A DNA stretch of 64,000 bases, taken from the NCBI GenBank assembly GCA_965217775.1, contig CBDCJH010000002.1:4096001-4160000 (forward strand). Reading direction: 5' to 3'. Made by a program: the position numbers and the translations under genes. This stretch comes from Acidobacteriota bacterium. Lineage in GTDB: Bacteria; Acidobacteriota; UBA6911; RPQK01; JAJDTT01. The notes under the pieces are model-generated. The model saw nothing but the letters and a program-made list of their open reading frames with translations. It was not told where the DNA came from and searched no databases. Positions 1 to 64,000 of the stretch are shown here, in pieces (within the stretch, counting starts at the first letter, position 1; every line of letters starts with the position of its first letter).

Positions 1-2868
1 TTGCAAAAACTCCCTCACCGGCTGAGCGTCCGGGACCGGGCCTCGGAACTCCAGCTCGAAGGATCCACCCTCGCGGGTTTCATAACCGCCCATGATCGTG
101 ACGATCTTGTCCGCCCCGGATACGGCGCCCACGGCGCCGAAGAGCCGGAAGGCGTCGCCTGCCTCGAACATGCGGATGGTCAAGACTTCGATGCTCTCCA
201 CCTTCTTCGCCCGTGCCTGCTCCCACAACCGGATCAGGGCCTCCTTGAGAATGCCTTCCGCGATAAAAGACTGAGTCGCTGCTCCGGGCGGATCGCTTCC
301 ACCCTGCTCTGAGACGGAGCCTATACCTCCCCCCCCCACATACGTCCCGGCTGATCCTCCCGGTTTCGTCCCCCCCGGTTCATCGGCCTTCTTCCTTGGC
401 CAGATGCCGGCATTCTTCGCATAGGCCATGGTGAAGATCACGGATTGCTCATCGATCATGATGCCGGCCGCCGGATCGCCCGGTCCGAACAGCAACTCTC
501 CGCGCCGATAGACGTATTCGCTCTGCTCGACGCCGCGCCGCACGCCACGAATGAAGACGTTGTCGCCAATCAGGATCGGGAGCGCGGGATCGAGCCTGAA
601 CTCGTCCCGCAACGCCAGCGTGGTGATCTGACCCTTTTTGAGCGGTGTCCGGTCGCGCACATAAGCGGGGGAGTCCGGCTCGTCCTCGGACAGGCGCAGC
701 TTGTTGAGATCGCGTAATGCCCGCACGATCTGCTGCTGGCCCGCTCCCGGCTGATCGGAGGTGGAATGGATGTCGATCGCCGTGTGGGCCAGATCGACCC
801 TACTCGCGCCGACCCGGTTGCGGGATGGATAGAACACGTGCCGGTAACACTGTTGAATGGCGATCGCGAGTTCCTGCTCGGATCGGGCTTCCAGCTCGCG
901 CACCTTGGCCTGCTGGTGCTCCGCCAGATCGATGAGGCGTTCCGGCTTTTTCAGTTCCCGCAGCGCCAGACGATGATAGGTCTTGCGGCGCATCTCCGCC
1001 TTGCGGGCTCCGTCCGCGACCACGAACACCACATGGTTCCGAAGCCTCCTCAAGGCCGAACCTTCCGAGCCTTTCCGAGTGTAGATCCGCTCGATCAAAT
1101 CGGGCACGTTCTCAACCGAGCTGCCGATGGTCAAGCCGTCATAGGACAGAACGATGAGCTTCGGCCGGCCGTCGCCGACCTCGTCGGGAACATCGAACGG
1201 CCCTCCCGGAAAGGACACCGTCTCGAACCTCTCCCCCCCGAATATCTGGCGGATGCGGTCGTTGAGCTCGGCGCGGGCTTCCCCGGCATCCACATGGCGC
1301 TCCTCGCGACGGATGATCTGGCGCAGATTGGCCTCGGCCAGAAAGCGCATCGGCGCGCCGGGGCGGTCGTCAAGGTAGGCGGAATCGGTGATGAACTTCT
1401 CGCGCGCCCCCTCGATAAAGCTGATGTCCGTCTTGGGACTCAGGATCGAATAGCGCAGCTGCTCCGGAGAAATCCCCTTGAGCGGATCGTTGAAGGCCAG
1501 CGTGTGCATGAAGATGGTGCGGGCGACATAGACTGCATACGGCGGCAGGCCACCGTGATTAAGGGCGTCGATCTCCTGCGCCAGCGCCTTCTTCCCGGCC
1601 AAACCGGCAGCAACGTCGTTGGTGATGGCCGGCAGGTAGGCGGACTGCCCGAGGCGTGTCACGATCTCCTGGCGGACGGGTTCGTAGCCGGGATCGATAT
1701 GGTGAAGATGAATCGCCGTCGCGTCCGCGGGCTGCTCCTCCCAAAGATGCGAGATGGTCCGCGCCAACAACCGCAGCATGCCGCGAACTCGCTGAAAATT
1801 GCCCAGTGTCGCCGTCTTTCCGGTCAGGGTCTCCAGCACTTCCGGATGCAGCGGGTAACTCGAGCGGAAGGTCTCCACCGTCTCCGCGCGGCCGGCCTCC
1901 TCCGACAAGGACTCCTTGTTGGCTCTCCACCGCGCCCGGTAGGCCTCCGTAACAGCGGGAATCTTGGTCTCGTCGATGAATTCGAACAGACGGCGGCGGA
2001 GCACCTGAACCGTCTCGTCCTCCTCTGTGGGGTTCAAAAGCGTCGCCTTGCGAGCCGAGACGCTTTCCGCTTCGGCCATGTGATCGGCGATGAACTGAGT
2101 TTCTTCATTGTAGGCGTCGGTGGCTCGGCCGTCCTTGCCGATCGCCAGGGTGTAGACGAGGGCGGCGTTGGGCGCGCTCTCGACAGCCTTGAACAATGAG
2201 GTCAGAAACGCCGTCAACTGATCGCGAGCATCCTCAAGGTTGCGCACCTTGCGCAGGTAAACCGAAAGTTCGTCGAGCAGAATCAGGGTCGGCTCGTCGC
2301 CGAACAACTCGCGCAGGGTCTCGGCACCCGGTGCGATGCAACTTTCGTCGCTCCTGCGAACCCGCTCGTAGCCCGCTCGCCCGGCAAGCGCATGGGCAAG
2401 CTCGCCCCAGGGAGTATAGGCGAGAAGACCTCCTTCCATCCTCCGGCCATTGGCCGGATCAGCGTTCTCACCATCGAATGCCGCAACGCGGACATGGCTT
2501 CGAGGCAAAAGGGCCGGATCGACAAACTCCGCAATGTTCGAGACGCTCTGCATTCCGTGTGCGGCATGGCACAAGGCGATCAGCCCGTGGGTCTTGCCGC
2601 CGCCGTAAGAGGTGTCGAGCCGGATAATCGACGCGATCTCCCCCCCCGCACCGGTCAGCCGCCGACACACATTGGCGAGCAGGTTCTTGAGGCCCCTGGT
2701 GGGATAGGTGTTGGCGAAGAAACGGACCGGGTCACGATATTCGGCATTTCCCGAGCCGGTCTTGATGATGACTTGGGCTAGATCCGCCGCGAAATCGGAT
2801 TCAGTAATCGCTCCCTTGAGAACGTCCGCTCGCGGCCGGCAGATCTCGAATAGGGTCGGGATGGTCAT
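1..2868 (-). CDS. DUF499-family AAA+ ATPase (3' end beyond left window edge)
   Basis: Missing from the ORF track (consistent with no stop in the window). Read manually: ATG at 2868 gives MTIPTLFEICRPRADVL..SDFAADLA; Walker A LDTSYGGGKTHGL near 2580-2620; Walker B ILLDEL near 2270-2285. Confidence 0.85.
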   Translation of the reverse strand, partial: MTIPTLFEICRPRADVLKGAITESDFAADLAQVIIKTGSGNAEYRDPVRFFANTYPTRGLKNLLANVCRRLTGAGGEIASIIRLDTSYGGGKTHGLIALCHAAHGMQSVSNIAEFVDPALLPRSHVRVAAFDGENADPANGRRMEGGLLAYTPWGELAHALAGRAGYERVRRSDESCIAPGAETLRELFGDEPTLILLDELSVYLRKVRNLEDARDQLTAFLTSLFKAVESAPNAALVYTLAIGKDGRATDAYNEETQFIADHMAEAESVSARKATLLNPTEEDETVQVLRRRLFEFIDETKIPAVTEAYRARWRANKESLSEEAGRAETVETFRSSYPLHPEVLETLTGKTATLGNFQRVRGMLRLLARTISHLWEEQPADATAIHLHHIDPGYEPVRQEIVTRLGQSAYLPAITNDVAAGLAGKKALAQEIDALNHGGLPPYAVYVARTIFMHTLAFNDPLKGISPEQLRYSILSPKTDISFIEGAREKFITDSAYLDDRPGAPMRFLAEANLRQIIRREERHVDAGEARAELNDRIRQIFGGERFETVSFPGGPFDVPDEVGDGRPKLIVLSYDGLTIGSSVENVPDLIERIYTRKGSEGSALRRLRNHVVFVVADGARKAEMRRKTYHRLALRELKKPERLIDLAEHQQAKVRELEARSEQELAIAIQQCYRHVFYPSRNRVGASRVDLAHTAIDIHSTSDQPGAGQQQIVRALRDLNKLRLSEDEPDSPAYVRDRTPLKKGQITTLALRDEFRLDPALPILIGDNVFIRGVRRGVEQSEYVYRRGELLFGPGDPAAGIMIDEQSVIFTMAYAKNAGIWPRKKADEPGGTKPGGSAGTYVGGGGIGSVSEQGGSDPPGAATQSFIAEGILKEALIRLWEQARAKKVESIEVLTIRMFEAGDAFRLFGAVGAVSGADKIVTIMGGYETREGGSFELEFRGPVPDAQPVREFLQ

Positions 2869-3151
2869 GGTTCTCACTCTACCTGACTTTCTGAAATTCT
2901 GGCTCCGCGACGATTGGTTCCAGCCAATCCCGCCCGGCGTGCCGCAGGGGCAACGCCTGGGGGCCTATAGCTTACTCATGGTCTAAGGAAGATCATCGAT
3001 CCTGGGGCCTCTGACGGCCGCGAATTTACCATGGTCCCACGATAATTCTGCTTGACGGCGCTCAGGCGACATTTTGGTGGTTGGTGGCCTCAGCCGCGAT
3101 CCAGGCCAGCCTCCGTGGGCAGTCCTTCCTGCGGCGATTTCTACCATTAGA

Positions 3152-4237
3152 TTAATTAAATTTTCTCCCTCGGACCTGCCGAGTTCTCGTTCTTCTTCGG
3201 GAACCCGGCGAATCGAAAGACGGCTCCTCCTCCCCATTCAGCCACGCTTTCATTCCCAAGAAGACTCTCGGCAGTGTCGTGCCATGGTTTGCGAATTCCG
3301 AACTCAACGCTTCCCCAAACGTGGGGAACTCACTGCGGATCAGACGATCATGTATCTCCTCCCCGAATTTGTCCGCCAAGTATTTCAGAATGAAACTGTC
3401 GCCAAAGTAAACGTCCCCGCATGTAATCTCAGGATGATTGCCGGTGAGTGACTCGCAACAGCCGATTTTTGATCCGGCATTTCTGCGTACTTCTTCCAAT
3501 AGTTTTTCGAGCCCCTGCATCCGGTTGGACTCAGTCGTGTTGAACAACCCCTCGTATTCTGCCAAGCCCTCCGCGATCCATGGCGCTGGCGCTTTATAGA
3601 AATAGCCCCAAATGCTCAGTTCGGCCGCATGAGTGATTTCGTGGACCAAGTTCTTGGCATGATAATCGATGGGCGGAAGCTGGAGCCGACCCCAGGCCGG
3701 CCGTGTCTGCCACTCAGGATGGGACGGTGCAAGATATGGAATCCATGCGAAATAGCTTCCATCGTCTTCTTGGGAGCAGCACTTGAATGATGTCAGGCTC
3801 GTCTTGGCATCGTCGTTTGGATCGGGGACGAGGACGATGAAAAGGTGGAGGGGTGCGGTGAGATACCCTCTACCCTCTTCGTACCGTACCGCAGTGAATT
3901 CCGATACGGAATATTTGTCTTGCATGACTTGGAGTCCATGGTCAATCCAATCCGCAACGAATGGGACATCCTGTTCAAACTCTGTCGTGTAGCAAATCGA
4001 GTATCGTTCGTAATCCGATCTCAACCAATCGACATGATCGTAGGAAGATTTGTTGTAAGTGAGATTATCGCATCCGGCATCGACCCGACTGACGACCACG
4101 GCTGAGAGAATGGGAAAGACGCATAATACTAACGACCATCGAATTCTAACCGGGAGAAGGGGACAGTTACCTTCTCTACTCTGACCGGTCAGAACGTGCC
4201 GCTCAAGGACGTCCATTACCTGGCTGGACACGCCCAC
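3152..4237 (-). CDS. Gluzincin-type metallopeptidase-like exported protein (start uncertain)
   Basis: HEITH followed by PWIAEGLAEY; hydrophobic stretch near N-terminus. The 5' part of the ORF overlaps a repeat and an integrase remnant, so the true start is unclear. Confidence 0.65.
   Translation of the reverse strand: MGVSSQVMDVLERHVLTGQSREGNCPLLPVRIRWSLVLCVFPILSAVVVSRVDAGCDNLTYNKSSYDHVDWLRSDYERYSICYTTEFEQDVPFVADWIDHGLQVMQDKYSVSEFTAVRYEEGRGYLTAPLHLFIVLVPDPNDDAKTSLTSFKCCSQEDDGSYFAWIPYLAPSHPEWQTRPAWGRLQLPPIDYHAKNLVHEITHAAELSIWGYFYKAPAPWIAEGLAEYEGLFNTTESNRMQGLEKLLEEVRRNAGSKIGCCESLTGNHPEITCGDVYFGDSFILKYLADKFGEEIHDRLIRSEFPTFGEALSSEFANHGTTLPRVFLGMKAWLNGEEEPSFDSPGSRRRTRTRQVRGRKFN
4148..4183 (+). 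repeat. 36-bp direct repeat, copy 1
   Basis: AACCGGGAGAAGGGGACAGTTACCTTCTCTACTCTG; one mismatch to 6848-6883; internal AGAAGG/CCTTCT hairpin. Confidence 0.9.
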
Positions 4238-4268
4238 CCCGCACCACCCAGAGATCTACGATCGGCGA
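4190..4268 (+). pseudogene. C-terminal remnant of a tyrosine recombinase
   Basis: QNVPLKDVHYLAGHAHP, then (frameshifted) RTTQ..IYDRR, matching the LxGH..xxTT..Y box II. Confidence 0.55.
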
Positions 4269-4334
4269 GCCTGGGACCTCTCACGGGCTCGTTTTTCAGG
4301 ATCTCGGGGAATTTTCGCCACAAGCGGTTCAACG

Positions 4335-5033
4335 TTAACATGCTGTCAGAGTTCTCCTTCGGCCGTCCCTTCTCCGCAGGTTCAAGGAGTTCTGGCGCAC
4401 GAAGCTGTCCCAAGACTCGTAGCATCGAATCGAAGCCTTCTTCAGATGCGGCGCACCGGGAGTACGCTTCAGCTTTCCGGTCAATAGGAACATGCTCTCG
4501 TTGATCCTCCTCGTAATCGGGTAGGGTTCGCGGTTGGGAATAAACTTTGGGTCAAGAAACCCCTTCTCGATATTTCTGGGAGTATGTTTGTTGTTGGCTT
4601 TCCAGAACTCTCTCTCCCTTGGCCCAATCGGGATGATCTCACCTTGTTCGAATGCCTTTGACCACCGGCGGAATTCCTCTTTCAACTTCTCAAACAAATC
4701 CTTCGATACGATGAACACATCCAAATCGGAACATGTGACCGAAAATTTTTTGCCTAGCTTCTTCGGAGCTAGCGACGCTCCAACACGACCGCTGCCCACA
4801 ATGCCAATTTCCTTTGCATGCACATCCAGAAAGAAACTCAGCCAAGAGCGGATGGACTCGTAGATCGCCGGACACTCTCGGAATGCGTAAGGGATACCCT
4901 CCGACAGCCAGAGGCGAACGAGCGCTATCCGTGCCGGCTCTCCACCTCGCTCTGCAGCATCCAATACAAAACATGGGTTCGGGTATGGACCAGTGAGATT
5001 TCTCAGTGGGTCCGGAATGCTAAATGGTTCCAT
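4335..5033 (-). CDS. Pol-beta-superfamily nucleotidyltransferase-like protein
   Basis: IVGSGRVGASL...SDLDVFIVS fits the hG[GS]..DxD signature. Confidence 0.7.
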   Translation of the reverse strand: MEPFSIPDPLRNLTGPYPNPCFVLDAAERGGEPARIALVRLWLSEGIPYAFRECPAIYESIRSWLSFFLDVHAKEIGIVGSGRVGASLAPKKLGKKFSVTCSDLDVFIVSKDLFEKLKEEFRRWSKAFEQGEIIPIGPREREFWKANNKHTPRNIEKGFLDPKFIPNREPYPITRRINESMFLLTGKLKRTPGAPHLKKASIRCYESWDSFVRQNSLNLRRRDGRRRTLTAC

Positions 5034-5701
5034 CTTCGATTGTTCTCCCCGGCATCTTTCAACGACATCAAATGGTCAGCACGACGTTGAATCTTCCGCT
5101 TGTGCTCAAGGCTCAAGGTTTGTGGTTCAGGGTACTTGAGTCGAGCAACAAGCATTGCCGATTTGAGTTCGCTTGCCGAACTCGGGTCGATGTGACCTCG
5201 AAGACAAGCCTGCCTGAAGCTGTTCATCTGCCAGCCATAGTATGCGACCCAGAGATAAAGAGCAGGCAGCCGGATGCGGCCAATGTGGCGCGTCACGCGA
5301 ACAGCGAGAATCATTTCGCTCAGCTTGCGCCGACAGGTTATCTCGTAGCGCCCCGTCACGGTGCGCACGAGCTGCATCGCAATTGTTGATCCTCCTTGCC
5401 GTTGGCCGCAGAAGATCGTCTTCCATACGGCTCTACACATTGCTATGGGATCCACGCCTGGATGGTGATGGAACCGACGATCTTCCCCGGCGACTAAAAA
5501 CTGACACATCTGATGAGTGGGCTTCGGAGCGTCAGCGGAATCCATCTCTGCGACGATTTGGTCCACCTTGTTTTGGAGCTTTCCCCATTCCCCCTGTGCG
5601 ATCCTCTGCCAGAATCTAGGCAGCGCGACAAGGATCACTCCGACCAAAACAACTCCCACTGGAAACGCTACAGTCAGGACGCTGATGTGCTCGACACCCA
5701 T
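5003..5701 (-). CDS. Stand-alone GT51 peptidoglycan transglycosylase-domain protein
   Basis: N-terminal TM helix; EDRRFHHHPG, GGSTIAMQLVR and RKLSE correspond to GT51 motifs 1-3; no transpeptidase domain. Confidence 0.85.
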   Translation of the reverse strand: MGVEHISVLTVAFPVGVVLVGVILVALPRFWQRIAQGEWGKLQNKVDQIVAEMDSADAPKPTHQMCQFLVAGEDRRFHHHPGVDPIAMCRAVWKTIFCGQRQGGSTIAMQLVRTVTGRYEITCRRKLSEMILAVRVTRHIGRIRLPALYLWVAYYGWQMNSFRQACLRGHIDPSSASELKSAMLVARLKYPEPQTLSLEHKRKIQRRADHLMSLKDAGENNRRWNHLAFRTH

Positions 5702-5907
5702 GCTTCAACCTGCTCTGTCCATTCTCCCAGGTCTGCCATGGTCTCCGTTCACATCTCGGGCGGGGCGGGCGAACTCGAACCACAGCTTACGCCAAATCCG
5801 TCGCCGACGATGTATTGGTCTCGGCCTCGGGCTCCTGTTATGGTTCGGCGTGCCGGCCAACTGGCCCTGGAAACAGGCCACAAAGGGCGGCTCCCTGGGA
5901 GAAATCC

Positions 5908-6786
5908 ATGCCCGCCGACCCTACGAGCTTTAAAGATCTAGCTCATCGTGTGAACTACGCGCACAAAAACACCCAACGCCAATACGACAAGTATCCCCCG
6001 AACGACGACATGGTGCCTATCGCCGCCGCCATCAATGCCTGGACGCTTGTCTGCGGCTGCTATATGGGCATCGAGCAGACGATGAAGCTCCTGATTCGGA
6101 TGCGCGGCGGAGTCTCGGAGAACAAACTCAGGGGAACCCACGACCTAGCGTGCCTCTATTCGCTCCTCGACGCTTCGGAGCGGGCCGTAGTCACTAGCTA
6201 CTACCGTGTCTACCGCAGCCTTCACAACTTCGACACCGGCAGTATTGCCCTGGACACCGCTGACGAGTTCATCCGGCACATAGGCGATGGCTACACAAAG
6301 TGGCGCTACATCTTGGTCGAAAATCCCGAGCCGCCCAAGACACACTTGGGATTGATGCTCGAAACCTGGCGGGCATTGGCCCATCTCGCTGTACACCGCG
6401 TATGGGGTCGCGCATTTCACACTCTGGCAGACTACCTGGAAAGCTACATCATGCAGTCCCTCTGCCATGCCGCAGAAAACGATACCGACTGGCAGAAGGC
6501 AGCCTTGGACGAGAACAGTGGAGTCGGGTTCCGCGAATTGCGTGATTGGTTTCACCACCAGAGAAGACCCCTGGTGGCGGGCATCGAACTCTTAAACCGT
6601 TATGCTCAGGGGACTGGAAGCTCCGTACGAGCCTCACCGCTGGCACGCCGCGTCCTACTCCGTGCAGCAGACAAGGCGGTGCGCGGCCCCTATCCAAACT
6701 ACAGGCGGGACGACATCACAATGTTCCATCGCCGAATCCGAGGCAGTGGATTAGCCTGGAACGCCGACAAAGAAGTATTCGAGTAG
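5908..6786 (+). CDS. HEPN-like domain protein
   Basis: GGGAG RBS before ATG; IEQTMKLL...THDLACLY...KWRY pattern resembles HEPN domains. Confidence 0.55.
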   Translation: MPADPTSFKDLAHRVNYAHKNTQRQYDKYPPNDDMVPIAAAINAWTLVCGCYMGIEQTMKLLIRMRGGVSENKLRGTHDLACLYSLLDASERAVVTSYYRVYRSLHNFDTGSIALDTADEFIRHIGDGYTKWRYILVENPEPPKTHLGLMLETWRALAHLAVHRVWGRAFHTLADYLESYIMQSLCHAAENDTDWQKAALDENSGVGFRELRDWFHHQRRPLVAGIELLNRYAQGTGSSVRASPLARRVLLRAADKAVRGPYPNYRRDDITMFHRRIRGSGLAWNADKEVFE

Positions 6787-6847
6787 TTAATGTGGACCTT
6801 GATCAGATCTTCCATAGAATCCAGCCCCTTAAGCGACCATACAGGAC

Positions 6848-6883
6848 AACCGGGAGAAGGGGACAGTTACCTCCTCTACTCTG
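6848..6883 (+). repeat. 36-bp direct repeat, copy 2
   Basis: AACCGGGAGAAGGGGACAGTTACCTCCTCTACTCTG, 2700 bp downstream of copy 1. Confidence 0.9.
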
Positions 6884-6961
6884 CAGATTTTGTAGTCGAC
6901 GACGCACGGTGCGAGTATGGACGCCGGTTGAGCCGTCTCCTGTAATCGTAAAAAATGGGCC

Positions 6962-7483
6962 ATGCTGACCGATTTCCTCATCCGGCCTGAGATGGTCGGC
7001 GACCGGGAGGGCATCGCAGGACTTCTGCTCGCGGCTTTCCCCACTTCTTCCGAAGCCCGCCTCGTTCAGCAACTCCGCGAGGACGGCGATGTCGTGTTCT
7101 CGCTGGTCGCCGTGGAGGCTTCGGATGTCATCGGCCATGCTCTTTTCTCAAGACTGCGCGCTCCGGACGCGGCGCTCTCCCTGGCGCCGGTCGCAGTGGC
7201 GGCAAGCCGCCGTCGTCGGGGGATTGCCGCTGCAATGATCGAGGCTGGACTTGAACGGGCAAGGGCGGAGTGCTGGGCGGCAGTCGTCGTACTCGGGGAT
7301 CCGGCCTATTACCGGCGCTTCGGTTTTAGCCAGGAGACTGTGCGGGGCATGTCATGCCGATATGCCGGGCCGGCTCTGATGGGCCTCGCCCTCTCCGGCG
7401 CCGGCCTGCAAGGACCGCGGATCGAACATGCGTCCGCCTTCTCATCGACCCGGGATTCGAACTCAGACACTCCCCTCGGGTGA
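6962..7483 (+). CDS. GNAT N-acetyltransferase (YhbS-like)
   Basis: LAPVAVAASRRRRGIA motif A and VVLGDPAYYRRFGF. Confidence 0.9.
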   Translation: MLTDFLIRPEMVGDREGIAGLLLAAFPTSSEARLVQQLREDGDVVFSLVAVEASDVIGHALFSRLRAPDAALSLAPVAVAASRRRRGIAAAMIEAGLERARAECWAAVVVLGDPAYYRRFGFSQETVRGMSCRYAGPALMGLALSGAGLQGPRIEHASAFSSTRDSNSDTPLG

Positions 7484-7578
7484 GAATGCTGACCGCGTCC
7501 CGCAACCAAGGGATCCCGGTGGATCGTGCCCATCCGCCCCGGAGGGGGAATGTCCTCGTCAAGTTGACCCCAGGTTTG

Positions 7579-8034
7579 TCAACTCCGCCGGTCAATTTCA
7601 AACGTTACTGAAGTGCGGACCGAGTTGGCGATGAAACACTCTTTGTGGGCAAGTTCGTGGATCTTCTCCAACCCTTCGGGAGATGGTGGCAGGGACCCAA
7701 AGGAGACCTTGGGATGGAGAACCACACGAGTCACGGCCAACTTCCCATCCCCGTTCTTCTCCAGGAACCCTACCGCTGCATCCCGGTAGTGATCCACGAC
7801 CAGCCGCTTACGAGCAGCGATGGCGAGAAAAGTGAGCATATGACAGCTCGCGAGTGCCGCAACATATGCCTTTTCGGGATCGACCAGGTTCGGATTCCCC
7901 AGGTACTCGGGTGCTGAGGACGCACTGACTCGAACCCCACCCTCAAACTTCCAAGTGTGATCGCGGGAGTAGGACCGATACTTGAATTCGGCAGAGCCCC
8001 TTTCCCATTCCACTGTCGCGTGATGCTCCGACAT
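7579..8034 (-). CDS. OsmC/Ohr family peroxiredoxin
   Basis: DPEK..AALASCHMLTFL and AHKECFIANSV, the two-Cys signature. Confidence 0.9.
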   Translation of the reverse strand: MSEHHATVEWERGSAEFKYRSYSRDHTWKFEGGVRVSASSAPEYLGNPNLVDPEKAYVAALASCHMLTFLAIAARKRLVVDHYRDAAVGFLEKNGDGKLAVTRVVLHPKVSFGSLPPSPEGLEKIHELAHKECFIANSVRTSVTFEIDRRS

Positions 8035-8223
8035 GTCTCGATTCCTCTGATCTCTGGTGAAATTTCTCTTTCCCTCCTCCAGGGCCGATTTCGGCTCGGA
8101 GCCCGAAAAGGCGACCTTGTCAAACGCGATGACAAGGACGAGGCCAGGGGCCGGCAGCGTACCCCGCGCCCCAGAGGGATCGACTCATGCAACGCGGCCG
8201 CAAGCTACGGGCACCGTAGTCCA

Positions 8224-9009
8224 TCAATAGCACCAACCGGATGCCATCTCGACCCCGCCGGACCCCATCGAAAAAACTCCAACTGCATGGTCCGGAGGGG
8301 ACGCCTCCGAGCATCCGATCTCGCTCACCGAATAGGTTGCGTCTTGGTCTTCAAACCAGAAGATCCGATGCGCACAAACGCCGGTGCCTTCGATGTCTGA
8401 CCGCCCGGAAAGGAGTTCCAGGTCCGGGGGCTCATTGATCGGGCGAGGCGTATTCCAGGAGCGAAAGCGGAAAGAGCCGTCAGCTCTTCGATCGACGACA
8501 CTTCTGAATTCGGTTGTCCGGCAAACAAACCTGACACCTGGGAATCTACCGGTTGCGGCGTCAGGCAGGTTAACCGAATAAATCTCCAATCGTTCCGCAT
8601 CACCGTCCCTTCGAACGCCGGCCCACAGAAGACCGTTGCCGTAACCGATTCCACCGCTATTGCAGATAACGTCCGTGGGGTCGGTATCCAGCACTCGGCT
8701 TCGCAAGACCTCTGGGAAGACGGCGTCCACCTTGCTGTACAAGGTCGCTGCATCTGCGATGTCAATCCTGACCCCGCCGTCGTTAACTCGCAGAGGATAG
8801 CGGGAAAGAAGCGTCAAGTATGTAGGATCCTCAGCCGCCAAGGCTAACCGTAACTCATGGTGAAAAGTGAGAATCGTCTCTTCTTCGGAAGCCCCGGTGG
8901 CCGTGAGGCACTGGCTGAGCAGTTGTTCCTGAGCGGAGGCGGCCACAGTACCGGGACCAATGCAGACGAGCAAAATGGCAATCAATGCGTGCTTTGGAAA
9001 GTGGCCCAT
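8224..9009 (-). CDS. Exported hypothetical protein
   Basis: Signal-peptide-like ALIAILLVCIGPGTVAASAQ; long protein-like ORF; no family recognised. Confidence 0.6.
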   Translation of the reverse strand: MGHFPKHALIAILLVCIGPGTVAASAQEQLLSQCLTATGASEEETILTFHHELRLALAAEDPTYLTLLSRYPLRVNDGGVRIDIADAATLYSKVDAVFPEVLRSRVLDTDPTDVICNSGGIGYGNGLLWAGVRRDGDAERLEIYSVNLPDAATGRFPGVRFVCRTTEFRSVVDRRADGSFRFRSWNTPRPINEPPDLELLSGRSDIEGTGVCAHRIFWFEDQDATYSVSEIGCSEASPPDHAVGVFSMGSGGVEMASGWCY

Positions 9010-9187
9010 TCGCGTGCTCCACTCAGCTTGCAGGGTGAACCTCCAGGCCGAAGATCTCGCCATCGACCCCGCTGTGAATCGGTCCCCGGCGGCGCACCGG
9101 CCTCACCGTCCTCGAGACGCTGGATTTCGTAGCCCATGTTGAACCCTTGAAGCACCGCGCACCCTCACTTTGTCCGGTCGTTACGCA

Positions 9188-9216
9188 AACCGGAGAAGGG
9201 GACAGTACCCTTCTCT
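9188..9216 (+). repeat. Degenerate third copy of the AGAAGGGGACAG repeat
   Basis: AACCGGAGAAGGGGACAGTACCCTTCTCT. Confidence 0.65.
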
Positions 9217-9311
9217 TTCAGTGATGATCCTATCCAAATTCGGCCACCGGAGATTCGATCTCCAATTTCACCAGCGAATTTGGAGCCGGACAGGGACAGC
9301 AAAGGTAGTGT

Positions 9312-9713
9312 TCAGCCGTTCTGAAGGAAAGGATTGACGATCGTAAGATTCCCGATACGACGCCCTGCCTGAAGGTCTTCCGTCAACAGGATATCGCATC
9401 CGGCTTCGAGGGCCGAGGCAACAATCAGCGAGTCGTAGAAGCTGAAACGGTGCACTCGAGCGAGGTCGACGGCTGCGGAATGGATTTCGACGCCGATGGG
9501 CCGAACGGGGCCGAGCGCCGTTTGCAAATCGGCAACCGCCTCGGCGATCACACCCCAATCAAGCCCGAACTTGCGGTGGAGAACAGACGTGAATTCGTTC
9601 AGGACTTGTACACTGATCGTGCCGCCAGCCAGGATGAGCTGACGGGCGATCTCACTCTTGGGACCCGTTCCTTGGGCATAGATCAGTATGTTCGTGTCGA
9701 GAAACGCGGTCAC
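9312..9713 (-). CDS. vapC: PIN-domain toxin (VapC-like)
   Basis: FLDTNILIY, QVLNEF, FYDSLI, LLTEDLQ; 4-bp overlap with the upstream antitoxin. Confidence 0.92.
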   Translation of the reverse strand: MTAFLDTNILIYAQGTGPKSEIARQLILAGGTISVQVLNEFTSVLHRKFGLDWGVIAEAVADLQTALGPVRPIGVEIHSAAVDLARVHRFSFYDSLIVASALEAGCDILLTEDLQAGRRIGNLTIVNPFLQNG

Positions 9714-9940
9714 CTGGCGTTGGCTTCATTTCGATCAAAGGTATAGCCATCGGGCAGGGTCCAAGCGCGCTCTTTCATCCGCTCGACCGCCCTCGCTCGG
9801 CGCTCATCCCGCGCGAGGGCAATCCGCGTGGGCGCCGCGGACACCACTTCCAACTCGTCTCCGGGTTTCAGGCCAAGGTCCTCAACTAATGCCTTGGGCA
9901 ACCGTACAGCGAGACTATTGCCCCATTTGGAGACACGCAT
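9710..9940 (-). CDS. vapB: AbrB/MazE/SpoVT-type antitoxin
   Basis: VSKWGNSLAVRLPK swapped-hairpin motif. Confidence 0.92.
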   Translation of the reverse strand: MRVSKWGNSLAVRLPKALVEDLGLKPGDELEVVSAAPTRIALARDERRARAVERMKERAWTLPDGYTFDRNEANAR

Positions 9941-10304
9941 GATCTACCCTATGATATCCTTAAACTCCCGGATATCATAAGCGTTGCCAATTGTAGTGTC
10001 AAATCTGAGGAGTCTTGCCTCCGAGTCCTCAGCGTCGTCTCGGACTCGCTGAAGTCGGGCGTTTTGACGCCGAGTGGACTCAGGCTCTCAGACGAAAACT
10101 CTTTCAACAGAAAAGGTCTCGACCTTCCCTCTCCTCGGCCCGTTCCCGCCGGCGCGACGCTGCCAGCGCGGAGAAGGGGCCAGTCACCTTACTCTCGTTT
10201 GTGGGGAATCAACCCCGGGAGCGGACCCGGAGCCGGCGCTCGAGCGGATACAATTTCAACAGCGGATGAGATTCAAAGCGATTTCGTAGATCTCCTTGAC
10301 CTAT

Positions 10305-10462
10305 CAGCCCGTGGCAAAAGTCGTCACGGCATTCGACCGTCCGTGCATCCCGGCGGACGGCGTTGCGATTCGCTCACATACTCCCGGTATGCTCCCGAAT
10401 CGCGCCTTGTCCGGCGGGCGCAGGACCGGTCTCGGTGCTCGCGCGACTTTCACCACGGACTG
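10305..10462 (+). mobile_element. 158-bp MITE, copy 1 (TSD CTAT)
   Basis: Ends CAGCCCGTGGCAAAAGTC / GACTTTCACCACGGACTG form an imperfect TIR (15/18); CTAT on both flanks. Confidence 0.92.
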
Positions 10463-10520
10463 CTATGCAGCGCGAAGCCTCCCGAAGACCAGGAGACCAC
10501 CAACAACCCAGGGGCGACGC

Positions 10521-12959
10521 TTACAGGTCGCTTGGCCGGGCCATGTGGTAGCCGACCTGGCGGACGTTGAAGATGTAGGCAGGCTTGGCCGCATCGTCGC
10601 CCAGCTTGCGGCGGAGGTTCTTCACGACAGAGCGAATCGGCCGGGGATCTCCGGAGTCCCGCCGTCCCCACACCTGGCGAAACAAGGAAGCGTACGTTAT
10701 GACGTGTCCCGAGTTGACCGAGAGCAATCGGAGCAACTCGTATTCGGTGGCCGTCAGCGTCAACTGGCGATCGGCCACGGTCACCCGACGGTCCTCGTAG
10801 TCGATGACCATGTCCCCCAGCCGGAACGGTTCCGGCGACTCGTGGTTCCGGCGCAAGGCCGCCCGTACTCTCGCCACCAGTTCCGTCTGGGAGAAGGGCT
10901 TGACGATGTAATCGGCGGCCCCATTGTCGAGGGCACGGGCGATGGTCTCGTCCCTTCCATAGGCTGAGATGAAGATGACCGGGCGATCGGCCATCTCAGG
11001 GACGGACTCCATCAGCTCGATTCCATCGGTTCCGGGCAGCATCAAGTCCAGCAGGACCAACTGGGGCTTCTTCGTCCTGACCAAGTGGGCCACCTCCCGA
11101 GGGTCACCCGTCACGAGCGAGGAATAGCCGGCCGCCGCCAGCGTGTCCCGAACATACCGGAGCGTCTGCGGATCATCGTCCACCACCAGGATGGCCGCTT
11201 GCTCCCGCCCTTCACGAGACGGGCGCGAAGCTCCCCGCCCGAAGCCGGCCGCGTCGCGGGCCGCAGGCTCTTCAGCCACCGGAATCGTGAAGGTGAACCG
11301 CGCACCCAGGCCCTCGCCGGCACTCTCGGCCTGGATACGCCCCCCGTGGGCCTCCACCAGACCCTTGCAGATGGCCAGACCCAGGCCGGACCCCCGGATC
11401 CCGCCATCCCCCAGACGCACGTGCTTCCGGAACAGATGCGGCAACAGGTCCGGAGGCACCCCCCGGCCTTCGTCCGAGACCGCGATCGCCACATAAATAC
11501 CATCGAGCGCCGCGCCGACCCGAATGGGGGAGGACTCGGGCGAGTACCGGGCGGCGTTGGACAACAGGTTGTTCAAGACCTGGACGATGCGCTGCCGGTC
11601 AGCCATCACCCGGGGCAGGTCCAGCGGCAGATCGAAGTGGACGGTGTGCCGGCCACCGCCACTAAGGAAGGTGTTCCTGGCCTGATCCACCAGCCTGGCC
11701 ACCTCCGAGGGCTCGGGGATAACCGACAACGTGCCCGTCTCGATATGCCCCGCATCCAATAGATCGCTGATCAGCCCCAGCATGTGATCGGCCTGTTCGT
11801 CGATGATGCGGACGAACTGGTGCGTCTCGGCCGGGGACGAAGTGGCGCTCAATACGGCAGCGGCGGAGCCCTTGATCGAAGTTAGCGGGGCCCGCAATTC
11901 GTGGCTCACCAAGCCCAGGAACTCGGCCCGCAACCGCTCCGTCTCCTTCACCATCTCCATATCCTGCAGGGTGACCACCAGGGACTCGACCGTGCCGTCC
12001 TCGGTACGGATCGGCGTAGCGTTGATCAGCGTCGTGACGCTCCGGCCGTCGGGAACCTGCAAGACGATCTCTTCGGCGCGCACCGGCGCGGCATCGGCCA
12101 GCGCCTGCGTCAGGGGGAACTCTTCGAAGGTCATCTCCCGGCCATCGGCGCGCCGGCACGTGATCACCTCCAACAGTTGTGCTGGGGCGCGGTCCGGGAT
12201 GCTCAGGCGCCCGCCAATCCGTTTTGCCTCTTGATTGAGCAACACCATATTGCCGGTCCTGGCGTCGAAGACCGCGACCCCCACCGGCGAGGTGTCGACC
12301 AGGGCCACCAGACCGGCCCGGGCCCGCTGCTCGTCACGGTAGATACGGGCGTTGGCGATGGCCACGGCCGCCTGGGACGCGAACAGCACGAGAATCTCTT
12401 CGTCCTCGCTCGTGAACTCCCGGCCGCCTTCCCTTCCGCCGAGGAAGAAGTTTCCGACATGGACGCCCTGATGATGCATCGGCGTGCCCTGGCAGGTCGT
12501 CGCCCACCAAAACAAGTCCGTGGAAAAGCCGAGCGAACGGATATGGCTGGAAAAGTCTCGCAGCCTAAACGCTCCCGGAAGGTTCCGAAAATGCTTGAAG
12601 AGGCGCGGTCCGTCGGGCCAAGCCACCAACTGCCGATGTTCTTCCGGAGCTAAGCCGGAAGAGACGAAGTCCTCGACCTCCCCCGAGTCGTCGACGGTCG
12701 TGATCATGCCGAAGTCGGCTCCCGTCAGCGCCCGGGCGCCTTCCACGATCTCGCGCAGCACGGTGTCGACGTCGAGGCTTTCGCTGATGCGCAGGCTGGC
12801 TGCGGTGAGCCTGGAGATGCGGTCCCGTAGTATTTCGATCTCTCGTCTCAGTTCGTCGGGATTTTTCAATGGCCCAACCTCGCCGAATCCTGTAGCGAGG
12901 CCCGATTCATTGGCGCCAAGAACCGGCTCAAACGGGGAGCCGGGTTCAAGATGCGCCAC
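10521..12959 (-). CDS. Hybrid GAF-PAS-histidine kinase-REC-OmpR-type wHTH protein
   Basis: VSHELRAPL H-box, NLLSNA N-box, GSGLGLAI G-box, VVDDD/LLDLMLP receiver, LTATEYELL...NLRRKLGD...VGY winged helix; no TM segment seen. Start uncertain. Confidence 0.92.
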   Translation of the reverse strand: MAHLEPGSPFEPVLGANESGLATGFGEVGPLKNPDELRREIEILRDRISRLTAASLRISESLDVDTVLREIVEGARALTGADFGMITTVDDSGEVEDFVSSGLAPEEHRQLVAWPDGPRLFKHFRNLPGAFRLRDFSSHIRSLGFSTDLFWWATTCQGTPMHHQGVHVGNFFLGGREGGREFTSEDEEILVLFASQAAVAIANARIYRDEQRARAGLVALVDTSPVGVAVFDARTGNMVLLNQEAKRIGGRLSIPDRAPAQLLEVITCRRADGREMTFEEFPLTQALADAAPVRAEEIVLQVPDGRSVTTLINATPIRTEDGTVESLVVTLQDMEMVKETERLRAEFLGLVSHELRAPLTSIKGSAAAVLSATSSPAETHQFVRIIDEQADHMLGLISDLLDAGHIETGTLSVIPEPSEVARLVDQARNTFLSGGGRHTVHFDLPLDLPRVMADRQRIVQVLNNLLSNAARYSPESSPIRVGAALDGIYVAIAVSDEGRGVPPDLLPHLFRKHVRLGDGGIRGSGLGLAICKGLVEAHGGRIQAESAGEGLGARFTFTIPVAEEPAARDAAGFGRGASRPSREGREQAAILVVDDDPQTLRYVRDTLAAAGYSSLVTGDPREVAHLVRTKKPQLVLLDLMLPGTDGIELMESVPEMADRPVIFISAYGRDETIARALDNGAADYIVKPFSQTELVARVRAALRRNHESPEPFRLGDMVIDYEDRRVTVADRQLTLTATEYELLRLLSVNSGHVITYASLFRQVWGRRDSGDPRPIRSVVKNLRRKLGDDAAKPAYIFNVRQVGYHMARPSDL

Positions 12960-13213
12960 GCCTCGCAGACGCCCATCATAAATTATGCTGCCACAAAATC
13001 AGCATAACCTCACCTACTTATCACGCTATCCGCCACCTGCCTCACTCTTTAATCACTCGCGGCGTCTATGTTTTCAGGCAGCTTGCGACCTTCCGGAGCG
13101 CGTCAGCGTAACGAATGGCCAGTGACCGGCGAAGATCAGGCCATGGATTCTGTCAGGATTTCAGACGGAGGCCTCCGAGACGACGAGTCCTCGTCGAGTT
13201 GACGCCGCGCCTG

Positions 13214-13587
13214 TCAACTCCCCCAGTCGATCTCGAACGTTTCTGAAGTGCGGACGGAGTTGGCGACAAAACACTCCTTGTGCGCAAGTTCGTGGATCTT
13301 CTCCAAGCCTTCGGGAGATGGCGGTGTGGAACCAAAGGAAACCTTGGGATGGAGAACCGCACGGGTCACGGCCAGCTTCCCATCCGCATTCTTCTTGAGA
13401 AATCCTACGGCTGCATCCCGGTAGTGATCCACGACCAGCCGCTTTCAAGCAGCGATGGCGAGAAACGTGAGCATATGACAGCTCGCGAGTGCCGCAACCT
13501 ATCAGCCCGTGGCAAAAGTCGTCACGGCATTCGACCGTCCCTGCATCCCGGCGGACTGCGTTGCGACTCGGTCACATGCTCCGACAT
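13214..13587 (-). pseudogene. Second osmC copy, disrupted by MITE insertion and deletion
   Basis: Closely similar to 7579-8034; the 5' portion is replaced by a partial MITE, leaving only the first codons (ATG at 13587). Confidence 0.88.
13503..13582 (+). mobile_element. Partial MITE (left half)
   Basis: CTAT|CAGCCCGTGGCAAAAGTC...; homology stops at CACATGCTCC. Confidence 0.88.
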
Positions 13588-13762
13588 GTCTCGAATCCTC
13601 TGATCTGTGGTGTAACCAGGTTACTCCTCCTCCCGAGCCATTATGGCTCGGAGCCCGACAAGGAAACCTCTTCAACCGCGATGACAGATGCAAGGCCAGG
13701 GATCCATACACTACTCGCCGCCCGGCTTGCAGCCCTCGGCCATCCGGCGCATCATGATCGCC

Positions 13763-16700
13763 ATGAGACAGATTTCCCTTTCCCGCATTCAATCCTCTGC
13801 GATTCAGCCTCAGAAAGTCGAACCCGCGAATCGGAGCAGGCTCCGCGGGATACTGATGCTCACTACACTTCTTTTGCCTCTCGCCTGCGCGACCGGCCCC
13901 GATGAGGAACAGGAAGAGTGGCGGCGGATCACCGATATCTCCAGAAATCCGGAACAGCTCCGCGAGTACCTGAAACCGATACCGGCGCTGGATCCGGCCG
14001 AATCCCTGCAGGCCATCGAGGCCGCCGAGGGCTTCCGGGTGGAGCTGGCGGCCCACGAGCCTGAGGTGGTGGAACCGTTGTCCGCCACCTTCGACGAGAA
14101 CGGGCGCATGTACGTGGCCGAGTTCTACGGCTACCCGCGCCAGCCGCGGCCCGGCGAGGCCGGCACGGGCCGGATTCGGATGTTGGAGGACCGGGACGAA
14201 GACGGCTACTACGAAACGGCCCAAGTCTTCGCCGACAAGCTGGTCTGGCCCACCGGCGTGGCGGTCTGGAAAGGGGGGCTCTTCGTCTCGGCGCCGCCGG
14301 ACCTCCTCTACTTCAAGGACACGGACGGCGACGGCCGCGCCGACGTCCGGAAGCAGATCTACACCGGGTTCGGCGTCACCAACGAGCAGCAGATGCTCAA
14401 CAACATCATGTGGGGCGTGGACCACAAGATCTACGCCTCCACCGGCGGCAACGGGGGCTACATTCGTCCCGGAGGCCAGCCCGAGGCCGAGCCCGTCTCC
14501 GTCTACAACCGGGACTTCCGCTTCAGTCCGGTGAGCTTGGAGATGGAGCTCACCAACCAGACCTTTCAGTTCGGATACAGCTTCGACGAGTGGTTCAACC
14601 GCTACGTCTGCCGGGCGGGATCCTTCGGGCGGCACGTGGTCATGCCGCACGGATACCTGGAGCGGAACCCCTACCTCTTCTTCGACCTGCACGGGTACCT
14701 GACCATGGGTTCCATGGAGGTCAACCCGCTGACCCAGGGACGGCTCGCCATCTACCGGAGCAGCCCCATCGAACGCTGGCGCAAGATTCGCGAGGCCCGG
14801 CGGATCTTCGCGGGAAGAATCGCCCGGCTCGAAGAGGGCGGCCGGGAGAACTACCAGGAGTTTGCCGCCGCTTGGGCGGGAGTGAAGGTCTACACCGGAC
14901 ACGCGTATCCGGAGGAGTACCGGGGCAATATCTTCACCGGAGCCGCCACCGCCAATCTGTTCCACCGGCGCGTCCTGGAACCCGACGGCGTCACCTTCAA
15001 GGCGGTCCGCCGCGAACCCGAAGGCAAGGAATTCCTGCGTTCCAGCCACAACTGGTTCCGCCCCATCAACTCGGTCAACGCACCCGACGGGACTCTCTAC
15101 GTGCTGGACATGTGCCGGGAACTCGTGGAACACGGCCACGTCCCGGAACGGGTTCTCGCACATCTGGATTTCTCGCGAGGCTCGGAACATGGGCGGATCT
15201 ACCGGGTGGCGCCCCTCGATTTCAAGACGCCTCCGGCACCGCGGCTGGGCGAGGCCAACATCCAGGAACTGGTGGGGCACCTGGAGCATCCCGGCGGCTG
15301 GTGGCGGGAGACGGCGCACCGGCTCATCTTCGAGCGTCAGGACAAAGCCGCGGCGCCGCTGCTGCGGCGCCTGCTGAAGGAGAGCGAGCGCCCCCTGGCC
15401 CGGATGCACGCCCTCTGGTCGCTGCACGGGTTGGGCGCTCTGAGAGACCAGGACGTGGTCCGGGCGTTGTCCGATTCCTCCCCCGGGGTCCGGGAGCACG
15501 CGGTGCCGCACGCAGAGCAGCGGATGAAGCGCTCCGGACGGCTCTTCCGGAAGATCCTGGAGCTGGCCGGGGACGAGAATCCGCGCGTGCGGCTGCGAGT
15601 CGCCCTGGCTCTGGGCGAGGTCGGAGACCGGCGGGTTCTTCCGGCTCTGGTGAAGCTTGCCCGAAGCGACGGTGGAGACCGCTGGATCCGAAACTCGGTC
15701 CTGAGCTCCAGCACCCGCCTGGCCGACCGCCTCTTCACGAAGCTGGCGGCATTGGAAGAGTTTCAGCAGGAGCCGCTGGCGGGGCAGTGGCTGCCCCCGC
15801 TGGCCCGCGTCGTCGGGGGCCGGAGCAACACCTCGGAACTCCGTCGCCTGACCCGCGCCGCGGCCACCCATGAGGCGCTGGCCTCACAGCCGGATCTGCA
15901 ACTGGCCATCGTGACCAGCCTGGCCGAGGGACTGGCCATCGAAGGCCGGACTTTCACCCGCCTCAACAACCTCCATCCGGCAGCCACCCGCATGATCCGC
16001 ACCCATTTCGAGGCCGCCCTCACGGCGGCTGCCGACACTGAACTCCCGGAGAAAAAACGCCTGGCGGCGATTCGACTGATCCGGCACGCCACTCTGGAAG
16101 AGGTCCGGGAGGCCCTGACGAATCTGATCGATCCTCAGCAGCCCCAGGCGGTGCAGCTCGCCGCCATCGCGGCTCTGGCCGGCTACGAGGAACCGGAGAT
16201 CGCCCCGCTGCTGCTGGAGTCGTGGGGTACCCAGACGCCCAACGTGCGAGGCGGTGTCCTGTCGGGAGTGCTGTCCCGGGCGGAATGGACCCGCGCCCTG
16301 CTGGACGCCATCGAGTCCGAGACGGTTCCGGTCCACCAGATCGACGCCAAACGCCGCGAGCTCCTGATGAACCACGACGACCAGGGGATCCGCGACCGGT
16401 CTCTGAAACTCTTCGAGGCCTCCACGCCCGGGGACCGGCTGGAGGTCCTGGCCAACTACCAGGCCGCGTTGACGCTGCCGGGGGACCGGGAACTCGGCGA
16501 AAAGGTCTACCGCCGCGAATGCATCAAGTGCCATCGGTTGGGCAGCACCCGGCATCTGGTCGGTCCCAATCTTATCGTGGCCGGCTACCAGGACCGGGAT
16601 ACGCTCCTGACCAGTATCCTGGATCCGAACCGGGTCGTGGAGCCCCAGTTCACCCAGTACGTGGTGACCGATCGGAAGGGCCGTCTCTACACCGGCCTCA

Positions 16701-16975
16701 TGGCTCAGGAGACGGCGGCCAGCATCACGCTGGTGGAGAGCGAGGAGTTGCAGAACACGCTGCTGAGGAAGGACATCCAGGAGATTCGAGCCACCGTGCA
16801 GTCCCTGATGCCGGAGGGACTGGAAGAGACCATCTCGGAACAGGAGATGGCGGACGTGATGACCTTCATCCTGGACTACCAGTACGATATCGGCGCAGAG
16901 GGTGGAGGATACGGTCCCGGGGAGGAGGTCTACGGAGTGCCCTTGGAAACCCGCCGTTTCACCGCGGGGCCGTGA
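13763..16975 (+). CDS. PVC-type membrane-bound dehydrogenase / HEAT-repeat / cytochrome c protein
   Basis: Lipobox-like LPLAC; GFRVELAAHEP..FDENGRMYV propeller; HEAT-like repeats; CIKCH heme motif; SLMPEGLE. Start uncertain. Confidence 0.9.
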   Translation: MRQISLSRIQSSAIQPQKVEPANRSRLRGILMLTTLLLPLACATGPDEEQEEWRRITDISRNPEQLREYLKPIPALDPAESLQAIEAAEGFRVELAAHEPEVVEPLSATFDENGRMYVAEFYGYPRQPRPGEAGTGRIRMLEDRDEDGYYETAQVFADKLVWPTGVAVWKGGLFVSAPPDLLYFKDTDGDGRADVRKQIYTGFGVTNEQQMLNNIMWGVDHKIYASTGGNGGYIRPGGQPEAEPVSVYNRDFRFSPVSLEMELTNQTFQFGYSFDEWFNRYVCRAGSFGRHVVMPHGYLERNPYLFFDLHGYLTMGSMEVNPLTQGRLAIYRSSPIERWRKIREARRIFAGRIARLEEGGRENYQEFAAAWAGVKVYTGHAYPEEYRGNIFTGAATANLFHRRVLEPDGVTFKAVRREPEGKEFLRSSHNWFRPINSVNAPDGTLYVLDMCRELVEHGHVPERVLAHLDFSRGSEHGRIYRVAPLDFKTPPAPRLGEANIQELVGHLEHPGGWWRETAHRLIFERQDKAAAPLLRRLLKESERPLARMHALWSLHGLGALRDQDVVRALSDSSPGVREHAVPHAEQRMKRSGRLFRKILELAGDENPRVRLRVALALGEVGDRRVLPALVKLARSDGGDRWIRNSVLSSSTRLADRLFTKLAALEEFQQEPLAGQWLPPLARVVGGRSNTSELRRLTRAAATHEALASQPDLQLAIVTSLAEGLAIEGRTFTRLNNLHPAATRMIRTHFEAALTAAADTELPEKKRLAAIRLIRHATLEEVREALTNLIDPQQPQAVQLAAIAALAGYEEPEIAPLLLESWGTQTPNVRGGVLSGVLSRAEWTRALLDAIESETVPVHQIDAKRRELLMNHDDQGIRDRSLKLFEASTPGDRLEVLANYQAALTLPGDRELGEKVYRRECIKCHRLGSTRHLVGPNLIVAGYQDRDTLLTSILDPNRVVEPQFTQYVVTDRKGRLYTGLMAQETAASITLVESEELQNTLLRKDIQEIRATVQSLMPEGLEETISEQEMADVMTFILDYQYDIGAEGGGYGPGEEVYGVPLETRRFTAGP

Positions 16976-16992
16976 CATTAAGACGAGCGCTG

Positions 16993-17046
16993 GGAGCGGC
17001 GGTTTTCAACCCCCGATTGGGAGCGGCGGTTTCCAACCGCCGATTC
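16993..17046 (+). repeat. Two tandem 27-bp REP-like palindromes
   Basis: GGAGCGGCGGTTT(T/C)CAACC(C/G)CCGATT x2, same family as 26941-27048. Confidence 0.8.
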
Positions 17047-17169
17047 TTAGGTTCATGGGGGACAAGAATGTCCCCCCTCCCAGGGGATCCTGAACAAATT
17101 TCGCGCTACAAATTTACGGAGAGCGAGATGCGATTTCCTAAGAGGCCGACCGCCGGTCGCTGACGATTT

Positions 17170-19932
17170 ATGAAGACGATCACCACCCTCCGGATCCTGC
17201 TGCCGTTTCTCGTCACCTTGGAATTCGCTCAAGGCACCGAGTACAAGATCGTGCATGAGGGCTTCGAGAGCTTTTCCACGGGCAGCTTCGAGCACGCGGG
17301 ACAGGACATCTACGTCTCCCGCAAGGGCCGCCTCCAATTGATTCGCCGTTGGGACCTGAACAACGACGGCTACTACGACCTCCCCTTCGCCAGCACCCAC
17401 AACGTCATGGTGGGCAGCGTCGACGCGCTGGGCTACCTGCAGACGAACCGCGGTTACCGGTCGGTCCTGTCGCCCCTGCACCGGTCCCTGGCCCTGTACG
17501 ACCTGTGGCTGCAGGAGGAGAAGAGCCGTTCCAGCACCCTCCGGCTTCCGGCGGACCGCCCCAGCGCCGTCCTGTTCAGCGACGTGGACCAGGACGGCTA
17601 CCCCGACATCGTCTTCGCTTCCTCGGGGCTGGGGGACACCCCCTTCTCCGACAGCCTCATCTACTGGGGGTCTGAATTCGGCTACCGGAGCGAGTCCCGC
17701 ACGGCACTTCCCACGGCGGGCGCCCGGGACGTGACCATGGGAGACCTGAACCAGGACGGCCGGCAGGACGTGGTCTTCGCCAACCGGACAGGCCCGGGCC
17801 GGGCGAATCCGGGGTCCTACATCTACTGGGGGTCCAACGATTTCTATGGGGAACGTCATCGTAGCGCCGTGCCCACCGGGGGCGCCGTCGGCTGCCGGAT
17901 CGCCGATCTGGACGCAGACGGCCACCCTGACCTGGTCTTCGCCACCGCCGGCGAAGAGGGAGGACTCGAGATCTACTGGGGACGCGAGAAGGGGCCCGAT
18001 CCGGAGTCGCCGGCCCGGTTTCAGATCCCCGGTCTGGTATCGCTGGAGACCGCCCGGACCGGGAATCGGACCACGGTGCTGGCAGCGCTGTCGCAGAAGA
18101 AGCTGCAACTCTTCGAGTTCCAGTCCCGCCGGCCGGTCCTGCGGAAGACCGTGAACCGGGGCGGAGCGAGGGTCCGTCTGGCGGACCTGGACGGGGACGG
18201 CAGGCTGGAGGTCATCCTGGCCGGCGGGAACGCCTCGGCCGTCATCTGGGGCAAGGATGGCTCGGAAACCTCCGTACCGACACTCAACGCCAGGGACGTG
18301 GCCGTCTCCGACCTCAACCAGGACGGCTTTCCCGAACTCATCTTCGCCAACTACTCGGAGGGCACCTACGGCAACCTGGACGTCTCGTCCTATGTCTATT
18401 GGGGAAGCGTTCACGGGTACGGCGACGCGCGCCGGACCGATCTGCAGACCTTCGGCGCCGCGGCCGTGGCCGTGGGCGACCTGAACGGCGACAACCGGCA
18501 GGACCTGCTCTTCGGAAACACCGGGAGCGGGATCTCCGGAGGCAAGGACGAGTTCGTCTACGTCTACTGGGGACGGCCTCACCGCGGCTATTCTCCCGCC
18601 TTCGTCTCCCGCTACCCCTGCGTCATGGCCATGGGTGTCGCCATGGTCGATCTGGATGACGACGACCATGCGGAGTTGCTGGTGGCCAACTCGGGACGTC
18701 ACTACTCGGGCCTGCCCGGTGCCAGCTACCTCTACTGGGGGACTCCCGGCGGACCCGCGGTGGAGAAACGCAGCGAATTCGACCTCAACGAGAACGGTTC
18801 CTGGGAGATCGCCGACCTGAATCGGGACGGTTACCTGGACATCGTCGGATTCGATTTCGACACCCTTTTCCTCGCCTGGGGAGGGCCCCGGAAATTCTCG
18901 GATCCCGACCGCCAAATCCGGATTCCCGGCGTGGCCCATCTGGGCCAGAACTGCCGGCTGCTGGATATCGACCGGGACGGCTGGCTGGACATTCTGGCCG
19001 CCGACATCGGAAGTTCCTACAGCAAGATTCTGCTGGGCGGACCCGAAGGCTATTCGTCCGAACGCGTCCAACTGTTGAAGGAGCCGGGGATCGGCAACGT
19101 GGAGGTGGCGGACCTGGACGCCGACGGCTGGCTGGACCTGGTCCTGCTGCGACCGTATTCCAGGGACAACGGGGTGGACCGGGCCGACTCCTGGATCAAG
19201 ATCTACCATGGGAACGACCGCGGGCTGGAGGCCGAACCCAGGTTCGAGTTTCCCACCGTGGGGGCCATCGACGTGGTGGCGGCGGACTTGAACGGGGACG
19301 ACCGCCTCGATCTGGCGGTCTCCCAATACGAGTCCCGCAGCCACCGGAAGCTTCCGGTCCTGCTGTTCTGGAACGACGAGCAAGAGGGATACTCGGCGCG
19401 GCGCCGCACCGACCTGCCGGGCGAGTCCCCTTCGGCTCTGATGGCGGCGGACATGGACTACGACGGGCACACCGATCTGCTGGTGGTGAACCACAAGCTC
19501 TCGGTCGGCGAAGACAACCACAGCGTCGAGAGCTATCTCTACTGGGGCGCTCAGGACGGATTCTCGGTCGCGAATCGGAGCTACTTGCCGGCACCGGGAC
19601 CGCATTTTCTACAGAACGTGGACGTGGGCAACCTGGCGACCCGGAAACCCGAGGCGTCCTTCACCTCGCCGGCGCTCGATCTTTCCTCCTGGCCGAAAGA
19701 GGTCGAGCTGACTTCGCAGGGAGAGACCCCCCGAGGATCCCGGATCCGCCTTCTGGCCCGTTTTGCACCCGACCGCGGCGCCCTTGAGAACGCCGCTTGG
19801 AAAGCAGTCCCGGAATCGGGCCGGCTCTCGCGGGGGGACGGTGACTCCTGGCTCCAGTACCGGGCCACGCTGATCGCCGGCATGGGGTACGCCTCCCCCT
19901 ATCTGACCCGGGTGACGATTCGGGCCGACTAG
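17170..19932 (+). CDS. Exported FG-GAP/VCBS-repeat protein
   Basis: Signal peptide; many DLNxDGxxD repeats followed by YIYWG. Confidence 0.9.
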   Translation: MKTITTLRILLPFLVTLEFAQGTEYKIVHEGFESFSTGSFEHAGQDIYVSRKGRLQLIRRWDLNNDGYYDLPFASTHNVMVGSVDALGYLQTNRGYRSVLSPLHRSLALYDLWLQEEKSRSSTLRLPADRPSAVLFSDVDQDGYPDIVFASSGLGDTPFSDSLIYWGSEFGYRSESRTALPTAGARDVTMGDLNQDGRQDVVFANRTGPGRANPGSYIYWGSNDFYGERHRSAVPTGGAVGCRIADLDADGHPDLVFATAGEEGGLEIYWGREKGPDPESPARFQIPGLVSLETARTGNRTTVLAALSQKKLQLFEFQSRRPVLRKTVNRGGARVRLADLDGDGRLEVILAGGNASAVIWGKDGSETSVPTLNARDVAVSDLNQDGFPELIFANYSEGTYGNLDVSSYVYWGSVHGYGDARRTDLQTFGAAAVAVGDLNGDNRQDLLFGNTGSGISGGKDEFVYVYWGRPHRGYSPAFVSRYPCVMAMGVAMVDLDDDDHAELLVANSGRHYSGLPGASYLYWGTPGGPAVEKRSEFDLNENGSWEIADLNRDGYLDIVGFDFDTLFLAWGGPRKFSDPDRQIRIPGVAHLGQNCRLLDIDRDGWLDILAADIGSSYSKILLGGPEGYSSERVQLLKEPGIGNVEVADLDADGWLDLVLLRPYSRDNGVDRADSWIKIYHGNDRGLEAEPRFEFPTVGAIDVVAADLNGDDRLDLAVSQYESRSHRKLPVLLFWNDEQEGYSARRRTDLPGESPSALMAADMDYDGHTDLLVVNHKLSVGEDNHSVESYLYWGAQDGFSVANRSYLPAPGPHFLQNVDVGNLATRKPEASFTSPALDLSSWPKEVELTSQGETPRGSRIRLLARFAPDRGALENAAWKAVPESGRLSRGDGDSWLQYRATLIAGMGYASPYLTRVTIRAD

Positions 19933-19952
19933 CGACTCCAGGAGAGGCAGAT

Positions 19953-21323
19953 ATGTCCGACAGTTGGCTGCCAGTCTACGTCGAGCGGGGTCCCAGAAGC
20001 CGGGAACTGTTCGAGCAGGCGAAGCGTAATACCGCCGGTGGCGTCGGTCACGACCTGCGATTTTCGTTTCCCTTCCCCCGCTATATCGATCACGCCGTGG
20101 GGTCCCGAATGTGGGACGCCGATGGAAACGCGTACATCGACTACGGCATGGGAAACGCGGCCTGTCTGCTGGGCCACTCCCCTCCCGAAGTGCTGGACGC
20201 CGTCCGGGAAGTGATCGGCAACGGACTCCACTTCGGAATGGACCATCCGGTCCAGGTCGAGTGGGCGGGTCTGATCCAGCAGTTGATTCCCTCAGCCGAG
20301 CGGGTCCGTTTCGTCAACTCCGGGACGGAAGGTTCGATGCTGGCGTTGCGAGTCGCCCGGGCCTTTACCCGGCGCACCAAGGTGCTCCGCTTCGAGGGAC
20401 ATTTCAGCGGCTGGCACGACTACGTGGGCAAGGGCGCCATGCCTCCGTTCGACAAATCCATCTCAGCCGGCATCCCACCCGCCACCCTGGACACCATCGT
20501 GGTGATTCCGGCCGACCTTGACCTGGTCGAGGAGACCTTCCGCGGCGATCCCGACATTGCCGCCGTGATGCTGGAACCGTCCGGCGCGTCGTGGGGCCGG
20601 GTCCCTCTGAGTCCCGATTTCAACCGCGAGCTGCGCCGCCTGACCGCGGATCATGGGGTGCTGTTGATCTACGACGAAGTCATCACCGGCTTTCGGTACA
20701 GTCCGGGCGGCTACCAGGAACTCGTGGGAATCACACCCGACATGAGCGTTCTGGGAAAGATCATGGCCGGTGGACTCCCCGGCGGAGCCCTCGTGGGCCG
20801 CGCCGACATCATGAGCCTGTTCGATTTCACGGGAGATCCCCGGCACGATCGGCACGAGAGGATCCAGCATCTGGGCACCTTCAACGCCAACCCCCTTTCG
20901 GCGGCAGCCGGGATCGCCACCCTGAAACAGGTCGCGACCGGCCGGCCCCAGGCCCGGGCCGACCGCATGGCCGCACTGCTTCGCGAAGGCATGGAGGAGA
21001 TTCTGGAAAGGGAGCGGGTGGCCGGTTACGCCTACGGAGACTCTTCCGGCTTCCATGTCTACCTGGAAGCTCACCCCGGTTCCAGCGCCACGGATCGCGC
21101 TGCAGTTCGAACCACCGACGCCACCCGCCTGAAGGGGATACCCGGAAGGGTCATCACCGCCTTCCAAAAAAACTTTCAAATCAGAGGTGTCGAGGTGCTC
21201 TCCTTCATGGCAGGCGTGACCTCCGCCGCCCATTCGAAGGAAGACATCGGGGAGACCCTCAACGTCTTTCAGGACACCATCCGGACGCTGCTCCGCGACC
21301 AGATCATCGCCCAACTGGCCTGA
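19953..21323 (+). CDS. Class III aminotransferase (GSA aminomutase-like)
   Basis: DADGNAYIDY, FVNSGTE, LIYDEVITGFR, LGKIMAGGLP, GTFNANP. Confidence 0.92.
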   Translation: MSDSWLPVYVERGPRSRELFEQAKRNTAGGVGHDLRFSFPFPRYIDHAVGSRMWDADGNAYIDYGMGNAACLLGHSPPEVLDAVREVIGNGLHFGMDHPVQVEWAGLIQQLIPSAERVRFVNSGTEGSMLALRVARAFTRRTKVLRFEGHFSGWHDYVGKGAMPPFDKSISAGIPPATLDTIVVIPADLDLVEETFRGDPDIAAVMLEPSGASWGRVPLSPDFNRELRRLTADHGVLLIYDEVITGFRYSPGGYQELVGITPDMSVLGKIMAGGLPGGALVGRADIMSLFDFTGDPRHDRHERIQHLGTFNANPLSAAAGIATLKQVATGRPQARADRMAALLREGMEEILERERVAGYAYGDSSGFHVYLEAHPGSSATDRAAVRTTDATRLKGIPGRVITAFQKNFQIRGVEVLSFMAGVTSAAHSKEDIGETLNVFQDTIRTLLRDQIIAQLA

Positions 21324-21581
21324 CAAGAAGTTGCCATTGGAGCGCGACGTGGAGCGGCGACTTGGAGCGGCGGTATCCTTGCCGCCGATTGGGGGGTCAA
21401 GGGGGGCGACAGCCCCCCTCCGCGCTTCCTTCACGCGATCCATGTTTCCGCACGAATAAAGGAACCATCGTCAGCTTCAAATATGCTGGGAAGAAGGAGG
21501 CAAAAAATGACCCACCCTAGCAAGCACCAGAGGCCGGACCCTCGAGATTCGGTGTTTCCCGCTATAGCCGGCCAGCGACGA

Positions 21582-23372
21582 ATGAAACCGGGCTCAGCCG
21601 CCCTGTTCCTGGCGGCCATCCTGACCGGACCGGTCTCCGCCCAACGCATCCTCCCCCTTCCGGGAGACAACCTGCTGTCGGGCAAGGAGGCAACTTTCTC
21701 CGTTCCACCGAACTGCAGCCACTGCGGCACCGCCGACAAATCCGACCTGACCGACGGAAAACTCTGGCAATCGCACAGCGGGACGAACTTCTGGGACCAC
21801 GAGGGATCCGTCGGATGGGACCTCGGCTCCCTACCCGGAGTGATGATCGAGTTCGACCTGGGAACGGTTCAACCGATCGAAACCCTGGGACTCCACACCG
21901 CGTCGGGAAACCCGGACGTCAAAATCCCAACCGCCCTACTGGCCTACGTGTCGGACGACGGCGAGACCTGGCGCTACGTCACCGACCTGATCAACGAAAT
22001 CGTCCCTGAAGGAGCTTCCGTTCGCCGCCGTTTCGTGTCGGGAGACTACTGGACCGGAGGCCTGCGAGTCGGCGGACGATATCTGGCCTTCTACGCCGTC
22101 AATGGCGGCGGCCGCACCTTCATCGACGAGATCGAAGCCCTCCGGGGCAGCCGAGACCCCGCGGAAGCGATCTTCGACTCCGCCGTCATCGCCAAGGACC
22201 AGCTCGAAGCCGACGCCCTGAGCCGGGCCAGTGGTGCAACATCCCAGGCGGGTTCATTCCGTCACATGAGCACCTGGATCCGGAAGAGCTACTCCGACGC
22301 GATTCTGCAGACGAAGCCGGCTCAAGAGCGAAGAATGGACAACCTGGAACGGTACGTGGCCATCGACAACAAGGGCAACTGGCCCAACCTGACGCTCATG
22401 CCGGACGGTTCCATCGTGGCGACGGTCTTCGGCGAACCCGCCCACGGCTTGTGGGAAGGCAGCACCGAGTGCTGGATCAGCCGGGACGGCGGCAAGACCT
22501 GGTCCTTTTTGAGCGTGGCGGCGCCCCACGCACCCGGGACCAACCACATGATCTACGGAGCCGGCCTGACTCACGGCGGCGCCCTGGTCGTCCTGGCCGG
22601 CGGCTGGGGCAACGTCCCGTCCCGAGGGGGCGAACCGCCCGTTCCCAACAAGAAGAGATTCCTTCTGACGCCCAGAATCTGCCGTTCCGAGGACGGCGGC
22701 AGGACCTGGACCCGCACGGAGATGAAGGTGCCGGCTCAAACGGAGGACCCGATTCCCTACGGCGATATCGTCATGCTTCCGCGCGGGCGACTCGCCATCG
22801 CGTTTTATTCCCACGGTCCCGGCGATCTCGCCAGGAATACGGCCTGGATCTTCTTCAGCGACGATGACGGACGGACCTGGGGCAACCCTCGCCTGATCGC
22901 CGCGGACAGCTACAACGAAACGGCACTGTTGCCTCTGGACGGAGCGAAGATGCTCGCCGCCAGCCGCACCATCCGATGGGGCGGGATGAAGGATGAGCAT
23001 CTGGAGCTGTTCGCCTCCGGCGACGGCGGGCAGACCTGGAAGGGACGCGGACCCGTTTCCTTGCCGAAGGAGATTCCGGCGGACCTGTTGAGACTGCGGG
23101 ACGGCTCGATCCTTCTCTCCTACGGCTCGCGCCTTCGGGGCGCCCTCGGGGTCCATGCGCGCATCAGCCGGGACGGCGGACTCACCTGGGACGCTCCCCG
23201 GATCCTCTTCAAGACAGCCGCTCACGTCTCCAGCAGCGGAGCCGGCGGAGTCGACGGCGGGTACCCGTCAAGCATCCAACTGGAAGACGGCTCCATCCTC
23301 ACCGCCTACTACTGTTCCCGCCTCCCCTGGCACCAGCGGTATCACATGGGCGTGGTCTTCTGGCAGGACTGA
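21582..23372 (+). CDS. Discoidin-like domain plus BNR/Asp-box sialidase-like protein
   Basis: DLTDG..IEFDLG discoidin-like N-terminus; repeated SxDGGxTW Asp-boxes; DGGYPSS C-terminal motif. Confidence 0.8.
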   Translation: MKPGSAALFLAAILTGPVSAQRILPLPGDNLLSGKEATFSVPPNCSHCGTADKSDLTDGKLWQSHSGTNFWDHEGSVGWDLGSLPGVMIEFDLGTVQPIETLGLHTASGNPDVKIPTALLAYVSDDGETWRYVTDLINEIVPEGASVRRRFVSGDYWTGGLRVGGRYLAFYAVNGGGRTFIDEIEALRGSRDPAEAIFDSAVIAKDQLEADALSRASGATSQAGSFRHMSTWIRKSYSDAILQTKPAQERRMDNLERYVAIDNKGNWPNLTLMPDGSIVATVFGEPAHGLWEGSTECWISRDGGKTWSFLSVAAPHAPGTNHMIYGAGLTHGGALVVLAGGWGNVPSRGGEPPVPNKKRFLLTPRICRSEDGGRTWTRTEMKVPAQTEDPIPYGDIVMLPRGRLAIAFYSHGPGDLARNTAWIFFSDDDGRTWGNPRLIAADSYNETALLPLDGAKMLAASRTIRWGGMKDEHLELFASGDGGQTWKGRGPVSLPKEIPADLLRLRDGSILLSYGSRLRGALGVHARISRDGGLTWDAPRILFKTAAHVSSSGAGGVDGGYPSSIQLEDGSILTAYYCSRLPWHQRYHMGVVFWQD

Positions 23373-23391
23373 AGGTCTACTGCCCGAAGGG

Positions 23392-25005
23392 TGGCACCTG
23401 GGCAGGTACGGAAAATACGGTCCCCTGACCCACGGTTTCGACGAGTTTCTGGGATTCCGGGACGGCATGATCGACGATTATTTCGACACCGCCCTGGAGC
23501 ACAACGGCCTTCCGGTGCGGATCAGCAACTACATCACCGACGCCTTGACCGACGCCGCCCTCCGTTTCGTCGAGTCCAACCGGAGCCGTCCCTTCTTCCT
23601 CTTCCTGTCCTACAACGCTCCCCACATTCCCAACCAGGTCCCCCTGAAGTACGAGCAGGAATACACCGAGAAGGGCCTGTCTCCGCACCTGGCCAAGGTT
23701 TACGGCATGATCACCTGCCTGGACGATGGGATCGGCCGTGTCCTGGAGGCCCTGGAAAAGCTGGGCCTGGAGGAAAACACGATCGTCGTGTTCCTGTCGG
23801 ACAACGGCCCCCAGATGGAGAGCAGCCGCCAGATGCAGCAATTCCGGTCCCGGGAGTGGCACCAGATGGACGCCATGTGGAAGGGGGCCGGCCGCTACAA
23901 CGCGAACCTGCGGGGAGAAAAGGCCACCGTCTATGAGGGAGGGATCCGTTCGCCGTTTTTCGCACGCTGGGTGGGCCAGCTCCCGGCGGGGAAGACTCTG
24001 GAGGTGGCGGCGTCCCATATCGACCTGCTTCCGACCCTTCTGGATCTCTGTGAAGTTCCGCTCCCGGAAGGGCCGGCATTGGACGGCCGGAGCCTGGCTC
24101 CGTTTCTTAACAGCCCGTGGCAAAAGTCATCACGGCATTCGACCGTCCCTGCATCCCGGCGGACGGCGTTGCTATCGGCTCACATACTCCCGGTATGCAC
24201 CCGAATCGCGCCTTGTCCGGCGGGCGCAGGAACGGTCTCGGTGCTCGCGGGACTTTCACCACGGACTGTTAAGGCAGGACGCGGGGATCCGCCGGACCGG
24301 ACCCTGTTCTTCTGGAGTGACGCACCGAAGACGGGGGTCGGCCCTCGTCTGGGCCTCAACCGCCGGAACTACGCGGTCCGAAGGGGGCCCTGGAAGCTGG
24401 TCGGCGGCCAGGAGTTGTTCGACCTGAGCCGCGATCCCTACGAGCAGAAGAATCTGGCGGAGCGCCAGCCCGGGAGGGTGAAAGAGCTTCAGGAAGCCTT
24501 CGACCGATGGTCGCAGGAGGTGGTCCCGAAGGAGGACCTGGTGCGGCTTCCCATCCCCGTCAGCGGCGAGGACACCCCGTCGATCATGTCGAATATGTTC
24601 CGGGGAGGGACCGTGATCGACATCGCCTGGGCCCGCCTGCACGGACAGGGCCTCCAATACGGATACGACAAGCTGATCCGGGACAAGATCACGGGCTGGG
24701 AGGACCCGAACGATTTCATCCGCTGGCACCTCGACGTCGGGCGTGCCGGGAGATACGAGGTGATCCTCCAATACGGCTGCGGGGTGGCCGACGCGGGCTC
24801 CCGGATCCGGATCGCCTCGGGAGATGCGCGTGTCGAGTTCGCGGTCGAGCCCACGTCGGCCGTGGACGTTTGGCGAACTCAGGGCGTCGGATTCCTGGAC
24901 CTCAAGCGGGGACTCTCGACGATGGAGATCCGGGTCCTTTCCAAGCCCGGGAAACGCGTGATGGACCTTCACGAGGTCCGGTTGAGGCGGGTCGGAGATA
25001 TCTAG
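23392..25005 (+). pseudogene. 5'-truncated arylsulfatase with in-frame MITE insertion
   Basis: Starts at WHLG; has YNAPH, FLSDNG, KATVYEGGIR, ELFDLSRDPYE; lacks the N-terminal DD and CxPxR motifs. Confidence 0.8.
24111..24268 (+). mobile_element. 158-bp MITE, copy inside the sulfatase frame (TSD TTAA)
   Basis: TTAA|CAGCCCGTGG...CACGGACTG|TTAA. Confidence 0.95.
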
Positions 25006-25099
25006 CCAACACCTCGTAAGAAAAAGGAGGAGCGATTTCCAATCGCCCATTTCTCCATGCACTACCGGAGTTCGGCGGTTGGAAACCGCCGCTCCCATC

Positions 25100-26875
25100 T
25101 CACCAGTAGGCGATGGCCTCGGCCACTTCGCCCAGTCTCTTCCCGTCCCAGTCCACGTCGGCCAGGATCGGCAGGGAATGGGTCGAAAACTCCCGGGGAA
25201 AGCGGACCCGGACCACGACCTCCTTCGTCTCTCCCCCACCCAGGACCAGTTCCTTCTCCACAGGATCGATGGAAACGCCTTCCAGTGAGCGGAACCGCAC
25301 CCGGCAGGTTTTTTCATCCTCTGCGTGGTTCTTGACGTAGAGTCGAAAGTCCACGGCGTCGCCGGGGCGGATCCGGACCTTGTAGGGTCGGAACTCGATC
25401 CAGTGAGGGTCCATGGCCATGTCGGGATGGGGGGCTTGGACCACGCCGGTGAAGAGTGACTGCCAGCGGTCCATCCACTGGGTCCAGCGATCGATCCGGG
25501 TTTGTTCGAACTCCACTCCGCCGCCGTGTCCTGTCAGTATCACGTCCGGACGCCGCTCCGCGATCTTGCGCGGTATGGACCCATAGGCAGAAAGGGGGGT
25601 TCGATTCTTGGGAATGAAGGAATGGATGTAGTCCCGCTCTTCCCGGAAGCTGAGTCCCGAGATCGCGTCTCCGATGGCCAGGAAGCGGCGCCCGTCGACC
25701 TGGAACGTGATGTGGTGGTCGTACCAGGTCTGTCCCGGGAACTGCTCGATCCGGAAGTCGATCCCCCGCCAGTGGAAGCTTTCCCCACGGGCTACGACCC
25801 GGTCGACCCGCATCCCGTCCGGCACCATGCAGGGCATGTCGTAGCGCTCCGGGTGTTCGAGCAGCTCCTGCAGTTCCGGCGCGGCGGCCACCTTGGTGCC
25901 GTAGCGCGCTCGGAGCATGGGGTATCCGGCCAAGTGATCGTCGTGGAAGTGGGTCGGCAGGAAGTATTCCACCGTCTCGACTCCCAGCTCGCTGCGCAAC
26001 CGCGGGGTCAGGTGGTCGATGTAGCGGTGCGGGTTGGCCGTGATGGGTGCCCCCGAGACGTAGCCGCAGTCGATGAGAACCGCGTGGCCGGCGTCGTCCT
26101 TGACCACGTAGGAGTTGGCCATGGAGTTGACCTCGTAGACGTGGGGTGACAGGCGGCGGAACTCCACCTGGAACGGAGTGTAGGGCTGGTCTAAGAACAT
26201 CCCGTGGAGCTGGGCGAGCCGTTCGCTCAGTTCGTCGATGCGGGCTTCCTCCCGGGTGAAGGGCGCCCCATGCCCCGGCAGCATGAGATCCCACTCCAAT
26301 TCGGCGGCGTGGGCCAGGCTTTCGAGCTGGTTGACGTGCCCCTGGAAGTCCATGTAGCTCCATTGCAGCCAGTGGTAGTCGCCGAGGCGGCCCGGCGCCG
26401 CCATCAGGTCGCCGCAGGCCAGGACGCGCCGGCCGTCGATCTCGAAAAGGTACCCGGTGGCACCGAAGGTGTGGCCCGGCAGCGGCACCACCTCGAAGTG
26501 GATCCCCTGCCATTCGATGGTTTCGTAGTCTCGGGCGATCCTGGCTCCGCGCACGTCTTGCAAGGGGCCGTATCCCGGATAGTAGGCGGTGTAGTTGTCG
26601 TAGACGTAATACGCCGCCCGCTGCAGGTCCGCCTCCTGCAAGAAGTGCCGTTCGGCGGCGGGGATGTAGACCTCGGCGCCCTGCGCCTGCCAGTGGGCGG
26701 CCCCGGAACACTGGTCGCGGTGAAAATGGGTGAGCAGGATCCGGTCGACCGGTCCCACGGCCTGGGACCGCAGGTCGGTCCCGCAATCGATCAACAGAGT
26801 CCTGCCGCCCGCCCGGACGCCGTAGACGCTGCAGGTGTCCTCCACCTGGAACAGGTTTTCACTGAGATGATTCAC
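25100..26875 (-). CDS. Double-domain MBL-fold metallo-hydrolase
   Basis: THFHRDQ and THFHDDH motifs, LPGHT; GTG start at 26875 with GGAGG RBS. Confidence 0.88.
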   Translation of the reverse strand: MNHLSENLFQVEDTCSVYGVRAGGRTLLIDCGTDLRSQAVGPVDRILLTHFHRDQCSGAAHWQAQGAEVYIPAAERHFLQEADLQRAAYYVYDNYTAYYPGYGPLQDVRGARIARDYETIEWQGIHFEVVPLPGHTFGATGYLFEIDGRRVLACGDLMAAPGRLGDYHWLQWSYMDFQGHVNQLESLAHAAELEWDLMLPGHGAPFTREEARIDELSERLAQLHGMFLDQPYTPFQVEFRRLSPHVYEVNSMANSYVVKDDAGHAVLIDCGYVSGAPITANPHRYIDHLTPRLRSELGVETVEYFLPTHFHDDHLAGYPMLRARYGTKVAAAPELQELLEHPERYDMPCMVPDGMRVDRVVARGESFHWRGIDFRIEQFPGQTWYDHHITFQVDGRRFLAIGDAISGLSFREERDYIHSFIPKNRTPLSAYGSIPRKIAERRPDVILTGHGGGVEFEQTRIDRWTQWMDRWQSLFTGVVQAPHPDMAMDPHWIEFRPYKVRIRPGDAVDFRLYVKNHAEDEKTCRVRFRSLEGVSIDPVEKELVLGGGETKEVVVRVRFPREFSTHSLPILADVDWDGKRLGEVAEAIAYW

Positions 26876-26936
26876 GTCGACCTCCCAGGAGGGGGGACTT
26901 GTAGTCCCCCATAGGCGCGGGGACATCCCTGTCCCC

Positions 26937-28076
26937 TCAAGAATCGGCGGCTGGAAACCGCCGCTCCAATTCGGCGGCTGGAAACCGCCGCTCCGATTCG
27001 GCGGCTGGAAACCGCCGCTCCGATTCGGCGGTTGGAAACCGCCGCTCCAGGGCGGCGGTCAGCTCCGACCCATAGGCGAAGATCGCCGGCGTTCCGCCGG
27101 TGTGCATCAGCAGGAACGAGCGCCCCGGACCGCTGCTCCGGGCCCGGTGGATCAGGCCCGCCATGGTCTTGCCGGTGTAGACCGGATCCAGGATCAGGCC
27201 CTCCAGGCTGCCGGCCATCCGGAGGGCTTCCAGCGTGGGCGGGTTCAACCGCCCGTACCCCGGCGCCAGGAAATCGTCGATCACGCGGATGTCCTTGTCG
27301 GTCACCGGGTTTGCCGTTTCCAACAGCTCGGCGATCTCCCGGCAGCGGGCCCGGATCCGCTCCTTCTGCGGTCCGGCGTTCCGGCGCACGCAGACGCCGG
27401 TCACCCGCACGCGCGAGCCCAGCGCCCGCAGTCCGACCAGCAATCCGCCGTGGGTGTGGCCGCTCCCGGAGGGGACCACCACCTCGTCGATTGAGAGTTG
27501 CCGGGATACGGCCTGCTCCAACAACTCCTGGGCCGCCACCACGTATCCCAGGGCGCCCAGCGGCGGGTGTCCCGGGCCGAGGGGGATGATGTAGGGACGT
27601 CTTCCCTGCCCTTTCAGCTCCTCGGCGATCTCCGACACCCGGCGGTCCGCCCCCTCCTCGTCTTCGCCCTCGGGATAGGAATAGAGAGTCGCCCCCAGAA
27701 TCCGATCCAGCAGCACGTTCCCCGAGTTTCGATAGAGGGGGTCGTCCCTGGGGACTCGCTCTTCCAACTGAATATGACAGTCCATGCCCGACTTGCGGGC
27801 GGCCGCGGCGGCGAGACGGACGAAGTTGGATTGGACGGCGCCCGTGATCAGAATCGTGTCGGCGTCCTGGAGCCGGGCCTCGCCCAGGTAGAACTCCAGT
27901 TGGCGAACCTTGTTGCCGCCGAACGCCAGATCGGTGCAGTCGTCCCGCTTGACGTAGACTCCCGCCCCGCCCAACGCCTCGCCCAGGTTCGGCATCGCCT
28001 CCAAGGGGGTGGGCAGGCGGCAGAGCCTCAGCCGCGGAAACTCGCCCAAGGTTCCCAGCCCCGATTTTGCCGCCAT
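26937..28076 (-). CDS. D-cysteine desulfhydrase / ACC deaminase family PLP enzyme
   Basis: KRDD..FGGNKVRQLE, QSNF, LDPVYTGK, HTGG; C-terminus extended by 27-bp repeats. Confidence 0.93.
   Translation of the reverse strand: MAAKSGLGTLGEFPRLRLCRLPTPLEAMPNLGEALGGAGVYVKRDDCTDLAFGGNKVRQLEFYLGEARLQDADTILITGAVQSNFVRLAAAAARKSGMDCHIQLEERVPRDDPLYRNSGNVLLDRILGATLYSYPEGEDEEGADRRVSEIAEELKGQGRRPYIIPLGPGHPPLGALGYVVAAQELLEQAVSRQLSIDEVVVPSGSGHTHGGLLVGLRALGSRVRVTGVCVRRNAGPQKERIRARCREIAELLETANPVTDKDIRVIDDFLAPGYGRLNPPTLEALRMAGSLEGLILDPVYTGKTMAGLIHRARSSGPGRSFLLMHTGGTPAIFAYGSELTAALERRFPTAESERRFPAAESERRFPAAELERRFPAADS
26941..27048 (-). repeat. Four tandem 27-bp REP-like units inside the gene's 3' end
   Basis: TCGGCGG(C/T)TGGAAACCGCCGCTCC x4, translated as ERRFP(T/A)A(E/D)x. 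Confidence 0.92.
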
Positions 28077-28138
28077 ATGGAACTCCCTGAAATCAGAAAC
28101 GGAAAGAGGACAAGTACGCCGGAGAACTCGGCTCCCGG

Positions 28139-29239
28139 TCAGAGTTGCTCTTCAAACCACTTGGCCATCCAGTTGAAGTATTTCACCCGGAAGACGTGGC
28201 CGTCGTCGGGACGATGGACCTGAAACAGATGGGACCGGCCTGCTTCCCGGTAGACGGGCGAAACCAGATCCAATAGCTGATCCACGCCGGACGCGGCCAT
28301 GTCGGGGTCCCGCAGTGGCGCCAGAATCATCAACGGCCGGGGCGCGATGCAGTCCGCCACGATCTCGGGATGGTCGAAGTGACGGAGGAGTCCCGGGATG
28401 TAATGGCAGGAACTGTGCCGTTCCGGCTGCCCCTCGTGAATGTCGCGCGCCAGACTGCCCAGTCCCCCGCAGAGAATGGCCGCGGTCGCAATCGACGGGT
28501 CGCAGGCCATGGCCCACCAGGAAGCGTACGACCCCAGTGAGAATCCGGTGAGACCGACCCGGGCGGGGTCCACCTGCTCCTGGGCTCCCAGGACCCGGGC
28601 CGCCCGCAAGGCTTCCTCGGCCAGGATCCCCATCTGGGGACGCCCGTAGGGGGCCAGGAGCTTGGCTTCGGTCTCCCAATCCTCCAGCGCTCGGCGCCGG
28701 GACAGAGTCCCCTTCAAGGTGATGGAGAGGGTCGCAAAACCCCGTCTCGACAGCTCCCGGGCCCATCCCCGAAGCGGTCCCGTGTCCGGATGTTCCCGAT
28801 GAAACCGCTCCTCGGTCAATCGTCCGGCGTCGCCGCTGGTCCCCGGCATGCAGACGACTCCCGCCAGCGATCCGGCGCCGGCCCCGGCGGGAATGAGGAG
28901 GATTCCCGGAACCGTTTCCCCCAGGGAATTGACGAAACTCAGGGGCGTCCTCAGGAGTCCGTCTTCAGTCCGCATGGTCTCACCCATCGAGAACGGGATT
29001 TCCTTCGGGGGGATGGCATCCATCCCCATCAGTTCGATCACCTTGGAACGGACGGCCTCACCTCGGATGGGGTGTGGGAATGCGGGCCGGACGTCGGCGG
29101 GGACGACCGCCGAATCGGGCTCGTTTTTGGCAGGCGGACCGGTATTCACGAGGCCGAAAATGAAGGAGCCCGCCAGCAACGTGAGGGCGGTCCCCAGGCG
29201 GATGCGGGACGAACCGGGCAGTTTGAGTCGAATGGCCAT
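28139..29239 (-). CDS. Alpha/beta hydrolase (dienelactone hydrolase/esterase-like)
   Basis: VGLTGFSLG nucleophile elbow, IAPRPL, C-terminal GH; N-terminal hydrophobic segment. Confidence 0.85.
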   Translation of the reverse strand: MAIRLKLPGSSRIRLGTALTLLAGSFIFGLVNTGPPAKNEPDSAVVPADVRPAFPHPIRGEAVRSKVIELMGMDAIPPKEIPFSMGETMRTEDGLLRTPLSFVNSLGETVPGILLIPAGAGAGSLAGVVCMPGTSGDAGRLTEERFHREHPDTGPLRGWARELSRRGFATLSITLKGTLSRRRALEDWETEAKLLAPYGRPQMGILAEEALRAARVLGAQEQVDPARVGLTGFSLGSYASWWAMACDPSIATAAILCGGLGSLARDIHEGQPERHSSCHYIPGLLRHFDHPEIVADCIAPRPLMILAPLRDPDMAASGVDQLLDLVSPVYREAGRSHLFQVHRPDDGHVFRVKYFNWMAKWFEEQL

Positions 29240-29444
29240 GAGAAAACCCCGCCGGGATCGAGTTTGGTCCGTTGATGCGAACCGGGCAAGTCTAGCTTCT
29301 CCCCGGCGGGCGAACAACTTGCCGGTAGGGGATTCTTAGTCCCGACTGCCCCACCGTCAACAACTACCGAAAGTTAACGTTCTTAGTCATTTTCCGGGTT
29401 CTTCGCCGAATCGGTAAAGTGGGTGTCATTGACCATCCCTCACC

Positions 29445-29890
29445 GTGGAGGCGATCTGGGAGGCCCACTTGGAGGCGGACCAATTCCTTACGGACGCTGG
29501 CGTAGATATCCGACAAGTCGAGGGAGATCGGGCGTACTACCGTCTGAGCGCCGATGAGATCGTCCTGCCGAAGTGGGAGCAGTTTTCCTCGGCTAACCAT
29601 TACTACCAGACGGCGCTTCACAAGATGGGACACGCCACGGAACACCCCGAGCGCATGAACCGCGAGTCGTTGATCGAGGGGCTCAAGGCGGGTTTTGGTT
29701 CCGAGGCCTATGCCCGCGAGGAGTTGCGGGCAGAAATCAGCGCCATGATGACGGGCGAGACATCAGGATCGGTCACGGCCCCAGCCGGGTCAACTATGCC
29801 GAGAGTTGGATCGAGGTCTTGGAAAAGGATACCCCGGAAATCCGCCGGGCGGCGGCCGATCAGCAGAAGATCTCCGACTGCGTTCTAGTT
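29445..29890 (+). pseudogene. ardC: ArdC-type zincin-like (MPTase) fragment
   Basis: DRAYY...DEIVLP...YYQTALHKMGHAT...FGSEAYAREELRAEI; N-terminus missing, HE changed to HK, frameshift near 29760. Confidence 0.75.
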
Positions 29891-30056
29891 CGGAACCGGC
29901 AGCGGGCGGGACGGAGAGAGCAACAAGCCGCCAAGAGCGCTCCCTCTCGGACCCCACCGAATGCAGCCACCCTGCTACCGCGAGCCCGACCGAAGAAATC
30001 CTGGCAGGTCCATGGAGCGGATTTCTCGAGGGTCCGTCTCCCGCATTGCGGTATCC

Positions 30057-30626
30057 CTAAAGCCAACCCTTCTTTCTCCATTTGAGCAACGTGTCTCGAT
30101 CAACCCCCACCTTCCTTGCCACAGCGGCCCAACTCATGCCTTTGTCTCGGAGGGACACCACCAAAGCCTTCCTCTCGAGAGTGAACTTGGTCTTCCCGCG
30201 GCCGGGTTCCACCGGCGGCGATGCCAACTCCTCCAGAGTCAACTTCCGTCCAGATCGAATCCACCTTTGAAGGTGTGTGTTACACATCCCATGAGAGTCG
30301 TGATCCCGATCGCAACCGACGACGTCGCAGGTCCGATTGAGCATCGGATCCGCAAAGTGGAAATACCCTTTGGCCTTCCATGACCTCACCGTAGGCCAGC
30401 TCACGCCCAGATGTTTAGCGATCTGCTTCATGCTTAGACCGCGAGCATTGAGGGACTCCACGAGAACCTTTGTTTCCGGGTGCAGTCTCCCACGATTCGG
30501 CTTGAATGCCGCCAACTCCTCCAGAGTCATCGTCCATCCTGAACGGCGGAGCTTCGAGTAGTGGGAGATGCACAGACCCTTATATACCGCCTCCGATTCA
30601 CATCCACGGACAGCGCACTTGCACAC
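30057..30626 (-). CDS. Protein with tandem [C3H Zn-finger + HTH] x2
   Basis: CAVRGC..LCISHY and CDVVGC..MCNTHL, each followed by an HTH-like segment (IAKHLGVSWPTVRSW; VARKVGVDRDTLLKW); GTG start with purine-rich RBS. Confidence 0.7.
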   Translation of the reverse strand: MCKCAVRGCESEAVYKGLCISHYSKLRRSGWTMTLEELAAFKPNRGRLHPETKVLVESLNARGLSMKQIAKHLGVSWPTVRSWKAKGYFHFADPMLNRTCDVVGCDRDHDSHGMCNTHLQRWIRSGRKLTLEELASPPVEPGRGKTKFTLERKALVVSLRDKGMSWAAVARKVGVDRDTLLKWRKKGWL

Positions 30627-30676
30627 TACTCCCCCCTTACACATCCGTCTGGAGGGTCGAAGTCGTTCGATCAGCG

Positions 30677-30730
30677 AGAAGAAAAGGATATGAGGCGGGA
30701 GGAGGCTGGCCAAATGGCCGCCTCCTCCCA
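30677..30730 (-). terminator. Probable terminator of the adhesin gene
   Basis: GGGAGGAGGC...GCCTCCTCCC hairpin followed by a pyrimidine-rich tract on the minus strand. Confidence 0.55.
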
Positions 30731-30771
30731 TCAGGCAAAGAGGGTGGTCCGCGTTCACTCCCCTGAGGCAA

Positions 30772-33700
30772 TCACCGCACAGGAACTACCGGGAGGGTGG
30801 TGAAGATCCGGTTGTTGAAATCCATCTCCAGGGCAACACCGGTGAACATGGACCCCGCCGGCGCGGTGCAGTGGACCGAGCCTTCGAAGTCGTCCGTATC
30901 GGCGTCCATGAAGATCTCGTTGATGAACATGGAACTCTGGCCGTTGCCGGCCAAGTCGATCGTCTCCTCGCCCATCCTCATCCTTTGGCCGTCTGCCATC
31001 AACCTGCATGTCACCGTCGTGGCTTCCGAATCGAGGTTGCGGATGGCGACGCCGGTGTTGATTCCGCCGGCCATGCGGCGGGCCGGGAAGATGGCCGCGT
31101 TGACGGCCTCGCTGGCCCCGACTCCGGCGACACCGATGTTCGGGCTGTCGAAGCGGAGGACTCCGCCGATGGGTCCGTCGGAGACGACTCTCACCGAGCC
31201 GCGCATGCCGTCGCCCATGCCACTGGTCGAGATCGTCATCTCGCCCATGGGCGGAATCTCGTCCATGACCATCAGAGCGCCGTCTTCGTCGACCTCGACA
31301 CCGTCCATCATCGCGTCTACGACCATATCGGCGTCGATCATGTTGCCGTCTCGATCGTAGAAGTAGATGACAGGATCCACGGCCGTGTTGGCTACGTTCA
31401 CGAACACCAAGTCGGACGTGATCGGCACACCGCCGAATTCACCGTTGGCGAAGTGTGCAAAGTTCAGCATCGACATTCCGTCGTCGGACACGACCGCATC
31501 GTAGGGCACCACCGGGAGGGTAGTGAAGATCTGGCCGCCAAAGAGATCCATCTCCACGGCCACGCCGGTGAACATCCCACCTTCGGGAGCCATGCAGCGC
31601 ACAGACCCAACGAAGGCGGTCGTATTCGAACCCGGAAACATCTGGTCAATGAACTCGGAACTGTGGCCGTTTCCGGCCAGGTCGACCATCTTCGCATCCA
31701 TCATCCTGCCGTCCTTCATCAGGTGACAGGTCACGATCATAGGCTCGGCACTGAGGTTGCGGACCGCCGCACCGGTGTTGATTCCGCCCTCTATCCGACG
31801 TGCGGGGAAGATGGCGTCGTTGACGGGCTTGCTGGCTCCCACGCCGGCAACGCCTATGGCTGGGATGTCGAAACGCAGCACACCGCCTATGCGGCCGCTG
31901 GCGAACACCCTCACCGACCCGACCACGAGCGAGCCTTCGCCGTTGGTCGAAATCGTGATTTCGCCTCGGCCCCGGATCCCCATGGGAACGGTCAGGGCGC
32001 CGTCGTCCGCGACCTCAAGATCTCCCATCAGATCCACCACCGAATCGGCGGGAATCATCTCGCCCATCTGGTTGTAGAAGTAGATGGCCGGGGTCACCGT
32101 GGAAGTCTCCACGTTCACCAACACGATGTCGGAGGTGATGGTCACCCCAGTCGATTGGCCGTTGGCAAAGTGGGCGAAGTCGATGCCCTCCATGGGCGTT
32201 GCCTCAACCGAGGCGGAGGCGCCAGTACCGATGGCGTTCACCGCTCTCACCTCGATTTCATGGCCGATCCCGTTGGTCAGGCCCGTCATGGTGTAGCTGG
32301 TGGCACTCGCGCCGCCGGCCACGGCCATCCAGTTGCTCCACTGTCCACCGTTCATCCGGTAGCGCACCTGGTAGCCGGTAACCGCGGAGCCGCCGGTGTC
32401 GGCCGGCATGCCCCACATCACCGTGATGGTCTCGCTTTCGACCCTCGCCGTCAGGCCCGTGGGCGCGGTGGGCGCCCGGCCCGGCGTCGCGCTGTCTTCC
32501 GCAGCCGCACCTTCGCCGATGCTGTTCACCGCCCGCACCTGGAATCCATATTCCGTGCCGTTGGTGAGGCCGGTGACCGTGCGGCTCCTGGCGTTTCCGG
32601 CACCGCTGACGGTCGCCCAATCGCTGTAGGTCTCGCCAGACGCAGCGTAGCGGTACTCGTAACGGATGATCTGTGAGCCGCCGTCAGCTGGAGCACCCCA
32701 GGTCAGTGTGACCTGCTCGTCACCGGCGTCTGCCTCCAGATTCGAAGGCGCACCCGGCGCGGAATCCGCCAACGTGGCGCTGGCCGTGGCACCCTGGCCA
32801 CCACCGACGCTGTTCACCGCCCTCACCTCGAAGGTGTAGGACGCTCCGCTTTCCAGGCCAGTTACCGTGTAGCTGGTGGCACTGGCCCCGCCGGGAACGT
32901 TCGCCCACTCAGTGAAACTGCTGCCACTCTGCTGATAGCGGTGTTGATAACGGACGATCGCCAAACCACCGTCACTCGCCGGTGCGGTCCAACTCAACCT
33001 GACCTGCTGGTCTCCGCCGGTCGCCCTCAGGTTTCTGGGTGCACCCGGAGCACCCTCCACCGGGATGGTCACAACCACGTCCGCGACCCCGATACCCTGG
33101 TAGTCGCCGCCACTCACCGAATGCGTCAGCGTGACCGACTGCATCTCTTCGCCGCCAGCGTCTTCGTCCACCATCACCGTCACTGTCTGGTCGGCATTCC
33201 AGTTACTCGTCGTGAAGATCACCGGCGAACCGGTCACCGTCACGTCGTTCCTCGGGCTGTCCACCGTCACCGACACAGTATCCGTCGGCTGTGTGTTCAG
33301 CCGGACCCGATAGGTCCCGCTCACACCGGCCGCGATCGTCAGCGAGGTCGGACTCACCGTTACGCCTTTATTGTCATTCTCATTAATTGTCACCCTTACG
33401 GATGAAATCGCCGGCCGAGGATCGCCGTCGTCGTCTTTTTCGTATTCGTCCGCTCCACTCACTTTGTGCGTCAACGTTACCGGCACGTCTTGCGCGGCGT
33501 CTTCGTCCTCGGCCACACTGACCGTCACCGTCTGCGCACGGTTCCAATTGCCGATTGAGAAACTCACACTGCGCCCGCTCACTCTCACGTCATCGGAGGC
33601 GCCGGAAATAGCCACTGAGACTGGTGCCGTCGGTGCCTTGGTCAATACCATGGTGTAGGAATCGCTTCCGCCTTCGGTGATCGTGAGCGACGTCGGGTTC

Positions 33701-36552
33701 ACGGCCACGTCAGGCGTGTCGCTGTCCATGACTTCCACCGCGACATTTTCCGAGACGTTGTAATCCGAGTCTGAGCTTGTTGCGGCGTTTTCCAGAGTCG
33801 CTGAAGGGGCCGTTGCGTCGGCCGCTACGTGAACCGTCACAGGTCGTTCCCTGAACCAGTTGTCCGGCGTGAACGTCAGCGGCGTCGGGGTCGCGCTGAC
33901 ATCTGTGCCCCCTCCGGTTATGTTCACTGTAACGTCCATCGTCGGCTGGGTTTTCAGCACCACTCTATACGTCTGGCTCGAACCCTCAGGGATTTCCAGG
34001 CTCATCGGTGTCACGGACAAACCCGCCGTGTCGTTGTCCACGACTCTCACATCGACATTCTTCGCTGTCACCGTGGGCGGAGTGCTCGTGGAATCGTAGC
34101 CGCCACCCCTAACGGCGTGTGTCAGCGTCACGGTCCCGTGCGCACCGTTGGCATCTTCGTCTGCACGCACGGTCACCGATTGAGCAATGTTCCAGTTGCG
34201 TTGGGTGAAGGTCAGCCTGGTCGGAGCGACCGTCAGGGACTCCATCTTCGCCGTTTCAAGCCCAAGCCCACCCAACGTTACCGTCACGGGTCCCGTGGGC
34301 TGGGAATTCAGCCTGATGGTGTAGGTACTCGCCGTCGATCCCTCGTCGACCGTCAGTGCCGTTGGCGTGATTATGACGCCCTTCTGGTCATCCTCAGTGA
34401 TCCTCACCGTCACCTTGCCCATCTGGTCGCCGGTCAAGCCGCTATAGCCACCGCCACTTGCGGCGTGGGTCAGCGTTATGTCGGCATCTTGTTCCGCGTC
34501 GGCATCTTGGAGAGCCTTCACCTCCACCGTTTGCTCAGTGTCCCAGGTGCTGGTAGTGAATATCAGGCGCGAGGGAGTCAACGTCACGTCACCGGAATCG
34601 GCGCGCACCATGACCGTCACGGTCCCAGTGGGTTGCGATCGCAGTTTGACGGTGTATTCGCCGGTCTCACCCTCCATCATCGTTAGAGAATCGGTTGATG
34701 CGGTCACACCGATCATTTCGTTCTCCGTGACCGTGACCCGGACGCTATCCACCCCTCGGAGGCCGTCGTAGTCCCCGCCGCGAACCGTGTGCCTGAGCGT
34801 CACGGCATTCTCCGGTTCTCCGTCGGGGTCTTCCGCGGCGCTGACCACCACTTCCTTTGCCTCGAACCAGTCTGTAGTCGTGAACGTCCGCTGTGACGGA
34901 TTCACGGTCACATCACCCGAAGCCCCAGTTACCGTCACGGTCACATTGTCGGTCGGCTGGGTTTTCAATCTAATAGTGTAGGTTGCGCTTCCGCCCTCGG
35001 CGACCTCGAGTGACGTCTGGTCCAACTCGACGCCCCGCGTATCGTTTTCGCTAACCGTCACCCGCAATGTCCCGCCGGCTACCGTCACATCGCCGATCGT
35101 GTGCGCCACCGTTGCGGTATCCGTCACGCCATCTTCGTCTTCAGCCGCGGTAACCGTCACCGGCTGCGCCGTGTTCCAGTTGCCAGGGTTCTCTGCGTCG
35201 ACCGGCGCCGTGAAGGTCAGGGTGGCTTGATTGCCATCCGTATCCGCGTTGGTGTCCACCGTGACATCCACATCCGAGGAGGCCAGACTTACCGTCACAT
35301 CCGCCGACGGCCTAGAAGCCACCCTCACCGTGTAGGTGCGGCTCGTACCTTCGTTGACGGTCAGTGAACTCGTACTTAGTCTGATTCCCGATGTCGCCTC
35401 CCGGACGGTCACGGCGACGGTGTCATTATCAATAGTCGCGCCATCGTAAGACTCGTCCTTGCCGCTCGCATCGGTGATCGCATGCACCAAATCTACCGAT
35501 CCCGTGGCACTCGAGGTCACTCGAACCGTGACTGGCTTCGGTCGATTCCAGTCGCCCCTCGAAAACCTCACCGACGAGGTCGCACTCACACCTTCATTTT
35601 CATTATTCGGATCTTCCGTTACCGAAATGGTCACATTGCCCGTCGGCTGAGTATCGAGCACTATCGTGTAAGTCGCGTTCACGCCCTGGGCAATAGTCAG
35701 TGAATCGGTACTCACGGACACGCCCCGCGTGTCGTTGTCATCGACCGTCACCAACACCATGCTGTTTTCCCGGTCAGCTTCGGAGCCTGCAGGCACGCCG
35801 GTGTAGTCCCCACCTCGCACCGTGTGGGTGAGGGTCGCGGTATCGTCTTCCGCATCGAAATCCTCTCCCGCAAACACCGTCACCGTCTGCGCCATGGCGT
35901 AGTTATCCGCGGTGAAGAACAACCGGGACGGACTTACCGTGATTTCGCCCGAGGCGCCCGCAATGTCCACGGTCACCGTTGCAGTCGGTTCAGTGTTCAG
36001 CACGACCGTGTATTCACCAGTTTGAGTAGCTTCTAGGAAGAAAACCGTATTCGTACTCAACGTGACCAGTTTCGTATCGTTGTCGTCGACCATCACGGTC
36101 ACCGTCGCGTTTCTCAACGCCACCTCGTCTTCGTCGTCCCCGATCATTGCCGTGTGGGTGAGCGTGACTGTCTCATCCACAGCGTTAGCGTCGTCTCCCG
36201 CGGTCACCTCGAAGGTCTGCGCCGTATCGTAGGTGCCCGGCATAAAGGTCAGCGACGTTGGGTTCACCGTCAGGTCGGCCGTTGTGCCGCCCACCGTAAT
36301 CACGACATCTTCCGATGGCGCGGCATCCAGTTTGACAGTGTACTCAGCGGTATCTTCTTCCACGACGGTTAGTGATCGCGGGTCCATCGTCACGGCCAGG
36401 CTGTCTTGTGCGAACGCCAGTTGGGGCGTCGCGAGCAGCATGACGGCCAGGAAAGGGAAAAAACCCCTTCCGATGTGGACAAAGCAAGTGTTTCTTAGGC
36501 CGTCACAGATCGATGCGGACCTACTGCGTTTCGGCATGGGGATTCCCTCCAA
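30772..36552 (-). CDS. Large exported adhesin-like protein: ~10 Calx-beta/cadherin-like repeats, 3 FN3, 2 C-terminal repeats
   Basis: Signal peptide ending AFA; repeats of SLTVxEG..YTVxL.TQPT..LTFT..NW..QTVTV..ED.D..DND; three FN3 units (W..P..DGG..Y..EVRAVN); duplicated FAHFANG...FTTLPVVP domain. Confidence 0.9.
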   Translation of the reverse strand: MEGIPMPKRSRSASICDGLRNTCFVHIGRGFFPFLAVMLLATPQLAFAQDSLAVTMDPRSLTVVEEDTAEYTVKLDAAPSEDVVITVGGTTADLTVNPTSLTFMPGTYDTAQTFEVTAGDDANAVDETVTLTHTAMIGDDEDEVALRNATVTVMVDDNDTKLVTLSTNTVFFLEATQTGEYTVVLNTEPTATVTVDIAGASGEITVSPSRLFFTADNYAMAQTVTVFAGEDFDAEDDTATLTHTVRGGDYTGVPAGSEADRENSMVLVTVDDNDTRGVSVSTDSLTIAQGVNATYTIVLDTQPTGNVTISVTEDPNNENEGVSATSSVRFSRGDWNRPKPVTVRVTSSATGSVDLVHAITDASGKDESYDGATIDNDTVAVTVREATSGIRLSTSSLTVNEGTSRTYTVRVASRPSADVTVSLASSDVDVTVDTNADTDGNQATLTFTAPVDAENPGNWNTAQPVTVTAAEDEDGVTDTATVAHTIGDVTVAGGTLRVTVSENDTRGVELDQTSLEVAEGGSATYTIRLKTQPTDNVTVTVTGASGDVTVNPSQRTFTTTDWFEAKEVVVSAAEDPDGEPENAVTLRHTVRGGDYDGLRGVDSVRVTVTENEMIGVTASTDSLTMMEGETGEYTVKLRSQPTGTVTVMVRADSGDVTLTPSRLIFTTSTWDTEQTVEVKALQDADAEQDADITLTHAASGGGYSGLTGDQMGKVTVRITEDDQKGVIITPTALTVDEGSTASTYTIRLNSQPTGPVTVTLGGLGLETAKMESLTVAPTRLTFTQRNWNIAQSVTVRADEDANGAHGTVTLTHAVRGGGYDSTSTPPTVTAKNVDVRVVDNDTAGLSVTPMSLEIPEGSSQTYRVVLKTQPTMDVTVNITGGGTDVSATPTPLTFTPDNWFRERPVTVHVAADATAPSATLENAATSSDSDYNVSENVAVEVMDSDTPDVAVNPTSLTITEGGSDSYTMVLTKAPTAPVSVAISGASDDVRVSGRSVSFSIGNWNRAQTVTVSVAEDEDAAQDVPVTLTHKVSGADEYEKDDDGDPRPAISSVRVTINENDNKGVTVSPTSLTIAAGVSGTYRVRLNTQPTDTVSVTVDSPRNDVTVTGSPVIFTTSNWNADQTVTVMVDEDAGGEEMQSVTLTHSVSGGDYQGIGVADVVVTIPVEGAPGAPRNLRATGGDQQVRLSWTAPASDGGLAIVRYQHRYQQSGSSFTEWANVPGGASATSYTVTGLESGASYTFEVRAVNSVGGGQGATASATLADSAPGAPSNLEADAGDEQVTLTWGAPADGGSQIIRYEYRYAASGETYSDWATVSGAGNARSRTVTGLTNGTEYGFQVRAVNSIGEGAAAEDSATPGRAPTAPTGLTARVESETITVMWGMPADTGGSAVTGYQVRYRMNGGQWSNWMAVAGGASATSYTMTGLTNGIGHEIEVRAVNAIGTGASASVEATPMEGIDFAHFANGQSTGVTITSDIVLVNVETSTVTPAIYFYNQMGEMIPADSVVDLMGDLEVADDGALTVPMGIRGRGEITISTNGEGSLVVGSVRVFASGRIGGVLRFDIPAIGVAGVGASKPVNDAIFPARRIEGGINTGAAVRNLSAEPMIVTCHLMKDGRMMDAKMVDLAGNGHSSEFIDQMFPGSNTTAFVGSVRCMAPEGGMFTGVAVEMDLFGGQIFTTLPVVPYDAVVSDDGMSMLNFAHFANGEFGGVPITSDLVFVNVANTAVDPVIYFYDRDGNMIDADMVVDAMMDGVEVDEDGALMVMDEIPPMGEMTISTSGMGDGMRGSVRVVSDGPIGGVLRFDSPNIGVAGVGASEAVNAAIFPARRMAGGINTGVAIRNLDSEATTVTCRLMADGQRMRMGEETIDLAGNGQSSMFINEIFMDADTDDFEGSVHCTAPAGSMFTGVALEMDFNNRIFTTLPVVPVR

Positions 36553-36749
36553 ATACGATCTAGCGCTGTCGGGCTCTTCTCACAAGTGTTTTTTTCTCAC
36601 TGGTGCTATTCCTGATTCGTACGGAATCAGGAGGCACCCAAAGCGTCGACGAATGATACCATATCAATACTGACACCAATCTAACTGATGTTCCGTGCGC
36701 AAAAATGTGGCACCGAAGAGGTTCTTTGGCCATACCAAGAGGAGGTATC

Positions 36750-36930
36750 ATCCGTTGCCTCAAAGAAGGACCTCCCCGAAGAAAGTCCCGAGGTCGCTGC
36801 CCTCATCGTAGATCTTGACCGGGGTCGATGCCGATCCGGGAGTTCGTCCTTTAGATGCTCGATCCGCTGATGCAACTTGGCCGGAGTCAGTCGCTCGCAC
36901 TGAGCCTGAAGCTCTCGCTTGTGCGCCTCA
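36750..36930 (-). pseudogene. Possible C-terminal transposase/integrase remnant
   Basis: ELQAQCERLTPAKLHQRIEHLKDEL...SFFEAT resembles the tail of rve-type IS transposases; weak. Confidence 0.35.
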
Positions 36931-37099
36931 CGACTAAACCGTCCACGAAAACGGGACACCTTCATTCTCATGCGTTTCTGACCGGAGTCGGGACAGGGCC
37001 TCCCTCGTCACCGAATCTGGCGGGATTTCGGCACTATTCCTTCGACGGCGGTGAGAGGCAATTGAGTCTTTCCCCCGCCGCGGGCAGAATGGAGCCCTA

Positions 37100-37351
37100 T
37101 TGATCGATCTGGACTTGTTCGTCATCGGCACCGGACCCGCAGGTCAAAGAGCCGCCGTCCAGGCGGCCAAGCTGGGAAGGAGAGTCGGGATCTGCGACCG
37201 GCGCGAGGTGGTGGGCGGGGTCTGCATGAACACGGGAACCATCCCCTCCAAGACCTGCCGCGAGGCCCTCCTCTATCTGACGGGTTACCGGCAGCGGGCC
37301 ATTTACGGAGAATCGTATACGCTCAAGGAAGACTTGGAGATGCAGGATCTC
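37100..37351 (+). pseudogene. sthA: N-terminal fragment of soluble pyridine nucleotide transhydrogenase
   Basis: DLFVIGTGPAGQRAAVQAAKLG..GGVCMNTGTIPSKT; homology ends after about 84 codons. Confidence 0.8.
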
Positions 37352-37397
37352 CATGGGCCAACAAGATTTACGAGTCTTTTACGATCAGGGTTTCCCT

Positions 37398-38144
37398 ATG
37401 CCCGACCCAGTGTCCATCGTCGTGCCGACGTTTCGGGAGGCCGCGAATATCCCGTCCCTGCTTCGCCGCGTAGAGGCCACGTTGTCCGAATGGCCCACCG
37501 AGTGGGAATTAATCCTGGTGGACGACGACTCGAACGACGGCAGCGAGACTGTCGTGGCGGAGTGGGGGTGCCGACTCCCCATTCGCATGGAGATCCGACG
37601 CGACGCGCCCAGAGACCTGTCCCGCTCGGTACTCCTTGGCATGCGGCTCGCTCGCTTCGACCGGCTGGTGGTGATGGACGCCGACCTGTCGCACCCGCCG
37701 GAGCAGATCCCCGACTTGCTTGCCGCCCTTGAACCCGACTGCGACATCGTCGTCGGCAGCCGATACGTGTCTGATGCACGGGTGGATCCTGCCTGGGGCT
37801 GGTCCCGGGCGTTCCTGTCACGGGTCGGGACACTGATGGCGCGTCCGCTGGTAAATTGTCGCGACCCCCTGTCGGGGTTCTTCGCGATTGATCGCCGGAC
37901 CCTTCCCGATCTGGATGAGTTCCATCCTCTTGGCTATAAGATTGCTCTTGAACTGATGGCACGCGGGCAGCTTCGAGTCCGGGAAGTCCCGATCCGGTTC
38001 GAAACTCGCAGCCGGGGCCAGAGCAAGTTGAACTGGCGAACACACGTCCACTTTCTGCGCCATCTTTGCCGACTGTACGCCCCCCGCCTCGGGGAAACGG
38101 TGCGGAAGACACGCTTGGACGAAAAGCCTGGCGATGCACCGTGA
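37398..38144 (+). CDS. Polyprenol-phosphate mannose synthase (GT2, DPM1/Ppm1-like)
   Basis: VSIVVPTFREAANI, VDDDSNDGS, MDADLSHPP, VGSRY, DPLSGFF, GYKIALE, EVPIRF..R..GQSKL. Confidence 0.9.
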   Translation: MPDPVSIVVPTFREAANIPSLLRRVEATLSEWPTEWELILVDDDSNDGSETVVAEWGCRLPIRMEIRRDAPRDLSRSVLLGMRLARFDRLVVMDADLSHPPEQIPDLLAALEPDCDIVVGSRYVSDARVDPAWGWSRAFLSRVGTLMARPLVNCRDPLSGFFAIDRRTLPDLDEFHPLGYKIALELMARGQLRVREVPIRFETRSRGQSKLNWRTHVHFLRHLCRLYAPRLGETVRKTRLDEKPGDAP

Positions 38145-38210
38145 CCGCTACGGTGACGATTTTCGGTCGCCACCGAATGGCCGGGCCGGGCCATCGAGGG
38201 CAAGAGCAAC

Positions 38211-40652
38211 ATGACCGAGAAGAAGCAACTGGCACCCCGCGCCTCCAGCATCCGATTTGTCGGGTCGATGAGCAGTCATGCCCTGCTACTGGGCCTCCTG
38301 GTCATCGTCAGCTATCTGCCGGTGCTTGAAGCCGGATTCGTCTGGGACGACGTGATCTTCGTCGACGAACCCGTGGTTCACAACTGGTCCGGGCTGTGGA
38401 ATATCTGGTTCTCCCCGGCAGACATAAAGAAAGAAGGTCACTATTGGCCCATCGTCTATGCGAGTTTCTGGCTGGAGCACAAGCTTTGGGGGTTGGACCC
38501 GCTGGGCTATCACGTCGTCAACCTGCTGTTGCATCTCGTAAACGTCCTGCTGATCTGGCGCCTCCTTGAGCGTCTGGCCGTGCCCGGCTCCTGGATCATC
38601 GCGGCCGTCTTTGCCGTCCACCCTCTGCATGTCGAGTCGGTCGCCTGGGTCATCGAGCGCAAGGACCTGCTTTCGGCGTGGTTCTACCTGACCGCCGTTT
38701 TCACCTGGATCCGGTTCGTGGAGGCACCGAAGCCGGCCCGTTACCTGCTGGCGCTCGTTCTGTTCTCGACCGGCCTGTTATCCAAGTCCATCGTGGTGAC
38801 GCTACCGGTGGCGCTCTTGATCTGGCACTGGTGGCAAACAGGCCGTGTGACACGGACCGAATTGATCCGGCTGGCGCCATTCTTCGCGGTGGCACTGGTC
38901 ATTACGGCCCTTGATCTGTCGTTCTACACCTCGCGGGAGCCACTGGCGCTCGGCTATTCCTTCGTCGAGCGTATCCTGATTGCGACCCGCGCGCTGTGGT
39001 TCTACGTGGGCAAGCTGCTGTGGCCGACGGGTCTTGCCATTATTTATCCGCTTTGGGAAATTCGCCCGGCGGACCCGGTTTCCTGGATCTGGGTCTTGGC
39101 TGCGGTTGCCCTGGCGGCGCTGCTCTGGTTCGGCCGGGAGCGGTTGGGACGGGGACCTCTGGCAGGAGCTCTATTCTTTGCCGTGACGCTGTCACCGGTA
39201 CTCGGTTTCGTCGACTATGGATACATGCAGTTCTCTCTGGTCGCGGACCGGTTCCAGTATCTGGCGGGTCTCGGCGTGCTGGCGGTGCTCCTCGGCGCGG
39301 CGACGCATGGCGTCAGCCTGCTTCCGGCCGCGATGAGAACCTGGGCCGGGGGCATGCTCGTCTCCATACTGGCGCTACTGGGCACACTCACGTGGCACCA
39401 AGCGGGCTTATATCGGGACCCGATCACCTTTTTCAGCCACATCGTCGCGCACAATCCCGAGGCGCGGGACGCCCACCTCAACCTGATGGGGCCCCTTTCG
39501 GATGCTGGTCGCCACGAGGAGGCGCTGGCCGCGGGCCGCATCGGCGTGGCGCAGCGACCCGACAATGCGGCTATTCATTCCAATCTTGGCCGGGTTCTCA
39601 TCCGACTGGATCGCCTCGATGAGGCTGAAGCGGCGCTGGACACGGCCCTGGGGCTCGACCCCCGGCATCTAAACGCGAACCAGAACCTCGGGGAAATCTT
39701 GCGGAAACAAGGCCGGTACACCGAGGCGATCGAGACCTACCGCAGGGTGCTCGAAATCGATGACAGCCTCGTGCAGGGATACGGCGGACTCGGCATTGCG
39801 CTGTTCCATACGAGACGCTACCAGGACGCGATTGCGCCACTGGAGAAAGCGCTTGAATTGGAGCCTGACGCCCCGTTCGCGGGTGAGCTCTCACTGTACG
39901 CGGGGCGCGCGGAGCGCGAAGTGGACCGGCTCGACTCTGCAAGTGCGCATTTCCGGCGCGCCGCGGCATTGACGCCGGATCCTGTGGATGCCCTGGTGGA
40001 ATTGTCCAACGTGATGTTCTTGCGGGACCGCGACGACGAAGCCGAGGAGTATCTGCGCCGCGCTCGTGAGCTGCGTCCCAGCGACCCCACGATGCTCTTA
40101 AGCGTGGGCGAGGCGCTCAGGAAGGCGGAGCGGCATGAGGAGGCGATCGTCTTTTACCGTGAATCGCTGCGAATCGACCCGCACTTCGTCGGTTCCCGGG
40201 TTGGCCTGGGCGCGGCGTTTTTCAAGCTCAAACGCTACGAAGAAGCCTTCGATTCTCTGACACGGGCGACCATGGCGGAAACGGACCCGGAAACGGCGGC
40301 GACGGCGCACTATCTGGCGGGCCGGACTCTGCTGGAACTGGATCGGCCGGCGGAAGCGGCGGTGCATTTCGAGAGCGCGCTGGAACGCGATCCGAAACAC
40401 ACGAAAGCACTGGACCATCTGGCCCATTTGAGGTTCGGACAGAAGAAGTACGAGGATGCGCTCGACCTGTATCGAACCCACGCGACTCTGAAACCCGACA
40501 GCGTCACCGTCCATGCCAACATCGGCGTGACGCTGTACTTCCTAGGACGTCATGCCGAAGCGCTGGAAAGCATGGAACGCGTGCTCCGGCTTGACCCGGA
40601 CCACCAAATGGCCCGGAAAATGGTCGCTCAACTCCGCAAAGTCAACCAATAA
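38211..40652 (+). CDS. TMTC-like GT-C membrane glycosyltransferase with C-terminal TPR array
   Basis: Multi-TM N-half with FVWDD, YHVVNLLLH, HPLHVESVAWVIERKD, LLSKS, ADRFQY; C-half is TPR repeats. Confidence 0.85.
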   Translation: MTEKKQLAPRASSIRFVGSMSSHALLLGLLVIVSYLPVLEAGFVWDDVIFVDEPVVHNWSGLWNIWFSPADIKKEGHYWPIVYASFWLEHKLWGLDPLGYHVVNLLLHLVNVLLIWRLLERLAVPGSWIIAAVFAVHPLHVESVAWVIERKDLLSAWFYLTAVFTWIRFVEAPKPARYLLALVLFSTGLLSKSIVVTLPVALLIWHWWQTGRVTRTELIRLAPFFAVALVITALDLSFYTSREPLALGYSFVERILIATRALWFYVGKLLWPTGLAIIYPLWEIRPADPVSWIWVLAAVALAALLWFGRERLGRGPLAGALFFAVTLSPVLGFVDYGYMQFSLVADRFQYLAGLGVLAVLLGAATHGVSLLPAAMRTWAGGMLVSILALLGTLTWHQAGLYRDPITFFSHIVAHNPEARDAHLNLMGPLSDAGRHEEALAAGRIGVAQRPDNAAIHSNLGRVLIRLDRLDEAEAALDTALGLDPRHLNANQNLGEILRKQGRYTEAIETYRRVLEIDDSLVQGYGGLGIALFHTRRYQDAIAPLEKALELEPDAPFAGELSLYAGRAEREVDRLDSASAHFRRAAALTPDPVDALVELSNVMFLRDRDDEAEEYLRRARELRPSDPTMLLSVGEALRKAERHEEAIVFYRESLRIDPHFVGSRVGLGAAFFKLKRYEEAFDSLTRATMAETDPETAATAHYLAGRTLLELDRPAEAAVHFESALERDPKHTKALDHLAHLRFGQKKYEDALDLYRTHATLKPDSVTVHANIGVTLYFLGRHAEALESMERVLRLDPDHQMARKMVAQLRKVNQ

Positions 40653-41007
40653 CCCGTCCGGTTGATCGTTCCCGCGGGATTCCTACTGCGGTCAGGCGAC
40701 TCCATGGCGATTCATCCGACCGCTGACCGAGCGGTCAGCACACGGCAGTCCGAAGCCGGACACCTTCATCCTCAGGCAGAATCCGCCGGTGCTGACAAGC
40801 GGTCGGCAAAGCCGATTCACAATGTCTCTGAGTCAGGCAACAAAGGGGGAACAAGGGAAAAGAGAAGAGATTGCCGGCATTCAGGAGCCGATTCGGCTGC
40901 CTGTTTGTTGCCTGTGCAGGACGCCAAACATAGGGAGTCAACCACTTTACCGATTCGGCGAAGAACCCGGTAGATGACTGAAAAAGTTAATGTTTAGTAG
41001 TTCTTGA

Positions 41008-41544
41008 CTAAAGGGCAGACGGGATTGGAAATCGCCGCTCCACATGCGCGAGATGATGCCGGCCGTGCCAGGCGTAGGCCCCGACGGTGACCGCCAGTCT
41101 GGAGGCGCCCGACTCAGGGTGCACGAACTCCCGCTGGAGTTGCTCCCAGCTCAGGCTGCGCAACAGATCCACCCAACGGCAGTGGAGGGCCGCCAGGAGA
41201 TCGAGCGAAGAAGCGACCGGTTCCCGACTGTCCGGCAGCTCGGCCCAACTCTTCTCGTCGTAGGCCTTGATCACGGGCCGGTCTTCCGTCAGCGCCAACT
41301 TGAATCGAACGTAGCTGTTCATGTGACTGTCGGCCAGGTGGTGGACCACTTGCCGGACGGTCCAGCCACCCGGACGGTACGGGGTGTCCAGTTGGCCGTC
41401 GGTCAACGGAGAGACCGCCCGCCGGAGGTCGGCCGGCAACGCCGCAATATCGTCGATCCAGGCGGTGACCCGATCACGGGTCACCTCTCCCTCGAGTGAG
41501 AATTTTCCAATTGGATATCGAAGATCAGTTGTCGGTGGATTCAT
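41008..41544 (-). CDS. YfiT/BstA-like bacillithiol transferase (DinB fold)
   Basis: LRYPIG, LDTPYRPGGWTVRQVVHHLADSH, YAWHGRHHLAH. Confidence 0.9.
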   Translation of the reverse strand: MNPPTTDLRYPIGKFSLEGEVTRDRVTAWIDDIAALPADLRRAVSPLTDGQLDTPYRPGGWTVRQVVHHLADSHMNSYVRFKLALTEDRPVIKAYDEKSWAELPDSREPVASSLDLLAALHCRWVDLLRSLSWEQLQREFVHPESGASRLAVTVGAYAWHGRHHLAHVERRFPIPSAL

Positions 41545-42224
41545 ATTCGATCACCTGTTTGGCTAGTCTCGGCAGCCGCGCCACTGGTGGTCTCGTCCCC
41601 TTCGCCAGTGTAGAATGCGGTCGTGTGCCCGGCCCGCGAACGCGCGGCGGCGGGATCGGTTCCGAACGCGACGGCCGCTTGTTCCCACCCCTCGCTGCTG
41701 CCGCTGATGAACGCCCGCCCGTCCGGCGAAACCGCGAATGCGGCCGGGTCGGGCATCGGCGCGGCCGGTTGCGCAAGATGGATCGCGAGTCCCAGCAGAC
41801 CCAATTCCCAGCCGACGCCGAGCGCACCCGGCCCGTACTCATCCCAGTGTTCCGAAACCTGCTGGGTGTGCGTCAGGGTCAGCCGGGCGCCGCCGGCGCC
41901 ATCGCCCGAGCAGTGGACCTCCAACCAACTGACTTCCCCGCCGAACTCCCATGTGACCGCAAAATGGGACAGAGGCTCGCACGCCGTGACCACGCCGCCC
42001 GCATTGCCTTCCAACTGATAGCGGCCCCCAAGTTCGAGCTCGCCGCTGACCGTCAGAAACCAGCGCGGAATCCGCTCGCCGTTGGTCACGGCGTCCCACA
42101 CGTCCTCGACCGACGTCGCGTAGCTGCGAGAAAGCGTGACCGCTCGCGCGGGACGCCCATCCCGCTCCATCGACCATACGGAACGCTCTGCGGCGCCAAG
42201 GTTGCCTTCGACATCGAAGTCCAT
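41541..42224 (-). CDS. SRPBCC/AHSA1-family protein
   Basis: EDVWDAVTNGERIPRWF, GPGALGVGWELGL. Confidence 0.88.
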   Translation of the reverse strand: MDFDVEGNLGAAERSVWSMERDGRPARAVTLSRSYATSVEDVWDAVTNGERIPRWFLTVSGELELGGRYQLEGNAGGVVTACEPLSHFAVTWEFGGEVSWLEVHCSGDGAGGARLTLTHTQQVSEHWDEYGPGALGVGWELGLLGLAIHLAQPAAPMPDPAAFAVSPDGRAFISGSSEGWEQAAVAFGTDPAAARSRAGHTTAFYTGEGDETTSGAAAETSQTGDRI

Positions 42225-42289
42225 GGTTTCTCTATATATATAATGTATCCGGTCCGCCGTTGGACCCCGGGAGCGCCGGATTCCTCGTC

Positions 42290-42838
42290 CTACGACGACC
42301 TCTTCGCGTCCCCGCAGGCTTTCTCAAAAACCGGATTCGCGTTGTACTCGTCAGACTTGCCCGGTGGGATACTCAGGGATTCCCAGGAATCCCCGCGGAA
42401 GCACTTGCCCAGATAGACGATTTGTCCGACGTGATAGGACGCGTGGGCCAGAGAGAGCAGCAGGGCCTCATCGACGCCCATGGACACGCCCCGGATGATC
42501 ACGGAACGATCCAGATCGTCATCGGTAAGCTCTAGAAGCGAGCCAAAAAGCACCTGCCAACCTCGGTCCCATTTCTCCTCGATCTCGGCGCGTGACGGCG
42601 TCCGCGGTTCGAATTCCGAGTCCCGATTCCGCCACGGCTTCTCGCCGTCTGTCGTCAGGAAGTCCGTGAACCTGGATTCCAGATTGCCGGCGATGTGCCA
42701 GACGATCATGGCGATTGAGTTGGCCCCCGCCGAATCCGCCACCAGCTCCCCGGCGCTCAACTGGCGGAAAGTCCCCTCGCCGAGAGCCTTGTAGCGCTGG
42801 TACTCGGCTTCAATCAGTGACAGCAGTCCTCGACTCAT
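42290..42838 (-). CDS. DUF1572/DinB-family protein
   Basis: NSIAMIVWHIAGNLESRFTDFLTTDGEKPWRNRDSEF, HASYHVGQI. Confidence 0.88.
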   Translation of the reverse strand: MSRGLLSLIEAEYQRYKALGEGTFRQLSAGELVADSAGANSIAMIVWHIAGNLESRFTDFLTTDGEKPWRNRDSEFEPRTPSRAEIEEKWDRGWQVLFGSLLELTDDDLDRSVIIRGVSMGVDEALLLSLAHASYHVGQIVYLGKCFRGDSWESLSIPPGKSDEYNANPVFEKACGDAKRSS

Positions 42839-43105
42839 CGCACCCCCCCAAAGTTCCCGAAAGGACGCCGTCTAGGATACACTGTGGCCGGCGGGCGAGC
42901 CCCCGAGCAGCTTCCTTCACGAAACTTGCAACCCGAAGCGGGTTTGTGCATCCTTAGAAACCATACGGCGTGACAATTTGAACCGACAGGTTCTGTTAAC
43001 GGGAAATATCGGAACCGAGGTAAAGGCAGGGCACGCCGCCGGGTACGAAATCCCATCTTGGAGATCAACGATTCATCCCCAAAAGAGCGGAAAAGCTGCC
43101 CTCAA

Positions 43106-43504
43106 TCACGCCTGCGGCGAGTCCCCCGGGGCTGCCAGGGCTTGCCGGATCGTCTTCGCCATCCTCCAGGCCGTGACGCGGGAGATTCCCAATCCCTCAT
43201 GCAACGTCAACATGGAAGTTCTCAGGGGCATATCGGAGGAAAGCAGGTGAATCGCCAATACCCAGGTCCTCAGCTTGGTCTTGTTCTGTCCCAGGAGGGT
43301 CCCCTTGCGGACACTGAAGTACCCTTTGCAGTCCTTGCACCGATAACGCATGGCCACCTGGCGCGGGTCCCGGGTCCGGTGGCGGTACCAGCGGTCGGAG
43401 CCGCAAGCCGGACACCAAAGTTGGCCCTGCCAGCGGATGGCGGCCAGCCATTGCTCGGCGGCTTCCTCGTCGGGGAAAGTCTGGAATAATTCAGGCAAAG
43501 TCAT
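43106..43504 (-). pseudogene. IS1595-family transposase N-terminal fragment
   Basis: FPDEEAAEQWL..RW..CPACGS..YRCKDCKGYFSVRKGT Zn ribbon and HTH; DDE domain absent. Confidence 0.85.
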
Positions 43505-43702
43505 GAGTGAACCTGCGGCGGGGCCGTCACATACGGCCCCTTCAGGGGTGCCACAGGGAAACCCGAGGGAGCTTGCGCGTCGTCACTGTCGGGTAACGAA
43601 GAGCTCGGGATAGGACTCCACACCGGGCTTCTCCAGACCGTGGGGGTAGAAAGGATGGTTGAAAACCTGCCCCTGGGTTCTGGATATCGTCGCAGCATTT
43701 TG

Positions 43703-43742
43703 AAAAAAGAAGGGGGAGACCTGATTGCAGGTCTCCCCTTCC
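43703..43742 (-). terminator. Rho-independent terminator
   Basis: GGGGAGACCTG/CAGGTCTCCCC stem followed by a T-run on the minus strand, about 70 bp after the 43811 stop. Confidence 0.85.
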
Positions 43743-43810
43743 GTTTCTACCCGGTCCGTCGATCTCCCTTGGTTGAAGAGAGTGACGTTCCTTGGATTGG
43801 CTGGACCAAC

Positions 43811-45748
43811 CTAATTAGTACCGAAGTCAGCCGCCGGAGCTGGAGGAGACTTCAGGGACCAAGAGGCCGCGAAAGTCGAAGTCGGGGTGATGAACTTCAA
43901 CACGGCTTGGCCCGTGGTGATGAATGTACGCTCGGAGTCTGCCTGCTCCACGACCAACGTGCCGGCCTTGTAGGTCCGCTCGTTCTTTGTGGGAACACCA
44001 TCCGCCTCCTCAATCCCTGTAAGGGTCGTGCCGTCGCCGTCGCCGTAGTTCATCTTACACGTCAGTGCGGAACGCACGAATTTGATCAAGCCCGGAGTGG
44101 CATTCATCATCGGATCAAGCATGGCATCCAGACCAGCGAAGGTCTTTGCACCCATAGCCGCCGAGGGGACGAGTTCCGTCAGAGAGGCGACAGTCCAGGC
44201 CCCGGCCATCATGGTTCCGGTGCACTTGGCAAGATTGGCATCGGTCATGACACTAATGCCATTGACGATGATACTGACGCCCGCCGGAGCGTCGGCAGAA
44301 TCCGTGCCACCAAATACGGGAGAGTCCTCGGCAGCAGGATCTGGCAAGGCATCCCCCATATTGTCATGCAGGGTCACCTTGTACCCCGTCATGGCGGGGA
44401 TCAACTTGTAATCGCCACCCTTAGTCTGTCTCGGGTCGCCAAAGTCATCCGCTGCGGACAGCAACACCGCAACCTGGGTGGTCTGCGTGCCCCCACCATA
44501 AAGAGCCGGCAATACCAAGGCTCCGTGGGGAATTTGGGCGTCGTCGGTTGCATTGTCATTATCTGTATCGCCTAAATTGCCTGCACCGGCGATCGCTCTG
44601 TTGGTCGAGTCGTCGGGTTCCGACTCAATACGTGATGGCACGGCAAAGGATTCACGTGCATCTTCAATCACAATGTCCAGCCCCTGACCACCCGCGTCCT
44701 TTTCTGCCAAACGACCGGTGCCGGGGACCTCTATTGGAGTAACTGTGGTCCCTGTTGCCAGCGGATCACCAGGCGGATAGAAGTTCATGTTCACAGGCGT
44801 ATCCGCGTTGAAGTCTATACCGTTCAGAGTCTGATAGTCGGTTCCTATCATCGCCATGTTGTTCACGTCAGTAACGGCCGGCCGGACCACCGGAGTTCCC
44901 CCCCAGGATGCGGTCTGATCGGATCCGCCGGCGGCGGTTCCAACCAACGCTTCCGTGAAATTCCCGGTCAGGTGGTTGAAGGCGATCGGTTCGGCATTGC
45001 CCACGGCCAAAGCACCGACGTTCTTCGACGTCACATCGGCTTCATTAATGGTAGTGGTGGGATCGTCCTTTCGACAGTCCCAAGCTTTATCGGTCGGGTG
45101 GCGGGAGAGCCCGACATTGCTAGTATTGGTCGCGGGGGATGCGCCGCGAGTTGCGTCAGTCGTGATCGCTCCGCAGTTGTCGATGTTGTCGACAGCGTGC
45201 ATGTCCGCAGCCAGAAAGGCGGGAAAGAGGATGTTCGCGAGCATGCTACCACTGTTGCCTTCATCGACGTCTTCGGTGTCCCCATCATCGACCGTGCTTG
45301 CTCCGACCGCGGTTAGAACAATCAAAAAACGACCGGAGTTGACCCCGGCGTGAAACTTGCCGTCCTCATCCTTCATGCTCATTGCGGGGAGTTCACTGAG
45401 GATACTGCTCACGTTCGTTTCCGAGCCTGCAATGTCCTCACCATCGTCATCCTGCTCTGCCGTGCCCGGAATCAAATGGTCAAAGGGGTCGACCAACACG
45501 TTTCCACCTCCGGGTACGACTCTCAGGTACCAGAGAACCCTATGCATCTCGTCGTTGTAGTACTGAGTCAGCAACGTCACCGCGCTGCCATCGTTGGCGT
45601 TGGCAACGGAGATGAAGTTCTGGTGGTACATGTTGCTGTGAAAGATCAACTGCGATCCCTTGTCGGCGGCGAGACCCTCATCCACGACCGCGGTGGCCGC
45701 GAGGATCAGGACGACGCCCAGAACCAGAATTTTGAAAATCGATTTCAT
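43811..45748 (-). CDS. Exported acidic Thr/Asp/Gly-rich hypothetical protein
   Basis: AGGAG RBS, signal peptide MKSIFKILVLGVVLILAATA, own terminator; no family recognised. Confidence 0.75.
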   Translation of the reverse strand: MKSIFKILVLGVVLILAATAVVDEGLAADKGSQLIFHSNMYHQNFISVANANDGSAVTLLTQYYNDEMHRVLWYLRVVPGGGNVLVDPFDHLIPGTAEQDDDGEDIAGSETNVSSILSELPAMSMKDEDGKFHAGVNSGRFLIVLTAVGASTVDDGDTEDVDEGNSGSMLANILFPAFLAADMHAVDNIDNCGAITTDATRGASPATNTSNVGLSRHPTDKAWDCRKDDPTTTINEADVTSKNVGALAVGNAEPIAFNHLTGNFTEALVGTAAGGSDQTASWGGTPVVRPAVTDVNNMAMIGTDYQTLNGIDFNADTPVNMNFYPPGDPLATGTTVTPIEVPGTGRLAEKDAGGQGLDIVIEDARESFAVPSRIESEPDDSTNRAIAGAGNLGDTDNDNATDDAQIPHGALVLPALYGGGTQTTQVAVLLSAADDFGDPRQTKGGDYKLIPAMTGYKVTLHDNMGDALPDPAAEDSPVFGGTDSADAPAGVSIIVNGISVMTDANLAKCTGTMMAGAWTVASLTELVPSAAMGAKTFAGLDAMLDPMMNATPGLIKFVRSALTCKMNYGDGDGTTLTGIEEADGVPTKNERTYKAGTLVVEQADSERTFITTGQAVLKFITPTSTFAASWSLKSPPAPAADFGTN

Positions 45749-45838
45749 TTTGTAACTCCTTACTTGTTTGGTTGAAACAGAAAACACGTCAAATTCATCG
45801 TTCTCACGCCTGTCCCATAGGCTGTGCCCCTCCCCCTA

Positions 45839-45864
45839 CTTCCGATAATTCCCGTTATCGGAAG
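45839..45864. other. lox/res-like recombinase site
   Basis: Perfect 10-bp inverted arms CTTCCGATAA / TTATCGGAAG around a 6-bp spacer TTCCCG. Confidence 0.65.
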
Positions 45865-46934
45865 CTCCAAGAAGGCACCGACGTCACGTAAGCCGGGCGC
45901 TTGTGACAGCGTTATTCGTCGTTACGTACTTCGAGAGGACTTGTTGGTCGGGGTTCAGTCATCACAGGGGTTGAGTGCCGACGGCGTTCATGCGGAACGG
46001 CGCATCCCGTCCCTTCATCGATGAGCTGAAATGACGACTCGTACTTAATTCGAGGATGGCAGATTGGATTGACGGCTGGCCATCCGGCTATTCGAGAGGA
46101 CCATTATGAAACCGATGAGAACCCGTCGCGACGGTCGTCCCTGGGCCCGAAAGGGCAGCGTTTTGAAGGCTCTGCAGATCCAGAATCTCAAGGTGAACTT
46201 GCCAGCCATGGAGATCGCCAGCCGGCTGCTCGAACAACAGGAGCCCCCGGACCCCGCCCGGCGAATCGTGTCCAATCCAAGGGAATAAGCTCGACGTGTT
46301 CCGGAAGGGTTGGCGAAAAAGGGCGCAGTTACTCTGGACGGCGACCTTCGAGGATGCGGTCGCGACCTATGTCACTTTCGGCCGAAACAAGGCCGAGATT
46401 CCCGTATACCGGCACGACAGGTCCCGGCAGGTCCTGGTGCAGACGAGCCTGACTTATCCGAGCTGCTTCCAATTCATCCCGACGGCTTTGATGACCTCGC
46501 GGCTCACGCGGCGCCGGTTGAAATCCATCCTGAGAGAATATGGGGCCATCATCGAGCACCCGGGACCAAGCACGCGCAGGAAGAAGGCTGGACGCGAGGG
46601 CGTGAATTCGGAGAGACCGGAAGCGTAATCTCGTCGACGCCGCTTCCCCTGATGAAGAGTTGGAGAGATCCTCCACGACCCGCTCTCTATTCTCTTACGT
46701 CAAGGGAGGGCAAAGAACTTCTGGGGTTTCTACGAACGTGGATCTTCCGGGGAGATCATCGGGAACCTATTTTAATCGTGATCGAATCTCCTGGGAACGC
46801 CAAATCAAACGGCTCGCGGACCTGATCGCTGCGCCAGGATGCGATGCGGCCCCTGGAACCAACGGCGCTTGCATTCCGGATTTACTTTGCAGGTGTTCGT
46901 CACGTCCATTCCCAATAAAATCAATCGGTTACCT

Positions 46935-47948
46935 TCACGATCCTCTCCCGTACCGGATCCGCGCCACGGGTCCGCGGGATGCGAGTTGCCCCCGGACATA
47001 CCGGCCCGGCATATGCGGAGAGGTCCAGCGTCCGGCCTGCTGGAGCTCCACCAGAGAGGCTCCCCGAAGGGCGAGGGACTGAGCCGACCCGACCCGGAGC
47101 GAATGCCCGGAGACTCGGACGCCGTCGATTCCGGCCTGCCTCGCCCGCTTCTGGATGACGCTCCGAATGCTCCGGGAGCTGAGGGCGCCTTCCTCCACGG
47201 TCCCCCCGACCCGAATCGGTCGAAACAAAGGCCCGGAATTGAAGGCGCCATCGGTCATCCAGGCACGGATCCGCCGCATGGTGAGCGCTCCCAGAAACAG
47301 GATCGCTCCCTCCCCCTCCTGGTCGGTCTTGGAATTGTGAATCGTGATCAAGCCGGCGCCTCCGTTGTCCTCCCGGATGTCGGCGCACTGAAGCGCGGCG
47401 ACTTCCGAGACCCGAAGCATGGCGTCAGACATGATCGAGATCAGGGCAGCGTCGCGGAAAGCGGCAAGAGACCCCGGCTCGACGGCCGTAATGAGGGCGG
47501 CAATGATGTCGGCCATCTCCCAACTGATCCCTTCGACCTGACCCCGGCCCCTCTTGCGTCCCTCGCGCCGGAACCCGGCCAAGACCCGATCCGTGGCCGG
47601 CCCCACAGGTGAACGCGCACCCGTGGTCTTGGCCTGAAAGCGGACGGCGGCCACGACCATGCTGGCTGAGGAGGGGGAACGCCCCCGATGAAACAGAGAC
47701 GCGAGGTAGCTGGCGAGCCGACCGTCCTCGAGGGTAGCATCGTGTTTGTCCAGATAGTCCTGCAAACGCTGAAGGGCGCCTTGATAGGCTCGGCGCGTGT
47801 TTTTCGACAGGGACGCGGCGGCGAGATCGGCGACTCTCCGGGGAGCGCCGGACAAGGATGAATCCGAAGCCGGGACGGCGACCGAATCTGTCCGGACATC
47901 GGAATGGCGGGCGGGCGGTGGGGCGTTGGCAGGTTGCGGGTTGGGCAT
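46935..47948 (-). CDS. Cre-like tyrosine recombinase
   Basis: RDAALI..LRVSEV, SKTDQEGEG, SGHSLRVG, GRW..M..Y catalytic set. Confidence 0.93.
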   Translation of the reverse strand: MPNPQPANAPPPARHSDVRTDSVAVPASDSSLSGAPRRVADLAAASLSKNTRRAYQGALQRLQDYLDKHDATLEDGRLASYLASLFHRGRSPSSASMVVAAVRFQAKTTGARSPVGPATDRVLAGFRREGRKRGRGQVEGISWEMADIIAALITAVEPGSLAAFRDAALISIMSDAMLRVSEVAALQCADIREDNGGAGLITIHNSKTDQEGEGAILFLGALTMRRIRAWMTDGAFNSGPLFRPIRVGGTVEEGALSSRSIRSVIQKRARQAGIDGVRVSGHSLRVGSAQSLALRGASLVELQQAGRWTSPHMPGRYVRGQLASRGPVARIRYGRGS

Positions 47949-47977
47949 AAAATCTCCGTTTCTCCCCCATCGGGGTA

Positions 47978-48003
47978 CATCCGTTAAGCCCAGTTATCAG
48001 AAT
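47978..48003. promoter_or_regulatory. Second, degenerate lox-like site upstream of the recombinase
   Basis: CATCCGTTAA-GCCCAG-TTATCAGAAT; each arm matches the 45839 site at 8/10. Confidence 0.55.
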
Positions 48004-48499
48004 TAGTTTATCTAATTTATTGCCCGGCAGCGTGGGACCAAAAAACCATGCCTTCAGGGAGCAGAACGGACATCTGAAATCAGGTGGGTATCCTAAGAAT
48101 AGGACAGTAATTTGTCTAATTGAAGCTGACAGGGAAATCCTACGTAAAATAGACTTATCTCCTCACGATCGCGATATTCGCCGCTGGCCGCCATCTGCCG
48201 CAGAGCGGCCGCCCATGGTGGAATTGCAAGCCACCTCAGCCAGAATCGATGGGCGTCCTTTATCTAGCCGCAGCCTTCGCAACGCTAATGATAAGAGGGT
48301 AGTATCTTTACACATACACTGTGATATCGGGGTGAGCACTTTAGCCATCGTGGTGATTTTCGGGTGAGTTTTTGCACCAATTGGCCATCCTTGCAGCGAA
48401 TGGAGCTCGATCCGCCTCCAACCCGGCTCGTACCTTCGTGTCGACGGGCTGCGATGTTCAACCGGATCTCGCGCCCGGGTGCGACGAGACAGGGCATAA

Positions 48500-48657
48500 C
48501 AGCCCGTGGCAAAAGTCATCACGGCATTCGACCGTCCCTGCATCCCGGCGGACGGCGTTGCGATTCGGGCACATACTCCCGGTATGCACCCGAATCGCGC
48601 CTTGTCCGGCGGGCGCAGGAACGGTCTCGGTGCTCGCGGGACTTTCACCACGGACTG
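48500..48657 (+). mobile_element. 158-bp MITE (TSD ATAA)
   Basis: ATAA|CAGCCCGTGG...CACGGACTG|ATAA. Confidence 0.93.
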
Positions 48658-48719
48658 ATAAGCACGCCGGTTCGTTGACCGCCTGGGGCGTTGAACCTAT
48701 TCTGCCACCGGGAGGAGAT

Positions 48720-50159
48720 ATGAAAAGAGTTCTTTTGGCATGCCTGCTGGGATCACTGCCGGTGCTGGGTGGGGGATCCTTCGTCGACATCGGATCCGAC
48801 CGTCAGCTCTTTCTGGACCGGGATCTCATCGACGAGATGCGCGGGGCCGAATTCGAGTTGCATCGGCCGGTGCTGCGCGAAGAGGTCCTGCGTTACGACA
48901 AACCGTGGGAGGGGGACACTTCGTGGCACCCCATCGTGATCCGGGACGGGGAACGCTTCCGGATGTGGTACCGGGTCTCCCAAGGCAACCATGACGGCGT
49001 GGCTCAGACGGCCTACGCCGAGAGCAAGGACGGGATTCGTTGGGAGCGCCCCTCGCTGGGACTGGTGGAGTCGAAAGGGTCCACCGACAACAACCTGATC
49101 TGGCCCACGCCCGGCAACCAGGGGATCAACATGTGCGTCTTCAAGGACCCGAACCCCGGCGTGCCGGAGGGGGAACGGTACAAGGCGATCGTGCAGACCC
49201 GTGACCTCCACGGGCTGGTCTCTGCGGACGGACTGCATTGGAAACCGATCCAGCCCGATCCCCTGATCCAACGCCTCCAGGACCAGGTCAACGACGGTCC
49301 TCATGCCGCCTTCTGGGATCCCTGGCAGTCCCGGTACGTCATCTACAAGCGCGGCTGGTGGGGAGCCACCCCGGAAAAGCAACTCGATGCCTCGGGAACC
49401 AGCGGAGAGGCCAATCGGACCATTCGCCGTTTCACCTCCCGGGACTTCCGCACCTGGGACGGCCCCGAATGGGTGGAGATCCCCTTCGGGACCCAACCCC
49501 GGGAACAGTTCTACACCAGCGCCGCCATCCCCTATCCCTGGGCGCGGAACGTCTACCTCATGTTTCCCATGCGCTTCATCCTGGACCGGGAAGGCGAGGG
49601 CTGGCCCTTCCCCGGCATCTCGGACATCTGCCTGCTCAGCAGCCGCGACGGGCTGCGCTGGCGGCGGACCTTCCGGGAGGCCTGGATCCGTCCCGGACTC
49701 GACCGGAACAACTGGCACGAGCGCGCCATGTCCTTCGGCTCGGGCCTGGTCCGGACCGCTCCGGGAGAGCTGTCCATGTACATGACCCACAACTACCGGA
49801 CCCCCGACGCACACATCCGGCGGGTGACGCTGCGGCAGGACGGGTTCATCTCGGTTCATGCCCCCGATCTGGGAGGCGAGTTCACGACCCGGCCGTTGAA
49901 ATTCAAGGGGAGCCGCTTGCGGATCAACTACTCCACCTCGGTCACGGGATCGGTCCGGGTGGAGGTGCTCAACCATTTCTCCCGTCCCGTCCTCGGCTTC
50001 AACCTGAAGGACAGCAGCGAGATCTACGGGGACGAGCTGGACCGGGTCGTCCGCTGGGGGGAGAACGAAGACCTGAGTACACTGGAAGGCCAAGTGGTCC
50101 GCCTCCGCTTCGTCCTGCGCGACGCGAACCTCTATTCCTTCCAGTTTGGTGCGCCGTAG
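48720..50159 (+). CDS. Exported glycoside-hydrolase-like beta-propeller protein
   Basis: GGAGGAG RBS, signal peptide; FRMWY, YAESKDGIRWERP, SADGLHW, LRQDGF. Confidence 0.75.
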   Translation: MKRVLLACLLGSLPVLGGGSFVDIGSDRQLFLDRDLIDEMRGAEFELHRPVLREEVLRYDKPWEGDTSWHPIVIRDGERFRMWYRVSQGNHDGVAQTAYAESKDGIRWERPSLGLVESKGSTDNNLIWPTPGNQGINMCVFKDPNPGVPEGERYKAIVQTRDLHGLVSADGLHWKPIQPDPLIQRLQDQVNDGPHAAFWDPWQSRYVIYKRGWWGATPEKQLDASGTSGEANRTIRRFTSRDFRTWDGPEWVEIPFGTQPREQFYTSAAIPYPWARNVYLMFPMRFILDREGEGWPFPGISDICLLSSRDGLRWRRTFREAWIRPGLDRNNWHERAMSFGSGLVRTAPGELSMYMTHNYRTPDAHIRRVTLRQDGFISVHAPDLGGEFTTRPLKFKGSRLRINYSTSVTGSVRVEVLNHFSRPVLGFNLKDSSEIYGDELDRVVRWGENEDLSTLEGQVVRLRFVLRDANLYSFQFGAP

Positions 50160-50361
50160 GGGTCTGGAGCGGCGGATTTCCGGTCGCCGATTCCATAGAA
50201 GAATTGGAGGACTGAAGTTTCCCCTCCCATATGGGGGACAAGACTGTCCCTTCCTACTGGTCCCTGGGTACATTCTACGGAACAAAATTCGAGGCAAGCC
50301 CATTCAAATCAATGATGTGAAGCGAAGAATCAAGTCAGACAGGCTGGAAGTTCAGTCTAAA

Positions 50362-52392
50362 CGGAACTTCACTTCCGAAATCCGTCTAATCGTTTGTATG
50401 TCAGGAAGATAGACGAAATCAACCTGCCCAATTACTGGCAACAAATCGGGTCGGGTTGACGTCGAGCAGCTCGAAAACCTTCGCCTGCAGCGGCGTCGGC
50501 TTGGCGAACATCGGAAACGGATGCTCCGGAGCGTCCGGCAGGGTCACCTGGTTCAGGGTGAGCGTGCCGAGATCCGCCAGCAGCGTCCGGAGGCTATGCA
50601 CGGGGAGCCCCTCAGCCGTTTGCTTGCGCGCGGCCTTAGCTTTCGTGCGCGCGGACACCTTTGCCTTTTCCACCGGTGAGGTCCGCAACGCTCGCGCCCC
50701 GGGACGATCCTCCTCCTCGAACAGCAGCGGCGCCAGACGCCGCCTCAGGTGCCATTGCAGGTAGTACGCCAGCAGGCACAGAAAGACGTGCCCGCGCACA
50801 TGGTCCTCGCTGTAGACGAAGACCGGGCGCAGGGCCAGCTGCGCCGTCTTGAGCGAGCGAAACGCCCATTCGACCTGGGAGAGGCTTTTGTACGCCTCCA
50901 CCGCCTCCGCAGCCCCGATGTCGGAGGCCTCCAAGCTGGTGCGAATGATGTAGATGCCGTCCAGTCGCGCTTCCGCGTCGATCTTCTCCTGCCGCCTCGA
51001 CCAGCGGATGTCCTCGTCGGTGACTTCAATCAGGAAGTGTTTGTCCACCTTCTTGCGGCTGACGTCCCGGCCCACCCGGCGGTTGATGGCCTCCTGGCCG
51101 CGTAGCCGAGCGTGGGGGGAGCGCACGGCGCTGGCGATGGTCTCCAGGATCTTCTCGGTCGCGCACAGCAGATCCTCGCGCTTGCGGGCCCGCTCCTGCC
51201 GCAAGCGGGGATTGAGGCAGACCAGCAGCCGTTCGCCGGGAAAATCCGGGCTCAGAATCTCCGCGACCCCGTCCGGAACCAACTCGCCCGGCTGCAACGG
51301 CGCCGGTTCCTCGCCCTTCCCGCCCGATTTTGGGGGCCGCATCAGCTTGCGGATGGCGCCCGTTCTCAAGGCCGAGATCCAGGCCAGACCGGCCGGTGAA
51401 AGGTCCTCGCGCAGCCGCGCCGTGGTGAGCATGCCGCGGTCCCCGACCAAAGCGATGGATTCGATGCCGAAGCGCCCCTGGATCTTCTTGACCTGCGCCG
51501 CCACCGTGCTCGGATCCCCGGTGTTGCCCGGGAACACCTCCACGGACAGCGGGCAACCGTCCCCGGCGCAGAGCAGGCCGAAGACGATCTGCTTCTTACC
51601 TTTCTTGCCGTCTCGGTTGTGGCCGAATGCGGCCAGGGAACAGCAGCGCCCCTCGAGATAGCTGGAGGAGACGTCATAAAGCAAAAGTGTCCGGCCCTCC
51701 AGGTGGCGCCGCGCCAAGCTCTTCTCGATCCAGACTTGGCGGCTCAGCAACCAGTCGAGCATCTGAAGCATCTCGTTGCCGCGGACCGGACCGAGGCCGA
51801 GGACGGGGCCGAGGCTGCTGGTGGCGGTCTCCGGAGACAGGCCCCGGGCGGTGGCGAGCTTGGAGGCGGGTTGGAGCACCCGGGCGACGAGGGCGGCGAG
51901 GGCAAGGTCGCGGTTGCGGCTGCGTTTGCGGTGCAGGAGGCGTTCGAGACCGAGTTGGCGGCCAAGACCGAGGAGGGCGGCGACATGACCATGGGGAAGG
52001 GCGCGGCGGATGGCGAGGTCATCGTCGAGGGGGCGATAGACTTGGCCCCCCTTGAGCAGGGCGCGGATGCCGTCGACGATCTCCGGGGGGAGCTTGGAGA
52101 GGTTGGCGAGGGTGGTGCGGCGGATGCGCTTGCCCTCGCGTTTGGCGTGGCGGAAGAGGATGGCGGGTGGGCTGTTGCGGTTGGGGATGACATCGACGTG
52201 GTAGGACATGGTGGAGAGGCCTCTTACATGGAAACAATATCAATCACTGATACTCCTACCATATAAGGGAATACTGACATAATATGCGAGTCCGTACATG
52301 GAAACAAATATCCAGTTGGAGGCTCGGGCTAAGGAACCGTAAACCGCGCTATTTCAATGATTTACTATGGCTTGAGCGGCAGTGAAGTTCCG
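50362..52392 (-). mobile_element. Complete IS1634-family element
   Basis: TIRs CGGAACTTCACT(T/G)CCG; 6-bp TSD TCTAAA at 50356-50361 and 52393-52398. Confidence 0.9.
50419..52209 (-). CDS. IS1634-family DDE transposase
   Basis: LYDVSSSY, GHNRDGK, VGDRGM, YKSLSQVEWAFRSLK, HVFLCLLAYY. Confidence 0.95.
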   Translation of the reverse strand: MSYHVDVIPNRNSPPAILFRHAKREGKRIRRTTLANLSKLPPEIVDGIRALLKGGQVYRPLDDDLAIRRALPHGHVAALLGLGRQLGLERLLHRKRSRNRDLALAALVARVLQPASKLATARGLSPETATSSLGPVLGLGPVRGNEMLQMLDWLLSRQVWIEKSLARRHLEGRTLLLYDVSSSYLEGRCCSLAAFGHNRDGKKGKKQIVFGLLCAGDGCPLSVEVFPGNTGDPSTVAAQVKKIQGRFGIESIALVGDRGMLTTARLREDLSPAGLAWISALRTGAIRKLMRPPKSGGKGEEPAPLQPGELVPDGVAEILSPDFPGERLLVCLNPRLRQERARKREDLLCATEKILETIASAVRSPHARLRGQEAINRRVGRDVSRKKVDKHFLIEVTDEDIRWSRRQEKIDAEARLDGIYIIRTSLEASDIGAAEAVEAYKSLSQVEWAFRSLKTAQLALRPVFVYSEDHVRGHVFLCLLAYYLQWHLRRRLAPLLFEEEDRPGARALRTSPVEKAKVSARTKAKAARKQTAEGLPVHSLRTLLADLGTLTLNQVTLPDAPEHPFPMFAKPTPLQAKVFELLDVNPTRFVASNWAG

Positions 52393-52393
52393 T

Positions 52394-52606
52394 CTAAAGG
52401 AGATCCTTGAACTGTTGCACCGTCAAGCCAGCATCTTGAACGACGCCACCCATCGTATAGGCATTAACCGGATTGTGGCGAGGAATTGTGAGTAGCCGCC
52501 TTCCGTCGCTCATGACCACGTGCTTACCTTGATTCACGATCTGGAAACCAGCTTTCTCAAGCGCACGAACCGCCCGAAGGTGATTAATTCCTGGGATCTT
52601 CGGCAC
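52394..52606 (-). CDS. hicA: HicA-family toxin
   Basis: ALEKAGF..QGKHVVM..LTIPRH; GTG start just after the hicB stop. Confidence 0.9.
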   Translation of the reverse strand: MPKIPGINHLRAVRALEKAGFQIVNQGKHVVMSDGRRLLTIPRHNPVNAYTMGGVVQDAGLTVQQFKDLL

Positions 52607-52607
52607 G

Positions 52608-52805
52608 CTAGACGGCGACCTCAACCTCTCGGGTTTGTTGTCCCTCAGAGATTTTCTTTACCGCCGTCAGGTACTCCTGAATCGCAGACCTAATATTTTC
52701 GAGGGCTTCCGCTTCTGTCTTACCCTGTGACCAGCACCCGGGAAGTCCAGGACACGAAATGCTATAGCCTTCTTCCGATCGCATAAGAACTACTCGGTAT
52801 TTCAT
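52608..52805 (-). CDS. hicB: Short HicB-family antitoxin
   Basis: GYSISCPGLPGCWSQGKTEAEALENIRSAI. Confidence 0.92.
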   Translation of the reverse strand: MKYRVVLMRSEEGYSISCPGLPGCWSQGKTEAEALENIRSAIQEYLTAVKKISEGQQTREVEVAV

Positions 52806-52922
52806 GTTCTATCCATTCTGCACTGAAGACCTTTGATCATACAGCCGACTTCTGCCTGGACTTTCTCTGTTTTTCTGGAGGTTCAATCTCCGTTTCCGGG
52901 CGGTTGGGGAGTGCGCCCCCTT

Positions 52923-54392
52923 CTACGTCCCCGATTCCGGCCCCACCGGAGCCCAGCGGAAGCACCCGTACTGCGACTCGTAAAGATTGTAGTCTCCGGT
53001 ACTTCGAGCGATCTCCCACATGCCCGCGGCCATCTCCCGGCACAGCGGCCCGCGGCTCCCGGCCAGGTTGTGCAGCTCGTGTGGGTCCCGCTCCAAGTCG
53101 TAGATCTCGTCTTCATCGAAGGCGTTGAAGACGTACTTGTGCCGCCCACGCCAGAGGACCCTCTGAGTGTAGGCCATCCGCTGTCCCTGCATCTCGGCGT
53201 AGGCTTGTGAATCCCAGCCGGAGCCGTCTCCCCCCAACAGCGGACGCAGCGAACGGCCGTGGCAGGAAAAGCCCTCTCCCAGCATCAGCTCCATCAGGGT
53301 CGGAGCCACGTCCAGCAGGCTGACGATCCCGGGGGCCTCCTGCCCCGGTCTCACCCCCGGACCCTTCAGGATCAAAGGCACACGATACGCTTCCTCGAAG
53401 GCGGGGACCCCCTTGAGCATCAGGCGGTGGGCGCCCATGTAGTCGCCATGGTCCGACAGGAACAGGACCAACGTATTCTCCGACTGCTCCGTCTCCTCCA
53501 AGACCCTCAGAACCCTCCCGACCTGGTCGTCGATGAGGGAGCAGAAGGCGTAGTAGCAGGCGGTGGCCTCGGCGAAGTCGGACCATCGCATCTGGTCCCA
53601 GACGCTCTGCATCCGCCGGTAGATGGCGGGACGATGGGCCAGATCGTCGTGGAAACTGGAGGGAGGAGTCAGGGCACGGGCGTCGTAGAGACGCCGGTAC
53701 TCCCTCGGTACGACGTAGGGGTCATGGGGCCCGACCGTGCTCAGGAAGAGGCACCAGGGCTGCTCCTGCCGGGCCGACCCGGTCAGAAAGTCGATCCCGC
53801 GAGAGAAGACGTAGTGCTCGCCGGTGCCTTCCACGGGCTCGTCCACGACGCCGTGCAACAGCAGGTCCTTATAGCCGCGGTGGCGAACCATGCCCCTCCG
53901 CTCCCAACGGCGGTCCTCTTCGGGGAGTCCCAGGCGCCGACGGCGCTCCAGGTAGCCGGCGTTGGGAACCCTCCGGCAACCCACCTCGGCCGCCTCGAAA
54001 CTCTCCATCAGCTCGTAGGTATCGAACCCGAACCGCTCCAGCCGGTTCGAGCGCTCGATGTGCCATTTCCCGAAGTAGCCGGTGCGATACCCGGCCTCCC
54101 GGAGCCGCCGGCTCCAGAAGGGTAGTCCCGGCTTCAGGTCGGCGCGATAGGGTTCCACCGTATGGGTGCAGTCGACCATCCCGTGGCTGTGGGGCAGGAG
54201 ACCTGTCATCAGGCTGGCGCGGCTGGGCGAGCAGATGGGGTTGGTAGAGTAGCAGCGCAGGAAACGCGTTCCCCCGGCGGCCAGCTCGTCCAGGTTGGGG
54301 GTCCGGCAGGGAGAGGAGGGAGCTACAGTGTCGGCACGCTGCTGATCGGTCATCAGCACCAGCAGATTGGGTCGGGGCAAGCGTCCTCCCAT
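52923..54392 (-). CDS. Formylglycine-dependent sulfatase
   Basis: PNLLVLMTDQQR, CSPSRASLMTG, GKWH, PHDP, SDHGD. Confidence 0.93.
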   Translation of the reverse strand: MGGRLPRPNLLVLMTDQQRADTVAPSSPCRTPNLDELAAGGTRFLRCYSTNPICSPSRASLMTGLLPHSHGMVDCTHTVEPYRADLKPGLPFWSRRLREAGYRTGYFGKWHIERSNRLERFGFDTYELMESFEAAEVGCRRVPNAGYLERRRRLGLPEEDRRWERRGMVRHRGYKDLLLHGVVDEPVEGTGEHYVFSRGIDFLTGSARQEQPWCLFLSTVGPHDPYVVPREYRRLYDARALTPPSSFHDDLAHRPAIYRRMQSVWDQMRWSDFAEATACYYAFCSLIDDQVGRVLRVLEETEQSENTLVLFLSDHGDYMGAHRLMLKGVPAFEEAYRVPLILKGPGVRPGQEAPGIVSLLDVAPTLMELMLGEGFSCHGRSLRPLLGGDGSGWDSQAYAEMQGQRMAYTQRVLWRGRHKYVFNAFDEDEIYDLERDPHELHNLAGSRGPLCREMAAGMWEIARSTGDYNLYESQYGCFRWAPVGPESGT

Positions 54393-54406
54393 CGGGCAAG
54401 CTACCT

Positions 54407-54872
54407 GGAGCTTATATATCTGACTTGACGTCAGCACACCGTTCCGGCGCCACGTTCGGCCCGCTGGCCCACGTTTCGGCACCCAGGGCAAGAACCCCCG
54501 CCCTGAGAATGTTCAGGGCTGCATTGTGGTCCCTGTCCATTCTGAGATCACAGGCTGAGCAGCGATACGTTTCGCTCCTTCCCGGTCGATTCCGGGCGCC
54601 ACAACGGTGACAGTCCTGCGACGTGTATTTCGGGTTGACTTCCACGAACTCCCGACCGGCCCATTCTGCCTTGTACTGGAGTTGATTCCGCAGCAGCCCC
54701 CATTGCTGTGAGAGCATTTCTCGATTCAGGCCCTTCCGCTTCAGGCCCTTCGTCGACATCCCCTTGATGTCCAACTTCTCCACCGCAATCAGTCCGTTCT
54801 TGCGGATGATCTCAGTGGTCTGCCGGTGACAGGCGTTCCGGTTGCGGACACCCTCTTAGATATTTAAGCCCC
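54407..54872 (-). mobile_element. TIR-bounded mini-element carrying the 3' part of tnpB
   Basis: GGAGCTTATATATCTGA vs the reverse complement of the right end GGGGCTTAAATATCTAA (14/17). Confidence 0.6.
54412..54849 (-). pseudogene. tnpB: TnpB C-terminal fragment
   Basis: IAVEKL (RuvC-II), YTSQDCHRCG..CSAC Zn finger, DRDHNAALNI (RuvC-III); RuvC-I and N-terminus missing. Confidence 0.9.
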
Positions 54873-55021
54873 TACCACACTATTATTGGGCTGTCCCTGT
54901 GTTCCAGCCCTCGACCCAGTCTACCAAGCCTCGACCTTCGGCTTGGCATTCGGTAGAAAAGTCCTGTCCGAGCGTCCCCTTTTAGGATCGTGGATTCCTT
55001 TCGCTTTCGTGAGGAGGCAGA

Positions 55022-56677
55022 TTGTCAAGAGACCACAAACAGGCCGCCATCCTCTTGCTGGTCCTGCTGGCTGGCATTGCTCTGGGCGCAACCCTGCAGA
55101 AATCAGGCTTTCTGAAGCTTCCGGGCCGGCAGACGCCAGCCCAAATTGGTTTCGAAGCCACCACGGGCATCTCGGTGCAGACCGCCGTTCCGCAGGTGGT
55201 GGAGGAGGCCACCCTCTTTGCCTTCGACAACGTCTCGATTCCTTTTCACCGAAACCTGTACCTCTCCATGCATTCCGGCCGGAAGCATCCCCGGAACCCC
55301 GTCATCAGCCGGGAGGAGGGCCGGCCGGATGAAGCCCGGGCTCAATATCTGGGAACCGTGCTGCGTCACGAAGGCAGATTCAGAATGTGGTACGTGGCTG
55401 CCGACAGGGAGAGCTTCCGTGCCTTCAGCACGCAGGGTGTCATGACCGGCTGGAGGGTGGCGTATGCGGAGAGCGAGGATGGCGTCCATTGGAGAAAACC
55501 CAACTTGGGCCTGGTCGAATACGCCGGAAATCGCGACAACAACCTGGTTCTGGTGGACCCGCCCGAGTTGAGCGTGATCGCGGGGCTGACCATCCTTTAC
55601 GAACCGGAGGACCCGAATCCCTCCCGGCGATTCAAGATGATGGCCGCCGCCCCTGCCGAGAGGACGAAGACCACGGCGGTTCCGCTCTACAGCGGCGACG
55701 GCCTGCGCTGGCGGCCGGCCCGGGAGACGAAGCTGATCCGGAAACGCGAGGGGAAGTGGCTCGCCTGGAGGGTGCCGGAGGAAAATCTCGCGATTCCCGA
55801 GTTCCTGGAACACGCCGGGCTCTACAAATGGGATGGGATGTACTACGTCGCCGGGCAGCAGATCAGTCCCTGGGTATGGCTGTGGGACGGTCAACCCTCC
55901 GGTCGAGTGATGTCCATCTTCCGGTCATCGGATTTCGTCGAATGGTCGGATACGAAGTCCCTGTCGTTCGTACGCTACGGCTACCGCTCGATGCCGACCA
56001 ATGCGGGGGAAGAGTCTCACGAGCCCGCCAGCGTCTGGAATCGCGGCAATGTGCTGCTGGGGACCTACGGACAGTTTCACGGTGTTCCCGGGTCGCCGGC
56101 CCATCCCATGGACCTGGGTCTGCTCATCAGCAACGACGGCATCCATTTCCGGGAGCCGGTTCCCGATTTCGTATTCCTGCCCCGAGGAGAGCCTCGGAGT
56201 TGGGAAGGTGGAGGACTGCTCCAAGGGCAGGGGTTCGAGAATGTGGGAGACGAGACCTACATCTGGTATGGCGGTTGGGACAACGACGTCACCCGACCCG
56301 ATACCTACGGGGAGATCGGATTGGCGCGCTGGCGCAGAGATGGCTTCGGCTCCTTGTCAGTCAAGAATCCGGAGCGTCCGGCGGCGATCGTCACCTGTCC
56401 CATCCAGGCCCGGGGAGCGGTCACGATTCAACTCAACGCGGAGGGACTCTCGGACCGGGCCTGGTTGCGGGTCGAACTTCTGGATCGGGCAGAGCGGCCG
56501 CTTTCGGGATACTCCGGCGGTGACTCTGCGACCGTCTACAAATCGGGTTTGAGGGAGCCGGTCTCCTGGAAGGGCAAGAAGCGGGTCCCGGGACTTTCGA
56601 GTGGGTTCAAGATCCGGGTCAACTTCGAAGGGGAGAGACAGGACATCAGGCTCTACGCCCTCTACGTCGGCGGGTGA
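55022..56677 (+). CDS. Exported glycoside-hydrolase-like beta-propeller protein (paralog of 48720)
   Basis: FRMWY, YAESEDGVHWRKPNLGLVE, SGDGLRW, RRDGF. Confidence 0.75.
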   Translation: MSRDHKQAAILLLVLLAGIALGATLQKSGFLKLPGRQTPAQIGFEATTGISVQTAVPQVVEEATLFAFDNVSIPFHRNLYLSMHSGRKHPRNPVISREEGRPDEARAQYLGTVLRHEGRFRMWYVAADRESFRAFSTQGVMTGWRVAYAESEDGVHWRKPNLGLVEYAGNRDNNLVLVDPPELSVIAGLTILYEPEDPNPSRRFKMMAAAPAERTKTTAVPLYSGDGLRWRPARETKLIRKREGKWLAWRVPEENLAIPEFLEHAGLYKWDGMYYVAGQQISPWVWLWDGQPSGRVMSIFRSSDFVEWSDTKSLSFVRYGYRSMPTNAGEESHEPASVWNRGNVLLGTYGQFHGVPGSPAHPMDLGLLISNDGIHFREPVPDFVFLPRGEPRSWEGGGLLQGQGFENVGDETYIWYGGWDNDVTRPDTYGEIGLARWRRDGFGSLSVKNPERPAAIVTCPIQARGAVTIQLNAEGLSDRAWLRVELLDRAERPLSGYSGGDSATVYKSGLREPVSWKGKKRVPGLSSGFKIRVNFEGERQDIRLYALYVGG

Positions 56678-56701
56678 AAGGATCAGACGCCGAAATCCCG
56701 A

Positions 56702-58294
56702 TCAGGCGTCGGCGCAGGGGCGATTGGAAATCGCCCCTCCCCCCAGATCCCGAAGGATGGCGTGGGCCGCATTGTGACCGGGCGCTCCCGAGACCTCGCC
56801 GCCCGGGTGGGTGCCGGCGCCGCAGAGCCACAGGTCCGGGATGGGAGTCTTGTACTCGGCCCAGCCGCTGAGCGGCCGGCGGGAGAAGACCTGACTCGGT
56901 GTCATGTCCAGGTGGTGGATGTTGCCGTCGGTCAGGTAGACGCGGCGCTCCAGGTCGGGCGGCGTCAGGAGCATCCAATCCGCGATGGCCTCCCGAAAGT
57001 TGGGAGCGTATGCCGCAACCGCGTCGATCAGAGCTTCTCCCGCCTGTTCCCGGCGCTCGTCCCAGTTGCCTCGGGCGAGGCGGACCGGCGCGTACTCGGC
57101 GAAGATGGACAGGACGTGCTTGCCCGGCGGGCAGATGCTGCGATCGTAGATCGAGGGGATCTGGATGGACATGACGGGCTGCCTCGAGGGGCGGCCCCGC
57201 CGGGCGTCCCGCCACGCCCGACGCACGTGGTCGATGGAGGGGCAGATCCAGACGCGGGTCGTGATGCGCGGATCGTAGTCCCTCCCCAGATAGGAGGAGA
57301 AGTCGGGCAACTCGTTCATGGCGGCGTGGAACTTGAAATATCCGATCTCGGTCCGGCGGCCACGGACCCGCCGGCGGAAACCGGCAGGGAGGTGTTGGGG
57401 TTCGACCAGTCTCAGGAAGGTGCGCTTGGGATCGGCGTTGGAGACGACCAGACGGCTGCGGATCGTCTCTCCGCTGGTCAATTCGACGCCTTGCGCCCGG
57501 CCGTCCTCCACCAGGACGCGGCGGACCTCGCACCCGGTTCGTATGGTCCCGCCCTGGCTCTTCAGATAACCGGCCATGGCCCGCGTGACGGAGCCCATCC
57601 CCCCTTTGACGATGCCCACGATCCGCCGTTCGGGCTCCACGTCGCCGGGCAGGAAGGCCACGGGCAGGGCGCTGCCGACGGAGCGGGGGTCACCGTGGTC
57701 GCCGGAATTGATCACCGCGGCCCGGACATGCTCCGACTCGAAGAACTCCTCGACCAGGTCGGCGTGGCTGATGGTCAGGACCTTCTTGTAGATCTCCTCG
57801 TTGCCCGTCTCCCGCGCCCGCCGCGCCAGATCGCGGTGGGTCGGAGGTGGCGTGAGCACATAGGGGTGCACGATGGCATCGAACCGTTCCCAGAACCGGT
57901 TCCAGCGCCGGTAGCTCTCCGCGTCCCGCCGGGAGAAAGCACCGATGGCCTCCGCGTTGCGCTCCGGGTCCTGGTGCAGCACCAGATATCGGCCGTCGAG
58001 GTAGGGACGAAACGCGAAGGGTTCGAGTTGAAAGACCTCGAAACCGTATCGATGCAGCTCCAGGTCTTCCGCAATCCTGGGGTGCAGGGCGTAGAGCATG
58101 AAGGAACAACTGGAGAAGTGGAAACCGGGGAAGAGTTCTTCGGTGACACAGGCCCCGCCGACCAGCGATCGCCGCTCCAGGACCTGAACCTCCAGCCCGG
58201 CCCGCGCCAGATAACCGCCCGCGACCAGCCCATTGTGCCCCGCCCCTACGATGAGGACGTCGACTTCCTGCGCTTTTCCGTCGACCGCTTTCAT
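56702..58294 (-). CDS. Phytoene-dehydrogenase-like FAD oxidoreductase
   Basis: IVGAGHNGLV..LERR..GGA; GGMG; LCGAGTHPGGEVSGAPGHNAA. Confidence 0.92.
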   Translation of the reverse strand: MKAVDGKAQEVDVLIVGAGHNGLVAGGYLARAGLEVQVLERRSLVGGACVTEELFPGFHFSSCSFMLYALHPRIAEDLELHRYGFEVFQLEPFAFRPYLDGRYLVLHQDPERNAEAIGAFSRRDAESYRRWNRFWERFDAIVHPYVLTPPPTHRDLARRARETGNEEIYKKVLTISHADLVEEFFESEHVRAAVINSGDHGDPRSVGSALPVAFLPGDVEPERRIVGIVKGGMGSVTRAMAGYLKSQGGTIRTGCEVRRVLVEDGRAQGVELTSGETIRSRLVVSNADPKRTFLRLVEPQHLPAGFRRRVRGRRTEIGYFKFHAAMNELPDFSSYLGRDYDPRITTRVWICPSIDHVRRAWRDARRGRPSRQPVMSIQIPSIYDRSICPPGKHVLSIFAEYAPVRLARGNWDERREQAGEALIDAVAAYAPNFREAIADWMLLTPPDLERRVYLTDGNIHHLDMTPSQVFSRRPLSGWAEYKTPIPDLWLCGAGTHPGGEVSGAPGHNAAHAILRDLGGGAISNRPCADA

Positions 58295-58441
58295 CTTCGT
58301 TCCTTCGTCCCGGGCTCTTTCTCCCTGAGGGTAGCCAGTTGCGCTTCTGTCGTCGCTCCAGGCCGAGTCAAGGTCGAGGCCCGGGGACCGCATTCTGAAG
58401 CCGTTTGACCGCAGACTCAATTCCTGTGAGGATGCGGGTTC

Positions 58442-60514
58442 GTGTCTTCCAGCCGAGTGTCCGGTACAGCCTGCATACTTCTCGTCGTTCTTCTCCGGAT
58501 CCTGCCGGCCGAATTTGCGTTCGGCGCCGAACTCCGGGTGCTGCCGGCATCGGAGAGATCGGACAAGGAGGTCCGGATGTTGCAGGATCACCTCCGACCG
58601 CTCGTCCATGCCGCGCTGGATCGGCGATTGGAAGCGTATAAAGAGCTGAAGAGTGCGGAGCAGATCCATGCCTACCAGCAACGCCTGCGGGCAGAGTTTA
58701 TCCGGAGCCTGGGCGGCTTCCCGGACCGTACCCCCCTCCGCCCTCGAATCGTGGGCCGGCTGGAAGGGGACAGGTTCCGAGTCGAAAAGCTGATCTACGA
58801 GAGCCGGCCCGGTTTCCACGTGACGGCGGCCCTCTACCTGCCGGAGGCCGAACCACCCTATCCCGGCGTCCTGCTCCCCTGCGGTCACAGCGAAAACGGG
58901 AAAGCGGCCGAACTCTATCAACGGGCGGCCATCCTGATGGCCCGGAACGGTCTGGCGGTGCTCTGCTACGATCCCATCGGCCAGGGGGAGCGCAAGCAGA
59001 TTCTGCAGGACAGCGCGGACCGGTCAGCGACGGTGAAGGGCCGATTCCGCCCCACCGGTGAGCACAATCTGGCCGGCGTCGCCCCCATTCTGCTGGGGCA
59101 GAACCTGGCAACCTACCGCATCTGGGATGGCATCCGCAGCATCGACTACCTCGCCGGCCGCGACGACATCGACGAGTCGCGCATCGGCTGCACCGGGAAC
59201 TCGGGCGGCGGCCTCATGACCGCCTACCTGATGGCGCTCGACGAGAGAATCGTGGCTGCGGCATCGAGTTGCTTCATCACCACCACTCGCCGCAAGAACG
59301 ACGACCCCGGACCGGGCGATGCGGAGCAGAACATCTTCGCTCAGACCGCATACGGCATGGACCATCCAGACTACATTCTGATGCGAGCTCCGAAGCCAAG
59401 TTTGATTCTGGCCGCCACACGAGACTTCGTGCCCATCGCCGGCGCCTGGGAGACGTTCCGGCAGGCCAAGCGGCTCTACACCCGGTTGGGCGTCCCGGAG
59501 CGAGTCGACCTGGTGGAAGCGGACGAGGAACACGGATTCTCCCTGCATCTGCGCACCGGCGCCTGCCGCTGGATGCGGCGGTGGCTGCTGAACCGGATCG
59601 ACGAGGTGATCGAATCCGACTTCGGCGTCTTCTCCGACCGGCAGCTTCAATGCACGCCCCGAGGACAGGTCCTGTTGCTGGAGGGGGCGAGATCGGTCTT
59701 CCAGCTCTACCGAGCCGAGGAGGCGAGGCTCCGGCGGCATCGAGAGCGGTCCGGGCGGCGGATGACCGGCGAGGAGCGAAGAGCCAAGGTGAGGGAAATG
59801 GCGGGCATCCGTCCTGTCTCGGAGATCCCGCCACCGGAGGCCCAAGCGTCGGGTACGGTCCAGCGCACCGGTTACCGCATCGAGAAGCTGATCCTGAAAT
59901 CCGCCGATGGGTTCCCGTTGCCGGCGTTGCGGTTCGTTCCCGAGAACTCCGGCGGCGAACGGACGCTGTACCTGAACGGGCGGGGCAAGCAGTTCGACGC
60001 CGGTCCCGGAGGACCCATCGAGTCGCTGGTGCGCAACGGGCATCAGGTGCTGGCCGTAGATCTGACTGGCTTGGGAGAGACCGAGTCCACGGCGTGGCGG
60101 TACGACCCCAAATACATCGGAAGCAACTCGGCCGAGTATTTCATCTCCTACATGCTGGGGCGTTCGCTGGTCGGCATGAGGGCCGAAGACGTGCTTGTCT
60201 GCGCGCGTTATCTGAACGCCCGAAGCGAGGAGGCGAATGGAGTGAACCTGGTCGCCGCGGGCAGGGCGGGCATCCCTGCACTTCACGCGGCGGCCGTCGA
60301 GCCGCGGCTGTTTCGCCAGGTCACGGTTCGGGACTCCATCGACAGTTGGCGGCGTGTCGTCGAAACCGACTTGACCGTCGACCAGCTCGAAAACACGGTG
60401 CACGGGGCGCTCCGCCGGTACGATTTGGAAGACCTGGCACGGCTGGCCGGGAGGGACCGGGTCGTCTTCGAGAGGATCCGGACCGCGTCCGGCGCCTTGA
60501 TCGAACCCGATTGA
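58442..60514 (+). CDS. Acetylxylan-esterase-like double alpha/beta hydrolase
   Basis: EKLIYESRPG, YDPIGQGER, GCTGNSGGG; second degenerate hydrolase domain. Confidence 0.85.
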   Translation: MSSSRVSGTACILLVVLLRILPAEFAFGAELRVLPASERSDKEVRMLQDHLRPLVHAALDRRLEAYKELKSAEQIHAYQQRLRAEFIRSLGGFPDRTPLRPRIVGRLEGDRFRVEKLIYESRPGFHVTAALYLPEAEPPYPGVLLPCGHSENGKAAELYQRAAILMARNGLAVLCYDPIGQGERKQILQDSADRSATVKGRFRPTGEHNLAGVAPILLGQNLATYRIWDGIRSIDYLAGRDDIDESRIGCTGNSGGGLMTAYLMALDERIVAAASSCFITTTRRKNDDPGPGDAEQNIFAQTAYGMDHPDYILMRAPKPSLILAATRDFVPIAGAWETFRQAKRLYTRLGVPERVDLVEADEEHGFSLHLRTGACRWMRRWLLNRIDEVIESDFGVFSDRQLQCTPRGQVLLLEGARSVFQLYRAEEARLRRHRERSGRRMTGEERRAKVREMAGIRPVSEIPPPEAQASGTVQRTGYRIEKLILKSADGFPLPALRFVPENSGGERTLYLNGRGKQFDAGPGGPIESLVRNGHQVLAVDLTGLGETESTAWRYDPKYIGSNSAEYFISYMLGRSLVGMRAEDVLVCARYLNARSEEANGVNLVAAGRAGIPALHAAAVEPRLFRQVTVRDSIDSWRRVVETDLTVDQLENTVHGALRRYDLEDLARLAGRDRVVFERIRTASGALIEPD

Positions 60515-60575
60515 CATGGAAGAAAAGAAGCTCGCCCCTCCTTCGGGTTGGGCGACGGAAACGTGAGGACATGAC

Positions 60576-61289
60576 ATGCGGGTCATTCTGATTGGCTGCG
60601 AGTACGCGGGCACCACCACGCTGGCCGACGGAATCCAGCGCTGGAGCCATGAGGTCATGGGCGAGGGACACGGCCTGGCGGCCTTCCATGACCACTGGAA
60701 GATCCCGCACGTCAGCGGGCATCCCGGGCTCGACGACGAGAACCTGTTCACTTCGGATGAGCAGGAGCAGTTCCTGGCCCTGACCCCCAAGACCATGGAG
60801 ATGGTCCAGCGCTACAGCATCACCTATCACCTCACCCCCGGCGCCCTGCGCAACCCGGATTACGTTTCGGTCGGCCTCCACATCGAAAACGCCATCTACG
60901 GGGCGCTGTACTTCGGCTACTACACCGGAGAGCAAGCCTGGATGCGCCGGGCCATTCTGGACCACTTCGAAGAGAGCATCCTGGAATTCGCGCCCGAGAT
61001 GCCGCTGGTGCTGGTCAAGGCGTCACCGGAGGCCATCGCCAAGCGGATGAAGGAGAACCCTCACCCCAACGGCGTCCTGAAGGAACCCGATATCGAACGG
61101 GTGCTGGAAGAGTTCGAGACCGAGTTCGAGCGGTCGTCCATGCGCAACAAGTTCAGCATCGACACGACTCGGAGGACTCCCGAGGAAACGCTGGCCGGGT
61201 TCCTGGAAGAGTTCGAACCCCACCTGAACGAAACCGACAAGCTCCGCATCCTGATCCACCGGGCCCGCCAGCGGGGCGAGTGGATCTGA
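60576..61289 (+). CDS. P-loop NMP-kinase-like protein with atypical Walker A
   Basis: ILIGCEYAGTTT; LVKASPEAIAKRM; IDTT. Confidence 0.65.
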   Translation: MRVILIGCEYAGTTTLADGIQRWSHEVMGEGHGLAAFHDHWKIPHVSGHPGLDDENLFTSDEQEQFLALTPKTMEMVQRYSITYHLTPGALRNPDYVSVGLHIENAIYGALYFGYYTGEQAWMRRAILDHFEESILEFAPEMPLVLVKASPEAIAKRMKENPHPNGVLKEPDIERVLEEFETEFERSSMRNKFSIDTTRRTPEETLAGFLEEFEPHLNETDKLRILIHRARQRGEWI

Positions 61290-61314
61290 ACACTTGCCGG
61301 GAGAAGAGACCACC

Positions 61315-62361
61315 ATGACGGACACCATCAGGGTCGGCATCATCGGAGCCGGCAAGATCGCCCAGAACCGGCACATCCCGCTGCTGCAACAGGTTCCCGG
61401 GGTCGAGATCACTCATGCCTGGTCCCGCCGCGAGGAAACGGCTCAAACGGCGGCCCAGAGTTTCAATATTCCCAACCTGGTCGACCGGTGGGAGCGGATC
61501 ATCGAGAACCGCGACATCGACGCCGTGGTGATCGCCACGCCGCCCAATCTCCACCTGCCGGCCACCGTGGCCGCCCTGGATGCCGGCAAGCACGTCCTCT
61601 GCCAGGCGCGGATGGCGCGCAACCTGAACCAGGCTCTGCAGATGCTGGAAGCCTCCCGGAAGACCGATTTGGTCACCTCCCTTTATGCGGCCGGTTTCGG
61701 CCTCAAGGGGGACCGGGTGATGCGGCGGCTGATCGGGCAGGGCTACGTGGGAGACATCCTGGAAGTGCGGGTCACGTCGCTGCTTCAGGCGGTTCCCGAG
61801 GCCGGCGCCTGGCTGGTGGACCCGGAGGTGGTGGGCGTCAACACCATGATGCTGGGGATTCTGGCCGAGGTCGTCTACCGTTGGATCGATCCGCCCATTT
61901 CCCTGATCGCCACCACCGGCGAAGACCGGTTGGCCGTGCCCCAGTCCCTGTCCATCGGGGCCGAATTGCAGGGCGGAGCCACCGCCAGCTTCCACCTTTC
62001 GTTCCGGGTTCCCCGGGGCCCGGGTAGCTCGGTGGAGATCTACGGGACCCACGGGGTGCTGGACTACAAGCTGCTGGTGGAAAAACCGGGAGGCCTGGTG
62101 GAAGACGAGGAGCTGTTCGGCATGACCCGCGGGGACGCACGCGTGCATCCCATCGAGATGCCGCCGGAGGAACAGCGGGACCGGACCATGGATTCCGAGT
62201 TCATCGAGGCCATCCGGCACGGCACGCCCGTGGCTCCGGATTTCGCCGAGGGCGTCCGCTACATGGAGTTCTGCGAGGCGGTGGCTCAGTCGATCTACGA
62301 AGGCAGGAGGATTCCCATGCCGCCCGAGCCGAAGATGGACTCCTGGGGCCGCCCGCTGTAG
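61315..62361 (+). CDS. Gfo/Idh/MocA oxidoreductase
   Basis: GIIGAGKIA, DAVVIATPP..H, GKHVLCQAR. Confidence 0.92.
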   Translation: MTDTIRVGIIGAGKIAQNRHIPLLQQVPGVEITHAWSRREETAQTAAQSFNIPNLVDRWERIIENRDIDAVVIATPPNLHLPATVAALDAGKHVLCQARMARNLNQALQMLEASRKTDLVTSLYAAGFGLKGDRVMRRLIGQGYVGDILEVRVTSLLQAVPEAGAWLVDPEVVGVNTMMLGILAEVVYRWIDPPISLIATTGEDRLAVPQSLSIGAELQGGATASFHLSFRVPRGPGSSVEIYGTHGVLDYKLLVEKPGGLVEDEELFGMTRGDARVHPIEMPPEEQRDRTMDSEFIEAIRHGTPVAPDFAEGVRYMEFCEAVAQSIYEGRRIPMPPEPKMDSWGRPL

Positions 62362-62362
62362 G

Positions 62363-62404
62363 TCGTTCACAACTTATCCACAGTTTTCCCAGAATTTTTC
62401 CACA
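62363..62404 (+). promoter_or_regulatory. Cluster of DnaA-box-like 9-mers at 11-bp spacing
   Basis: TCGTTCACA 62363, TTATCCACA 62374, TTTCCCAGA 62385, TTTTCCACA 62396. Confidence 0.65.
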
Positions 62405-62406
62405 CC

Positions 62407-63900
62407 TTGGACCAAGCCAGCTTCGGCACCCTCAACTCCCTGGTCCTGGTGGCCTACCTGATCGGCGTCACCGTGCTGGCGCTGTCACTGGCGGGACGCC
62501 AGCGGAACACCGAGTCCTATTTTCTGGCCGGACGGAGCATGCCCTGGCTGGCCGTTGCGTTGAGCACCGTCGCCAGCATGCTGAGCGGTCTCACCTATCT
62601 GGGCGCTCCGGCGGCGGCCTACAAGGACAACGCCTCCCTCATGCTGGCGGGACCGGCGGCACTGCTGGCCACGCCGCTGATCATCGCTCTCTACTTCCCC
62701 ATCTACCGGAGGCTCAAGGTCACGACCGTCTACGAGTACGTCAGCGCCCGCTTCGGGAACCGGGCGCGGTACGCCGCCTCGGCCCTGGCCGTGCTCCAGA
62801 TCCAGGGCTGGATGGGAATCGCCCTCTACGCGCCGGCCCTGGCTCTTTCCACCGTCTCCGGGATCGATCTGACCCGCGCCATACTGCTCATGGGCCTGGT
62901 GGCCACCGCGTACACCTGCACGGGAGGACTCGCGGCCGTGATCTGGACCGACGTGATCCAGTTCCTGATCCTGACGGCGGGCGCGGTGCTGGTCGCCTTC
63001 TCCCTGGTCGAGAGGCTCCCGGGAGGCCTGGATCAATTTTTCGAGATCGTGACCGCCGCGGACAAGCTGGGCCTGGCCGACACCCGCTTCGATTTCGCCG
63101 AGGCCACCGGGCTGGCGGTGGTCCTCTGTTTCTTCATCACGGGGTTCGGATACGGAAACAACCAAGTGGTCATGCAGCGCCTGTTCGCGGCCCGCAGCCG
63201 CCGCGAAATGGCCCGGGCGCTGATGCTGGATCGAGTGCTGGAGATCCTCGTAGCCGCACTCCTCTACCTGATCGGTCTTGGGATATTCGCCTACTTCCAG
63301 GTATTTCCCGAGAGTCTGGCCCCGGGGATCGCCGGTGACCGGATCCTGCCCTACTACATCGTCCACGCCCTGCCGGCCGGAGTCTCGGGCCTGCTCATCG
63401 CCGCCGTCTTCGCCGCGGCCATGTCCACGGTGGATTCGGGAATTCATTCCTCAGCCACCATGATCCAGGTCGACTTCGTGACACCGCTCCGGAAACGGCC
63501 TCTGACCCAGCGCCAGAGTCTGACGCTGGCCCGGGCCATGACGGCGGGTCTGGGTCTGCTGGCGACCGCCGCCGCCCTGCTGGTTTCGGAGGGAGCGGGG
63601 ATTCTGGAAACCATGAGCAAGGTGGGCAGCCTCACGGCCGCCCCCGTCACGGCCCTCTTCCTGCTGGGAGTCCTGACCCGGAGAGGACATTTCCTGGCTT
63701 GGCTGGCCGCCACCCTGGGGATCTCTCTACCGCTCAGCATCTACCTGCAGAACTTCGTCGAGATGCACTGGATCTTCTACGCGCCCATTGCCCTGGTGAG
63801 CTGCCTGTCCGGGTCTTGGATCTTCAGCCTGCTGCTGAGATCAGGGTCGAGCCACGATCGCGACGTTACGGGATTGACCATCTGGGAACGGCGAGACTGA
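62407..63900 (+). CDS. Sodium:solute symporter (SSS family)
   Basis: YFLAGRSMPW, TVYEY..RFG, GGLAAVIWTDVIQ, MQR, AAAMST..S; many TM segments. Confidence 0.93.
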   Translation: MDQASFGTLNSLVLVAYLIGVTVLALSLAGRQRNTESYFLAGRSMPWLAVALSTVASMLSGLTYLGAPAAAYKDNASLMLAGPAALLATPLIIALYFPIYRRLKVTTVYEYVSARFGNRARYAASALAVLQIQGWMGIALYAPALALSTVSGIDLTRAILLMGLVATAYTCTGGLAAVIWTDVIQFLILTAGAVLVAFSLVERLPGGLDQFFEIVTAADKLGLADTRFDFAEATGLAVVLCFFITGFGYGNNQVVMQRLFAARSRREMARALMLDRVLEILVAALLYLIGLGIFAYFQVFPESLAPGIAGDRILPYYIVHALPAGVSGLLIAAVFAAAMSTVDSGIHSSATMIQVDFVTPLRKRPLTQRQSLTLARAMTAGLGLLATAAALLVSEGAGILETMSKVGSLTAAPVTALFLLGVLTRRGHFLAWLAATLGISLPLSIYLQNFVEMHWIFYAPIALVSCLSGSWIFSLLLRSGSSHDRDVTGLTIWERRD

Positions 63901-63976
63901 CCTCTGCCTACCGATCGGTTTCGGCCCAACACCGGCAAGACGACGGCATCAATGGTGGCGGATTGCAAACCTACAC

Positions 63977-64000
63977 CGTAGGGGCTCCCCTTGTGGGGGC
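63977..64000 (+). repeat. GTAG-type REP-like palindrome (cut by window edge)
   Basis: CGTAGGGGCTCCCCTTGTGGGGGC. Confidence 0.45.

Follow-up and report, generated by a model that had tools for sequence, protein, structure and literature searches.

GT51 enzymes are outward-facing wall builders and antibiotic targets. The enzymes of MtgA/MGT and class A PBPs (PF00912) have the fold and motifs 1, 2, 3 and 5, with both glutamates, in common with the GT51 of the module described here, which is encoded beside a nucleotidyltransferase-like protein (NTase) or another partner. The module GT51 differs from MtgA and class A PBPs by its separate branch, its absent or inverted anchor, its RLKYP signature, its accessory character and its constant association with a partner. 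Motif 4 is YLW, YLS or YLR in module GT51s versus YLN or YFN, presumably the canonical form, in canonical loci. HEPN-MNT systems (HepT-MntA, type VII toxin-antitoxin (TA); PDB 1no5, 8xeh) share with the module the GS...DxD motif, the overlapping two-gene layout and the occurrence of fusions. Unlike theirs, the module NTase is twice the size, carries an inserted long loop and helical hairpin and falls below all Pfam NTase cut-offs; its partner is a GT51 (77/79 loci), not a HEPN RNase. CBASS with Cap15 (PF18153) and kindred systems follow the same logic, one enzyme with interchangeable partners, and one partner of the module, the barrel, has a membrane helix and a beta-rich domain that starts PxLxGxW, a short motif to which its resemblance to Cap15 is confined. 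In the module, however, a GT51 takes the place of the cyclase as the constant enzyme, and the NTase is replaceable and absent from barrel loci. Comparison of the barrel with Cap15 by hhalign gave a non-significant probability of 1.8% (three Cap15 sequences only), without a PF18153 match; single barrel members match the PADLOC '2TM' effector models (E 0.003-0.015). Hma/DUF499 BREX-related systems contain embedded cargo (HEC), and the pair studied here lies one gene from HmaC; most module loci, in contrast, are found without Hma.

The module is set apart from MtgA, CBASS and HEPN-MNT because it fell outside each of them when membership was tested. None of the 5027 PADLOC models matches its GT51 or its NTase at E ≤ 1. 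The pair was not found in the accessible part of PMC12839542 and the module is not described in the accessible part of 10.64898/2026.10.19.760177; a term search of 10.1101/2025.01.08.631726 gave zero matches. The literature search returned no description of the module; subscription papers and the supplementary tables of large defence-prediction papers, which could list these families, were outside its scope. The earlier note on this DNA knew of no characterised system of such composition, and the PADLOC and literature results agree with it. The GT51-partner module is real and conserved, and it is apparently undescribed.

The window is the whole stretch of Acidobacteriota DNA that was analysed (64,000 nucleotides). 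Its relevant features are given below.

1..2877, minus strand: DUF499/HmaC ATPase of an Hma (BREX-related) system (PADLOC HmaC, E 1e-99); the system extends left beyond the window.
3155-4237, minus strand: ORF with a HEITH (HExxH) motif, 361 aa, separating the pair from the DUF499 gene; no family match.
4335..5033, minus strand: NTase-like gene, 232 aa, Pol-beta/minimal-NTase-like, unnamed family; exchangeable partner.
4719..4796, minus strand: NTase signature G80-S81 ... S102-D103-L104-D105; G80, S102, D103 and D105 in 78/78 rows.
5003..5033, minus strand: overlap of the two genes, 31 bp, from the ORF coordinates of GT51 and NTase.
5003..5701, minus strand: GT51 gene, 232 aa, PF00912 match; constant part of the module.
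5315..5317, minus strand: Glu129, GT51 motif 3 (RKLSE); 78/78 rows.
5483..5485, minus strand: catalytic Glu73, GT51 motif 1 (EDRRFHHHPG; EDRRF, residues 73-77); 77/78 rows, the one gap being a frameshifted copy.
5624..5680, minus strand: hydrophobic segment, residues 8-26 (KD19 2.78); no K/R before it, three after; predicted N-out/C-in.
5815-6783, plus strand: ORF of 323 aa, called 'HEPN-like' in the earlier note; no family match.
9315-9940: PIN/MazE-type pair (vapBC); Pfam match.

The two ORFs, their 31-bp overlap and their catalytic motifs are all present as first reported, and the overlap likely reflects translational coupling. The pair is also AT-richer than the 13.7-30 kb part of the window (GC 53.3% versus 64.9%), in line with the earlier note, which called the DNA AT-richer than the catabolic genes; it has about 53% GC within a 62% GC genome, in which 58 of 4601 tiles have an equally low GC. 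One gene separates it from HmaC. Among the neighbours that had been named, DUF499 (HmaC, E 1e-99) and the PIN/MazE-type pair hold; the 'HEPN-like' ORF (5815-6783) has no match in Pfam, PADLOC, NCBIfam or PHROGs. A homologue of this ORF (26%, E 5e-14) is also found near the GT51-NTase pair of locus L047. The ORF at 3155-4237 probably encodes a secreted metallopeptidase. A search for sigma-70 promoters gave no match. Coverage of the 4.6-kb stretch is complete and even in two RNA-library assemblies, which therefore do not demonstrate transcription.

Other observations concern the surroundings. Left of the window lie two further large ORFs on the same strand, labelled methyltransferase and helicase by eye only. 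The same-strand run of large ORFs beyond the DUF499 gene (G000:C2:4084400-4098900, reaching window positions 1-2877) resembles Hma/BREX-related methyltransferase and helicase genes, with ATPase and DUF262-like cargo (labels by eye). A short intergenic repeat (4140-4260, also near 6813-6890; 24 blastn matches genome-wide) flanks several island genes and may mediate cassette exchange. An OsmC-like gene (7579-8034) and a second, partial copy (13161-13600) bracket the vapBC pair together with the gene of a hybrid histidine kinase/response regulator (10521-12959), which suggests a local duplication or insertion.

The product of 4335-5033 is probably a Pol-beta-type NTase of an unnamed family, with putative activity; this identity is drawn from its motif, from the alignment of its profile with that of PF18765 members and from a weak resemblance of its fold to minimal NTases. 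GS (80-81) and DLD (103-105) are invariant across 78/78 aligned rows, one S-to-T change excepted, and E45 and R62 are also found in 78/78. The structure model (pLDDT 95.9) has strands at 76-79 and 104-109, in keeping with a GS motif followed by DxD on the next strand; a helical hairpin is inserted at about 111-156. Compared with 24 PF18765 members, the NTase profile gave a probability of 49% (E 1.8e-4, 32 columns) with the GS and DxD motifs aligned, and 91.5% (E 8.5e-7) when the insertions were cut out. The third catalytic carboxylate is not aligned in this comparison; candidates are E45 (78/78) and D161 (70/78), and the last strand bears a near-invariant Arg203. Minimal NTases are the first and sixth fold matches, over 93/102 residues (rmsd 3.8, Z 4.9) and 91/104 residues (rmsd 4.1, Z 4.4), Z values that lie within the chance range of the tool. 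A Foldseek search gave nothing at E ≤ 0.001 and a PDB sequence search with the NTase profile gave no match. No Pfam, NCBIfam or PADLOC family and no CD-NTase (SMODS) profile matches the protein. In the Atlas, it matches unnamed clusters only, one set of which is 11% PF01909. Its relatives number 555 among 50%-cluster representatives (E ≤ 1e-3).

The GT51 of the pair, a putative lipid II polymerase, matches PF00912 (Transgly, E 2e-27, 96.2 bits versus a curated cut-off of 27), as well as PF00912 clusters of the Atlas. Its predicted structure matches solved peptidoglycan glycosyltransferases (PDB 2oqo, 3vmt; E 2e-7). It fails the MtgA equivalog TIGR02070 (37.2 bits versus a cut-off of 182.65). 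Short GT51s form a branch separate from canonical ones with a support of 100 (two quick trees, 39 canonical rows; this value is not a bootstrap); by sequence, they are a separate, non-housekeeping clade. The RLKYP motif is specific to this clade and its Tyr190 is conserved in 75/78 rows. Both catalytic glutamates are also kept in 14/14 barrel- or helical-partnered copies. The GT51 and NTase profiles are unrelated to each other.

The earlier note called the GT51 membrane-anchored. This is true of the window protein (residues 8-26) and is an exception in the family: a hydrophobic N-terminal segment is found in 3/72 NTase-linked GT51s, even when the longest possible start is taken, versus 38/39 canonical GT51s of the same genomes. 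Anchors occur in the subclade of the window GT51 (18/120 close homologues), with positive charges after the segment in 18/18. In canonical GT51s the charges lie before the segment in 29/38, after it in 3 and are tied in 6. Given an anchor that is absent or charge-inverted and the established positive-inside rule, hydropathy and charge alone predict a GT51 domain on the cytoplasmic side, in contrast to MtgA and PBPs. NTases require cytoplasmic NTP, and in 5/6 GT51-NTase fusions no segment reaches the hydrophobicity threshold (KD19 ≥ 1.6). The barrel-GT51 fusion has one hydrophobic segment, which is N-terminal, and barrel proteins have a K/R excess after the helix in 8/8. Among barrel-partnered GT51s, 9/11 begin with a hydrophobic segment (KD19 ≥ 1.6) that has K/R on both sides, which counts against a uniform picture.

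Pairs of this kind do occur elsewhere. One scan of species-representative genomes, with a pattern that favours closer relatives, gave 79 NTase loci from many phyla. The GT51 lies immediately upstream of the NTase in 77 of them (72 short pairs, one fusion, four long GT51-transpeptidases); the remaining two are a locus at a contig edge and an NTase pseudogene without GT51. All 72 short GT51s are on the same strand as the NTase. The two genes overlap in 65/72 measurable pairs, by 14 bp in 31. Six GT51-NTase fusions were found, one among the 79 loci and five among the best 150 of the 555 representatives. None of the 7996 candidates scored in the 5.8-billion set was a longer NTase fusion; the search was weak, as the representatives do contain fusions. 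Pairwise identities of GT51 and NTase correlate (rho 0.68, 0/999 permutations as strong; relatedness uncontrolled). No third gene is conserved, the largest other neighbour cluster comprising 8 loci. A scan of the metagenomes with the GT51 profile gave, among the matches listed, canonical GT51s at 72/79 loci, none with an NTase. The alternative that an ordinary MtgA happens to lie beside an unrelated gene has a negligible probability: the 77/79 linkage, the six fusions, the separate clade and the 37 bits versus the MtgA cut-off of 182.65 rule it out.

The module is accessory, since the NTase was not found in any of 40 relatives of the genome of the window (8 of them congeneric) and other GT51s are present in 45/46 host genomes. 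No NTase match was found in annotated phages and no match to the window DNA in E. coli genomes; plasmids gave one match. The NTase is broken beside an intact GT51 at L048, L071 and L078; L023 is the reverse case (GT51 frameshifted, NTase intact). Assembly errors may account for these broken copies. In one study, the contigs of two runs (X18, X19) carry a one-base insertion in the 8th codon of the NTase. In these contigs (window 4740-5011), the sequence diverges over 4740-4961 and the GT51 is nearly unchanged. The variant is possibly, as read from these contigs, a natural NTase-null.

The NTase is not the only partner. The search from the GT51 side gave 26 loci of the clade (three centre genomes excluded; some near-duplicates): 7 with the NTase, 16 with the barrel, 3 with a helical protein and none without a partner. 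The GT51 is thus the constant part of three or more architectures, and the module is not a fixed GT51-NTase pair. The barrel, the commonest partner in this GT51-anchored sample, combines a single membrane helix with a beta-rich domain; it is fused to the GT51 in L165. The family is unnamed (examples: L246:917-1414, L258:2312-2857, L244:2734-3186) and has invariant G, E-K, R, Y, R and G residues; a PDB sequence search with its profile gave no match. E. coli prophages carry it, as do an island and a plasmid, and the barrel version is present in 5/5426 complete E. coli genomes (one DNA query). In an E. coli prophage, the barrel pair fills the accessory slot that separates Q from the holin. One chromosomal prophage pair of barrel and GT51 in E. 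coli has the locus tags I6K07_RS11800 and I6K07_RS11805 (NZ_CP070103.1). The genes of helical partners (L168:803-1465, L251:1942-2637, L174:3440-4084) are convergent and overlap the end of the GT51 gene. The L168 and L251 proteins, clearly related (E 2e-29), both carry a membrane helix at the N-terminus; that of L174 is weakly related. The closest GT51 to that of the window in the tree is 67% identical, from the same genus, barrel-partnered and nested within the NTase group, so that the partner changes even between close relatives. It is more likely that the NTase serves as a replaceable effector than that it defines the module.

Long GT51-transpeptidases (L067:646-2118, L068:2-1345, L069:316-1806, L062:2-781; about 490 aa) each lie directly upstream of an NTase; the L062 contig holds the transpeptidase part only. 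They keep SxxK, SxN and KTG, have no N-terminal anchor or signal (two complete copies) and group with the canonical side of the tree. By sequence they are a second recruitment to the NTase, and possibly cytoplasmic PBPs. The gene row of L067 is SLT, long GT51, NTase, barrel. The association of the NTase with two GT51 lineages points to GT51 chemistry, rather than one interface, as what is read.

Enrichment near defence genes was found: PADLOC matches at E ≤ 1e-15 concern 24/147 nearest neighbours versus 5/124 control ORFs (Fisher p 0.001), and 20 versus 1 without the matches judged generic. Controls were ORFs from arbitrary positions of host genomes (124/160 scanned, 31/40 regions), and there is some dependence between the loci. 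The PADLOC scan covered 286 of the 392 selected neighbours, the Pfam scan 147. By a hand tally of the neighbours scanned, 29/76 loci have a recognisable defence gene nearby and many lie among housekeeping genes. Pairs are inserted inside type I RM operons at L028, L029 and L034; others adjoin type III methyltransferase (MTase) and HEC genes, and the plasmid copy adjoins DUF4365, PLD and TIR genes. MTase, HEC-01B or HEC-06 matches adjoin five relatives (L033, L042, L048, L050 and the L079 group). Cell-wall neighbours were dropped as support: the transpeptidase-family gene of L023 encodes a signal peptide and resembles a class D beta-lactamase (by eye), and the SLT of L058 resembles a phage lytic enzyme (label by eye). 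The GT51-NTase pair is probably a defence or conflict module. The two-gene defence/TA module first proposed is thus supported in part, by linkage, fusions, sporadic spread and defence enrichment; its partner is not fixed, and the link drawn between nucleotidylation and lipid II or cell-wall chemistry is conjectural.

How it would work is a more tentative matter. In the reading that is preferred, though with less than even confidence, infection would supply the GT51 with lipid II on the inner leaflet, and the action of the GT51 on it would turn on a toxic partner that is exchangeable. As long as the cell is healthy, MurJ would quickly flip lipid II outward and leave an inward GT51 short of substrate. 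If infection depolarised the membrane or put MurJ out of action, lipid II would accumulate inside; according to PMC6465408, MurJ depends on the membrane potential, and a phage lysis protein inhibits MurJ. The GT51 would then polymerise inner lipid II, and the lipid-linked glycan or the released undecaprenyl pyrophosphate would activate the partner. An activated NTase would nucleotidylate some target, leading to cell arrest or death; barrel and helical membrane proteins would play the same role at other loci through membrane damage. This trigger model explains the partner swaps between unrelated folds, the presence of the NTase on two GT51 lineages and the tolerated loss of the NTase. Inner-leaflet lipid II may be too inaccessible or too scarce for it.

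The partner swaps also fit a constant toxin with a variable controller. In such a TA or abortive infection system, which is possible but would be somewhat surprising, the roles are reversed: an inward GT51 would kill by futile polymerisation, draining lipid II and the undecaprenyl carrier, the NTase would be the antitoxin (e.g. by AMPylation, as MntA AMPylates HepT), and barrel and helical proteins would be alternative controllers. A GT51 working on the wrong membrane side would make a simple toxin; its catalytic residues are invariant, RLKYP supplies the conserved Tyr190 (75/78), and GT51s of the clade were never seen alone (26/26 partnered). The nearest folds of the NTase, minimal NTases including the HEPN-MNT complex, and the gene overlap and fusion, typical of TA pairs, agree with it too. 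A cognate antitoxin is nevertheless hard to reconcile with its replacement by an unrelated fold beside a 67%-identical GT51 and with service to two distant GT51 lineages. The NTase is, moreover, broken beside an intact GT51 in three genomes and apparently also in a natural population (X18, X19).

A module outside phage defence altogether is unlikely. It would be an accessory envelope function, in carrier-lipid recycling or in tolerance to lipid II-targeting agents, with an NTase that provides the GT51 with an activated or capped lipid or sugar phosphate, and it would collect in islands as other mobile cargo does. Over half of the loci are without a recognisable defence neighbour among those scanned, and the long form retains three transpeptidase motifs, once behind an SLT gene. 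The absence of any further conserved gene or pathway (no other neighbour cluster spans more than 8 loci), the replacement of an enzyme by non-enzymatic membrane proteins and the sites within RM operons and a prophage accessory slot argue against such a function. Slightly less probable still is a guard or decoy, in which the GT51 mimics a host wall enzyme and holds its partner inactive until the binding of a phage protein releases it. Fusions, tight gene coupling and one sensor with unrelated partners would suit it; a pure decoy, however, need not retain both glutamates and the entire active site. Host GT51 domains, furthermore, face outward, so that a cytoplasmic decoy mimics no target of a cytoplasmic phage protein.

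The broadest form of the preferred trigger reading is doubtful as yet: a new class of immune signalling, in which a cytoplasm-facing peptidoglycan polymerase would sense lipid II and make a wall-derived messenger for interchangeable effectors (NTase, barrel, helical), the pairing having arisen at least two times, once via an anchor-less class A PBP. If the module is what it appears to be, it would be the first use of a GT51 in immunity or toxin-antitoxin biology within reach of these searches. The barrel version in E. coli makes it directly testable. If the GT51 is the toxin, a new killing route would exist, lipid II being drained from within; if the GT51 is the trigger, lipid II flux would become a phage-sensing signal.

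Follow-up and report, generated by a model that had tools for sequence, protein, structure and literature searches.

Does a bacterial gene pair resembling the parts of an O-mannosylation pathway act on the giant adhesin encoded beside it? The question arises within a 64,000-nucleotide stretch of an Acidobacteriota genome, analysed as a whole and called the window here.

Organization of the locus

The adhesin gene (30772..36552, minus strand) encodes an exported protein of 1926 aa and is divergent from two plus-strand genes, a GT2 glycosyltransferase gene (P0002; 37353..38144, 263 aa) and a gene encoding a GT-C membrane domain joined to tetratricopeptide repeats (TPRs; 38211..40652, 813 aa), with 66 bp separating the GT2 stop from the GT-C start. 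An earlier note on this DNA had described these genes as donor synthase, transferase, and substrate of one locus. All its coordinates and motifs were confirmed, with one adjustment: the synthase start it gave, 37398, is an internal ATG (an alternative start) of the same frame.

The divergent intergenic region (36553..37099) contains a 96-aa ORF (36681-36971, minus strand) with no family match and ends at the N-terminal fragment of a flavoprotein gene (37100..37351, plus strand; Pyr_redox_2 E 1.4e-7, FAD_oxidored E 6.7e-9). This pyridine-nucleotide-disulphide oxidoreductase fragment breaks off where the GT2 gene begins. It is the sthA that had been reported, together with IS fragments, between adhesin and synthase. 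The fragment is indeed there, although only 84 aa long, but the sole recognizable IS-type piece, an HTH-only transposase-type fragment (30057..30758, minus strand; HTH_23, HTH_28, and HTH_Tnp_1 matches), sits downstream of the adhesin gene, outside the adhesin-GT2 gap. Its presence beside the adhesin is a sign of rearrangement.

A putative donor enzyme

The GT2 protein matches Glycos_transf_2 (Pfam PF00535, E 1.4e-22), and no TM segments were seen in its 263 residues. Its best solved relative is the Dol-P-Man synthase of P. furiosus (5mlz; E 3.9e-43, 151 bits), to whose catalytic domain it aligns across residues 19-242, although 5mlz is longer (374 aa) and has C-terminal membrane helices that the GT2 protein lacks. 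The match leads every other solved GT2 by ~100 bits, with ArnC at 54.7 bits and the sll0501 glycosyltransferase, which we take to be GtrB-type, at 32.8 bits. This supports the DPM1/Ppm1-like assignment made previously and suggests a candidate polyprenyl-phosphate-mannose synthase-like donor enzyme.

The sugar might be another hexose or a hexosamine, the GT2 being a polyprenyl-phosphate glucose or other synthase. The protein reaches no NCBIfam equivalog cut-off, its weak matches including ArnC, PgfS, AglJ, and a dolichyl-phosphate hexose transferase. Given the lead of the Dol-P-Man synthase match, we consider this quite improbable; gene neighborhoods, described below, also bear on it.

The GT-C/TPR protein

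A membrane GT-C domain with 11 predicted TM-type helices (residues 1-420; 38211-39470, plus strand) leads into an array of ~12 TPRs (residues ~404-813). Residues of the motifs FVWDD (43-47), HPLHVESVAW (137-146), and ADRFQY (345-350) are mostly invariant across 30 relatives, and D46/D47, R150, D152, K192, R347, and Y350 are invariant positions. Pfam detects PMT_2 at 84-232 (33.8 bits; cut-off 26.1) followed by TPRs from ~420, and finds no match to TMTC_DUF1736, even at E<=10, or to PMT (PF02366). BLASTP nonetheless aligned the protein with one ORF at each of the six DUF1736-positive bacterial loci tested (E 4e-31 to 5e-12, 26-37% identity), and found nothing at E<0.07 among co-located GT22, PMT_2-without-TPR, and TMEM260-like GT-Cs. 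The homology was clear in a profile-profile comparison: hhalign against the DUF1736-positive proteins gave 99.9% over 384 columns (E 2e-33).

The DD, YxP, RxD, K, and [DE]RxxY positions align with TMTC motifs M1-M4 and M7 as listed in PMC7801869. Two residues given a metal-binding role in a published TMTC model, Glu in the KE motif and Asp in the DW motif, correspond here to Ser193 and Ile278. The earlier description of a TMTC-type enzyme thus stands as regards homology to DUF1736-positive proteins and distinction from PMT/GT39, but the Pfam signature failed and the two residues with that modelled role are absent. Judged by sequence, the protein belongs to a divergent TMTC-like subfamily, not to GT39, and is a candidate periplasm-facing TMTC-like protein O-mannosyltransferase. 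Contigs of 300-330 nt with 0-1 differences match the gene in two RNA libraries from one study, a weak sign of expression for which DNA carry-over is a possible source.

The AF2 model (pLDDT 86.1) resembles AglB (Z 17.0, 315 aligned residues), STT3 (17.0, 330), ALG12 (16.8, 319), Pmt1-Pmt2 (15.9, 346), and ArnT (15.8, 323), so for this predicted structure fold scores do not separate protein-modifying from lipid-modifying GT-Cs. The near-equal ArnT and Pmt1-Pmt2 scores, together with generic PMT_2 as the only Pfam GT-C match, are compatible with a module that, like ArnT-type GT-Cs, modifies a non-protein acceptor (lipid A/LPS core, exopolysaccharide, or some other envelope glycan) and uses its TPRs as a scaffold in the periplasm, as polysaccharide export proteins do. 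NCBIfam TPR matches to PgaA, BcsC, and LapB-type proteins, all far under cut-off, point the same way, as does the second GT-C/TPR gene of this genome, which belongs to a Wzt-type polysaccharide cluster and has GT2, GT4, methyltransferase, and Wzt ABC-transporter genes around it. We regard a non-protein acceptor as possible though unlikely: the GT2 is DPMS-like rather than ArnC-like, the genes around the pair within the window include none of the arn, LPS, or EPS type, and TMTC_DUF1736-type proteins are the nearest definable relatives of the GT-C protein.

The adhesin

A signal-peptide-like leader (residues 1-49, ending AFA/QD, as read from the sequence) and ~10 Thr-rich beta-sandwich-type repeats with DDNDT-type linkers (residues 50-1165) form the N-terminal part of the adhesin (33058..36552, minus strand). 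Nine DDNDT-type boundary motifs delimit the repeats, which are 104-119 aa each and contain 16.7% Thr and 9.5% Asp. Three fn3 domains follow (32197..33057, residues ~1166-1452; Pfam E 4.6e-39 in three stretches). Export, repeats, and FN3 domains agree with what had been claimed for this protein, but its Calx-beta/cadherin identity is not called by Pfam at E<=1. The Atlas clusters nearest to the repeats either bear the name cadherin-domain or have Calx-beta in 15% of their members; with this language-model lead and the linker motif as its basis, the label is unconfirmed.

The protein also has a duplicated C-terminal domain (residues 1455-1926) that the earlier note had missed. Its two tandem, unnamed copies of ~230 aa (30772..32190; residues 1455-1690 and 1691-1926) carry the motif FAHFANG...FTTLPVVP and have no Pfam match. 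None of 722 homologs is annotated, and this genome holds 53 copies in 27 regions. In the AF2 model (pLDDT 88.7) each copy forms two beta-sandwiches, the second half resembling TM1070 (1nc7, Z 12.7, 107 aligned) and ASRT (2ii7, Z 9.2). The TM1070/ASRT fold is predicted to be sugar-binding, and the glycan formed by the module could therefore be the adhesin's anchor rather than its decoration, a point in favor of a non-protein acceptor.

Conservation and gene linkage

We surveyed 69 related loci from many phyla for partner genes within 10 kb. In 22 of them, distributed over 10 taxon labels, the GT-C gene is directly preceded by a co-oriented P0002-type GT2 gene (57-97% identity), bearing out the DPM1-type linkage. 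One or more lipid-sugar partners (such as GT22, GtrA, or TMEM260-like genes) occur in 47/69 loci; the other 22 have none within 10 kb, and six of these are shorter than 12 kb. The GT2 and GT-C/TPR genes are a conserved two-gene module. Members of the GT-C subfamily, spread over phyla, are 46-97% identical across their full length; the GT-C half is 60-80% identical and the TPR half is variable. Tandem GT-C/TPR paralogs occur at 27/69 loci. Such TPR variability and paralogy would fit client selection and a protein acceptor, against the non-protein alternative. Concerning the sugar, Alg9-like GT22 genes accompany the transferase in 26/69 loci, and to our knowledge all characterized GT22 members use lipid-phosphate-mannose, which argues for mannose, although three GT22 queries detected no GT22 in this genome.

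Adhesins of the window's repeat type were found within 10 kb of the transferase in 7/69 loci, plus the window, in records from Vicinamibacterales, Terriglobia, Spirochaetia, and Chloroflexota; the loci are not independent, and the link is present in ~5 lineages. In four adhesin-linked genomes such adhesins are rare, the listed matches falling in 1-5 ORFs each. The 10 listed matches of 12 in G002 are all within one ORF adjoining the locus, and the two listed of 14 in G009 share a single ORF that stops shortly before the GT-C gene. Listed matches fall in five ORFs in G131 and three in G132, one in each genome being the transferase neighbor. With 133 repeat matches in G133, adjacency there is uninformative. 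Only three regions of this repeat type exist in the genome under study; one adjoins the GT pair, and another is ~17 kb from the second GT-C/TPR gene. The survey supports the view that repeat-type adhesins lie beside the transferase with a frequency above that expected from their low copy number.

Age of the adjacency

In three sister genomes (G006, G007, and G008) the adhesin orthologs lie megabases from the GT pair, and the pair's upstream neighbor is a different protein, dCache-like with the adhesin's C-terminal domain. The adjacency in the window is therefore recent, as the earlier note had cautioned it could be. The pair is 97.8% identical to that of the 97%-identical relative L001, versus ~63% for the adhesin at the protein level and over its full length. 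The L001 intergenic region has ~820 bp extra (7226-8046), an internal GT22 gene fragment (264 aa, 75.8% identical to the L029 GT22) of which the window retains no trace. Across the window and L001, the rearrangement scars comprise the truncated flavoprotein gene abutting the GT2, the GT22 fragment, and the transposase piece.

These observations are what would be expected if the module glycosylates proteins but this adhesin is no client, its position an accident of recent rearrangement or insertion of a mobile GT pair. We think this unlikely, since the repeat type recurs beside the transferase in several lineages despite its rarity in four of the genomes. Of the one-locus claim, the conserved GT2-transferase pair and the recurrent adhesin link hold, but the adjacency seen here is recent.

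Proposed pathway

The homology, fold, gene linkage, and distribution of the module are observed; we infer its sugar, the protein nature of its acceptor, the membrane side, and the identity of its clients. With a probability of about one in two, we read the GT2 and GT-C/TPR pair as a system that O-mannosylates proteins in the periplasm with polyprenyl-phosphate-mannose as donor and has the adhesin among its plausible clients. The soluble GT2 would form polyprenyl-phosphate-mannose at the cytoplasmic face of the inner membrane, and the lipid-linked sugar would then pass to the periplasmic face. There the GT-C domain of 11 helices, in which the DD loop is invariant, would transfer a single hexose, most likely mannose, onto Ser/Thr of exported proteins. 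The periplasmic TPR array may select clients, most likely giant secreted Thr-rich beta-sandwich repeat proteins such as the divergent adhesin.

Comparison with known systems

ArnT/ArnC (GT83, lipid A aminoarabinose) shares the GT-C fold and a GT2 that loads polyprenyl phosphate, but the window GT2 is much closer to DPMS, arn genes are not nearby, and ArnT lacks a TPR array. PMT/POMT (GT39) with Ppm1 is the system characterized for protein O-mannosylation in fungi and, among bacteria, in actinobacteria. It has the GT-C fold, polyprenyl/dolichyl-P-Man from a DPMS-type GT2, and exported Ser/Thr acceptors, features the window pair putatively shares; the GT-C protein differs in having a TPR array in place of a MIR domain and no PF02366 match.

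Uncharacterized bacterial DUF1736-positive GT-C/TPR proteins, which score above the cut-off in 14 of 121 sampled genomes of Acidobacteriota, have the same architecture and align along as many as 668 residues at 26-37% identity, whereas the window subfamily is distinct, far more conserved, and found across phyla.

Animal TMTC1-4 (CAZy GT105, Pfam TMTC_DUF1736 plus TPR) are ER O-mannosyltransferases for cadherins. Judged through the published motifs and the bacterial DUF1736-positive proteins, the GT-C protein resembles them in its N-terminal 11-helix GT-C domain followed by a long TPR array, the DD in the first outer loop, and equivalents of M2 (YxP), M3 (RxD), M4 (Lys), and M7 ([DE]RxxY). A lipid-phosphate-mannose synthase as donor source and beta-sandwich repeat adhesins as clients are presumed likenesses. 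It differs in lacking the DUF1736 HMM match and in having KS for KE and IY for DW/DY. TMTC1-4 act in the ER, whereas the putative activity of the window protein would be bacterial and periplasmic.

Gene arrangement

The window carries two adjacent glycosyltransferase genes divergent from a giant exported repeat protein. The first (37353..38144, +) encodes a 263-aa GT2 with a Pfam Glycos_transf_2 domain (PF00535, E 1.4e-22); the second (38211..40652, +), starting 66 bp beyond it, encodes an 813-aa GT-C/TPR protein, hereafter the transferase. The adhesin (30772..36552, −; 1926 aa) has a signal-peptide-like N-terminus, ~10 repeats of 104–119 aa each that are rich in Thr (16.7%) and Asp (9.5%) with DDNDT-type motifs at nine boundaries, three fn3 domains identified by Pfam, and two C-terminal copies of an unnamed domain of ~230 aa, which the earlier note had not recorded. 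The earlier note had read the layout correctly in its 66-bp spacing, Thr-rich repeats and three FN3 domains. Its description of the repeats as cadherin/Calx-beta did not hold in Pfam, where residues 48–1160 matched neither Cadherin nor Calx-beta at E ≤ 1 and gave only weak fn3_6 and Ig-like matches. In the protein atlas, the clusters nearest the repeats bear a cadherin-domain name or have Calx-beta in 15% of their members.

Adhesin and GT2 are separated by ~800 bp. This gap contains a 96-aa ORF without a family and the N-terminal 84 aa of a Pyr_redox_2 flavoprotein, truncated where the GT2 begins; the sthA gene proposed for this interval was thus rightly located and is a fragment rather than an intact gene. 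IS fragments had also been placed in the gap, and the recognisable transposase fragment instead sits just downstream of the adhesin (30057–30758, −). It retains only an HTH and, with a neighbouring ORF bearing a zincin-like MPTase-PolyVal domain (29445–29888, +), looks like a mobile-element remnant. Beyond the transferase, the opposite strand encodes small proteins of the DinB_2, AHSA1 and DUF1572 families (three genes, 41008–42838, −), which appear unrelated to glycosylation. Two overlapping long ORFs (43811–45787, −, 658 aa; 43640–44575, +, 311 aa) match no Pfam family at E ≤ 0.1, and a phage-integrase-family tyrosine recombinase gene (46935–47948, −) lies ~6 kb past the pair.

Candidate donor synthase

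Compared with all solved structures, the GT2 is closest to the dolichol-phosphate-mannose synthase (DPMS) of Pyrococcus furiosus (5mlz; E 3.9e-43, 151 bits, residues 19–242), followed by ArnC at 54.7 bits and, at 32.8 bits, the sll0501 glycosyltransferase, which we take to be GtrB-type. No NCBIfam equivalog exceeded its cut-off; the top model, ArnC, scored 54.3 bits where its cut-off is 529. The gene had been called a DPM1/Ppm1-like synthase, and its catalytic domain indeed falls nearest a characterised DPMS. The P. furiosus enzyme has C-terminal membrane helices whereas the GT2 has none; human DPM1 and the mycobacterial Ppm catalytic subunits likewise do without them.

Predicted fold and orientation of the transferase

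Pfam places PMT_2 (PF13231) at transferase residues 84–232 (33.8 bits, cut-off 26.1), with TPR families (TPR_1, TPR_2; E about 1e-52) C-terminal to it. In the AF2 model (pLDDT 86.1, pTM 0.70), the first 400 residues form 11 membrane-type helices and residues 404–812 another 24 helices, equivalent to ~12 TPRs. A basic N-terminus on the inside would put the TPR array in the periplasm, along with the DD loop and the remaining conserved loops. The previously noted FVWDD, HPLHVESVAW and ADRFQY motifs were all found, most of their residues being invariant across 30 and 29 relatives.

Full-length searches were dominated by TPR proteins, and in an alignment of the model to ~48,000 chains GT-C matches took ranks 31–48. 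Over transferase residues ~10–428 the model aligns to AglB (3waj; Z 17.0, 315 residues), STT3 (6s7t; Z 17.0, 330), ALG12 (9s6t; Z 16.8, 319), Pmt1–Pmt2 (6p2r; Z 15.9, 346) and ArnT (5f15; Z 15.8, 323), so the modelled fold is GT-C. Because these scores are tied, they do not discriminate among GT-C families. A single-sequence search of the PDB with the GT-C domain gave no match, and profile searches returned only two weak bestrophin matches (E 0.04–0.06), which we judged spurious. No TMTC structure was found in these PDB searches. From the protein atlas, which offers leads without alignments, the same domain retrieved only PMT_2/TPR clusters of bacteria; TMTC clusters were not among them.

What suggests mannose transfer to Ser/Thr is the context, namely the DPMS-like neighbour and the linkage to an adhesin. 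With the GT-C scores tied, modification of a non-protein acceptor by the pair is a serious, if unlikely, rival. Our preferred reading, to which we assign a probability of roughly 0.5, is that the pair performs periplasmic, polyprenyl-phosphate-mannose-dependent O-glycosylation of exported proteins through a divergent TMTC-like enzyme.

Conservation and horizontal spread of the module

We conclude that the two genes form a genuine module, conserved and horizontally mobile. A word-limited search scored 8,000 candidates, among which at least 4,429 are relatives of the transferase; the best 120 share 67–98% identity over the GT-C domain. Genome scans yielded 69 related loci in MAGs, eight shorter than 12 kb, whose titles include Acidobacteriota, Aminicenantes, Binatia, Nitrospirales, Spirochaetia, Chloroflexota, Latescibacterota, Alpha- and Gammaproteobacteria, Gemmatimonadota, Entotheonella and Porisulfidus, among others. 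We take the last two to be sponge symbionts.

Partners were counted by tblastn within 10 kb of the transferase at the 69 loci. A GT2 of the window's type (57–97% identity) lies upstream on the same strand at 22 loci under ten taxon labels, which bears out the proposed linkage to a DPM1-like gene; a distant GT2 occurs at eight. Other recurrent neighbours are GT22 (Alg9-like; 26 loci), GtrA (18), a TMEM260-like GT-C (11) and a second PMT_2 GT-C without TPRs (nine), and 47 of the 69 loci have at least one of these six partners. Tandem paralogs of the transferase are present at 27 loci, many having two to four copies. Searching the host genome by tblastn (E ≤ 1e-5) with GT22 and PMT_2-without-TPR proteins (three of each) and GtrA and TMEM260-like proteins (two of each) revealed no further partners. 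Its kit is minimal, which fits single-sugar transfer.

Of 121 genomes sampled from the window's phylum, 45 contain a transferase relative at E ≤ 1e-20 (43 of 119 without two flagged as unpublished). Identities of 80–81% are confined to the same genus, and the next best within the phylum reach 40–48%. Copies in other phyla are 46–62% identical over their full length (60–76% over the GT-C domain), exceeding the 27–48% of most homologs inside the phylum. Taken with the tandem paralogs, these sequence comparisons point to probable horizontal transfer among co-habiting bacteria.

In a close relative of the window (L001, 97% identical), part of a GT22 (Alg9-like) gene survives between the adhesin and GT2 genes as an internal fragment of 264 aa (L001:7218–7961, −), 75.8% identical to a Latescibacterota gene. 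The ~820 bp containing it are missing from the window at 36964–36968. The kit seems to have once included a third gene, since decayed.

Contigs of 300–330 nt with zero or one difference cover parts of the GT-C gene in two RNA libraries labelled ‘sponge metagenome’. Within 30000–41000 of the window, the RNA contigs matched stretches encoding the adhesin's C-terminal domains and the 5′ portion of the transferase gene; most of the region lies outside them, a gap that carries no meaning. DNA runs of ten studies contain the glycosyltransferase pair. Since DNA carry-over is possible, the RNA contigs point only weakly to habitat and expression.

The adhesin as a putative client

Evidence for an association of the module with adhesins comes from several lineages. 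Repeats of the adhesin's type lie within 10 kb of the transferase at seven of the 69 loci, representing ~5 independent lineages, against ~1 locus expected by chance according to rough arithmetic rather than a formal test. In a Spirochaetia genome (G002), all ten matches listed out of 12 lie in one 9,483-aa ORF next to a locus with GT22, a DPMS-like GT2 and a second PMT_2 in addition. In G009, both matches listed out of 14 lie in a 12,429-aa ORF ending ~270 bp before the transferase. The matches listed for G131 and G132 fall in five and three ORFs, respectively, one of which is the immediate same-strand upstream neighbour of the GT2 or the transferase. G133, with 133 repeat matches, is uninformative on adjacency.

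The adjacency within the window itself is probably recent, a possibility of which the earlier note had warned. The divergent arrangement is common to the window and L001, which are 97.8% identical over the pair. Orthologs of the adhesin (1924–1959 aa) in three sister genomes are megabases away from the pair, which there has as its upstream neighbour a dCache-like protein with the adhesin's C-terminal domain at its end. The adhesin–GT2 junction in the window shows scars. In favour of the adhesin as a client, the repeat type is rare in the host genome, occurring in three regions, one of which adjoins the pair. A second of these, a 1948-aa adhesin paralog outside the window (L071:7647–13493, −), lies ~17 kb from a second PMT_2 plus TPR gene (L070:5822–8083, −), itself amid GT2, GT4, methyltransferase and Wzt ABC-transporter genes (host genome G000:C2:4604001–4640000). 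A reverse-transcriptase ORF (RVT_1, L070:1814–3373) belongs to the same cluster. We regard the adhesin as a plausible, putative client of the module.

The two C-terminal copies of the unnamed domain (30772–32190, −) bear the motif FAHFANG...FTTLPVVP. It has 722 homologs of 129–413 aa, all unannotated and without a Pfam family. The host genome has 53 copies in 27 regions, mostly tandem pairs that end giant exported proteins (ORFs of up to 6,268 aa), and three sister genomes have 24–34 copies. We considered this domain as a universal client or partner and rejected it, because it was not found in seven of ten other transferase-holding genomes. The AF2 model (pLDDT 88.7) predicts two beta-sandwiches. 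Foldseek gave no match at E ≤ 0.001; in structural alignment the second half resembles TM1070 (1nc7; Z 12.7 over 107 residues at rmsd 2.6) and the sensory rhodopsin transducer of Anabaena (ASRT, 2ii7; Z 9.2), the matches after these scoring ≤ 6.7. We take the TM1070/ASRT fold to be predicted sugar-binding, and therefore speculate that the domain anchors giant proteins to an envelope glycan.

If the module works as we read it, TMTC-like O-mannosylation would be widespread in bacteria, given the at least 4,429 close relatives and the 45 of 121 sampled Acidobacteriota genomes with a relative. It would also provide a tractable two-gene system for how TPR arrays choose beta-sandwich clients, and would suggest that glycosylated giant adhesins are a common, horizontally traded trait of host-associated bacteria. 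A broader scenario, which we rate as unlikely, takes in ten or more phylum-level lineages, many of them bearing names of sponge symbionts and turning up in sponge-labelled libraries. Their bacteria would trade this TMTC-like kit horizontally and put single mannoses on beta-strands of cadherin-like giant adhesins. The result would be a counterpart of the animal cadherin O-mannose pathway, or even a mimic of it, that aids attachment to the host or tolerance by it.

Comparison with known glycosyltransferase systems

To our knowledge, characterised bacterial protein O-mannosylation involves actinobacterial PMT/GT39 enzymes only. The PMT/GT39 family is marked by a PF02366 match and a luminal or periplasmic MIR beta-trefoil, and the transferase shows neither: PF02366 did not match at E ≤ 10, leaving PMT_2 as the only GT-C match, no MIR domain was among the best 25 of 31 Pfam matches, and the model is all-helical. 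ArnT/GT83 works with an ArnC-type GT2 within an arn operon. Here the GT2 scores 151 bits to DPMS versus 54.7 to ArnC, the neighbouring genes are unrelated, and the ArnT Z score of 15.8 is on a par with those of the other GT-C enzymes.

The proposed assignment to DUF1736/GT105 rather than GT39 stands as homology to the DUF1736 family and fails as a direct domain match. TMTC_DUF1736 (PF08409, a loop between TM7 and TM8) matched neither transferase residues 1–420 at E ≤ 10 nor anything in the host genome at E ≤ 1. DUF1736-positive proteins over the cut-off occur in 14 of the 121 sampled genomes of the phylum, and BLASTP with the transferase found a match among the ORFs at each of six such loci (26–37% identity, E 4e-31 to 5e-12). 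Aligned by hhalign, the transferase family and the bacterial DUF1736-positive family gave 99.9% probability (E 2e-33, 384 columns, 27% identity), the comparison being with bacterial members alone. BLASTP against the GT22, PMT_2-without-TPR and TMEM260-like GT-Cs of related loci gave nothing better than E 0.07.

We mapped the TMTC motifs, as listed in PMC7801869, onto the transferase family through the hhalign alignment. The M1 DD of the first outer loop corresponds to D46–D47, invariant in 30 and 29 sequences; M2 (..YRP) appears as HYWP in the family, M3 (RxD) as R150-K-D152, and M7 (ERxxY) as D346-R-FQ-Y350. M4 (KE(T/Q)xxT) is K192-S-IVV-T197 and M5 (DW, or DY in bacterial DUF1736 proteins) is I278-Y279. 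The Glu of M4 and Asp of M5 are metal ligands according to the homology model in PMC7801869, and the transferase has S193 and I278 in their places. Motif mapping and homology together indicate that the transferase represents a divergent TMTC-like subfamily.

In animals, TMTC and TMEM260 add a single O-mannose to Ig-like or cadherin domains (PMC10214176, PMC11292533). The portion of the TMTC literature available treats TMTC-type enzymes as an animal ER pathway, and the available text of PMC10214176 mentions bacteria only as ‘distant homologs in bacteria’, for TMEM260. In a literature collection with few subscription journals, we found no experimental work on GT-C/TPR or TMTC-like enzymes of bacteria. 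Relative to TMTC/GT105, the transferase differs in having no PF08409 match and neither the M4 Glu nor the M5 Asp; it shares with them a GT-C N-terminal domain, a TPR array following the last TM helix, and the DD motif.
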